Assembly (NCBI GenBank): GCA_964439265.1
Contig: CAYTOA010000004.1
Location: 49,262 to 81,261 of the forward strand
From: an uncultured Chitinophagaceae bacterium
GTDB taxonomy: Bacteria > Bacteroidota > Ignavibacteria > UBA10030 > UBA8401
Direction of reading: 5' to 3'
Length of the DNA stretch: 32,000 bases
Part shown: piece after piece, positions 1 through 32,000 of the stretch
Position numbering within the stretch: the stretch's first letter is position 1
Layout of the letters: each line of letters starts with the position of its first letter
Position numbers and translations under genes: made by a program
The notes under the pieces: generated by a model
Told to the model about the DNA's origin: nothing
The model's input: only the letters and a program-made list of their open reading frames with translations
Database searches by the model: none

Positions 1-2
1 TT

Positions 3-311
3 GGAACAATTATCAGCCGCGAGTACAGCGGAGGAGAATTAGGTTTCAGCACGGTAACAGAGGTCAGGGTAACGCCCGACCTTAAACTCGCCAAGATCTA
101 TGTGAGTATTCTTGGCGCCCCTCCGGTGAGGGAAAAAACCTTGGCACGCCTCGAGAGCGAAAAATCGCACATCCGAGGGCTGCTTGCCTCGCAGGTCAGC
201 ATGAAGTTCATACCGGCGCTTCAGTTCTATCATGACAACACTATGGACCGGGTGGAAGCGCTGGAGAATTTGATCAAAAAGATCCATGAAAATGACGATA
301 AGCCTGAATGA
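3..311 (+). CDS. rbfA: Ribosome-binding factor A, 5'-truncated by the window edge
   Basis: Frame 3 reads open from base 3 to the TGA at 309-311: GTIISREYSGGELGFSTVTEVRVTPDLKLAKIYVSILG...FIPALQFYHDNTMDRVEALENLIKK. This is the typical RbfA core (V-T-x-V-x-V-[ST]-x-D-L-x-x-A-K-[IV]-Y-V-S). It sits immediately upstream of truB, as in the classical nusA-infB-rbfA-truB-rpsO-pnp arrangement. Confidence 0.85.
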   Translation, partial: GTIISREYSGGELGFSTVTEVRVTPDLKLAKIYVSILGAPPVREKTLARLESEKSHIRGLLASQVSMKFIPALQFYHDNTMDRVEALENLIKKIHENDDKPE

Positions 312-1026
312 GCCGGTCACGATGACATCGAATGTCCGAGCGCTTGATTTTGAAAGTGGCGAGGTTCTCCTTGTCGACAAACCGTTGAATTGGACATCGT
401 TCGACGTCGTGCACCGCGTGAGGGATCTCTTTCACGTAAAGAAAGTGGGACATGCCGGAACGCTCGACCCGCTGGCAACGGGCTTGCTCATTCTCTGCAC
501 AGGGAAGAAGACCAAGGAGATCGATACCTATACTGGTCAGGAAAAGGAGTACGAAGGAATTATGCAGCTAGGCGCCACAACCGCAAGCTTCGATTCTGAG
601 ACTCCAGAGCAGGATCAAAAGGACTATCTACGGGTCGACGAGGAACATGTGCTCACCGTTTTTTCCAGTTTCGTGGGAAGGCAGTTCCAGATTCCACCGA
701 TGTATTCCGCGGTAAAATACGGCGGCAAACCGCTGTATAAATACGCCCGAAAGGGGCGCTCGCTGGTGCGGCAGCCGAGAGAAATCAGCATTTCCGAATT
801 TACATTGATAAAGATGGAACTGCCGCTTCTGCATTTCCGCGTGATCTGTTCGAAAGGGACGTACATCCGCTCGATCGTCGATGAATGCGGAAAAAAATTG
901 CTGTGCGGCGCTTATTTGAAGCAACTCCGGCGTACCCGCATCGGCACGCTGTCGCTGCAGCAGGCGCTGCATATCGAAGATTTGTACTCTCTCAGAGACC
1001 GTTGCACTTCGATGAGCGCTGTCTAG
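286..1026 (+). CDS. truB: tRNA pseudouridine(55) synthase TruB
   Basis: 246-aa ORF containing LLVDKPLNWTSFDVVHRVRDLFHVKKVGHAGTLDPLATGLLILCTGKKTKEI, the TruB catalytic motif with the Asp in GTLDP. The start is uncertain: ATG 286 overlaps rbfA by 26 nt, and in-frame ATGs at 292 and 322 are alternatives. Confidence 0.93.
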   Translation: MKMTISLNEPVTMTSNVRALDFESGEVLLVDKPLNWTSFDVVHRVRDLFHVKKVGHAGTLDPLATGLLILCTGKKTKEIDTYTGQEKEYEGIMQLGATTASFDSETPEQDQKDYLRVDEEHVLTVFSSFVGRQFQIPPMYSAVKYGGKPLYKYARKGRSLVRQPREISISEFTLIKMELPLLHFRVICSKGTYIRSIVDECGKKLLCGAYLKQLRRTRIGTLSLQQALHIEDLYSLRDRCTSMSAV

Positions 1027-1030
1027 TATC

Positions 1031-1993
1031 ATGAAAATTGTTCAATCGGCTTCGGAACTCACGCGCAATAAAGATTCCGTTATTTCGATCGGAACCTTTG
1101 ACGGCGTTCACCTCGCTCACCAGAAGATTATTCGCGAGGTGATCCTGAGAGCGAAAGAACGCAACGGACAAAGCGTTATTGTCACCTTCGATCCGCATCC
1201 AAAGGAAGTTGTTGGGAATAAGAAGATCGATAACGATTCGGACCATCTGAACCAGATCGGCCTGCTGACGACCCACAAGGAAAAGATTGAGTTGTTGTCG
1301 AGTTTGGGAGTCGATCTGACATTTGTAGTTCCTTTCACGTATGAGTTTTCGCGAAAACCCTTCCGCGAGTTTTACATAGACTATATCGTGAACGGCATCG
1401 GCGTGAGCGAGGTCATCGAAGGATACGACCACGGATTCGGGAGAGACAGGGAAGCCGGACTGGCTCAACTGCTCGCCTTAGGTCGTGAGTTCGGCTTTTC
1501 AGTAGTTGCCGAAAAGCAATTCTTCGCGGACGGCGAACTTGTCAGCAGTTCGCGTATACGTGCGCTCCTGCGGGAAGGGGATGTTGTCAAAGCGAACGGT
1601 CTGCTCGGAAGGCGTTTCAGTTTTTCAGGCGCAGTGATCGCGGGAGACGGCCGCGGCAAGACGCTCGGATTTCCAACGGCGAACATTGCCGTGAACGACA
1701 AGCGGAAGATTCTCCCCGGAAACGGAGTGTACGCGGTGAAGGTGTTTGTTGACGGCGCGCCGCATACTGGACTCATGAGCATCGGCGTTCTGCCGACATT
1801 CTACGATCATCATGCACCAGTGTGCGAAGTGTATCTCTATGATTTCGACGATGATATTTATGGACGGTCCGTCACCGTAGAGTGTATCCAGAGGATTCGC
1901 GGGGAGAAGAAATTCGGATCGGCGGAAGAACTGGTCAAAGAAATGAATAATGATAAACGGATAGGCAAAAATATTTTTGAGAATGTTCAATAG
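1031..1993 (+). CDS. ribF: Bifunctional riboflavin kinase / FMN adenylyltransferase
   Basis: 320-aa ORF. The N-terminal part has the FAD synthetase motif (ISIGTFDGVHLAHQKII, VTFDPHP). The C-terminal part has riboflavin kinase motifs (GRGKTLGFPTANI, YAVKV, GVLPTF, EVYLYDFDDDIYG). Confidence 0.95.
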   Translation: MKIVQSASELTRNKDSVISIGTFDGVHLAHQKIIREVILRAKERNGQSVIVTFDPHPKEVVGNKKIDNDSDHLNQIGLLTTHKEKIELLSSLGVDLTFVVPFTYEFSRKPFREFYIDYIVNGIGVSEVIEGYDHGFGRDREAGLAQLLALGREFGFSVVAEKQFFADGELVSSSRIRALLREGDVVKANGLLGRRFSFSGAVIAGDGRGKTLGFPTANIAVNDKRKILPGNGVYAVKVFVDGAPHTGLMSIGVLPTFYDHHAPVCEVYLYDFDDDIYGRSVTVECIQRIRGEKKFGSAEELVKEMNNDKRIGKNIFENVQ

Positions 1994-2024
1994 TATACCA
2001 CACAATTATTTCTAAGGAGTGTTC

Positions 2025-2294
2025 ATGTCAATTTCAAAAGCTCAAAAAGCAGACTTCATCAAGAAATACGGCAAATCTGCGACGGATTCCGGGACTCCGG
2101 AAGTCCAAATCGCCATTCTTACGGCGAACATCAACGCGCTTTCGTCGCACTTTGATACACACAAAAAGGACAATCACTCACGGGTCGGCCTGCTGCGGAT
2201 GGTGGGAAAACGCCGCCGCCTTCTCGACTATCTGATGGAAAAAAATATCGACCGTTACCGCAAGATCATCCAGGAACTGGAAATCCGGAAGTAA
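2025..2294 (+). CDS. rpsO: 30S ribosomal protein S15
   Basis: 89 aa from ATG 2025 ([68 protein letters not shown]). AGGAG lies at 2015-2019, 5 nt upstream of this ATG. The track's 2019 start is an upstream in-frame GTG inside that RBS. Confidence 0.95.
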
Positions 2295-2363
2295 CGCGTA
2301 AGTGCAGGAGACGCGCTGAACTAATTCAGCAGTCAATCGATTCAAATAAGGCGAAGAACAGTC

Positions 2364-4475
2364 ATGGTAGTCAAAAAAGAAATTCAAATAGGAAACAAAA
2401 CGCTGTCGCTCGAAACCGGCAGGTTTGCAAAACAGGCGGACGGAGCCGTGATGGCACGGTATGCCGATACAATGGTCCTCGCGACAGTGGTTGCACATAA
2501 AGAATCCGAGGATGATCTGGACTATTTTCCCCTTCAAGTAGAATACCGCGAAAAAATGTCCTCGGCGGGAAAAATTCCGGGTGGGTTTTTGAAACGTGAG
2601 GGAAGACCCTCCGATAAAGAGATTCTCTCGGCGCGTCTTATCGATCGGCCGATCCGGCCGATGTTTCCCGAAGGCTACCATAACGAAACGCAAATTATCG
2701 TAAACGTCTTCTCATCGGACCAGCAAAACGATGCCGACGTGCTCGGCGCCTGCGCGGCCTCCGCCGCGCTGATGATCTCGGATTCGCCGTTTGACGGCCC
2801 CATTGCAGAAGTGCGGATCGGGCGCGTCAACGGAGAATTGCTGATCAACCCGACCTTCGACGAACTCGAAGCAAGCGACATGGACGTTACGGTTGCGGGT
2901 ACTGACGATTCGATCGTCATGGTTGAAGGAGAATCGCGCGAAATCAGTGAATCCGACATCCTCGCGGCCCTCAAGTTTGCCCATGAGTCGATAAAGAAAA
3001 TTTGCGCTCTGCAAAGAGAACTTGCGGCTGAGATCAAAATGCAGAAGCGGCCCGTCGTGCTTTCTGAAATCAACCCGGATTTGCTGGCCGCCGTCAAAAC
3101 AATTGCGGCGGAAAAGATACGCACGACCGTAAACACCGTGCTAGCAAAAGATGACCGCTCGAAGGCAAACGCTGCCATCGCCGAAGAAGTTAAAACTGCT
3201 CTCAATGAGAAATTCCCGGAACAGGAGGATGCCATCAAGCAAATCCTTCACGACATAGAGAAAGTTGAGATGCGTGAAATGATTCTTGCGAAAAAGAAAC
3301 GTCTTGATGGACGCGGGTTAGCAGATATCCGGCCTATCGCCATCGAGCTCGGGATTCTGCCCCGGGCGCACGGTTCAGCTCTCTTTACTCGCGGAGAGAC
3401 GCAATCGCTGACGACCGTTACACTCGGTACGAAACTCGACGAACAGATGGTCGACGGTTTGCTCCCGAAAACAACGCGACGATTCATGCTGCATTACAAC
3501 TTTCCGCCGTTCAGCGTCGGCGAAACAGGAAGGCTTGCAACAGGCAGGCGTGAAGTCGGACACGGCAACCTTGCCGAACGAGCGTTGAAGAACATCCTCC
3601 CTGATGGGAAGGATTTCCCTTACACAGTTCGTATCGTCTCCGATATCCTGGAATCGAACGGATCTTCGTCGATGGCGACAGTCTGTGCCGGATCGCTCGC
3701 CCTGTTTGACGGAGGAGTACCGTTGAAGAAATCGGTCGCCGGAATCGCGATGGGCTTGGTAAAGGAAGGGGACCGCGTCGCGATCCTGAGTGATATTCTG
3801 GGGAACGAAGATCATCTCGGCGATATGGATTTCAAGGTCGCGGGAACGAGGGACGGTATCACCGCCTTTCAGATGGATATCAAGATCAAAGGAATTTCTT
3901 TTGAAATCATCGAAAAGGCAGTTCAGCAGGCAAAGGACGGAAGGATCCACAAACTCGCGATCATGGACGCAGCGATCTCGGCACCTCGCGGAGATCTGAG
4001 CCAGTACGCGCCTCGGTTAACAACGCTTAAGATCCCCGTCGATATGATCGGAGCGGTCATCGGTCCCGGCGGCAAGAACATCAGGAACATCGTGGCTGAG
4101 TCCGGTGCAGAAGTCAATATCGAAGATGACGGAACTATCGTCATTGCCGCGACCTCAAAAGAAGCGAGTGAAAAAGCCCGCGCAATGATCGGACGCATTA
4201 CAGAAGTGCCTGAAGTCGGCAAAACGTATAAAGCGACGGTGAAGAAGATCATGGATTTTGGCGCCTTCGTTGAGATCCTTCCCGGAAAAGAAGGCTTGGT
4301 CCACGTATCCCAGCTTGACGTAAAGAGAATCGAGAAGGTCGCCGATTTCGTCAAAGTAGGCGACGTCTTCGATGTAAAGCTTCTTGAGATAGACGACAAG
4401 GGACGGCTCAACCTTAGCCGGAAGGCGGTCATGCTCGCCGAAAAGAAAAAAGAAGAAGTTCCACAAAGCAATTGA
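2364..4475 (+). CDS. pnp: Polyribonucleotide nucleotidyltransferase (PNPase)
   Basis: 703-aa ORF with two RNase PH-like domains ([11 protein letters not shown]..., [14 protein letters not shown]), a KH domain ([12 protein letters not shown]) and an S1 domain ([33 protein letters not shown]). It follows rpsO in the conserved order. Confidence 0.98.
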
Positions 4476-4528
4476 GCATCCGGTGGAACAAGTCAGCCCA
4501 TTGGCGATAACCGGGACGGTCTCTTTGC

Positions 4529-5812
4529 ATGGATAAGATACTCCATCAGGCACAACATCTGCGCGGCGAAATCACTGTCCCCGGTGACAAGTCGATTTCG
4601 CACCGCGCTGTGATGATCGGATCTCTCTCGGAAGGAATTACGGAGGTAGTCGGATTTCTGAATGCGGCGGACCCCAGAAGCACGCTTGAGTGCATTAACG
4701 CCCTTGGCATCGAAACATCGTTGACACCGGATACTCTCCGCATCTCCGGAAAAGGGCTCCATGGTTATCGCGAACCCAAAGCGCTTCTTGACGCAGGAAA
4801 TTCCGGGACAACGATCCGCCTCTTAACGGGAATCTTAGCAGGTCAGAAGTTTCGCAGCACAATTTCGGGCGACCAGTATCTGGTGCGAAGGCCGATGAAA
4901 CGAATCATTGACCCGCTCACAGAAATGGGAGCTCACGTTGTCGGAACCGATAAACTTACCGCCCCGTTAAAAATATTTCCTTCCGAAAAGCTGCATGGAA
5001 TTACCTACGAACTTCCAATTCCCAGCGCACAAGTCAAATCCGCAATTCTTTTCGCGGGCCTGTTCGCAGAAGGAACGACCACTGTAGTAGAGTTGCAGGG
5101 ATCCCGCGACCACACCGAGCGAATGCTCGGACTGACCCAGACACGAACCGATTCGCTGATCAACGTGGCCGTGGTCGGCGGAACAAGAATACCCTCAAAA
5201 CAATTTTATATCCCCGGTGATCCCTCCTCGGCGGCTTTTTTTATTGTCGCAGGACTCATCGCACATGATGCCGAGATCATGATAAAGAACGTAGGCATCA
5301 ATCCTACACGAACCGGCTTCCTCGATGTCCTCCATTCGATGGGGGGAAATATCGCAATAGAGAACGAACGGTTGATCGGCGGCGAACCGATCGGCGATCT
5401 CGTTGTCAAAAGCTCTGCACTTCGTTCGAACGTCATCCTTGAGGGGGAGATCATTCCTAATATTATTGATGAGATCCCGATTCTTGCAGTCGCGGCTGCT
5501 TTCGCAGAAGGAACGTTTCAGGTTCGCGGCGCGTATGAATTGCGCAACAAGGAGAGTGACCGCATCGGGGCTGTCTGTGAGAACCTTTCACTCATGGGGA
5601 TCGACGTTGAAGAACTTGAAGACGGATTTGCGTTTAACTCAAAAAGTGTCTTAATTCCTACAAGTTTCGACAGTTTTGGAGATCACCGCATCGCTATGGC
5701 ATTCGGAGTCGCGGCGGTCAACCTCCAGGGGGAATCGACGGTAAAAGACTCCGGCTGCGTTGACATTTCATTCCCTGCATTCTGGGATACGCTACACACG
5801 CTGGCAAACTAG
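4529..5812 (+). CDS. aroA: 3-phosphoshikimate 1-carboxyvinyltransferase (EPSP synthase)
   Basis: 427-aa ORF with PGDKSISHRAVMIGSL, LDAGNSGTTIRLLTGILAG, LVRRPMKRIIDPL, ELRNKESDRI and GDHRIAMAF, which are characteristic EPSP synthase motifs. Confidence 0.95.
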   Translation: MDKILHQAQHLRGEITVPGDKSISHRAVMIGSLSEGITEVVGFLNAADPRSTLECINALGIETSLTPDTLRISGKGLHGYREPKALLDAGNSGTTIRLLTGILAGQKFRSTISGDQYLVRRPMKRIIDPLTEMGAHVVGTDKLTAPLKIFPSEKLHGITYELPIPSAQVKSAILFAGLFAEGTTTVVELQGSRDHTERMLGLTQTRTDSLINVAVVGGTRIPSKQFYIPGDPSSAAFFIVAGLIAHDAEIMIKNVGINPTRTGFLDVLHSMGGNIAIENERLIGGEPIGDLVVKSSALRSNVILEGEIIPNIIDEIPILAVAAAFAEGTFQVRGAYELRNKESDRIGAVCENLSLMGIDVEELEDGFAFNSKSVLIPTSFDSFGDHRIAMAFGVAAVNLQGESTVKDSGCVDISFPAFWDTLHTLAN

Positions 5813-5823
5813 ACGAGGTTCCC

Positions 5824-6927
5824 GTGGCAAGTGTAAAACTGGAAAACATTCGGAAAGAATACGAAGGTGGCGTGGTGGCCGTGAAGGACGTTAATATCGA
5901 CATCGCCGACAAGGAGTTCGTCGTGCTCGTCGGCCCGTCCGGCTGCGGAAAATCCACAACACTCCGGATGATCGCAGGGCTTGAAGATATCAGCAGCGGG
6001 ACAATTTCCATCGACGGCTCGATCGTCAATGATGTGCCGCCGAAGGACAGAGATATCGCAATGGTGTTTCAAAATTATGCCTTGTATCCTCATATGACGG
6101 TGTACGAGAACATGGCGTTCGGACTAAAACTCAGAAAGTATCCGAAGGCAGAGATCGAAAGCCGCGTTCGAGAAGCGGCGCAGATTCTCGGCATCGAAGA
6201 ATACCTTGACCGAAAGCCGAAGGCACTATCGGGAGGGCAGCGACAGCGGGTGGCGGTGGGAAGAGCGATAGTGCGCAAGCCGAAGGTATTTCTGTTCGAT
6301 GAACCTTTGAGCAACCTCGACGCGAAACTGCGGGTACAAATGCGGACCGAGATCTCAAAGCTGCACCACAGCCTTCAGGCAACGATGGTTTACGTGACCC
6401 ATGACCAGACTGAGGCCATGACGATGGGGGATAGGATAGTCGTAATGAAAGACGGAATCGTGCAGCAAACAAACACTCCGCTCAACCTCTATCACGATCC
6501 TCTCAACAAGTTCGTCGCAGGATTCATCGGCAGCCCGGCAATGAATTTCCTGGAAGGCACAATCAGGAAGAAAGCAGGACTCGTCTTCATAGAGGATACG
6601 ACGGGCGTCTCGCTCAAGCTGCCGAAAGAGTATCAAGCCAAACTAAAGCCGTATATTGGAAAAGGAATCTGGCTGGGAATCAGGCCAGAGCATATTGCTG
6701 ACGGGAAAAAAGCTGTCGGCACCAAATACGCACGCTGCAGGGCAAAGATCGAGGTCGTAGAACCGATGGGAAACGAGATTTTCGTCTATTTTACTACGGG
6801 CAGCGGGAAGCAATACGTATCACGCATCATCGCGACCGAAGAACCAAAAGCAGGGAAAGAAATGGACCTCGCATTCAACATGGCGAAGGCGCATTTCTTC
6901 AACAAAGAGACCGAAAAAGTAATCTGA
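5824..6927 (+). CDS. Carbohydrate-type ABC transporter ATP-binding protein (MalK/UgpC/MsmX family)
   Basis: 367-aa ORF with a GTG start. It has Walker A (GPSGCGKST), Q-loop, signature (LSGGQRQRVAVGRA), Walker B (FLFDEPLSNLD) and H-loop (VYVTHDQ). The C-terminal TOBE-like regulatory domain is typical of MalK-like ATPases. No permease or binding-protein gene is adjacent. Confidence 0.9.
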   Translation: MASVKLENIRKEYEGGVVAVKDVNIDIADKEFVVLVGPSGCGKSTTLRMIAGLEDISSGTISIDGSIVNDVPPKDRDIAMVFQNYALYPHMTVYENMAFGLKLRKYPKAEIESRVREAAQILGIEEYLDRKPKALSGGQRQRVAVGRAIVRKPKVFLFDEPLSNLDAKLRVQMRTEISKLHHSLQATMVYVTHDQTEAMTMGDRIVVMKDGIVQQTNTPLNLYHDPLNKFVAGFIGSPAMNFLEGTIRKKAGLVFIEDTTGVSLKLPKEYQAKLKPYIGKGIWLGIRPEHIADGKKAVGTKYARCRAKIEVVEPMGNEIFVYFTTGSGKQYVSRIIATEEPKAGKEMDLAFNMAKAHFFNKETEKVI

Positions 6928-6939
6928 CAGCCGCGAGGC

Positions 6940-8580
6940 TTAAAGGTCGATGAGTTGATGTTGGAACCGATCGATAACGATCTCGCCGCTCAGCCACTTT
7001 ACGAAATCCGGACCATACTTGTTCATGTAGTACACCACATTGAATTCTCTTTCCTGGAAATTCGATTTCGGAAAGATATTTGCCGCCACTTTTTGAATTT
7101 GTTTTATCGTGACTTCCTGCCTGCGCTGCTGAGCCGACTGCGTTTTCTCCTTCAACACATTTAATTGTGCATCGATGCGTGACAGGGTGGAGTCGATTGC
7201 TCCCGAGAGGGTCGGGTCGATCTGTTGGATACCGAAACGAGACTCGGCGACGGCTTCATGAAATAGAGTGTGAAGCTGCTCGAACAATGCATCAACTTTT
7301 ACTTCTGAAACCTGTTCTGCTATCCGCACCAAAAGCGGGTCCAGGTCCGACCATATTTCCGTGAAACCCACCTGAAACTTCTCGAGAATATTTTTCACCT
7401 TTTCCTCCAATATCGTAACGCTAGCGCGCGGATAGATAACGGGCATCTGAACGCCAAACGACTCATAGACCGGTTTCAATTGCGCGAAATACGCCACTTC
7501 CGACGGTCCGCCAACATATGCGATAGTAGGCAGGATCGCATCCTGGCATATCGGCCTAAGAACAACGTTTGGAGAAATCACTTCAGGTGAATTCTCTACA
7601 AGAGTACTTAGCTCTTCCTTCGAGAAGAATTGTCTCGTTCCCTTCAGACTGTAGTCGTTCTCCCTCGGCTCAATGAGGTAGCGCCCTCCTTTGTGAAGCA
7701 TGAAGAGATTGATCGATTTTGCTTTAATCTGAGCATGATAATGCTCTTCAAGTCCTGCACTTGTCTCAATGACAATCTGAGACGTCTTTGACATGCCGGC
7801 AATTTCTTTCTGAAAAATGGGCTTGAGGATATTCTTAAGTTCAGCGTAGCTTGGATTGAGGAACACTAGGCCAGAATCCTCAAACATCTGATTCATCAAC
7901 CCTACGAATGCGGGACCCAGTGCCGTGCCAGGGCGATAAAATCCTCTCAGCTCGTTAAACAACGCTGCCTTGAATTCCGATTCCTGAAGCTGCGATTGCA
8001 AGCGGTCAAAAAAGCCGTCAATGAATCCGTCGAGAACCATGCTCCCGACTGGCCCAGGGTTTCTTTCGAGAGGTTTCCCGCCGAACAGATATTCAATCGT
8101 CTGAAGATCTCCGCCCGGGTTGAGAACGTTAAGCTTATTGATCTCCTCAAAATCATGGTCTTCATTTTCAACCCAGAATACCGGAACAAAGTTATAGTCG
8201 GGATATTGCGCTGACAACTGTTCGGCGAGTTTAATCGCAGTCAAGGTCTTATAGATCGTGTACAGCGGACCGGAACAAATCCCGACTTGTTGGCCGGTAA
8301 CGATCGCAACAGTGTTCTCGTTTCCAAGCAGGTCGATATTTGCCAACGTCCTTATGCCGCAATGGTGCTGCTTGTTTTGCTCCGTGAGAACTCGAACAAG
8401 CGTTGAACGGTTTTTTTGTTTTGAAAGCACCTTGTCGATGAGTTTCTTCCAACTCTTGCGATCGCGGAAATCGGCCGCGTAGTAATCTTTCAGCTTCTCG
8501 AAATCATTCAGGTAATCTACAAACAGCGGGGTAATTCCAACTTCAAAATTCTGGATCTGTTTGTATTCAATCCAATCCAT
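6940..8580 (-). CDS. bshC: Bacillithiol biosynthesis cysteine-adding enzyme BshC (putative)
   Basis: About 546 aa from ATG 8580; the track start at 8592 is an upstream TTG. The N-terminal L-F-x-D-Y-L...F-x-x-L-x-x-Y-Y and the VTGQQVGICSGPLYTIYKTLTAIKLAEQL segment match my recollection of the BshC/YllA family hallmark (TGQQ..L..GPLYT..K). The length fits the family (~540 aa), as does the coiled-coil C-terminus. Confidence 0.8.
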   Translation of the reverse strand: MDWIEYKQIQNFEVGITPLFVDYLNDFEKLKDYYAADFRDRKSWKKLIDKVLSKQKNRSTLVRVLTEQNKQHHCGIRTLANIDLLGNENTVAIVTGQQVGICSGPLYTIYKTLTAIKLAEQLSAQYPDYNFVPVFWVENEDHDFEEINKLNVLNPGGDLQTIEYLFGGKPLERNPGPVGSMVLDGFIDGFFDRLQSQLQESEFKAALFNELRGFYRPGTALGPAFVGLMNQMFEDSGLVFLNPSYAELKNILKPIFQKEIAGMSKTSQIVIETSAGLEEHYHAQIKAKSINLFMLHKGGRYLIEPRENDYSLKGTRQFFSKEELSTLVENSPEVISPNVVLRPICQDAILPTIAYVGGPSEVAYFAQLKPVYESFGVQMPVIYPRASVTILEEKVKNILEKFQVGFTEIWSDLDPLLVRIAEQVSEVKVDALFEQLHTLFHEAVAESRFGIQQIDPTLSGAIDSTLSRIDAQLNVLKEKTQSAQQRRQEVTIKQIQKVAANIFPKSNFQEREFNVVYYMNKYGPDFVKWLSGEIVIDRFQHQLIDL

Positions 8581-8837
8581 TGATTCTCTCAAAAAGTGAA
8601 TGAAATAATGTCCAATATACGCGCTAAACTGATAAGAATCAATTTTGATGTTTGCAGCCGGGCGTGCACCAACGCAGCATAGGTACGGAATAAAAGTGGC
8701 GCCATGATCCCAGGTCCGAATGTAGAGTTATTTCACGATAACCTTCGTCAAGATACGAAGAGTCATGGCATCATTTGTCCATTGATCTCTCATCTACCGG
8801 TAATTGATTTTCGTCACGCCGTACGATATATTACGGT

Positions 8838-9548
8838 ATGAAATTACAGGGAAAGATAGCGTTGATCACGGGAGGAACGGGGGCGCTTGGAAAAGCGGTA
8901 ACGAAGCACTTTCTGGACGAAGGCGCGGATGTCGCTGTGACGTATAGGTCTGACAGGGAAGCTGACGAATTCCGTAAACTTTTTCCAGAAGTGAACTTGT
9001 TCATGGGCGACATATCCAAGGTTGAAGATGTTCATTTGATTTTTCAATCGATGGAAGAAAAAAAGGGGACAGTCGATATTCTGTGCAACCTCGTCGGCGG
9101 ATACATGTCTAAAAAGAACATCACCGAACTGACGGAGACCGAATGGGATTTTATGTTTTCGTTGAATTTGAAAACATGCTTTCTTTGCACCCAATGCGCC
9201 TTTCGCATTATGCAAAGGAAGAAATACGGGAGGATCGTTAACGTATCAGCGATGGCCGGACTCTCACCCACGGCGGGCCGCGGCGCGTACGGCATTTCCA
9301 AGTCTGCCATCGCCACGCTGACTCGCATTGCCGGTGAAGAAGCAAAGACTTTCTCTGATTCCAATATCACCGTCAATGCAATCGCACCGAGCATTCTGAT
9401 GACGGAATCCAATACACATGGAGCCTCGAATGAAGAAACACGTGGGTGGGTCACGCTCGAGCAAGCCGCCAGCGTTATCGGATTTCTTGCTTCCGATGAA
9501 GCGCCGGCAATCAACGGAGAGACGATCAAGGTTTACGGCGGCATCTAA
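8838..9548 (+). CDS. SDR-family oxidoreductase (FabG-like short-chain dehydrogenase/reductase)
   Basis: 236-aa ORF with the TGGTGALGKA Rossmann motif, N-L-V-G-G, and the catalytic S...YGISKSA (Y-x-x-x-K) motif. The substrate cannot be assigned from sequence alone. Confidence 0.85.
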   Translation: MKLQGKIALITGGTGALGKAVTKHFLDEGADVAVTYRSDREADEFRKLFPEVNLFMGDISKVEDVHLIFQSMEEKKGTVDILCNLVGGYMSKKNITELTETEWDFMFSLNLKTCFLCTQCAFRIMQRKKYGRIVNVSAMAGLSPTAGRGAYGISKSAIATLTRIAGEEAKTFSDSNITVNAIAPSILMTESNTHGASNEETRGWVTLEQAASVIGFLASDEAPAINGETIKVYGGI

Positions 9549-9575
9549 TTTCATTTTTACAAGGATGAAGATTGT

Positions 9576-10031
9576 ATGGGATTGACTCAGCGGATCAACG
9601 AGGACTTAAGAGCTGCGATGAAATCGGGCAACAAGCTCCGGCTCGAAACTCTGCGTATGCTTCGTGCGCAGATCATTGAATTTGAGAAGAAGGGACTGGA
9701 CAGGCCGATGAACGAGGACGATGAGATGTCGATCCTTATGTCCGCTACGAAAAAGCGGAAAGAGTCGATTGAACATTTCAAAAATGCGGGACGCATGGAG
9801 CTTGTAGAGCAGGAGACGAAAGAGATAGAAATAATTTCCGAATACCTGCCGAAACAACTGTCCCGGGAGGAGGCCGAACGCATCGTCGAAGGGCTTGTCC
9901 GCCAATCCGGCGCGGCCTCGATGAAAGACCTGGGGAAGGTCATGCCGATGGCGATGAAGGAGTTAAAGGGGAAAATCGACTCTAAAGTAATCTCTGAGAT
10001 CGTAAAACAAAAGCTTGAAGGTCCGTCATGA
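9576..10031 (+). CDS. GatB/YqeY domain-containing protein
   Basis: 151-aa ORF. RINEDLRAAMKSGNKLRLETLRMLRAQI...EIEIISEYLPKQLSREEAERIV...MKDLGKVMPMAMKELKGKIDSKVISEIVKQKL is the typical full-length YqeY pattern. Confidence 0.85.
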   Translation: MGLTQRINEDLRAAMKSGNKLRLETLRMLRAQIIEFEKKGLDRPMNEDDEMSILMSATKKRKESIEHFKNAGRMELVEQETKEIEIISEYLPKQLSREEAERIVEGLVRQSGAASMKDLGKVMPMAMKELKGKIDSKVISEIVKQKLEGPS

Positions 10032-10576
10032 CCACATTCGACACAATACTGGTTGTCATTCTTGTTCTCTTTATGCTTGCTGGATGGCGAAGCGGTTTTA
10101 TTAAAAAACTCATTGCACTGGTTTGCTTGGCAGCATCGCTTATTCTTGCGACAAAGTACGCGTCGTCGTTCGGTGAGATGGTTCTTGTACCGATGGGACT
10201 TACCGCCGGCGGAAGTACCACGTTTTCATTTATCATCATCGTCGGCGGAATCATGATCGCGCAGGCGATCATCTATAAGATCGCGATCAAGAAGCATGCT
10301 GACGGCACATGGAACAAGATAGGGGGAGTCATTGTCGGCTGTGTGGAAGGAGGTATTTTCCTCAGCTTGATGGTCATCTTCTTCAGCCTCTACCTTCATT
10401 TCCCTTCCGCAGAAACTCGTTCGGATTCACTCTTATACCGCCCGGTCAAGAATTTTGCCCCGCACATTTTCGACAGCGTCAACACATTATTGCCGGAGTC
10501 AGAAGACTTCTACCAGGAGATCATCAGCACTGTGAAGAAAGCGTCCAACCATCGAGAAGCGCCTTCGCACCAATGA
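10028..10576 (+). CDS. cvpA: CvpA-family membrane protein
   Basis: 182-aa ORF with four predicted TM helices. The N-terminus (FDTILVVILVLFMLAGWRSGFIKKLIALV) is typical of the CvpA/colicin V production family. Its start overlaps the yqeY stop (ATGA at 10028-10031). Confidence 0.75.
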   Translation: MTTFDTILVVILVLFMLAGWRSGFIKKLIALVCLAASLILATKYASSFGEMVLVPMGLTAGGSTTFSFIIIVGGIMIAQAIIYKIAIKKHADGTWNKIGGVIVGCVEGGIFLSLMVIFFSLYLHFPSAETRSDSLLYRPVKNFAPHIFDSVNTLLPESEDFYQEIISTVKKASNHREAPSHQ

Positions 10577-12948
10577 CCGAATATCAGTCAGCAGCCGAAA
10601 AGCTTGAATTCAAAAAGATACTCGGCCGATTGCAGGGCTACGCTTCATCCGATCTGGGTAAAGCCGCGGCGGAGCACGTAGTTCCATCCGGGAATCTCGC
10701 TCAACTGGCTCAGGAACTGAACCGCGTCGACGAGATGAAAAAGCTCCTGGAAAGCGACGATCCCTTTCCTATCGACGGAATGCGGGATATCCGGGAACCG
10801 CTCCAGAGAGCAGGAATCGAAAATAGCATCCTGGGCCCCTCCGACCTACTCCCGATCGCCCTTACACTTCAAGCAGCCAGAAACATCAAGGTGTTCGTTC
10901 AGAAAAGGAGAGATGTATATCTGGAGCTCTCTGCACTCTGCGATTCTGTGAACATCAATAAGATACTTGAGTACAACATCACTCAAGCTATTGATGAGAA
11001 CGGAAATATCAAAGATGCCGCAAGTAAAGAATTGAGATCGATTCGATCTGAACTAGTTTCGATGTACGAAATGCTGCGCAAACAGTTGGAACGCATTCTG
11101 AAGAATGTTTCCGATCAGGGTCTTGCGCAAGAAGAGATTATCACTACCAGGGACGGAAGGATGGTGATTCCGGTCAAAGCGGAACAGAAGCACAGCGTTC
11201 CCGGATTTATTCATAGTTCATCCTCTTCAGGATTCACTGTCTTTATCGAGCCGGCAGAAACACTCTCTCTTAACAATGAGATCCGGGAACTTCATTTCAA
11301 AGAAGTGCGCGAGATCGAGAAGATACTGCGTGCACTGACAATGCAGGTGAGAGAAGTCTCCTCCGATTTATTGCAGAGCCTTCAGATATTACAACATATA
11401 GATTTAATCTACGCTAAGGCGAAGTATTCCATTGAAATCAAAGGGAATAAACCCTTTCTAAAAGAATTTGGATCCCTCAAAATCGTCGATGCACGTCACC
11501 CGATTCTCCTTCTTCGACATCCGAGAGAGAAGATAGTCCCGTTATCGATTGAGTTGGGAAATGGCTACAGTACGTTGCTTATCACTGGACCAAACGCAGG
11601 CGGAAAAAGCGTCGCGATGAAGACAGTGGGAGTGCTGGTGTTGATGCTCCAGTGCGGAATCCACGTACCTGCGTCGCCAGATTCCGAATTCCCAGTTTTC
11701 CAAAAGCTGTTTGTCGACATTGGAGACGACCAGTCAATTGAGAATGACTTAAGCACGTTCAGCTCGCACATCACGATGCTTCGGGATATTCTGAGCTCCG
11801 CAGACGACCACAGCCTGATCCTCATAGACGAAATTGGTGCCGGAACAGACCCGGTTGAGGGAGGAGCCCTGGCAGCCGTGATCTTAGCAGAATTGACGAA
11901 AGCCGGAGCATTCACTATCGCCACGACGCACCAGGTTACACTAAAAGCGTTTGTGCATGAAACAAATGGCATGGAAAACGGCGCCATGGAATTCGATCAG
12001 ACAACCTTGACACCTACTTTTCATTTTAGATTCGGTGTACCGGGAAGCAGCTACGCACTCGAAATAGCGAGACGGCTGGGAGTTCCAACCTCGATCATCG
12101 CAGAAGCTGAACGAATGGCCGGTGAACAAAAGTCAAGGTTGGAAAAACTCATTGTCGATCTTGAAAGTCGGTCTCAATCGCTCTCGAAACAGCTATCGAT
12201 GGTTGAAGGAGAGAAACTCAAGTATAACGAGTTAGTCGAAGGTTATGAAATTAAACTAAAGGGATTGCGCGAAGAAATCAGACTCATAAAATCAAAAGCT
12301 ATTGAAGAAGCGAAAGAAATTATCAACAAGGCTAACTCCATTATTGAGAAGTCCATAAAAGAGATCAGGCTGCGTCAGGCAGAACGAAGTTCTATCGTGG
12401 AAAGTAAACAGGAGATTAAGTTGTTGGGAAATGAAATCCATGGGATGGAAATGGCATTGAATGAAATTGAACCCGGTGCTCCCAGCTTCGATATCGGAGA
12501 AACGATTCAGAAAGGGGCTACGGTCAAGCTGAAATCCAACTCACAAGTCGGCGAAGTCCTGCAGCCGCCGGACGCAAACGGAATTCTTCAAGTCGCATTC
12601 GACAGTCTGAAATTGCGCATTCATGTGAACGACGTTGTTCCAATCAAAAGGCCTAAGACCCAATCACAATCATTTGCACCTGTGCTGTTGGACGGCGGGC
12701 CAAAACACGAGATTGACGTGAGAGGTCTATATGGCGACGAAGCTTTAGAAGCCGTCGATAAGTTCTTAGACAATGCTGTCGTTACTGGATTGCATCAAGT
12801 GGATATCATTCATGGAAAAGGTACGGGTGCATTACGGAAAAAGATTACTACTTTTCTGAAATCTGATTCGCGGATCAAATCACATCACTTTGGCGAGTGG
12901 AACGAGGGAGGAATGGGAGTCACCATTGTCGACCTTAAAAACGAATGA
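10573..12948 (+). CDS. mutS2: Endonuclease MutS2 (MutS domain V ATPase + C-terminal Smr domain)
   Basis: 791 aa from ATG 10573, which overlaps the cvpA stop as ATGA. It has Walker A (ITGPNAGGKSVAMKTVG), DEIGAGTDPVEG, THQ and a long coiled coil. The C-terminal Smr domain reads EIDVRGLYGDEALEAVDKFLDNAVVTGLHQVDIIHGKGTGALRKKI. The 264-nt upstream extension of the track ORF (10309-10572) is an out-of-frame read through cvpA. Confidence 0.93.
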   Translation: MTEYQSAAEKLEFKKILGRLQGYASSDLGKAAAEHVVPSGNLAQLAQELNRVDEMKKLLESDDPFPIDGMRDIREPLQRAGIENSILGPSDLLPIALTLQAARNIKVFVQKRRDVYLELSALCDSVNINKILEYNITQAIDENGNIKDAASKELRSIRSELVSMYEMLRKQLERILKNVSDQGLAQEEIITTRDGRMVIPVKAEQKHSVPGFIHSSSSSGFTVFIEPAETLSLNNEIRELHFKEVREIEKILRALTMQVREVSSDLLQSLQILQHIDLIYAKAKYSIEIKGNKPFLKEFGSLKIVDARHPILLLRHPREKIVPLSIELGNGYSTLLITGPNAGGKSVAMKTVGVLVLMLQCGIHVPASPDSEFPVFQKLFVDIGDDQSIENDLSTFSSHITMLRDILSSADDHSLILIDEIGAGTDPVEGGALAAVILAELTKAGAFTIATTHQVTLKAFVHETNGMENGAMEFDQTTLTPTFHFRFGVPGSSYALEIARRLGVPTSIIAEAERMAGEQKSRLEKLIVDLESRSQSLSKQLSMVEGEKLKYNELVEGYEIKLKGLREEIRLIKSKAIEEAKEIINKANSIIEKSIKEIRLRQAERSSIVESKQEIKLLGNEIHGMEMALNEIEPGAPSFDIGETIQKGATVKLKSNSQVGEVLQPPDANGILQVAFDSLKLRIHVNDVVPIKRPKTQSQSFAPVLLDGGPKHEIDVRGLYGDEALEAVDKFLDNAVVTGLHQVDIIHGKGTGALRKKITTFLKSDSRIKSHHFGEWNEGGMGVTIVDLKNE

Positions 12949-14447
12949 ACTCAATGCGGATACGCAAACTGCTTATTGCAAACCGGGGTGAGATCGCCCT
13001 TCGCATTAACCGTTCAGCAGCAGAGATGGGTATTCAAACAGTCGCTGTCTTTTCGGACGTCGATCGATGTGCTCCCTACGTGTTGAACGCGACGGAAGCC
13101 TACCCGCTCCACGGGAATTTGTCGAAGGACACATACCTCGACATGAACAAGATCATCAGTATCGCATCGAGCGCGCACTGCGATGCGATCCATCCGGGCT
13201 ACGGGTTCCTGTCAGAGAATCCTGATTTTGCTGAAGCAGTGGTTTCAAGCGGCATGACATTCATCGGTCCGCCGGCTTCCGCCATGAGAGCATTGGGCAG
13301 TAAAACTTCCGCCCGCAATCTCATGAAGGAGGCAAATGTTCCGATAGTTCCCGGAACTACTTATGCGATCAAAGATGCCGATAATGCACTTAAAGCTGCC
13401 GCGGAGCTTGGATACCCACTATTGATCAAAGCTGTCCACGGAGGAGGGGGCAAGGGAATGAGAAAGGTGGACCGAGATCTGGATGTCGTGCAGGCACTCC
13501 AACAGGCGCAATCGGAATCGATGAAAGCGTTTGGAAGTCCCGACGTCTTCCTTGAAAAATACCTGCAAAGCCCCCGGCACATAGAAATACAAGTACTTGC
13601 GGACACACACGGCAGCGTGATCTTCTTAGGAGAAAGGGAGTGCTCGATTCAGCGCAGGCACCAAAAAGTCATCGAGGAGTGTCCGAGTTCCAGGCTGCCA
13701 GAGCACGTTCGCGCAGAAATGGGGACGGCCGCTGTGAATGCTGCTCGGAAGTGCGGTTATGTGAACGCTGGTACAATTGAGTTCCTGGTTGATTCAAATA
13801 ATTCGTTTTATTTCCTTGAGATGAACACCCGGCTTCAAGTCGAACATCCGGTAACGGAATTGGTCTATGGCATTGATCTAGTCAAGACCCAGATCAGCAT
13901 AGCCCAAGGCGAGAGACTTCCGTTGACGCAGGAAAAAATAATCCCTCGTGGGCATGCAATTGAATGCAGAATCTGCGCAGAAGATCCATTTGATAATTTT
14001 CTCCCTTCTACCGGAACGATCGAGGAGTATGCTCCGAGTGAAGGGGTCGGAATCAGGCATGATTCCGGCATCATGAAAGGCTCACAGGTAGTCCACTTCT
14101 ACGACCCCTTGATGGCCAAACTGGCTGTGTGGGGAAAAGATCGAGACGAGGCAATCCAAAAAATGGGACGAGCGCTTTCGGAGTATGTCATCTCGGGGGT
14201 AGCCACCACCATTCCATTTTGCGCTTACGTTCTCTCGCATCCTAATTTCATAGAGGCAAAATACGATATACAATTCGTAGAGAATTACTATCATCCGGAC
14301 CAGATAACCAACGGCAATGATGCAGAGGTAGCGGCTTCACTTGTTGCAGCTTCCATGCATAAATATTCCTCTCAAAAGGCCAACCATCTCGTTCCGCCTC
14401 GAACAGGGCGACCTCATCGATGGAAAGACGGCCGGATGGAAGAATAA
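12945..14447 (+). CDS. accC: Biotin carboxylase subunit of an acetyl/acyl-CoA carboxylase
   Basis: 500-aa ORF with KLLIANRGEIALRI, HPGYGFLSEN, an ATP-grasp region (GYPLLIKAVHGGGGKGMR, ERECSIQRRHQKVIEE, GTIEFLVD, FLEMNTRLQVEHPVTE) and a biotin-carboxylase C-domain. Its start overlaps the mutS2 stop (ATGA at 12945-12948). Confidence 0.93.
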   Translation: MNSMRIRKLLIANRGEIALRINRSAAEMGIQTVAVFSDVDRCAPYVLNATEAYPLHGNLSKDTYLDMNKIISIASSAHCDAIHPGYGFLSENPDFAEAVVSSGMTFIGPPASAMRALGSKTSARNLMKEANVPIVPGTTYAIKDADNALKAAAELGYPLLIKAVHGGGGKGMRKVDRDLDVVQALQQAQSESMKAFGSPDVFLEKYLQSPRHIEIQVLADTHGSVIFLGERECSIQRRHQKVIEECPSSRLPEHVRAEMGTAAVNAARKCGYVNAGTIEFLVDSNNSFYFLEMNTRLQVEHPVTELVYGIDLVKTQISIAQGERLPLTQEKIIPRGHAIECRICAEDPFDNFLPSTGTIEEYAPSEGVGIRHDSGIMKGSQVVHFYDPLMAKLAVWGKDRDEAIQKMGRALSEYVISGVATTIPFCAYVLSHPNFIEAKYDIQFVENYYHPDQITNGNDAEVAASLVAASMHKYSSQKANHLVPPRTGRPHRWKDGRMEE

Positions 14448-14449
14448 AA

Positions 14450-14950
14450 ATGGCTACTGTAATCTCCAGCATCGGCGGTAAGAAATTCAAATGGACATTT
14501 GGTTCTGATGCCTCCTCTGTGTTCCTAGGAGAATATAAGCATGTCGTTGACATACAAAAAATTTCCCCTGATCGGTATTCAATTCTCCTCGATGGCAAAT
14601 CGTATCAGGCAATCATCACTAGAAATGAATTTACCTATTCCATCGTAATCCATGGAAAAATTTATAGGGTAGAAGTCGAGGGCTCAGCAAAAGAAAGAGC
14701 TGGTTTTGGCCTGGATGCTGGTGTAAAAGACCGTGCACAGCTTGAGGTGCGGTCTCCCATGCCAGGCATGGTAGTGAGGTGTGAAGTCCGAGAGGGCAGC
14801 ATAATAGAAGTTGGCGGCGGATTACTGATCCTCGAGGCAATGAAAATGGAAAATGAAATACGGGCGACAAGAAGCGGAATCATCAAGAAGATACATGTCC
14901 GGGAAAAGCAGGTTGTAGACAAAGGTGCATTGCTTATCACGATGGAATAA
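14450..14950 (+). CDS. Biotin carboxyl carrier / biotin-lipoyl attachment domain protein
   Basis: 166 aa from ATG 14450, 2 nt after the accC stop. The C-terminal biotinyl domain carries the canonical EAMKMENEI biotinylation motif. Confidence 0.85.
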   Translation: MATVISSIGGKKFKWTFGSDASSVFLGEYKHVVDIQKISPDRYSILLDGKSYQAIITRNEFTYSIVIHGKIYRVEVEGSAKERAGFGLDAGVKDRAQLEVRSPMPGMVVRCEVREGSIIEVGGGLLILEAMKMENEIRATRSGIIKKIHVREKQVVDKGALLITME

Positions 14951-14965
14951 AGGAAACAGAAACGT

Positions 14966-17206
14966 ATGCCGACTGTTACGATTCAAGAACCCGAAGTTAC
15001 TAAGACCCTCGCACTCCAGCATGGACTTACGGAAGATGAATACGAGTGGATCCACAAAATTCTGGGGAGAACTCCTAGCTACACCGAGTTGGGAATTTTC
15101 AGCGTAATGTGGAGCGAACATTGCAGCTATAAGAACTCCATCGCGTTGTTGAAAACTCTCCCGCGTTCCGGCGGACGGCTTCTCGTAAGTGCGGGAGAGG
15201 AGAACGCAGGACTTGTCGACATCGGCGACGGACTTGCTGTCGCTTTTAAAATTGAAAGCCACAATCACCCGTCGGCAGTGGAGCCTTACCAAGGAGCCGC
15301 AACCGGCGTTGGCGGGATCATGAGGGACATCTTCACGATGGGAGCACGTCCGATCGCTTCTCTCAATTCGTTGCGATTCGGCGAACTCGATGATGACCAG
15401 GCCAGACAGTTATTTCGCGGCGTCGTAAAGGGGATAGGGGATTATGGCAACAGCTTTGGCGTGCCGACGGTCGCCGGCGAAGTCTATTTCGATAAGAGCT
15501 ACCAGGGAAACCCTCTCGTCAACGCGATGGCAGTAGGCATCGTCAAGCACTCGGACATCGCATCCGCCGTTTCACGCGGTGCGGGCAACCCTGTCATGAT
15601 CGTCGGTTCATCAACGGGAAAGGACGGCATTCATGGGGCGACGTTCGCGTCGGAGGAGATTTCAGAGAAGTCCGAGAGCAAGCGGCCCTCAGTTCAGGTG
15701 GGAGATCCGTTTACGGAAAAATTACTCCTCGAGGCAACGCTTGAAGTGGTTAAGGCTGGATTGTTGATAGGCATACAAGATATGGGCGCAGCCGGAATTA
15801 CTTGTTCAACAACAGAAATGAGCGCCAAGGGAAAATCCGGAATGCGCATCGATCTCGACAAGGTGCCGGTGCGCGAATCGGACATGTCAGCGTACCAAAT
15901 CATGCTGTCCGAATCGCAGGAGAGAATGCTGCTCGTCGTCAAAAAGGGACAGGAAGAGAGCGTGACTGAAATTTTTAATAAGTGGGATCTTCATTCGGTC
16001 GTGATCGGCGAAGTCACGGACGATGGAATGGTGAAAGTTTACAAAGGGGGAGAACTTAAGGCAGATGTGCCGGCCGAAGATTTAGTTTTAGGCGGCGGTG
16101 CTCCCGTTTACACGCGTGAATCAAAGAAGCCTGAATATATTGATCATCGATCTCAAATGGACACTGACGCTTTGAGGAAACCTTCGGAGTTGAGGAACGT
16201 GCTTTTGCAGTTGCTCGGGAATCCCAACATCGCCAGCAAGAGATGGGTGTTCGAACAATACGATTCAATGGTAAGAACAGGCACTCGGGTTGGTCCGAAT
16301 TCCGACGCGGCAGTTGTTCGGGTCGATGGTACGAACAAATTCCTTGCGATGAAGACCGACTGCAATTCAAGGTATGTCTACCTTAATCCGAGAATTGGAG
16401 CAGAAATAGCTGTCGCTGAATCAGCTAGGAACGTTGTCTGCACTGGTGCCAAACCGCTAGGGATAACAAATTGCTTGAACTTTGGCAACCCCTACAAACC
16501 GGAATCGTATTGGCAATTCAAAGAAGCTGTTGAGGGCATTGCGAATGCCTGCAGAAAGTTTGGAACGCCGGTGACCGGCGGAAATGTGAGCTTTTACAAT
16601 GAGAATCCGTTAGGGGCGATCTTTCCGACACCGGTCATTGGAATGGTGGGGTTGATTGAAAGCGAGGCGCATATCACTACAAGCGCATTCAATGCTGTTG
16701 GAGATGACATCATACTCTTAGGAAAACTTCGCGGAGATATCAATGGCAGCGAGTATTTGAAAGAGTTTCATGGGATGAACGGGAACAATGCTCCGTATTT
16801 CGATATTGACGAAGAAATACGACTGCAGGCGTGTTGTCTTGAACTTATCCGGGCCGGACTCGTGAGCTCCGCTCATGATATCTCCGAGGGCGGAATTGCA
16901 ACGGCGATCGTAGAAAGCGTCATTACCAGCGATGATCATGAGATTGGCTGCGATATCGCACTGCCAAGAACCGATCTCAGAAGCGATTTTCTCCTGTTCG
17001 GTGAAGAACAGAGCAGAATCATTTTCTCTTCGAAGCCAGGCTCGAGAGGTTCAATAGAAAAACATGCGAGTGAACACAAGATCGATTTCACCGTCATCGG
17101 CAAAGTTACACCAAGCTCAACCATTACAATCGGAGAGAACATTAGTTTGGAAAGAGGGGTTGCGGAGAGGATTTACTTCGATTCAATAGGACGTCTGATG
17201 GATTAA
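14966..17206 (+). CDS. purL: Phosphoribosylformylglycinamidine synthase subunit PurL (small-type FGAM synthase II)
   Basis: 746-aa ORF with [54 protein letters not shown] and GGNVSFYNE, the duplicated AIR-synthase-like fold of stand-alone PurL. Confidence 0.97.
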
Positions 17207-17295
17207 AAGTCCGAGCTGTGAGTCGTTGCTGAGCCATAACTATAACTTTACATAACACATATTATATCAATTATACAATAATCTCAACCCGCGAA

Positions 17296-18198
17296 TTAAG
17301 CCGCAATGACCTTTATCGCTGCTGGTAATATCTCAACTAGAACTTCTCTAATATTTAAGCCAATAACTTCGCCGTCTACGTGAACTGGCAAATCCGCATC
17401 GGCTCTCACCAATAACTTTTTCGCCCGTTTCATCTCAATCTTCCCAAATCTTCCATGTTTTCCAGCGAAAACAAAAGGAAATATCTTTAGAACGTCCAAC
17501 ATTGTCAGGTTTTTTGCCATGCAAACGTCAAGCAGTCCATCATTAACCAACGCATCTGGCGTCAGGTAAAAACCGCCGCCAGAGCTCTTTCCGTTGCCAA
17601 CTGAGATCAACAAGTGCTTTCCAGTGCTTTCAAAATCTGCGCTGGAAACGACTGAAGATTCTGCCTGATATCCAAATACTACATTCAACGCAGCAATTGA
17701 GTACTTTGGCAAACCGCGAATCCAATTTATCCGCCCAGCTTCGCTGGCTACCTGGGCATCCAGTCCGATACCAACCGAGTTAATGAAATATTTCTTCTTC
17801 TTTTCAGAATTAGAATTCACTACTTCAATTAACCCCAAATCGATCGTTCTAATCTGTTGTTCTGAAAGCACTTGCAGGCATTCATTGATGTGTCTAGGAT
17901 ATCGCATCGTCCTCGCAAAATCATTGCCTGAGCCCAACGGAAGAATGCCGAGAATGCAATTTGACCCACCTATTCCGTTGACAACTTCATTGACCGTTCC
18001 ATCTCCGCCGGCAGCTACAATGATGTCAAATGTGTTTTTCACTTGGGATGCGATCTTTCTTGCATCATCTGGACCCGTGGTTACACGATACTCAAAAGGG
18101 ATGTTCTTTGCCTTGAAGTGCGCGATGACATGGGGAACAAGTTTTATGTTCTTCCCTGCGCCGGAACGAGGATTAAAAATAAGGAAAGTTGGGAGCAC
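17296..18198 (-). CDS. Diacylglycerol-kinase-family lipid kinase (YegS/BmrU-like)
   Basis: 300-aa ORF with FNPRSGAGK, IVAAGGDGTVNEVVNG and LPLGSGNDFAR, the DAGK catalytic-domain motifs. Its GTG start overlaps the dapF stop by 1 nt (TAGTG). Confidence 0.85.
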   Translation of the reverse strand: MLPTFLIFNPRSGAGKNIKLVPHVIAHFKAKNIPFEYRVTTGPDDARKIASQVKNTFDIIVAAGGDGTVNEVVNGIGGSNCILGILPLGSGNDFARTMRYPRHINECLQVLSEQQIRTIDLGLIEVVNSNSEKKKKYFINSVGIGLDAQVASEAGRINWIRGLPKYSIAALNVVFGYQAESSVVSSADFESTGKHLLISVGNGKSSGGGFYLTPDALVNDGLLDVCMAKNLTMLDVLKIFPFVFAGKHGRFGKIEMKRAKKLLVRADADLPVHVDGEVIGLNIREVLVEILPAAIKVIAA

Positions 18199-19082
18199 TA
18201 AGCGATGTCGAGAATTGACTGTGACGAAAAATCATACTTGATCTGGCCGCTAAATACAATGTGTGCGCTCCCGCTCAATGAAACATCTTTATATTCCGAA
18301 TTACTAGTATTTGCAAAATCGACCGTTAGGGTTTCTCCGCTCCGGACCTTCAGTGAGACTGGCGAAGCAGACTCTCTCACACGATTTGCGATCAGAGCGA
18401 CAGCGACCGAGCCAGTTCCGCATGCCAGAGTTTCTTCTTCAACCCCCCTTTCATATGTTCTTACAGAGAAGCCGTTTGCTCCTAATTTCTCGACAAAATT
18501 CACGTTCGTGCCATCAGGAAGAAAATATTCATGATTTCTAATCTGCCTTCCAACACCGAAAACATCAATTTCAGCAAGGGGCGCAACCAACCCGGGGTTC
18601 TCATCAAGAAAGATCACACAATGCGGCGATCCGGAATTTACAAAATGGAACCGGACATGCGATTGAGAAACCTCGATTCTCTGATCGATCCGAAAATCCG
18701 AGGGATTTTTCATCATCAGTTTGACAACATCACGGATGATAGAAGCATTGTAAATATGCTCCAGCGCCTCAAACCGGATCTCCGTCTGGTTCACAATTTG
18801 CCTGGTGTAAGCATAGCGGCTGATACAACGCCCGCCATTTCCGCACATGCCTCCAAAGCTTCCATCCGAATTGTAATACCGCATCAAGAAATCAGCCCTA
18901 TCGCTTGCTTCGAGAAGCAATAAGCCGTCCGCTCCGATTCCCTTGCGGCGATCGCAGAGCTCGCGAGCAAAGGCGGCCGGATCCGTCACCACGCCTTTGC
19001 GGTTATCGAGCACTACAAAGTCGTTTCCTGCTCCGGACATCTTCGTGAACTCGATGCAGCGCTGATCGTCCCGTTTCATCAT
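18198..19082 (-). CDS. dapF: Diaminopimelate epimerase
   Basis: 294-aa ORF with SGAGNDFVVLDN, the first catalytic Cys context (GGMCGNGGRC), SGSPHCVIF, and the second catalytic Cys context (ERGVEEETLACGTGSVA). Confidence 0.93.
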   Translation of the reverse strand: MMKRDDQRCIEFTKMSGAGNDFVVLDNRKGVVTDPAAFARELCDRRKGIGADGLLLLEASDRADFLMRYYNSDGSFGGMCGNGGRCISRYAYTRQIVNQTEIRFEALEHIYNASIIRDVVKLMMKNPSDFRIDQRIEVSQSHVRFHFVNSGSPHCVIFLDENPGLVAPLAEIDVFGVGRQIRNHEYFLPDGTNVNFVEKLGANGFSVRTYERGVEEETLACGTGSVAVALIANRVRESASPVSLKVRSGETLTVDFANTSNSEYKDVSLSGSAHIVFSGQIKYDFSSQSILDIA

Positions 19083-19107
19083 ACCTGAAAAATAAACATG
19101 GCTATTG

Positions 19108-19472
19108 TGGAGGTGCGGGGATTCGAACCCCGGTCCGAAGTGATGACCATTAGACTTTCTCCATACTCAGTTCATCTCGTGTGCATTCGCCGCGGGGTGA
19201 TGGATGAACTCAACACTCCCAAAGCTATCTGGGATACAGATTCACTAATACCGCTCCAGCATTGATATTAGCACGCCCGACTGAAGTCGACACCTTGCAT
19301 GACACTAGTCAGGTAGAGCATCATGAAGATGCGTCGCTTAACTATTAATTAAGCAGCGAGTGCGTAGTTGTAGTCTGCACTTAAGTTGGTTCCGTTTTAT
19401 TATCGTGCAACTCGGAGAGCACGGTATGCTTATGTCTAACCATCTTCTACCCCGTCGAAACCATTCACCCCC
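19108..19472 (-). ncRNA. ssrA: Transfer-messenger RNA (tmRNA, SsrA)
   Basis: The minus-strand 5' end is GGGGGUGAAUGGUUUCGACGGGG, the conserved tmRNA 5' acceptor and UUCGACGGG box. The 3' end is GGACCGGGGUUCGAAUCCCCGCACCUCC-A, a T-arm plus acceptor strand complementary to the 5' GGGGGUG. An internal tag ORF reads ...GCA GAC UAC AAC UAC GCA CUC GCU GCU UAA, giving ...ADYNYALAA*, and is preceded by UAAUAA. The terminal CCA is not encoded (the genome reads CAA after the discriminator). Ends are +/- a few nt. Confidence 0.9.
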
Positions 19473-19482
19473 TTAATAGAAT

Positions 19483-20343
19483 CTAAACATTCCTATTCAG
19501 AATATCAATACATTGCAGCATCGACTGCATTTTCAACTGCTGACCTTTCTTTTCGAATACCAGTACCAAATTTCTCATCATTCTTTCGAGAATTTGCCTA
19601 TTGGAAACTGGCTCAAGATATTCATTCTTAAATGCATAGCCTAGTTTTTTCAGAGAATTCTTACAATCGTCCACGGAGAGAACTATTCCGCCATTGAAGG
19701 GATCGGCAAACAACGATCTCTGGCCGAAATCATACCGCAGAATGAAATGTCCGGGCATCCCAATACCCTGGACCGGGAAATTCAGCCTGCGCAACACGAG
19801 CATATAGATCACGGACAGAGTGATCGGTACTCCCTGTTTTGTTTCAATAACTTTGTTCAGAAAGTGATTATCCGTATCGTAGTAGTCGGATTCATTTCCC
19901 GTAAATCCCTTTTCAGCGGAGAAGTAACTGCCGATCTTTGCAGCAATCTCCTCACCTGGATCGGACGGGTCCAGGTGCGATTGAAATTCACTTGCAAAGA
20001 AATTCAATAAGTCGGAATAGATGTGCATATCAACGCTCGGATAGGCATGCTTTGCGATGAGGAATGCTCCCTCCTCCAGGTCAAGATCGCCCTTGTACTT
20101 TTCGCAATATGCGCGTAATTGCTCCTTGAAAGCGCCCAGAGAAATCGATTCATAAACTTCACGTATCCGCTGCTGCATCAGGGAATCGTCGGGTTGCAAG
20201 CAACTCTCCAGTACCGGCAATGCTTGCTCACCCGTCAGAAGAAGATGTTCTTTGGCTACTGAATAAATAGAATCGTCTTCATCGTCAAGGAGGTAAATCA
20301 ATGATTTTAAACGATTTATATCTATCTTATTAATCTGTTTCAT
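19483..20343 (-). CDS. SirB1/YchA-like protein (transglutaminase-like fold, C-terminal helical repeats)
   Basis: 286-aa ORF. The segment YYDTDNHFLNKVIETKQGVPITLSVIYMLVLRRLNFPVQGIGMPGHFILRY matches my recollection of the SirB1-family (COG2912) core (YY.p.Ns.L..Vl..r.G.PItL..l....a.rlgl...gv..PgHf.lr). The function of this family is unknown. Confidence 0.6.
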   Translation of the reverse strand: MKQINKIDINRLKSLIYLLDDEDDSIYSVAKEHLLLTGEQALPVLESCLQPDDSLMQQRIREVYESISLGAFKEQLRAYCEKYKGDLDLEEGAFLIAKHAYPSVDMHIYSDLLNFFASEFQSHLDPSDPGEEIAAKIGSYFSAEKGFTGNESDYYDTDNHFLNKVIETKQGVPITLSVIYMLVLRRLNFPVQGIGMPGHFILRYDFGQRSLFADPFNGGIVLSVDDCKNSLKKLGYAFKNEYLEPVSNRQILERMMRNLVLVFEKKGQQLKMQSMLQCIDILNRNV

Positions 20344-20350
20344 AACATAG

Positions 20351-21199
20351 TCAGATGGGTTTGCGTTGAGGATAGTTCTCCATGAGACCGTTCTTTAAGA
20401 GTTTGAATGCTTCGCCAGGAGTGTCGGCAAATTTGAACAAGTTAAAATCCTCCTCGGCAATCATTCCATAGTCCTTAAGTTGACTAAAATTCAAGATGTG
20501 CTCCCAAAATTTCGTACCATAAAGAATCACCGTCATCTTCTTTTTGATTTTCTTCGTCTGGAGCAGCGTCAGCAACTCCATAAGTTCGTCCAAGGTCCCA
20601 AAACCCCCGGGAAATGCCACCAGCGCCTTCCCAAGGTACATGAACCAGTATTTCCGCATGAAGAAATAATGGAACTCGAAGTTCAATTCCGGCGAGATGT
20701 ATTTATTCGGAAATTGCTCAAGCGGCAGACCAATGTTCAGTCCCACCGATCGGCCCCCCGCGAGTGAGGCTCCCTTATTCGCCGCCTCCATTATGCCGGG
20801 ACCTCCGCCGGTAGCCACAACAAAGCGATTCTTCTCCTTCAGCGATGCCGACCATCTTGTCATAAGGAATGCAAGCTCCGCAGCGTCCTTATAGTACGAA
20901 GACATTTCAACGGCGATCCTCGCTTTGCGGTATTCCTCCGATTGCCTGTAATCGTTCCTTTTCTTTTTTTTCAGCTTTGAGATGGTTCCGGACAGCTTCT
21001 TCCGCGCAACGGATGGAGATTGTATGCGGGCTGAGCCGAAAAAGACGATAATATCTTTGACCCCGAAATAATTGAAGCGACTCAATGGCTCCAAAAATTC
21101 CGAAAGAATTCTTATCGGACGAGCATCCTTACTGTTAAGGAAACGCGGGTTCTTGTATGCCCGTAAAGGCAAGCGTTGCTCGTACTTTCTTGCCGTCAA
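20351..21199 (-). CDS. LOG-family / TIGR00730 Rossmann-fold protein (nucleotide 5'-monophosphate nucleosidase-like)
   Basis: 282-aa ORF with GGGPGIMEAANKGA and PGGFGTLDELMELLTLLQT (the LOG PGGxGTxxE motif). It also has the N-terminal AYKNPRFLNSKDARPIRILSEFLEP extension seen in the longer LOG subtype. Confidence 0.85.
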   Translation of the reverse strand: MTARKYEQRLPLRAYKNPRFLNSKDARPIRILSEFLEPLSRFNYFGVKDIIVFFGSARIQSPSVARKKLSGTISKLKKKKRNDYRQSEEYRKARIAVEMSSYYKDAAELAFLMTRWSASLKEKNRFVVATGGGPGIMEAANKGASLAGGRSVGLNIGLPLEQFPNKYISPELNFEFHYFFMRKYWFMYLGKALVAFPGGFGTLDELMELLTLLQTKKIKKKMTVILYGTKFWEHILNFSQLKDYGMIAEEDFNLFKFADTPGEAFKLLKNGLMENYPQRKPI

Positions 21200-21700
21200 C
21201 TACTTCCCACTTAATGATTGATGGAATATCCTTGCTATCATTTCAGCAATTTTTTCTAAATACATCCCGTCTATCTCATCGAATGAATTTAGCTCGGCAC
21301 TGTCTACGTCCAATACGCCAAAACAATCCCCGCCATACTTCAACGGTACCACTATTTCCGACCTTGAGCCGGGGTCGCACGCAATATGTCCCGGAAAAGC
21401 ATCGACGTCCGGAACGATGATTGTCCTTCGCTCTTTTGCCGCCTTTCCGCATACGCCCTTTCCGACGGCGATACGAACGCAGGCGACCTTACCTTGAAAC
21501 GGACCAAGAATCAACTCACCTTCTTCGATGCGATAGAAGCCAACCCACGAATATTGCAGAAACGCAGATTTTAGTGCGGCGCTGACGTTCGCCATGTCTG
21601 CGACAAGGTCATCTTCACCGGCAACGAGGGCCGCAAGTTGAGGGAGCAATTCCTCGTACCGCTCCTTCTTGCCTTCAGCGAGTACCGCTATTGTTTCCAT
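21200..21700 (-). CDS. msrC: GAF-domain free methionine-(R)-sulfoxide reductase-like protein (YebR/MsrC family)
   Basis: 166-aa single-GAF protein with WVGFYRIEEGELILGPFQGKVACVRIAVGKGVCGKAA...VPDVDAFPGHIACDPGSRSEIVVPL, including the conserved Cys positions of the fRMsr family. Its stop codon directly abuts the LOG start codon. Confidence 0.8.
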   Translation of the reverse strand: METIAVLAEGKKERYEELLPQLAALVAGEDDLVADMANVSAALKSAFLQYSWVGFYRIEEGELILGPFQGKVACVRIAVGKGVCGKAAKERRTIIVPDVDAFPGHIACDPGSRSEIVVPLKYGGDCFGVLDVDSAELNSFDEIDGMYLEKIAEMIARIFHQSLSGK

Positions 21701-22730
21701 GCATATTATCTTCCTGATTAAAGACCCGGTCGATTATGATCGGAACCGCACTCTCGCCGCTGACATATTGAGCGTGAAGCCGTGCAAACTCTTTTCTGAC
21801 CACTCCGAGTCCCGCGAACGAGCCGTCATCATTGGCGTCATGAGCAACGTTTGTGATGATGCCGATGTCTTTTCCGTCGCATGCGATTGGTCCTCCTCCG
21901 GAATGAACAAGACGCCCGTCTCCACGGAAACTGCAGAGCGTTCGCTGAATCTTCTTGTAGGTGTCGAGCCGCGCTACAACTTCCTGTCCAATGTAGCAGC
22001 CTTTCGTGAAACTAATTTGGGTCCGAAAATTCAATTCAAGGGGGTTGCATTCAGCCATGATTTCCCGCGAGTACTGCGGAATTCCGCGCCGGATCTTAAA
22101 GAGTTCAAAAGCGTCATACCCAACCTGGGCGTCCATGTAAGGACTGAGATGATCCGGAAAACTCACGTCGGCATCCGATATAGAGAAGAGGGCATCCACG
22201 TCATAATAGTTCGAACGGAATACCCGGACACCGAGTTTCTCCAAAAAATCGTCTGGATGAATCACGGCAAAAATAATATGTCGTCCCGTTTCGTCGTTGA
22301 CTCTCAGGTCTTCTGCGATAATGAATTTCTCGATCCATTGCATTACGGATAACTGCGCGTTCGGGCTTGCGATCAGCAGGATGTGATCGCTCATGTGGAG
22401 CGCGACGACCGAATCGACCACTCTCCCCTTCTCCGTTGTCAATACAGTCTGCACCGAGTCGCCGGGCAGAAACTTTCTGAAATCATTGGATGAAATCCTG
22501 TTCAAAAAATCGGCGGCATCACTGCCGTCCAGGCGAAGGAGTCCGTGGCCGGAGAAATCGACAAGAGCGCTTCCCGTTTCAAGAAGGCGGACCTCGTCGC
22601 GGACGGAATGAAAGCGTATCGGCTGCAACCAGCCATCCCGTTGCCGCAACAGGACGTTTGACCGCTCATAGTATTCCTGCAGTGGAAGCCGGCAAATTTC
22701 TTTCGGCGGATATGTCGCGATCTCATCCAT
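21675..22730 (-). CDS. ygfZ: YgfZ-type folate-binding protein (GcvT/aminomethyltransferase fold)
   Basis: 351-aa ORF with a GcvT-like N-terminal region (LVDFSGHGLLRLDGSDAADFLNRISSND) and the YgfZ signature K-G-C-Y-x-G-Q-E (FTKGCYIGQEVVARL). Its 3' end overlaps the msrC-like start by 26 nt. Confidence 0.8.
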   Translation of the reverse strand: MDEIATYPPKEICRLPLQEYYERSNVLLRQRDGWLQPIRFHSVRDEVRLLETGSALVDFSGHGLLRLDGSDAADFLNRISSNDFRKFLPGDSVQTVLTTEKGRVVDSVVALHMSDHILLIASPNAQLSVMQWIEKFIIAEDLRVNDETGRHIIFAVIHPDDFLEKLGVRVFRSNYYDVDALFSISDADVSFPDHLSPYMDAQVGYDAFELFKIRRGIPQYSREIMAECNPLELNFRTQISFTKGCYIGQEVVARLDTYKKIQRTLCSFRGDGRLVHSGGGPIACDGKDIGIITNVAHDANDDGSFAGLGVVRKEFARLHAQYVSGESAVPIIIDRVFNQEDNMHGNNSGTR

Positions 22731-22771
22731 TGTTAATAGGTTTAACAGCCTTCAAGCTAAAATAATTTCCC

Positions 22772-22805
22772 AAAAAAAGAGGAGCACCCTCATCAAGTGC
22801 TCCTC
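22772..22805 (-). terminator. Rho-independent terminator closing the MotAB/FliG-like operon
   Basis: Read on the minus strand: GAGGAGCAC-uugaugagg-GUGCUCCUC, a perfect 9-bp GC-rich stem with a 9-nt loop, followed directly by UUUUUUU. It begins 24 nt after the stop of the 606-aa gene. Confidence 0.8.
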
Positions 22806-22828
22806 ACAAGTATCCGAAAATGCTTATT

Positions 22829-24649
22829 TCATTGAATCTGAGCCTCTTCCGGCTCTTCTCCCGTTTCAAGCGCAGAAGAAGTCTGGACGCCGCCTGCTTT
22901 GATGTATTGGCGCACCATTCTCGTTATACGTCTGCGAGCCTTCAGTTCATCGTCGGGCGAAACAGCTTTCATCGACGTCAGTCTGTCTTCCAGGATAATC
23001 CTCGATTTTGAGGGGAGCACCGAGAGGAACCGTTCTGAGATATCTGGAGGTGCATTCTTTAGCGCGATTGCGATCTCGTCGCCCGAAATATCTTTGACGA
23101 TCTGGCGAAGCATGCGCTCATCCAATTGGCTGATTGCGTTGAACGAAACCCGCTGGCTCGTGATCTCACGGTAGAGGTCAAGGTTCACGACCTTGATAAA
23201 CTCGATGATCGAAGATTCGGACGTTTCGTCGATGTTGTCGAAGATATCCAGCAACAGGTCTGTGCCCTGTACCTGGACGTTGTTGATCACCGGGATCGTC
23301 GAGGCCTTCGCGGCAAGCTGCTTGGCGACCGAAACATATGTGTCCGACGTGAGACGCCGCAGTTTTCCCAGCTCAAGCGCCACTTCGCCCTGCTGCATCG
23401 AAGGGAGGTTCTTCAGCATTGAGCTCGCTATCGGCGTCGTCAGTTGTGACAAGATAATTGCGATAATGCCGGGGGGTTCATCTTTCATCAACAAATAAAG
23501 CTGGGGCTCAGATAATCTTTCGAGGAAGGCGAAAGGATTTTGTTTCGAATTTCCCGCTTCCGAAAATCTTTTTACGGCAAGCTGATTCTGAAAATACGTC
23601 AGTGCTTCCCTCGTCTCTGCCGGAGTCCTCTCCTGTTTTTCCAGCGTGAGGGATTGGAGTGCTTTCATCTCTTCAATTGAAAAGTGGTCGCGCATCACCT
23701 GCAGGACATTGTTGCCGAGCTGCCCGATGATCACCGTGAGTCTTTCTTTTTGATTCGAGTCCGAAATCAAATCTCTGATCACATGCGACGTCAGATCGGA
23801 TTCGCCGGCGCACGTCACGATGAGATTCGAGCGCACTTTATCGACCTCTATGGCTTCCTGATATTCTGCGTTTGAATCTGCCATCGCCTGCTGCGCGGAA
23901 ACGACCTGAGCCTCTTCTCCCTGCACGGGCTGTTGAACCAGCATTTGAGGCTCCGCCCCTGATTCCTTCTTTCCTCTCGACAACAGCACAATAATAAGGA
24001 TCAGAATCAAAATGCCCAAAGCGATCAGCAGCATCGTTGTCGGATTCAGGAACGCATCCTGCGTCTTCGCCGGCGTGAGGTCGTTTCCCGGCTTCTGTGC
24101 GGCGCGCGCTTCGGCTTCCTGTCTTTCCTTCTCGAGTTCCTGGATTTGTTTTTCCTGTTCCGCCTTTTGCTGCTCTCGTTGTATCTGGAGCGTACTCGCC
24201 GGGAACGACATCTCCTGCAGATCCACCCGGTCGCCCCGGACTTTATTCAGCTTGCCGGTATAAAAAGCGATATTCGTCAAAAGGTCTCGTTCTTCGGGCG
24301 TCCGATTTTTATCGATCAGCATCTTTATGACGATCGACTCAATGCCTATCTGCGGCTTCTCCGTTTCGTCCGATGTCTGAGTCTGCGATTGGAAACCCGA
24401 TACTCCAGGGAGCAGAAAATCCCTGTTATCCCCTTTATCTTTTTTTGCCGGCGCACTCAAGTCTACAAGCGTCACGTCTGCAGTCACGAGGAAATTGAGG
24501 TCGGAAAAATAGCGGCGAATCTCCATCGAGATGCGGTCTTCCAGGTCACGCTCCATTTTTTTCTTCTCAAGCTCCAGGTCAACGGCAAAAAGCTTCGCCT
24601 GCAATACCACAACGAGCAGCACGATGATTCTTGTTAATCGAGTTTTCAT
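22829..24649 (-). CDS. Membrane-anchored FliG-like protein (N-terminal signal/anchor, FliF/YscJ-like periplasmic segment, coiled coil, TM helix, cytoplasmic FliG N/M/C-like region)
   Basis: 606-aa ORF. Residues 1-22 are a hydrophobic signal/anchor (RIIVLLVVVLQAKLFA). Residues ~30-150 form an alternating beta/alpha segment (DRISMEIRRYF..LNFLVTADVTLVDL...IESIVIKMLIDKNRTPEERDLLTNIAFYTGKLNKVRGDRVDLQEM) resembling a FliF/YscJ ring-building motif. Residues ~155-185 are a Q/E/K coiled coil, and ~203-224 a TM helix (TTMLLIALGILILILIIVLLS). Residues ~300-586 are collinear with FliG: FAFLERLSEPQLYLLMKDEPPGIIAIILSQLTTPIASSMLKNLP (EHPQ-box region) and FNAISQLDERMLRQIVKDISGDEIAIALKNAPPDISERFLSVLPSKSRIILEDRLTSMKAVSPDDELKARRRITRMVRQYIKAG (FliG_C including the charged helix). 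Confidence 0.7.
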   Translation of the reverse strand: MKTRLTRIIVLLVVVLQAKLFAVDLELEKKKMERDLEDRISMEIRRYFSDLNFLVTADVTLVDLSAPAKKDKGDNRDFLLPGVSGFQSQTQTSDETEKPQIGIESIVIKMLIDKNRTPEERDLLTNIAFYTGKLNKVRGDRVDLQEMSFPASTLQIQREQQKAEQEKQIQELEKERQEAEARAAQKPGNDLTPAKTQDAFLNPTTMLLIALGILILILIIVLLSRGKKESGAEPQMLVQQPVQGEEAQVVSAQQAMADSNAEYQEAIEVDKVRSNLIVTCAGESDLTSHVIRDLISDSNQKERLTVIIGQLGNNVLQVMRDHFSIEEMKALQSLTLEKQERTPAETREALTYFQNQLAVKRFSEAGNSKQNPFAFLERLSEPQLYLLMKDEPPGIIAIILSQLTTPIASSMLKNLPSMQQGEVALELGKLRRLTSDTYVSVAKQLAAKASTIPVINNVQVQGTDLLLDIFDNIDETSESSIIEFIKVVNLDLYREITSQRVSFNAISQLDERMLRQIVKDISGDEIAIALKNAPPDISERFLSVLPSKSRIILEDRLTSMKAVSPDDELKARRRITRMVRQYIKAGGVQTSSALETGEEPEEAQIQ

Positions 24650-24687
24650 GTTTGATCCGAAAATGTTTGAGATAACAATTTCAATCG

Positions 24688-25356
24688 CTAGACATCACTG
24701 TGGTAATAAATCCGTATAACGACGCGTCGATTATCGTTTCGCGCCTTTTCCGTGAATTGGCCGGTGAGAGGGTCTTTTTCCTTGTTTTGCGGACGGGCGT
24801 CGGCGAAGCCGGTGCTCGACAATCGTTTTCCTTCGATCGAAACCGTGTCCTGGAGGTAATGTACAACCTCGGTCGCACGGGCAGACGATAACTCCCAGTT
24901 AGAGCGAAAGTCCACCGTGCTCCGGAGAGGCGTATCGTCGGTGTGTCCTTCGACCGAAATGAAGGCATTTCGCGCTTTGACAAAATATCCCAGTATTTTG
25001 CCGATGCTGAAGATGGCGTCATATCCTTCCGGACGCAATGCGGCCTTTCCCGGCGGGAAGAGAAGATTGCTTCCGAAACGCAGTTCAATGCCCGCGTCTG
25101 TCATAACGACGTTCACCTGTCCCTTCAACGAAGAATTCTTTTCTATCGTTGTCAGCAACTCCTTCGAAAGGGTCCCAAGGTTCGCCTGCTGCTTCGCTGC
25201 TTCGGTCACCGAGGATGCAAGACTGTCCAGTTTTGACTGGTCGGGGATCGAAAGCGACAGCAACAACGTGAACGATGCAAGCATGGCAGTGAGCAAGTCT
25301 ATATAGCTGACCTGCCAGTGCTGCTCGTCCGTTCTTCGTTTCTCTCGTTTCCTCAT
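24688..25356 (-). CDS. motB: MotB-like stator subunit (single TM with conserved Asp + OmpA-like peptidoglycan-binding domain)
   Basis: 222-aa ORF. The N-terminus is basic, followed by WQVSYIDLLTAMLASFTLLL, the MotB TM/plug pattern (W-x-[IV]-x-Y-x-D-x-x-T) with the aspartate at the proton-binding position. The C-terminus reads VEGHTDDTPL...NWELSSARATEVVHYL...STGFADARP...NRRVVIRI, an OmpA/MotB domain. Confidence 0.85.
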   Translation of the reverse strand: MRKREKRRTDEQHWQVSYIDLLTAMLASFTLLLSLSIPDQSKLDSLASSVTEAAKQQANLGTLSKELLTTIEKNSSLKGQVNVVMTDAGIELRFGSNLLFPPGKAALRPEGYDAIFSIGKILGYFVKARNAFISVEGHTDDTPLRSTVDFRSNWELSSARATEVVHYLQDTVSIEGKRLSSTGFADARPQNKEKDPLTGQFTEKARNDNRRVVIRIYYHSDV

Positions 25357-25361
25357 GTCGG

Positions 25362-26210
25362 CTACCCTCCGCTCTCGGGTGAAAGCTGGGAAACAGCTGG
25401 AACAGAAAGCGCACGGCTCTGTGGAATGTATGACGAAAGTTTATCCTGTATAAACACGGGATGCCTCTTGTCTTTGATCAGGCACAACCCTTCGATGATC
25501 ATTCCCTTGAGTAGGGCTTCTTCGTCTGTCCGTTTCTCTATCTTGTCAGCGAACGGAGCGAAGATAAAGTTCGAAAGGAAGAGGCCATACAGCGTCGTCG
25601 TAAACGCCACCGCAAGCGCCTGGAGGATAGGCCCGAACCCAGCGGCGGCATCGATCTTGGTGGAGAACATCTGGATCAAGCCGACAGTCGTGCCCAACAT
25701 ACCGTACCCCGGCGAGTAGCGCGCCGCAGCCCTGAAAATATTAACGTCCGTCGATTCCCGCTGGGCTTCATTCTCGATACGCGATTCGAGGATGTCCTTA
25801 ATCTCTTCCCGCTTGTAACCGTTGACCAGCATGAGAACCCCGTCGCGAAGGAACGGGTACTTGATTTGATTCGCGTAGTCCTCCAGGGATTCGATATCGT
25901 GCGTGTTGGAATATTGTGCGATGTCTTTTATCGTTTCCAGATACGTCGCGAAATTGATCTTATTCCTGATGTAGACAAAATACAGGGAGCGCACCGAACC
26001 GAACAATTCCCTGAAATTATAGCTGATGAGCATCGAAGAGCTGACGCCGAGAAATACAAAAATAATACCGGGTATGTGTACATAGTGAATAAGCGAATCC
26101 GGGACATACCCTTTTTGCAGCGCATCGACGGTTTCAGATTGAGCGCCGATGATCAGCAGAACATACGCCGCGATCCCAAAGAGAACATACCCGATAAAAG
26201 TTGAATTCAT
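25362..26210 (-). CDS. motA: MotA/PomA-like stator subunit (MotA/TolQ/ExbB proton-channel family)
   Basis: 282-aa ORF with 4 predicted TM helices and a ~100-aa cytoplasmic loop between TM2 and TM3 (YPFLRDGVLMLVNGYKREEIKDILESRIENEAQRE). SPGYGMLGTTVGLIQMF and TTTLYGLFLSNFIFAPFADKI are the MotA TM3 and TM4 signatures, each retaining its conserved Pro. The size and 4-TM topology fit MotA rather than TolQ/ExbB. Confidence 0.85.
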   Translation of the reverse strand: MNSTFIGYVLFGIAAYVLLIIGAQSETVDALQKGYVPDSLIHYVHIPGIIFVFLGVSSSMLISYNFRELFGSVRSLYFVYIRNKINFATYLETIKDIAQYSNTHDIESLEDYANQIKYPFLRDGVLMLVNGYKREEIKDILESRIENEAQRESTDVNIFRAAARYSPGYGMLGTTVGLIQMFSTKIDAAAGFGPILQALAVAFTTTLYGLFLSNFIFAPFADKIEKRTDEEALLKGMIIEGLCLIKDKRHPVFIQDKLSSYIPQSRALSVPAVSQLSPESGG

Positions 26211-26228
26211 ACTGAGCCTTTCGGTTAA

Positions 26229-26954
26229 TTACATTCGATAAAGTATCGCCCGCACATTGTCCATCGACGGATCAAGTTCGAGAGCTTTTTCCCAGCTAAG
26301 TTTTGCATCTGGGAACTGACGTAACATGTAATAGATCGACCCTCGAACTGCATATGCAAGAGCCATGTTGGGCGCAGCATCCACCGACTTGTTGATTTCG
26401 GCAAGCGCCTGAGTGTAACGCCGCTCAGAAAAAAGGCTTTGCGCTGTCTGAAGACTATTCAATGCCCTATTATAGTCGGCGTCATCCTTTGTATATGTCC
26501 CTTGTCCCGGCTGCTTCTTCCGCACTTTGGACGTGTCGACAATATCCTTGATGTCCGAGGCCAAGTCCTCTTCCTTCGGTTTCAACAGCTCATCGGTCTC
26601 ATCGCGGTCATGTTTCTTTTGACTTGCAGTTCGCTTCGGCTGCTCTTCCTCTTCATTAGCGCCTTGCGCATTCTTCTTCAATGCCTGCCCGGAATAATCA
26701 ATAGTGAAATCAATGTCTTTGTTGTAGAGGTCAAGCAGTACATCCATGTTCAGCGTTGGGGTAGTCAATTTCACGGAGGCGGGCGCAGACGGCGTTCCAC
26801 TCTCCTTCGACGGCGCCGATTCCTTCTGATACGCCGATTGAGCTTTCAGTTGACTTTTCGACGCCGAGTCTCCCTGCACCGTCAGGTTCTCCTGACCGAA
26901 TGTCAAAGATAAAATTCCAAAGCTAAACAGCGCTGCGATTAACACTCTTTTCAT
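26229..26954 (-). CDS. Secreted TPR-repeat protein with a long acidic/lysine-rich disordered linker
   Basis: 241-aa ORF. It has an N-terminal signal peptide (MKRVLIAALFSFGILSLTFG|QE; no lipobox Cys) and a low-complexity S/K/E/D region of ~130 aa. The C-terminal ~80 aa carry TPR-like repeats (YNRALNSLQTAQSLFSERRYTQALAEINKSVDAAPNMALAYAVRGSIYYMLRQFPDAKLSWEKALELDP). Confidence 0.6.
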   Translation of the reverse strand: MKRVLIAALFSFGILSLTFGQENLTVQGDSASKSQLKAQSAYQKESAPSKESGTPSAPASVKLTTPTLNMDVLLDLYNKDIDFTIDYSGQALKKNAQGANEEEEQPKRTASQKKHDRDETDELLKPKEEDLASDIKDIVDTSKVRKKQPGQGTYTKDDADYNRALNSLQTAQSLFSERRYTQALAEINKSVDAAPNMALAYAVRGSIYYMLRQFPDAKLSWEKALELDPSMDNVRAILYRM

Positions 26955-26978
26955 AGACAGTCCTTATTTTCGTGTTCG

Positions 26979-28109
26979 TTACAGAACGAAATTCACTTGC
27001 AGACCGTAGAGCGGTCCCGCAATGTCGGAGCGGTCAAAACTCTTGCTGATGGCAATACCGTTGTAGAAACCGGTCAACCCAACATTTCTGCTCAATCGCA
27101 GTGACAACCCGGCATAGTACGACTCTGGAAGTCCGCTGTTCTTGAAGGAGACATCGAACCCGCCGGCAAGGTCGAGCATGAGGATTCCGGGACCTACCTG
27201 ATCATTTCCTATGATTTCAAATGAAAGTCCGGGCATGACAATGATCCCCATCAATCCGAACTTCGATGTTCCAATCAACCGTGAATCAATATAGAACTTC
27301 AAAAAATTCATGATCGTCGCCATCTCGTTCAGGCGGTAACCAATGGAATAATATCCAACCGAATTGCCGGAATCTTTGACCCCAAAAGTGTAGGAATTGC
27401 CGAGGTTGAAACCAACGGTGAGATAATTCTCGATGAGACCTGTCTTCCTTTTGAGTGCATATTCTGCTGCAAGCTCAGACCCGGGATCGGTCGGCAGAAT
27501 GCGATACTCCGCCTTCAGTTCTTTGCTCCATACCGTGATCCCATTGAGGTCGTTTATGTTCAGAAACATAATAATTTGGTTCGACGAAACCAAAACATCG
27601 GTGGAAACAATACCGTCGACATTGTGCGCCTTCGCATACGTGCGTATCTCATCTTCCGTGTATGTGTTCTTCACCTGAAGAGTGCTGTCCGTGGCTTTGA
27701 ACGACAGTGTCTTAAGATCCTGTGCGCCCACGGCAGCAAATCTCCGGTCTTTCGTCAACGCGTTCTTCAATTTCCCCTCGAAATAACTCGATAGAAACTG
27801 AATCTCCGAATATGTCAACTCTTCCTTGAAGGGCCAACGGACTTTCGTCTTGTACAACAACAATGTCCTGATGCTTGGACTGACTTCTTTTAACATCGGC
27901 GTCATCGCTGACAGAGCAGTATCCAAAGCAATGTCGAATTTTGGAAAGATTGAAATGAGTTTCGAGTTTTCCGTCGACGGGATTTTTGCTACAGAGGGTT
28001 GAGGCTCTTGGCTTTGTGATTGTTGTTGGGCTTTGGCTGCGAAGGAGAGCAAAACAGTTGAAAAAACGATAAAAGCAATTACAGGAAGATGATTTTGCCG
28101 AGATTGCAT
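26979..28109 (-). CDS. Signal-peptide envelope protein: periplasmic alpha/beta N-domain plus putative outer-membrane beta-barrel C-terminal half
   Basis: 376-aa ORF with a signal peptide (VIAFIVFSTVLLSFAAKA|QQ). Residues ~90-200 show a pattern (LKNALTKDRRFAAVG...AKAHNVDGIVSTDVLVSSNQIIMFLNINDLNGITVWS) reminiscent of LpoB/CsgG/TolB-N/FlgO-type periplasmic domains. Residues ~215-376 have alternating hydrophobic/polar strands with G/Y/F-rich turns (YLTVGFNLGNSYTFGV, VGYYSIGYRL, GLSFEIIG, MLDLAGGFDVSF, YYAGLSLRLS, LYGLQVNFVL), suggestive of a small beta-barrel. No family is recognised. Confidence 0.45.
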   Translation of the reverse strand: MQSRQNHLPVIAFIVFSTVLLSFAAKAQQQSQSQEPQPSVAKIPSTENSKLISIFPKFDIALDTALSAMTPMLKEVSPSIRTLLLYKTKVRWPFKEELTYSEIQFLSSYFEGKLKNALTKDRRFAAVGAQDLKTLSFKATDSTLQVKNTYTEDEIRTYAKAHNVDGIVSTDVLVSSNQIIMFLNINDLNGITVWSKELKAEYRILPTDPGSELAAEYALKRKTGLIENYLTVGFNLGNSYTFGVKDSGNSVGYYSIGYRLNEMATIMNFLKFYIDSRLIGTSKFGLMGIIVMPGLSFEIIGNDQVGPGILMLDLAGGFDVSFKNSGLPESYYAGLSLRLSRNVGLTGFYNGIAISKSFDRSDIAGPLYGLQVNFVL

Positions 28110-28249
28110 GGTGTTTGTCTGCTCATTGTGATTGGAAGGGAATTTTGATTACTACCCACAGCGCGATCCCAAAAACCAGCATTACATTATAGAAGTAATT
28201 ATCGCAATCAATTTAAATACTTCTTGCAAACTATCGTCTAATTGGCCTT

Positions 28250-28277
28250 AATATAACAGAAAATTTAGATTTGTCAA
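28250..28277 (-). promoter_or_regulatory. Candidate sigma70-type promoter with extended -10 for the five-gene operon
   Basis: The minus strand reads TTGACA-aatctaaattttcTGtTATATT: a perfect -35, a 16-nt spacer, a TGn extension and a -10 with 5/6 match. It lies ~140 nt upstream of the ATG at 28109. It is unknown whether the host's primary sigma factor uses this consensus. Confidence 0.35.
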
Positions 28278-28586
28278 GGAGAAACTGGGTATTTTGGGCG
28301 ATTTGCAACAGCTGAAGAAGAAAGGAAGGTTACTCTCGCGAAAAGGGGTAAATTGTGCCAGGCAAACCAACAAATTCGACGATATCCGGAGGATTCAGAC
28401 CTCCGAATACTCAAAATTGAGGGAATGTGCAGAAGTTTGCGGGAAACCTCTAATATCAATTATTGGTACCGCTAGAACACGCTGACATATTTGCACGAGG
28501 ACGGATCTGAAACGTAGTCTCCTGCCTTGAGGCATCAACACATTTGATCATGGTCATGATAGGCATTGAAGCTGGCTGCGTCAGCA

Positions 28587-31247
28587 TTATTGGTTTTCAT
28601 CCTTTTTTGGAAAAATATCAGGATACAGCCTTGTGGCGCAATCCGGGCAGAGACTGTGCGAAAGCTTGGCCTCAGAATGCGTTGAGAGATATGCTTCCAG
28701 AAGGTTCCAGTAACCCGAATCATCCCTAATTTTTTTGCAGCTAGCGCAGATCGGAATCAATCCGCCCAGGACCTTGATTTTTGCCAGTGAATCTTCGACC
28801 CGTTCTTTGAGAATTTTTTCTCGTTGAAGAAGCTGCCACACTCTGGCGCGATAGATTCCAAACATGAACCCGAACAAGATGACAGAGATCAACACGTAGA
28901 ACCAGCGAGCCTGGTAGAAGTGAGGAGCAAGAGTAAAATCAAAGGAAGCGCCTTCAAGATTCCATACGCCGTCGTTATTGCACGCGATGACTCTAAAATT
29001 GTATTGGCCGGGGGGAATATTCGTATACAACGCCGTACGCCGGGAACTCGTTTCCTTCCAGACGTCGTCGTAACCAACAAGCTTATATTTGAACTGCACT
29101 TTTTCCGAAGCGGTGTAGCTCAGGCCGGCATACTGGAATTCTACTTCCCCCTTCCCGGCCGGCGCTGATGCGTGCAGCGTTGGAACATACGATTTCCTGT
29201 CAATCATGGCCTCTTCAATAACCACTGGAGGAGGGATCGAGTTCGTCATCAATGCGCCGGGGTCAATCACAACAATGCCTTTCGTGGTTGGGAAGATAAG
29301 TCTCCCGTCGGCAGTTTTTGATCCAGCAGGCTGGGCATTGCCGTTGCACTCGCTCGTTATCATGCCGTCCGAAATGCCGAATGACATACAGCGGACAGAG
29401 GATTTTTTGCCGTCCGCAAACTCGTTTAGATCTTCTATGCTGGCCCGGTAGATACCTTTGTTGCAGCTCATCCAGAGATTACGGTCGTCGTCCTCCAGAA
29501 TTTGAAATACCGCATCATTAAACAATCCCGATTTGCTGGAGATGTGCGAGAACGATTGGTTCTTATATCGGTAGAGTCCTCCTCCATACGTTCCAATCCA
29601 CATGGTGCCGTCCTTGTCTTCATGGAAAGCGTAGACGGGCTCGGTCGGACATCCTTCTGAAACATTAAATGCTGTAACTTCATTTTTCTTCCAGCGGATC
29701 ATCCCTCCGTTGTGACCTATCCAGATGCTCCCGCTACTATCGCGATAGAGCGTTCGAATCATAGTATTCGACAGGTTCAGATTCCCCACCGACGTAATAG
29801 TTCCATTTTTGAATTCACTCAGAGTACCATGAGCTGTCCCGATCCACATCGATCCGTCGGGAAGCGGAAGAAGCGCTCTCACATCGTCATAAGCCGGTCC
29901 ATTCTTTCCCGTGAAGGTTTTGAATTTGCCATCCTTGAAACGCACAACGCCAGAACTCGTAGCAAGCCATACTGCATCGTCTTTATCCTGAACAATCGCG
30001 CGAATCAAATTGGCGGGTAAGCCGTTTTTTGTATTGAACACATCGAACCTATTTGACAGAACGTGGATCGCCCCCCAGCCAATAGTGCCGATCCATACGC
30101 TTCCTTCCCGCGATTGGTATATCGCATCCGAGTTCTCCTCGTCACTCCCGTTTTGACCGGCCATGTGTGCAAAATTTCCCTCCCAAAGACGATTGATCCC
30201 GTCGCTGGAGGTCCCAACCCACACATTGCCCTCGCGGTCATTCATGACGGAAAAAACGAAATTGCTTGAAAGTCCGTCTTTTGTTCCGACTGCTGTAAAC
30301 TTTCCGCCTGAAAGTCGATTTATTCCGCCGAACTCCGTCCCAATCCACAAATCACCTTTTGGATCTTGCGCAATACATTGAACAGAGTTGTCGGACAGAC
30401 CTTCGGCTTTCCCATAGATTTTGAGAGTGCCGCCGCGAAACTTCACCAAGCCTTTTGGTGTCCCGACCCAGATCGAACTATCACGACCAACACAGAGGGC
30501 TGTTATATCCTCGCTCGGAAGACCTTGAGGCTTCTTCAAAAAAGCAGATCGGTCGTTCATCATGCGATTGACCCCGGCATTCGTCCCTATCCATATGGTT
30601 CCTTCAAAGTCTTCAGCGAAGGAGGAGACAGAATTGCTGGAAAGACCTTCAGTGACAGTATAATGTCGAAATTTGCCATCCACGATACTGTAGATTCCAT
30701 TATCCGCAGTCCCTATCCATGCCCCGCCGCGTCGATCTTTGAATAAGGTTTGGATCCGAGTCTTCGCTAAAATCTGAGCGCCTGCAGAAAATTGACCGTC
30801 CTTCAGCTGCGTCATTCCTTCGAACGTACCGATGAGAAGGGAACCGTCATCAAGTTCAATGAGAGAGGTTACGTTGTTGTGCGGAATGGCGGGCGTGTTT
30901 TCCCTGTCAAACACAGTGAACCGTGCGCCGTCATATCGAACCAGGCCCTCTTCAGTTCCGAACCAGATAAAGCCATCTCTCGTTTGGATAATTGATCGAA
31001 CGGTACCCTGCGGCAAACCATCTGCAATAGACCACGAGCGAACAGAAAAACGAGTAAGAAATTTTTGTGGAATTCCCTTTTGTCTTGCACTGCCAGCCGA
31101 ATCCAGGCCACGCGGAAATGCTCGCATGCAGACAACAAGAATGAACGGCAGAATGCAGGCGCCCGCTCGGGCTGCCATTCGGAATGCAGATGCCGCAAAC
31201 TGTGAACTCACTGGGAATTTCTCCTTGAAGGAAATCAGGACGGGCAC
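28587..31247 (-). CDS. Transmembrane sensor: periplasmic two-component-regulator beta-propeller repeats + Y_Y_Y domain, TM helix, cytoplasmic coiled coil and C-terminal four-Cys motif
   Basis: 886-aa ORF with an N-terminal hydrophobic anchor (ACILPFILVVCMRAF). It has more than 12 repeats of the D-x-x-G-x-[IL]-W-[IV]-G-T pattern (RDGFIWFGT, RRGGAWIGT, FEGTIWIGT, DSSIWVGT, KGDLWIGT, EGNVWVGT, EGSVWIGT, DGSMWIGT, SGSIWIGH, DGTMWIGT, DRNLWMS). The Y_Y_Y/Ig-like domain reads VEFQYAGLSYTASEKVQFKYKLVGYDDVWKE...PPGQYNFRVIACNNDGVWN, and the TM helix WFYVLISVILFGFMFGIY. The tail ends in GGLIPICASCKKIRDDSGYWNLLEAYLSTHSEAKLSHSLCPDCATRLY. There is no HisKA/HATPase, GGDEF or HTH domain. The start could alternatively be the in-frame ATG at 31178. 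Confidence 0.85.
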   Translation of the reverse strand: MPVLISFKEKFPVSSQFAASAFRMAARAGACILPFILVVCMRAFPRGLDSAGSARQKGIPQKFLTRFSVRSWSIADGLPQGTVRSIIQTRDGFIWFGTEEGLVRYDGARFTVFDRENTPAIPHNNVTSLIELDDGSLLIGTFEGMTQLKDGQFSAGAQILAKTRIQTLFKDRRGGAWIGTADNGIYSIVDGKFRHYTVTEGLSSNSVSSFAEDFEGTIWIGTNAGVNRMMNDRSAFLKKPQGLPSEDITALCVGRDSSIWVGTPKGLVKFRGGTLKIYGKAEGLSDNSVQCIAQDPKGDLWIGTEFGGINRLSGGKFTAVGTKDGLSSNFVFSVMNDREGNVWVGTSSDGINRLWEGNFAHMAGQNGSDEENSDAIYQSREGSVWIGTIGWGAIHVLSNRFDVFNTKNGLPANLIRAIVQDKDDAVWLATSSGVVRFKDGKFKTFTGKNGPAYDDVRALLPLPDGSMWIGTAHGTLSEFKNGTITSVGNLNLSNTMIRTLYRDSSGSIWIGHNGGMIRWKKNEVTAFNVSEGCPTEPVYAFHEDKDGTMWIGTYGGGLYRYKNQSFSHISSKSGLFNDAVFQILEDDDRNLWMSCNKGIYRASIEDLNEFADGKKSSVRCMSFGISDGMITSECNGNAQPAGSKTADGRLIFPTTKGIVVIDPGALMTNSIPPPVVIEEAMIDRKSYVPTLHASAPAGKGEVEFQYAGLSYTASEKVQFKYKLVGYDDVWKETSSRRTALYTNIPPGQYNFRVIACNNDGVWNLEGASFDFTLAPHFYQARWFYVLISVILFGFMFGIYRARVWQLLQREKILKERVEDSLAKIKVLGGLIPICASCKKIRDDSGYWNLLEAYLSTHSEAKLSHSLCPDCATRLYPDIFPKKDENQ

Positions 31248-31622
31248 ACCACTGGCCTCAATCCACTATAATATCGTCAATATTTATGCCAACAGGAAGG
31301 TATATTGATGGGGCGGATTCGCGTTTCTAGTTGCGGTTGTATTCTCGCTCTGCGGGATCTGTGAAAAAATAATTCCTGGACCAAACGGCGGGATGTCCGG
31401 GGCTGGGGCTCCGTTTGAAATGCTGGTCAAATATCCGCACTTAGTTGCACAATGGTGCTTAGCCGGATATTAGAAAATTCTCACAACGGTATGCAGAGGG
31501 GAGGTAATGAACATGGTGAGCGTACGACGACTATAATGCCGACAACCAGCCTTAGACAAAGATTCTGCTGAACTTCGCAATCGGTCTAACAAACCGCAGA
31601 AGCGTTCAAAACTGGTGTAAGG

Positions 31623-31859
31623 TCATCTCACCCGTCTCACATAGTGATGATTTCTTCCGCTCGTGAGGGCGAGCGTGAGGATCATCCAACTCGTTGTCCC
31701 AGTAATTACGATCCCAAGGTCCATTGCTGCAGAGATGTCTCGAAAGAACCCATAAGCGACAATAAGAACGCCGAAGAGGAGCACTATGCCTAAGCCGATC
31801 GTTCGTGAGTCCACCGGTATTGCGGTTCTGAATCTTGCTCCACTCAATAACTTTTTCAT
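31623..31859 (-). CDS. Hypothetical small membrane protein (two predicted TM helices)
   Basis: 78-aa ORF with two hydrophobic stretches (IGLGIVLLFGVLIVAYGFF and LGIVITGTTSWMILTLALT). No family is recognised. It is supported only by ORF length and hydrophobicity. Confidence 0.3.
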   Translation of the reverse strand: MKKLLSGARFRTAIPVDSRTIGLGIVLLFGVLIVAYGFFRDISAAMDLGIVITGTTSWMILTLALTSGRNHHYVRRVR

Positions 31860-32000
31860 AACCTAATAAATTGAAAATTCGTTTCTTTCTTTATCGGCAA
31901 CGCGAACAGGGTTTAATAATACGGCCCCAAAACGAACATAGAAGAATCAGTTCTTCGGGGGTTCCAAACTGTAACCAAGTTGTTCCATAAAATACAGGCC

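Follow-up and report, generated by a model that had tools for sequence, protein, structure and literature searches.

A five-gene operon coupling a MotA/MotB-type stator to a natural FliF-FliG fusion: a candidate non-flagellar rotary machine of the bacterial envelope

A five-gene operon in the genome of an uncultured Chitinophagaceae bacterium combines a flagellar-type stator pair with a single protein in which a FliF-like domain is joined to FliG. On balance, this operon probably specifies a rotor/stator machine that is self-contained, non-flagellar and ion-driven, takes its parts from the flagellar motor core and is coupled to the outer envelope. We found no published description of such a module in the literature, and it has the appearance of a rotary envelope machine not described before. 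The operon lies in a stretch of 32,000 nucleotides (GCA_964439265.1 CAYTOA010000004.1:49262-81261), referred to here as the window, and positions are counted from its first letter. An earlier note on this DNA had proposed that the operon pairs a stator with a FliG-like rotor element, a reading that the MotA/MotB and FliG_M/FliG_C matches described below support.

All five ORFs are on the minus strand, from 28109 to 22829, and are designated A to E. Gene A (26979..28109, 376 aa) encodes a secreted protein with an outer-membrane beta-barrel, gene B (26229..26954, 241 aa) a secreted TPR protein, gene C (25362..26210, 282 aa) a MotA-type stator A subunit, gene D (24688..25356, 222 aa) a MotB-type stator B subunit, and gene E (22829..24649, 606 aa) a natural FliF(RBM3)-TM-FliG fusion, the putative rotor subunit. 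The intergenic gaps of 24, 18, 5 and 38 nt that the earlier note had given were reproduced. The near-consensus promoter that it had placed 5' of the operon was also recovered: on the minus strand at 28250..28277, ~140 nt 5' of gene A, TTGACA is followed by a 16-nt spacer and TGn-TATATT (here TGtTATATT). This sigma-70-like site has the TG extension, matches 11 of 12 positions and was the top-scoring site across the 7 kb scanned, the call being a match to the sigma-70 consensus alone, which may not be that of this lineage. At the other end of the operon, a strong intrinsic terminator on the minus strand at 22769..22805 has the hairpin and T7 tract previously described; the hairpin (22805..22779) has a stem of 11 base pairs (6 of them G-C) around a 5-nt loop. 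The remaining ORFs of 150 aa or more in the window are truB, ribF, pnp, aroA, bshC, mutS2, accC, purL, dapF, a ygfZ-like gene and a Y_Y_Y propeller sensor, the last two being the flanking genes named in the earlier note. All are housekeeping or sensor genes, in agreement with its statement that no other flagellar genes are nearby: no fli, flg, flh or che gene was found in the 32-kb window, and FliM and FliN are absent from it and from every related locus examined.

The assignment of genes C and D as MotA-like and MotB-like is borne out by profile searches. Gene C matches MotA_ExbB in Pfam (9.8e-22), its top NCBIfam models are MotP (~1e-44) and PomA (3e-39), and a search of PDB sequences returned flagellar MotA/PomA only, with 9lu9 at the top (2.7e-27). 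Its acidic pair E110/D111 aligns with E96/E97 of PomA and is invariant across the clade; no clear equivalent of R90 was seen. Gene D matches MotB_plug (2.7e-9) and OmpA (4.8e-15), and comprises a plug, a TM helix bearing Asp20 (SYIDLLTAML) and an OmpA-like peptidoglycan-binding domain. Its alignment to B. subtilis MotB (6ysl) covers the channel Asp, which is kept in all module variants. That is, C and D provide the MotA_ExbB channel subunit and the single-TM partner with a membrane Asp that define a 5:2 motor, as well as the plug, channel Asp and peptidoglycan-binding domain of a flagellar stator, yet they fall below all NCBIfam flagellar equivalog cut-offs. Both proteins cluster with flagellar stators, and not with ExbB, TolQ, GldL or ZorA. 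We conclude from these homologies that C and D are a MotA/MotB stator pair of the flagellar type; by homology to the solved MotAB and PomAB complexes, they would assemble as A5B2 and rotate.

Two other families of MotA/ExbB-type motors were considered and rejected. Membership of the Tol-Pal or Ton systems is contradicted by the match of C to TolQ, with an E-value of 0.041 against 8.6e-44 for MotP, and by the lack of ExbD, TonB_C and TolA domains; specifically, neither a TonB_C nor a TolA-like domain came up in a Pfam search of E. That the module is an anti-phage defence system, Zorya-like or otherwise based on MotAB, is scarcely credible. Zorya does use a MotAB-like 5:2 motor, and D matches ZorB models (1.6e-23), but the ZorA score of C is only 12.9 bits, whereas its MotP score is 150 bits, and with 282 aa C does not have the long ZorA tail. 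Moreover, ZorC and ZorD are missing, A, B and E have no match in PADLOC, and the module resides in a conserved chromosomal housekeeping context rather than in a defence island.

Gene E encodes, from N to C terminus, a signal/TM segment, an RBM3-like periplasmic domain, a further TM helix, and the three domains of FliG (N, M and C). The periplasmic domain (aa ~24-150; 24200..24580, minus strand) was delimited from AF2 topology, Foldseek and profile searches, and consists of ~130 aa forming a single RBM3-like unit with a 37-aa insertion. In the AF2 model of E, which is only moderately confident (pLDDT 67.5, pTM 0.27), this domain is predicted to fold as alpha-beta-[insertion with an invariant LPG motif]-beta-alpha-beta; the model and Foldseek thus both show the RBM fold, alpha-beta-beta-alpha-beta in the periplasm, flanked by membrane anchors. 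The domain closes with a shared motif, RGD-x-v-x-v-(x)4-FP. Foldseek matched it to S-ring/RBM3 entries of FliF (8z5v, 6sd1, 8z4g and 7cg7; probability 1.0, TMt 0.38-0.59), and its profile, compared with all PDB sequences, matched FliF only (top 9yh6, E 0.0015). PF08345 (YscJ_FliF_C) matches 17 of 31 N-domains in the family (best 6.8e-6); the E protein of the window gives about 12-16.2 bits, under the gathering score of 23.8. Comparison by hhalign with the PF08345-positive mini-FliF of a split version of the module gave a probability of 95% and an E-value of 2.4e-8. In the AF2 model, the domain is followed by a long coiled-coil or low-complexity segment in the periplasm (aa 153-200), and then by the TM helix (aa ~203-226; 23972..24043, minus strand), a hydrophobic stretch, MLLIALGILILILIIVLL, followed by SRGKK, predicted to be helical and equivalent to TM2 of FliF.

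The cytoplasmic half of E begins with a helical region (aa ~259-365; 23555..23875, minus strand) that resembles the C-terminal tail of FliF followed by FliG_N, as indicated by Foldseek and by PF14842 in relatives. PF14842 was found in 31 of 39 distant members of the E family (best 2.6e-10), and the mini-FliF of the split variant terminates in ...SVGNPETATNILNNW, matching the tail segment of E. The FliG middle and C-terminal (torque) domains (aa 371-589; 22883..23539, minus strand) align without gaps to FliG-MC of T. maritima, 1lkv (1.6e-22). Profile searches of the 606-aa protein, on which the FliG reading had been staked, are significant for both domains (FliG_M 6.1e-14, FliG_C 1.4e-19), and Foldseek aligned 305-334 columns with full-length FliG (3hjl, 8wiw and 8umx). 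Thus, E carries a complete FliG in one chain with an RBM3-like domain and a TM helix. Taken together, the profile and model comparisons lead us to conclude that the N-domain of E is homologous to RBM3, the S-ring part of FliF, and that E is a predicted natural FliF-FliG fusion from which RBM1 and RBM2 are absent. The original guess of a FliF/FliG chimera is thus upheld, also by the split loci, where the FliF-like and FliG proteins are encoded by separate genes.

The torque helix of E is that of FliG in its key charges. Residues K531, K548 and D555 are the equivalents of K264, R281 and D288 in E. coli FliG, and the charge is kept across the clade; of the five classical charges, these three are retained, while the D289 equivalent is positive and that of R297 is variable. 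In a Fibrobacterota-like branch, only the positive charge equivalent to R281 is kept, and the K264 and D288 equivalents are not. The FliM-binding motif of FliG, EHPQR, reads DEPPG in E and is not conserved.

Genes A and B encode the envelope partners. As first proposed from its signal peptide and barrel-like C-terminal half, the product of gene A carries a signal peptide and, at its C terminus, an 8-stranded outer-membrane beta-barrel modelled with confidence (aa 226-375, ending ...QVNFVL; pLDDT ~90, against 72 for the AF2 model overall). Between these is a periplasmic alpha/beta domain (aa ~55-201) with an LpoB-C/TolB-N-like fold, the class in which FlgT-type ring proteins are reported to fall. 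Foldseek returned LpoB (4q6l, TMt 0.63), OmpA (1bxw), NspA, Ail and OmpX. Protein A matches no Pfam or NCBIfam family, and its 45 homologues are all from one clade. Protein B, described in the earlier note as a secreted TPR protein, has a low-complexity linker followed by C-terminal TPR repeats (aa ~160-237; TPR_2 1e-8, TPR_1 3e-7), and its orthologues in rearranged modules are recognised by the family HMM at 1e-12 to 1e-24.

Could these genes serve a real flagellum, either as a dispersed locus or as an extra stator/rotor set with a periplasmic scaffold? Flagellar proteins are the closest relatives of C, of D and of the FliG part of E: the stator has a homologous plug, channel Asp and domain for binding peptidoglycan, homology also extends over FliG N, M and C, where key torque-helix charges are retained, and the RBM3-like domain precedes FliG in the membrane topology just as FliF does. 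Flagella do occur in some FCB lineages, the cultured Ignavibacteria among them. TPR-rich periplasmic and outer-membrane-associated proteins also stand alongside MotB-type stators in PflA/PflB, the spirochaete collar and the H and T rings of Vibrio, and such proteins are known as stator scaffolds of complex motors (PMC12054838, PMC7990780). However, no sequence homology was detected between the module proteins and PflA, PflB, FlgT, FlgP or MotX/MotY, and at the module there is no flagellar basal body to scaffold. Unlike the flagellar motor core, the module has its FliF and FliG parts in a single polypeptide, is always accompanied by a TPR protein and usually also by a barrel protein of the outer membrane, and has no export, rod, hook, filament or chemotaxis genes in or near it. 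RBM1 and RBM2, which lie around the type III export gate, are missing from E, and a short insertion replaces most of the rod-holding beta-collar; E therefore cannot act as an ordinary MS-ring or stand in for FliF, which argues for a non-flagellar device. The lack of conservation of the FliM-binding motif, and the wide margin by which all NCBIfam flagellar equivalog cut-offs are missed (for fliG, 91 bits against 227), also count against a flagellum, as do about 30 loci in three gene arrangements, with housekeeping flanks and no fli, flg or flh gene within ~10 kb. We thus regard a flagellar role as rather improbable.

The five-gene block is widely conserved. A-B-C-D-E is syntenic in 20 of 20 species-level MAGs (GTDB species genomes) and in ENA metagenome contigs, with identities of E down to 41%; a chance arrangement is excluded, since each related locus that was examined has the same five genes in synteny. 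Rearranged versions exist in other lineages: a permuted order, E-A-B-C-D, in Fibrobacterota-labelled genomes (loci L025-L028), and a split form consisting of TPR proteins, MotA, MotB, a mini-FliF with PF08345 and a 310-aa FliG (loci L031-L033). In the split variant, searches did not recover protein A, and the outer-membrane link may therefore not be universal. An exhaustive HMMER search gave 3091 matches, with 110 under 1e-30; among the top 147 representatives, 128 have a length of 540 aa or more. The carriers, MAGs throughout, fall under two or more phylum-level labels and into over 100 clusters at the 50% identity level. Housekeeping genes flank the module at every locus, but differ between genomes; in one subclade it is directly 3' of ftsQ-ftsA-ftsZ. 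This synteny with differing flanks, together with the permuted order elsewhere, suggests that the module is an autonomous cassette.

The same data bear on whether the operon is a functionless relic of a lost flagellum. In a survey, 11% of non-motile species have rotor but no filament proteins, and remnants are discussed there (PMC12199754). Here, however, the ORFs of all five genes are intact at every locus, dN relative to the nearest relative is 0.03-0.14 with synonymous sites saturated, and conservation extends to the channel Asp, the plug, the RGD motif and the charges of the torque helix. The operon dN is below that of the ygfZ-like neighbour (0.37), and below or similar to that of a LOG-family gene (0.16). 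Substitution rates of this kind indicate strong purifying selection on all five genes, and gene order and content are kept across the range of carriers. From these patterns of conservation, the relic explanation appears very improbable and effectively refuted.

A further alternative is that force is transduced with no ring, MotAB acting on a single E or a few, with E as a membrane-anchored TonB-, TolA- or GldM-like arm that energises A and B at the outer membrane. According to a review (PMC9389320), all other non-flagellar 5:2 motors operate in this way. ExbBD-TonB, TolQR-TolA-Pal, GldLM/PorLM (T9SS), AglRQS-Glt and ZorAB resemble the module in that a MotA/ExbB-family motor is encoded with periplasmic and outer-membrane partners and apparently energises an envelope process. 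The coiled-coil or low-complexity segment of E, the TolB-N/LpoB-like domain of A, the Pal/OmpA-like domain of D, and the position next to ftsQ-ftsA-ftsZ in one subclade would fit such an arm. In none of those systems, however, is the driven partner FliG or FliF. Flagellar MotA contacts FliG on the cytoplasmic side, not by way of an arm in the periplasm. As to ring formation, RBM3 belongs to the ring-building motifs, and FliG_M and FliG_C as a rule form head-to-tail polymers; E also has neither of the TonB_C and TolA-like domains. A ringless arm is therefore unlikely in our estimate.

In the rotary mechanism that we favour, E would assemble into a membrane ring, as RBM3 of FliF and FliG do; its periplasmic face would resemble the S-ring, and on the cytoplasmic side the FliG torque helices would be arranged in a ring. 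A precedent for the covalent linkage is an engineered Vibrio FliF-FliG fusion, which forms MS-rings in E. coli (PMC10941966; PDB 8z4d/8z4g). Such fusions are laboratory constructs of ~100 kDa, with full-length FliF and within a complete flagellar system, whereas E is natural, ~67 kDa, and keeps RBM3 as its sole FliF motif. Since E is devoid of RBM1 and RBM2 and of most of the beta-collar, its ring would have no export gate or rod. MotA5B2 units anchored to peptidoglycan would exert force on FliG_C and rotate the ring at the expense of a proton or sodium flux, probably in one direction only since there is no switch complex. More tentatively, the periplasmic face of the ring may work with TPR protein B and outer-membrane protein A, which could either form a scaffold placing the stators or be the output link through which energy passes from the inner to the outer membrane. 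Candidate outputs are surface movement or adhesion, and outer-membrane maintenance.

It is also conceivable, if improbable, that the fused and split cassettes represent a free-standing FliF(RBM3)/FliG-MotAB engine that was never tied to type III export, i.e., a pre-flagellar relative and not a cut-down flagellum. If so, the module would be a surviving relative of the rotor/stator unit from which the flagellar motor was assembled, and a new class of bacterial rotary machine driving an outer-envelope process.

The five co-oriented minus-strand genes described in the earlier note are all present as given: A (26979-28109, 376 aa), B (26229-26954, 241 aa), C (25362-26210, 282 aa), D (24688-25356, 222 aa) and E (22829-24649, 606 aa), with intergenic gaps of 24, 18, 5 and 38 nt. 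About 140 nt upstream of A lies a sigma-70-like promoter site (28277-28250, minus strand; TTGACA-16-TGtTATATT, 11 of 12 matches), the top scorer in a scan covering 7 kb. A terminator with an 11-bp stem and T7 (22805-22779, minus strand) is found 3' of E. In classical Bacteroidota the promoter consensus differs from the sigma-70 type. The -35 and extended -10 elements are nevertheless near-perfect in this genome labelled Bacteroidota; either promoters of the sigma-70 type are in use in this Ignavibacteria-like lineage or the resemblance is due to chance.

Among the other ORFs of the window, those of 150 aa or more are all housekeeping or sensor genes, namely truB, ribF, pnp, aroA, an ABC ATPase, bshC, an SDR, yqeY, cvpA, mutS2, accC, a biotin carrier, purL, a DAG-kinase-like gene, dapF, a transglutaminase-like gene, a LOG-family gene, a GAF protein, a ygfZ-like gene and a Y_Y_Y propeller sensor. 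None of them is a flagellar or chemotaxis gene, in line with the earlier note. A tmRNA gene (19105-19472, minus strand; Rfam RF00023, 153 bits; tag peptide ADYNYALAA by ARAGORN) separates dapF from the transglutaminase-like gene. The propeller sensor (28587-31247, minus strand) is an 886-aa Reg_prop/Y_Y_Y protein with one transmembrane helix and no HisKA or HATPase domain; its C-terminus is instead a Cys-rich motif (CASCKKIRDDSGYW...HSLCPDC), a candidate output module. The mutS2 ORF as mechanically called (10309-12948, plus strand) begins inside the cvpA ORF (10028-10576, plus strand), and its real start is probably downstream of 10309.

Genes C and D encode the stator. C matches Pfam MotA_ExbB at 9.8e-22; its best NCBIfam families are MotP, PomA and MotA (8.6e-44 to 1e-25), compared with 0.041 for TolQ, and against PDB sequences it matched only flagellar MotA/PomA chains (top 9lu9, 2.7e-27). 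D contains a MotB plug (2.7e-9) and an OmpA-like peptidoglycan-binding domain (4.8e-15), and its transmembrane helix carries the channel Asp (SYID20LLTAML, aligned with Bacillus subtilis MotB). A Tol/Ton/ExbBD-type identity for these proteins is ruled out, because flagellar stators match far better. All of the scores lie far under the NCBIfam equivalog cut-offs, and thus C and D are relatives of flagellar stators rather than orthologues of any named one. The acidic pair of C equivalent to PomA E96/E97 is invariant in the clade (LE[DE][YF]); the position of R88/K89 is non-basic, with His, Arg or Lys 1-2 residues further on in most members.

The 606-aa product of E had been called FliG-like from the sequence, and Pfam bears this out (FliG_M 6e-14, FliG_C 1e-19). 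Residues 371-589 align without gaps to the middle and C-terminal domains of Thermotoga maritima FliG (1lkv, 1.6e-22), Foldseek aligned E with full-length structures of FliG over more than 300 columns (3hjl, 5.5e-10), and FliG_N was found in 31 of 39 distant members of the family (best 2.6e-10). Residues K264, R281 and D288 of Escherichia coli FliG correspond to K531, K548 and D555 of E. Within the clade the two lysines are invariant and the D555 position is acidic throughout, while the equivalent of FliG D289 is R, H or K. In place of the FliM-binding EHPQ motif, E has DEPPG.

The FliG part is preceded by a transmembrane helix at about residues 203-226, and N-terminal to this helix comes a periplasmic domain (about 130 aa), itself preceded by a signal peptide or TM1. 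In an AlphaFold2 model based on a 25-sequence alignment (pLDDT 67.5), the topology of this domain is alpha-beta-[37-aa insertion]-beta-alpha-beta, the ring-building-motif (RBM) fold. Foldseek matched E to about twenty FliF MS-ring entries that span RBM3 and the S-ring (8z5v, 6sd1, 8z4g, 7cg7 and others; probability 1.0, TMt at most 0.59). A 31-sequence profile of the N-domain, searched against 177,635 distinct PDB sequences at E ≤ 10, gave five hits, all of them FliF (top 9yh6, E 0.0015, whole domain). The alignment has a common terminal motif, RGD-x-v-x-v-(x)4-F, that maps to Salmonella FliF 405-439. Pfam YscJ_FliF_C matched 17 of the 31 N-domains (best 6.8e-6), E of the window itself being sub-threshold at 16 versus 23.8 bits.

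Further evidence comes from a split form of the module at three related loci (L031-L033), also among housekeeping genes, in the order lipoprotein, three TPR proteins, MotA, MotB, mini-FliF and FliG. Here the mini-FliF (382-630 aa) has PF08345 as its sole domain, and the FliG is soluble (309-310 aa). HMMs of the window family recognize these parts: C 5e-61, D 4e-50, FliG 6e-44, mini-FliF 6e-13 and TPR protein 1e-20. Pairwise BLAST of E against the L031 mini-FliF gave nothing meaningful and profile methods were needed; hhalign related the N-domain of E to it with 95% probability (E 2.4e-8). The separate mini-FliF and FliG provide independent confirmation that E is FliF-like plus FliG. The proposed FliF/FliG chimera is therefore upheld by the FliG domains, the RBM3-like fold, the FliF-only profile hits and the split form. 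From sequence and model, the predicted layout of E is TM1 or signal peptide, RBM3, TM2, FliF-tail-like helices and FliG N-M-C; RBM1 and RBM2, the FliF parts around the export gate, and most of the rod-gripping beta-collar are absent.

Gene A has no Pfam or NCBIfam match. In its model a signal peptide is followed by a periplasmic alpha/beta domain whose fold is LpoB-C/TolB-N-like (4q6l, TMt 0.63), and then by an 8-stranded barrel of the OmpA/OmpX/NspA type (barrel pLDDT about 90). B is secreted and has TPRs at its C-terminal end. In the window clade B has an ordinary signal peptide without Cys (26229-26954), whereas in a Fibrobacterota-like branch it has a lipobox (…LMGC…, …ILSC…; L025 12911-13627, L027 10863-11498), so that the branches differ in how B is attached to the membrane.

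E has 57 close homologues, every one from MAGs labelled Bacteroidota or Ignavibacteria, and scanning GTDB with one genome for each species yielded 20 carriers. Synteny of the five-gene block holds: by tblastn mapping in these 20, the order is A-B-C-D-E in every sufficiently long locus, with E identity falling from 89% to 41%. Flanks vary between subclades (ygfZ-GAF-LOG-transglutaminase; cox and secG; ftsQAZ and Bat-like; MerR and PAS kinases), and thus the cassette behaves as a unit. Searched exhaustively with the E profile in HMMER, a set of 1.84 billion representatives yielded 3091 hits, of which 110 fell below 1e-30; the long membrane-anchored form (at least 540 aa) accounts for 128 of the 147 top representatives. 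Distant members (L025-L028) have the permuted order E-A-B-C-D; in two of them the module directly follows rpoB-rpoC, on contigs 3.49 and 3.45 Mb long. The branch also contains named relatives, 'FliG-like protein [Fibrobacteres bacterium]' and 'Fibrobacterales bacterium'. By family HMMs, B is confirmed as orthologous (1e-12 to 1e-16) and A more weakly so (1e-4; its C-terminus has an ...F beta-signal). Carriers are labelled 'Bacteroidota bacterium', 'Ignavibacteriae' and 'Fibrobacteres' at NCBI.

The dN of the module genes relative to the nearest relative is 0.03-0.14, with synonymous sites saturated; the adjacent ygfZ-like gene has a higher value (0.37), and the LOG-family gene a higher or similar one (0.16). 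That the module is a flagellar relic is highly improbable and was rejected, as this selection and the conservation contradict it. A flagellar-type stator is encoded together with a protein combining FliG torque and FliF ring domains and with periplasmic and outer-membrane partners, as a conserved unit under strong selection.

Directly downstream of the module, ygfZ-like, (GAF), LOG/Lysine_decarbox and Transglut_core2 genes occur in the window (19483-22730, minus strand) and in L001, L005-L009, L012, L014 and L015. This block is kept even where E identity is only 45-50%, but is absent from other subclades; common descent of the gene order or a functional connection could explain it. A big protein with TPRs and a transglutaminase core also follows the module in L025. 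In one subclade (L003/L004, 1480-16060) the cassette lies directly 3' of murC-ftsQ-ftsA-ftsZ and 5' of Bat-like DUF4159/DUF4175 genes, a placement that might point to a connection with cell division or the envelope. Distant E-like proteins of 638 and 724 aa in L029 (1-4253) and L030 (1-6683) have larger TPR proteins (396, 332 and 945 aa) as neighbours, on contigs that end before any MotAB; the system probably comes in further architectural variants.

The closest known system is the flagellar motor core: stator, FliG and, from FliF, the RBM3 part are common to both. Membership in a real flagellum is nonetheless unlikely: the FliF part is truncated, the FliM motif is missing and neighbouring flagellar genes are consistently absent within flanks of about 10 kb. 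Full FliF, the switch complex and linked export and axial genes, the defining features of flagella that the analysis covered, are lacking. Relative to envelope machines with ion-driven 5:2 motors, the module would work alike, but its driven partner is FliG/FliF, unlike that of every described one; that it is a Ton/Tol-like force transducer without a ring is a doubtful possibility. Zorya-type defence has a negligible likelihood, as the module fails the PADLOC test for it; PADLOC likewise ruled out other defence systems. MotA/TolQ/ExbB, TPR and OmpA proteins in the cellulose-adhesion proteome of Fibrobacter succinogenes belong to a different system, as these are ExbB/ExbD/TonB clusters and FliG is unmentioned (PMC6851124, PMC4619616).

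How might the module operate? FliF RBM3 forms the 33/34-mer S-ring, FliG forms a head-to-tail ring, and MotA pushes the FliG C-domain. By analogy, E would assemble into a membrane ring, and peptidoglycan-anchored C/D units would turn it by ion flux as MotA5B2 does. An engineered Vibrio FliF-FliG fusion still makes MS-rings (PMC10941966), showing that joining the two proteins does not in itself preclude ring assembly. Without RBM1 and RBM2 and nearly without a collar, the ring would be unable to hold an export gate or rod, and without FliM/FliN it would have no switch. More tentatively, an invariant LPG-containing insertion on the periplasmic face of E may engage B and A. These two could form a stator-positioning scaffold, comparable to the TPR proteins PflA/PflB and the outer-membrane-linked rings of complex flagellar motors, or an output link to the outer membrane, as in Tol, Ton, Gld and Agl-Glt.

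Cooperation of FliG with MotAB is known only from flagella, each other 5:2 motor driving another kind of partner. Full-text literature searches (FliG-like, non-flagellar, Fibrobacter, FliF, MotA) found no description of the module. The nearest published statement is a 2025 survey reporting rotor proteins in filament-less genomes and speculating on an alternative function (PMC12199754); the module offers a concrete explanation for these. Taken together, the module is real, widespread and, as far as we found, undescribed. We rate it as a flagellar-type rotor and stator in a non-flagellar cassette, with a modest chance that it is an independent, possibly ancestral, rotary module. As a conserved unit of just the torque-generating pair, an S-ring-like anchor and envelope partners, the module would offer the first candidate case of a flagellar-type rotor serving something other than a flagellum. 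No smaller natural rotor would be known: a single protein would take the role of FliF and FliG, without FliM, FliN or an export gate. Its presence in genomes labelled Fibrobacterota and in those of the Bacteroidota lineage may make it relevant to surface adhesion or movement in organisms where no motility apparatus is known.

Follow-up and report, generated by a model that had tools for sequence, protein, structure and literature searches.

A FliF(RBM3)-FliG fusion protein encoded with flagellar-type MotA/MotB genes in uncultured bacteria: a candidate stripped-down rotary motor

Introduction

Whether the torque core of the flagellum, made of the FliF S-ring, FliG and MotAB, can work or once worked without an export apparatus and a C-ring is an open question, and so is how small a rotor a MotA5B2 unit is able to drive. 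Both questions may be addressed by a five-gene module found in a 32-kb window, by which we mean the whole stretch of 32,000 nucleotides that was analysed. One gene of this module encodes a single polypeptide with a FliF-like periplasmic part and a FliG-like cytoplasmic part. The initial annotation proposed that it is a reduced MS-ring-like anchor fused to its own FliG, which could form a small ring engaged by a neighbouring stator. Here we ask how much of this proposal is supported, and which other explanations of the locus have to be weighed.

Results

The fusion gene is genuine and conserved

The gene and the parts that define its membrane topology are as follows.

22829..24649, minus strand: FliF(RBM3)-FliG fusion gene, 606 aa from an ATG start, supported by its open reading frame, Pfam FliG_M/FliG_C matches and 57 full-length homologues
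24584..24649, minus strand: signal peptide or N-terminal membrane anchor MKTRLTRIIVLLVVVLQAKLFA, aa 1-22, from hydrophobicity and N-terminal basic residues; cleavage undetermined
24044..24199, minus strand: periplasmic Q/E/K-rich stalk helix, aa 151-202 (helix 154-183 in the AlphaFold model)
23975..24043, minus strand: transmembrane helix, aa 203-225, from hydrophobicity and helix 203-225 in the AlphaFold model

A hydrophobicity scan of the protein found two hydrophobic segments only, at aa ~3-28 and ~198-230, and basic residues flank both of them on the cytoplasmic side (MKTRLTR and SRGKK). The open reading frame, the domains and the two-segment topology of the 606-aa FliF-like/FliG-like fusion described by the initial annotation were all confirmed. 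The length of the stalk helix differs by >100 aa between relatives in the alignments, and the full architecture is common to 57 homologues with 41-94% identity. Clustering at 50% identity places the fusion proteins in at least 59 groups, and the five-gene module occurs in uncultured Bacteroidota/Ignavibacteria-like bacteria, Fibrobacterota and other lineages. A word-indexed protein search with the superfamily alignment returned the close family again and nothing beyond it.

Within the folded domains dN was 0.02-0.07 and dS was saturated, even against the closest orthologue, which rules out a dN/dS ratio and limits the statement to low dN combined with saturated dS. Judged from these substitution patterns, the fusion gene appears to be under strong purifying selection. 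This bears on the suspicion that a lost flagellum left the gene behind as a decaying relic, or that an artefact has joined two genes. Such a relic would fit the degraded state of the EHPQR and MFXF motifs and the D288/D289 pair (see below), but the same architecture recurs in 57 close homologues and at least 59 distant clusters from independent assemblies, the five-gene module is kept across phyla, selection on the gene appears strong, and the new motifs LPG, RGD and DEPPG are invariant or nearly so in the family alignments. We give the relic or artefact explanation hardly any credence, and regard it as already refuted by conservation. The 606-aa open reading frame is a real gene: since its architecture is kept across phyla and in 57 full-length homologues with low dN and saturated dS, the frameshift or assembly error that could have undone the original claim is excluded.

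The cytoplasmic region is a complete FliG

Four features were delineated in the cytoplasmic region.

23534..23752, minus strand: FliG N-domain-like region, aa 300-372 (hhalign to E. coli FliG 6-63, E 4.7e-4)
23294..23503, minus strand: FliG middle domain, aa 383-452 (Pfam FliG_M 6e-14), with EHPQR replaced by DEPPG at aa 390-394
22886..23185, minus strand: FliG C-terminal domain, aa 489-588 (Pfam FliG_C 1.4e-19), with the MFXF hinge replaced by RVSF at aa 500-503
22979..23017, minus strand: torque-helix equivalent LPSKSRIILEDRL, aa 545-557, in which K548 = R281, D555 = D288 and R556 = D289 (hhalign and 15-locus table)

Both FliG_M (52.4 bits, cut-off 25) and FliG_C (70.8 bits, cut-off 23.3) exceed the Pfam gathering score, and Pfam FliG_N was found in 27 of 76 distant relatives of the fusion. 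The only PDB chains retrieved by the fusion-family profile were FliG (2.9e-25), while Foldseek aligned 313-327 columns with full-length FliG structures. When the superfamily alignment was compared with E. coli FliG by hhalign, aa 300-590 matched residues 6-323 of 331 (probability 98.7, E 1.5e-16), so the collinearity with the FliG N, M and C domains that had been noticed by eye is correct, and the region is a complete FliG with all three domains. An MgtE-N or armadillo-like repeat had been named as the finding that would refute this assignment. MgtE_N scored 0.009, below cut-off, versus 1.4e-19 for FliG_C, and this reading was rejected; Pfam, the PDB profile and hhalign all give FliG. The score of 91 bits against the fliG equivalog model TIGR00207 lies under its cut-off of 226.7, so the protein has FliG domains without being orthologous to the switch protein of flagella.

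In alignment with E. coli FliG itself, K264 corresponds to K531, R281 to K548, D288 to D555, D289 to R556 and R297 to S564. The earlier hand alignment, which had R281 changed to K, D288 kept, D289 changed to R and EHPQ changed to DEPP, agrees with it. In the middle domain, aligned to T. maritima as well as E. coli FliG, DEPPG stands in place of the FliM-binding EHPQR, and in the C-terminal domain RVSF stands in place of the switching hinge MFXF; across the close family these substitutions vary little, if at all.

The periplasmic part contains one ring-building motif, a homologue of FliF RBM3

Three features were delineated between the N-terminal anchor and the stalk.

24200..24583, minus strand: split ring-building motif (RBM), FliF RBM3-like, aa 23-150, from AlphaFold, Foldseek, PF08345 in relatives and hhalign to FliF
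24350..24460, minus strand: low-confidence loop at the position of the FliF beta-collar insert, aa 64-100 (pLDDT <50), which holds LPG at aa 80-82
24230..24238, minus strand: RGD motif, aa 138-140, ahead of the last RBM strand, equivalent to E. coli FliF 415-417 and invariant in alignments A1 and A4

In the AlphaFold models, the domain consists of helix 24-47, strand 53-63, loop 64-100, strand 101-112, helix 118-131 and strand 141-146. The two beta-alpha-beta blocks recognised in the initial annotation actually belong together, each being half of a single domain with the pattern alpha-beta-[37-aa loop]-beta-alpha-beta. When the domain model was searched against the PDB with Foldseek, the top 17 matches were all FliF S-ring/RBM3 chains (E 2e-4 to 1.3e-3), S-ring structures from engineered FliF-FliG fusions being among the best. 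The confidence of the domain model is moderate (pLDDT 69-72), the E-values of the FliF matches are modest and their RMSDs high. Because OsmC-fold matches follow closely at 2e-3, the fold alone is not decisive for the link to FliF. Nor was FliF found when the sequence profile of the close-family N-terminal domain was searched against the PDB, which gave a chance match to peptide YY only, so that the link needed the fold search, distant relatives and hhalign. Pfam YscJ_FliF_C (PF08345) matches inside the periplasmic domain in 22 of 76 distant family members (best E 2.6e-8). By hhalign, aa 116-150 of the fusion match E. coli FliF 396-430 with the RGD in common (E 2.3e-3), this motif being aligned to the FliF sequence KRGDSLNVVNSPF, and a second match to FliF 226-273 (E 0.1) is collinear with the first. 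Three independent routes, namely the fold, the transitive Pfam link and the direct hhalign match, establish that the periplasmic part is one split ring-building motif homologous to FliF RBM3. The claim that the N-terminal segment has a ring-building fold thus holds.

The three residues of the LPG motif, L80, P81 and G82, are invariant over the superfamily. In a global alignment the loop with LPG lies opposite the FliF 'PGGVPG', which is suggestive only. SpoIIIAG of the sporulation channel also has a split RBM; the insert in the fusion is a short loop and not a beta-triangle or collar, no SpoIIIAG chains occurred among the top Foldseek matches, and the sequence links of the fusion go to FliF.

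Pfam YscJ_FliF, which covers RBM1/RBM2 and the housing of the export gate, is absent from the fusion protein. About 128 periplasmic residues are folded in the AlphaFold models, as a single RBM, and the beta-collar insert is missing, with a 37-aa loop in the fusion versus ~120 residues in E. coli FliF. The idea of a reduced MS-ring-like anchor therefore stands in that an RBM3-like motif is present and RBM1/RBM2 are missing, but this anchor has one motif rather than two blocks. The S-ring of FliF, a 33-34-mer, is built by RBM3, and the suggestion that the ring would be small is unsupported.

A five-gene operon with a dedicated stator ends in the fusion gene

The remaining parts of the module are as follows.

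28250..28277, minus strand: promoter-like site TTGACA-16-TATATT with TG (11/12 matches; consensus match only), ~140 nt upstream of the first module gene
26979..28109, minus strand: envelope protein of no known family, 376 aa, with signal peptide, conserved periplasmic domain at aa ~60-200 and a C-terminal half with a beta-barrel-like alternating pattern
26229..26954, minus strand: secreted TPR protein, 241 aa, with signal peptide, low-complexity acidic/lysine-rich linker and C-terminal TPRs (Pfam TPR_2 and TPR_1)
25362..26210, minus strand: MotA-like stator A subunit of PomA/MotP type, 282 aa (Pfam MotA_ExbB, NCBIfam, PDB)
24688..25356, minus strand: MotB-like stator B subunit, 222 aa, with plug, transmembrane segment carrying Asp20 (YIDLLT) and OmpA-like peptidoglycan-binding domain
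22779..22805, minus strand: intrinsic-terminator-like hairpin with 11-bp stem and T-run, directly past the fusion stop codon

The fusion is the last gene of this five-gene promoter-to-terminator operon, whose promoter and terminator are recognised by resemblance of sequence only. The gene order unknown-TPR-MotA-MotB-fusion is kept in all informative loci among 21 GTDB species. Fibrobacterota and other divergent loci have the same five genes in differing orders, and in one divergent relative (L032) motAB does not adjoin the fusion.

The MotA-like protein matches NCBIfam MotP (8.6e-44) and PomA (2.6e-39) versus 0.04 for TolQ, and flagellar MotA/PomA in the PDB at ~1e-27. The MotB-like protein matches Pfam MotB_plug and OmpA, NCBIfam MotD/MotS/MotB and MotB/PomB in the PDB, and its ion-conducting Asp20 is invariant across the relatives aligned. 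Flagellar-type MotA/MotB stators have been grouped as the 'FIT' clade (PMC12505986), and the pair satisfies the criteria of this clade, with an A subunit like MotA/PomA/MotP and a B subunit with plug, transmembrane Asp and OmpA-like domain. All stator scores lie under the equivalog cut-offs, so the pair represents a distinct subfamily of flagellar-type MotA/MotB. The neighbouring stator inferred earlier is thus present in the same operon.

Since Zorya anti-phage systems also use a MotAB-type motor, we considered whether the module is one of them. PADLOC ZorB models match the MotB-like protein (1.6e-23), but flagellar MotB families match it better (9e-37), the MotA-like protein reaches only 0.0098 against ZorA and, with 282 aa, is without the long ZorA tail, there is no ZorC/D/E-like gene, and PADLOC matches none of the other three proteins. 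A Zorya-like identity is extremely improbable and, given the ZorA score and the lack of other Zor genes, was rejected.

The TPR protein is kept in the module at all loci examined. The 376-aa protein has homologues across clades and its relatives terminate in an aromatic residue, but it found no match in Pfam, NCBIfam or by PDB profile, and a match of one family member to FlgT_M (E 0.036) is too weak to use. From its alternating pattern alone, we infer that it may be an outer-membrane barrel.

No other flagellar genes were found elsewhere in the 32-kb window, from which export gate, rod, hook, filament and FliM/FliN genes are absent (whole genomes were outside the scope), nor among the called genes around six fusion relatives in Pfam-annotated tables. 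The locus looks like a motor without its own secretion apparatus, rod or filament.

One canonical rotor-stator charge pair appears to be kept and the other lost on both sides

The rotor-stator interface was tabulated for 15 loci (~20% identity) from a MAFFT alignment with both references. The equivalent of FliG R281 is K or R in 15/15 loci and is the only torque-helix charge that is basic throughout, and the equivalent of MotA E98 is E or D in all 15. FliG D289 has an acidic equivalent in none of the 15 loci, and at the MotA R90 position 13 of them have N, Q or S. In the present module, MotA E110 and FliG K548 correspond to the E. coli pair MotA E98 / FliG R281. The MotA equivalences are alignment-dependent: hhalign to E. 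coli MotA alone displaces the loop by four residues, and phmmer to PomA and MotA1 agrees with MAFFT with both references, which is the preferred alignment. With this qualification, the alignments indicate that the canonical E98/R281 pair is retained and that R90/D289 is lost on both partners. Co-evolution of rotor and stator, as suggested by the initial annotation, receives support in this one specific form. The MotA segment it took to face FliG, REEIKDILESRIENE, is not the relevant one, which is instead YSNTHDIESLED (aa ~100-111).

Discussion

The analyses describe a natural protein in which a FliF RBM3 homologue and a complete FliG form one chain, encoded with a dedicated flagellar-type stator. 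With its own MotA/MotB and two envelope proteins in a conserved operon, the module looks like an undescribed stripped-down rotary motor. We lean towards a stand-alone, probably unidirectional rotor-stator machine made from flagellar motor parts, for which the ring and the rotation are inferred and the presence of flagella in the hosts is undetermined. RBM3 would drive oligomerisation into a ring in the membrane whose subunits each carry a FliG; this is an inference, with no oligomer predicted or observed. MotA5B2 units, anchored to peptidoglycan and powered by ion flow, would push on the torque helix of the FliG C-domain through the retained MotA E110 / FliG K548 pair and turn the ring, and the periplasmic ring on its stalk may work on or against the TPR protein and the outer-membrane partner. 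As RBM1/2 are missing there is no seat for a type III export gate, and as the collar is missing there is none for a rod; together with the loss of EHPQR and MFXF, we infer that the module forms neither a flagellar basal body nor a CheY-switched motor, and its rotor would probably be unidirectional. The biological output, which might be movement of the surface or outer membrane, is a guess.

The resemblance to the flagellar rotor of FliF and FliG with MotA5B2 extends to an RBM3-type domain, the topology of hydrophobic N-terminus, periplasmic domain, transmembrane helix and cytoplasmic tail, the complete FliG N-M-C, MotA/MotB with plug, Asp and peptidoglycan-binding domain, and, by the preferred alignment, the E98/R281 equivalent. 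The flagellar rotor is made of two polypeptides whereas the fusion is one, which lacks RBM1/RBM2 and the beta-collar of FliF as well as EHPQR, MFXF and the D288/D289 acidic pair of FliG. The operon of the module lacks fliM/N and genes for export, rod, hook and filament; its new partners are a TPR protein and an envelope protein that belongs to no recognised family.

Full-text searching of the literature found no description of the fusion family. The sole natural precedent it returned, and the closest we found, is the FliF-FliG(M) fusion of Chlamydiaceae, likewise a natural single polypeptide with shortened FliF joined to FliG sequence and two transmembrane segments (Bergeron 2016, PMC4768692). 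That protein of ~330 aa has an RBM2-like region and another RBM but no SpoIIIAG-like (RBM3) domain, contains the FliG M-like region only, has no stator and was proposed to partner an injectisome (PMC4768692). The present protein is much larger and differs in having RBM3 only, a full FliG with torque helix and a dedicated MotAB. That a covalent 1:1 polypeptide can form rings is demonstrated by FliF-FliG fusions engineered for Salmonella and Vibrio (e.g. PDB 8z4d/8z4g; PMC11481574, PMC6079021), but these are artificial, comprise full-length FliF with RBM1-3 and collar, and sit inside a complete flagellum.

One alternative is that the module is an accessory to a conventional flagellum, either as an extra ring or as a scaffold that recruits or parks stators and co-assembles with normal FliF/FliG. 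Every recognisable part belongs to a flagellar family and the flagellation of the hosts is undetermined. In Vibrio and Campylobacterota, the scaffolds of stators or disks include TPR proteins and proteins associated with the outer membrane (MotX, PflA/B, FlgO/P/T), a role that the TPR and envelope proteins could share, and the faint FlgT_M match of one unknown-family member points the same way. Flagellar gene sets are reported for 2/3 Fibrobacteres lineages examined, and many Fibrobacterota are flagellated (PMC4704652), which also leaves room for an accessory. However, the module brings its own MotA/MotB and adjoins no other flagellar genes at the loci examined, its FliM-binding and hinge motifs are gone, and its FliG charges, which differ from the canonical ones, appear to have changed together with the MotA of the same module, a sign of a dedicated pair. 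We consider an accessory role unlikely.

A non-rotary transducer has to be weighed as well, in which the MotA/MotB 5:2 unit engages the FliG of a monomeric or low-order protein without a large rotor ring, and the stalk and periplasmic domain relay force to an outer-membrane partner, as Ton/Tol or GldLM do. An inner-membrane motor encoded with a TPR protein and an outer-membrane-type protein recalls Tol-Pal and Ton, and the widely varying stalk length is what a periplasm-spanning spacer would be expected to show. GldLM of type IX secretion/gliding, ExbBD-TonB, TolQR-TolA, AglRQS and Zorya ZorAB are all ion-driven inner-membrane motors with envelope partners and no flagellum. None of these motors has a FliG, and they transmit force by way of the B subunit or a TonB/TolA-type partner, whereas the module has a PomA/MotP-like flagellar-type stator and a FliG rotor-domain partner. 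Against a non-rotary transducer, the periplasmic domain is specifically like RBM3, a ring-forming module, the stator carries its own peptidoglycan anchor and is not ExbBD/TolQR-like, and the cytoplasmic FliG torque-helix contact is conserved, which in known systems is used as a gear on a ring. This possibility appears to us rather unlikely.

The stand-alone rotor-stator machine remains our preferred reading. The bolder version of it, a free-standing rotary engine in flagellum-less bacteria with a FliF-RBM3/FliG ring turned by MotAB and a new outer-membrane output partner, is a tentative possibility. If it is true, the flagellar rotor-stator core can exist and work without a type III secretion apparatus, and the module would then be a relative of a pre-flagellar rotor that has survived, or else the product of a radical reduction, put to new use in an envelope function such as surface movement. 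The module looks like a natural minimal system, with one rotor polypeptide at a fixed 1:1 FliF:FliG ratio, one stator, no switch and two envelope partners, and with this composition it should be far more tractable than the flagellum for reconstitution and cryo-EM. Its charge pairs are a natural experiment that is directly testable, with E98/R281 kept and R90/D289 dropped by both partners. If the hosts lack flagella, the module would be a new entry on the short list of biological rotary machines, and it could underlie motility, or some function of the envelope, in uncultured lineages of the Bacteroidota/Ignavibacteria-like bacteria and Fibrobacterota.

The fusion is a conserved gene with a complete FliG in its cytoplasmic half

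The open reading frame of the fusion, which starts with ATG and encodes 606 aa, agrees exactly in coordinates and length with the initial annotation:

22829-24649 (-), FliF-FliG fusion

The protein possesses only two hydrophobic segments, at aa ~3-28 and ~198-230, both with basic residues on the cytoplasmic side. Judged from the sequence alone, this would fit either an in-out-in topology or one TM helix preceded by a cleaved signal peptide. The full-length architecture is common to 57 homologues with 41-94% identity from independent assemblies, and comparison with the closest orthologue gave saturated synonymous sites and, in the folded domains, a dN of 0.02-0.07. Together these data indicate that the fusion is a real gene under strong purifying selection and not a frameshift or mis-assembly, so the natural joining of FliF-like and FliG-like parts proposed earlier stands, and the possibility that it is a relic or an artefact can be effectively excluded. 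In the databases the homologues are named only 'FliG C-terminal domain-containing protein' or 'flagellar motor switch protein FliG'.

Pfam FliG_M (aa 383-452, 6e-14) and FliG_C (aa 489-588, 1.4e-19) matched the fusion well above gathering score. MgtE_N, named in the initial annotation as an identity that would refute its FliG reading, reached only 0.009 in Pfam, under the cut-off, and was rejected. A PDB search with the fusion-family profile returned FliG chains only (best 2.9e-25), and Pfam FliG_N was detected in 27 of 76 distant relatives. E. coli fliF, fliG, motA and motB supplied the reference proteins for comparison. The cytoplasmic half of the fusion is a complete FliG, as had been suspected: when the superfamily alignment was compared with E. 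coli FliG by hhalign, aa 300-590 fell on FliG 6-323 of 331 (probability 98.7, E 1.5e-16), and in Foldseek 313-327 columns of the fusion model aligned with structures of full-length FliG. The residue equivalences assigned earlier by inspection (R281 to K, D288 to D and D289 to R) were correct against E. coli FliG itself.

Residues of E. coli FliG and their equivalents in the fusion (alignment to E. coli FliG)
K264, fusion K531
R281, fusion K548
D288, fusion D555
D289, fusion R556
R297, fusion S564

Two signatures of switch function are gone: the FliM-binding EHPQR motif reads DEPPG and the MFXF hinge reads RVSF in the fusion. The TIGR00207 fliG equivalog model scored 91 bits, below its cut-off of 226.7, so the fusion is a FliG-domain protein without being orthologous to the flagellar switch protein.

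The periplasmic part is a single RBM3-type domain

The periplasmic part of the fusion is one split ring-building motif (RBM) of the type of FliF RBM3, the S-ring domain. Both AlphaFold models (pLDDT 69 for the full-length protein, 72 for the domain alone) have the element order helix 24-47, strand 53-63, low-confidence loop 64-100, strand 101-112, helix 118-131 and strand 141-146. Where two beta-alpha-beta blocks had been described, the RBM-like fold is present, but the blocks are halves of a single split domain. FliF RBM3 and SpoIIIAG have the same split arrangement (Bergeron 2016, PMC4768692).

Three independent lines, namely fold, distant relatives and direct alignment, tie this domain to FliF RBM3. 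In Foldseek, FliF S-ring/RBM3 chains took all of the top 17 PDB ranks for the domain model (query TM-score at most 0.64, E 2e-4 to 1.3e-3), bearing out the RBM-like N-terminal fold expected initially; OsmC-fold proteins ranked after these chains, and the full-length model gave the same FliF matches ranked below those to FliG. When 1.84 billion cluster representatives were searched exhaustively by HMMER with the domain profile, 79 proteins matched, the distant ones mostly ~600 aa. Among 76 relatives scanned with Pfam, 59 have FliG_C and 22 match YscJ_FliF_C (PF08345; best E across members 2.6e-8), which covers the C-terminal portion of the periplasmic region in FliF; in the one domain placement viewed, this match lay inside the N-terminal periplasmic domain. 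With the superfamily N-terminal alignment, hhalign matched fusion aa 116-150 to E. coli FliF 396-430 (E 2.3e-3), the last helix and strand of RBM3, with an RGD motif common to the fusion (VRGDRVDLQEMSFP) and E. coli FliF (KRGDSLNVVNSPF). The close-family profile placed aa 24-65 on E. coli FliF 226-273, the first helix and strand of RBM3; this match was weak (E 0.1) but collinear.

The ~120 residues between the two halves in E. coli FliF, beta-collar included, are shortened to ~50 in the fusion by the hhalign-based comparison, and this segment holds an LPG motif invariant in the family. Pfam search found no trace of RBM1 or RBM2 in the fusion, and its stalk varies in length among aligned relatives. 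Since the close-family profile did not find FliF in the PDB, the relationship between the fusion and FliF is remote.

The fusion is encoded with a flagellar-type stator

Four genes precede the fusion on the same strand with gaps of 5-38 nt, forming with it a five-gene module:

26979-28109 (-), 376-aa protein of unknown family
26229-26954 (-), secreted TPR protein
25362-26210 (-), MotA-like stator A subunit
24688-25356 (-), MotB-like stator B subunit

A strong promoter-like site upstream (28277-28250 (-)) and a clean intrinsic-terminator hairpin downstream of the fusion (22805-22779 (-)) enclose exactly these five genes. The 376-aa protein combines a signal peptide and a conserved periplasmic domain with a beta-barrel-like pattern in its C-terminal half, and no match to it was found in Pfam, NCBIfam or PDB.

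The MotA-like subunit matched flagellar MotP/PomA/MotA models at 1e-44 to 1e-36, in contrast to 0.04 for TolQ, and solved flagellar stators at ~1e-27. The MotB-like subunit has a plug, a peptidoglycan-binding domain of the OmpA type and an invariant aspartate in the TM helix (D20, YIDLLT). Following the terminology of PMC12505986, the pair is a flagellar-type stator and not a generic Exb/Tol-type motor. A non-rotary Ton/Tol-like force transducer remains possible and seems quite unlikely, as it would fit poorly with both a flagellar-type stator and a ring-building domain. The MotB plug/TM segment (aa 13-45; 24688-25356 (-)), HWQVSYIDLLTA(M/L)(L/I)A.F.L(L/F)L..S.PDQ.K(L/F)D, is near-invariant in all Bacteroidota-type loci, even where the fusion is only ~40% identical; MotA and MotB were consistently better conserved than the rotor in the module loci compared.

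The same five genes occur in the same order, with unrelated flanks, in every informative locus among 21 GTDB species, all of them uncultured Bacteroidota/Ignavibacteria-like MAGs, and in other orders in Fibrobacterota MAGs and three further divergent lineages (loci L030, L031 and L033). No other flagellar genes were found in the window or among the called genes around six fusion relatives. Because many Fibrobacterota are flagellated (PMC4704652) and this search fell short of whole genomes, we cannot exclude that the module is an accessory of a normal flagellum, which we regard as unlikely. A Zorya-like defence role is effectively ruled out.

One charge pair is kept at the proposed rotor-stator interface

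Fifteen module pairs were aligned together with PomA of V. alginolyticus and with MotA and FliG of E. coli.

Interface positions in 15 module loci (E. coli numbering)
FliG R281, K or R in 15/15
MotA E98, E or D in 15/15
FliG D289, R, H, K, Q, G, A, I or T in 15/15, none of them acidic
MotA R90, N, Q or S in 13/15

By this alignment, one of the two classical electrostatic pairs (E98/R281) is kept across ~20% sequence identity and the other (R90/D289) is lost from both partners. Such a pattern would be expected of a rotor and a stator that are dedicated to each other and co-evolve, in line with the co-evolution with a dedicated MotA suggested in the initial annotation. As a caveat, hhalign to E. 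coli MotA alone displaces the MotA loop by four residues; the multiple alignment is consistent with those made by phmmer to PomA and MotA1.

Neighbouring genes

The surroundings of the module contain the following features:

28587-31247 (-), 886-aa protein
21675-22730 (-), YgfZ/GCV_T-like
20351-21199 (-), LOG/Lysine_decarbox
19483-20343 (-), Transglut_core2
19105-19472 (-), tmRNA gene
10309-12948 (+), MutS2-like ORF as mechanically called
10028-10576 (+), CvpA-like gene

The 886-aa protein, encoded directly upstream of the module, where relatives do not conserve it, has one TM helix after a Reg_prop beta-propeller and a Y_Y_Y domain. It lacks a kinase and any other known output domain; its Cys-rich C-terminal end, CASCKKIRDDSGYWNLLEAYLSTHSEAKLSHSLCPDC, resembles a small output module of the zinc-ribbon kind, with unknown function. 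The YgfZ/GCV_T-like, LOG/Lysine_decarbox and Transglut_core2 genes downstream are syntenic at ~45% identity in some relatives (L003:12163-14702), and in others the flanks are wholly different; this synteny is lineage history, and the three genes are outside the module. The tmRNA gene (Rfam 153 bits; tag peptide ADYNYALAA by ARAGORN) lies between dapF and the transglutaminase-like gene. The MutS2-like ORF begins inside the CvpA-like gene in another frame; this overlap results from the ORF calling and is not real, and translation probably starts at a later Met near MTEYQSAAEKLEF.

At L031, MotB (4864-5982 (+)) has 372 aa and is extended by TPRs at its C-terminus, and a PorP_SprF-family gene (5991-7070 (+)) directly follows the module. 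This family is linked to type IX secretion and gliding, and the adjacency, a single case, is a possible hint about the output of the module. At L030 (GCA_029884425.1), a Sel1/SPOR-domain protein (3191-4663 (+)) precedes the module, and genes for a beta-barrel porin (BBP2_2) and for polysaccharide export of the Wza/Wzz/Wzy type (10614-16819 (+)) come after it. At L032, another relative, the fusion is accompanied by a TPR protein and a barrel-like protein of 217 aa but not by adjacent motAB (7034-10597 (+)), and a divergent PilZ-domain gene lies upstream (6456-6797 (-)); this variant may borrow a stator encoded elsewhere.

A proposed stand-alone rotary motor

We hold the identity of the parts to be very likely correct. 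Established are the domain identities, the operon and its conservation, selection, the retention of ion-path residues and one interface pair, and the loss of the FliM-binding and hinge motifs. That the module is a stand-alone rotary motor is our somewhat favoured reading, in which ring assembly and rotation are inferred. In FliF, RBM3 drives ring assembly. Because it does so, and because engineered FliF-FliG fusions form rings (PMC6079021, PMC11481574), the fusion is inferred to assemble a membrane ring via its RBM3-like domain. Every subunit would offer a FliG C-domain to MotA5B2 units anchored to peptidoglycan, and the rotation of these units, driven by ions, would turn the ring. With RBM1/2, the collar and EHPQR/MFXF absent, such a ring would have no place for an export gate or rod, could not bind FliM and would probably be unidirectional. 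The periplasmic ring, on its variable-length stalk, would presumably act on the TPR protein and an outer-membrane partner; that the output is movement of the surface or outer membrane is a guess.

The nearest natural precedent that we found is the Chlamydiaceae FliF-FliG fusion of ~330 aa, which keeps RBM2 and another RBM but, unlike the present protein, has no RBM3-type domain, only a FliG-M-like region and no stator (Bergeron 2016, PMC4768692). A full-text literature search found no description of the present fusion family or module. We classify the module as a flagellar-motor-derived rotor-stator in a new, minimal and non-flagellar configuration with new partners. If the genomes that carry it prove to lack flagella, the module would merit recognition as a rotary machine of a new kind in bacteria.
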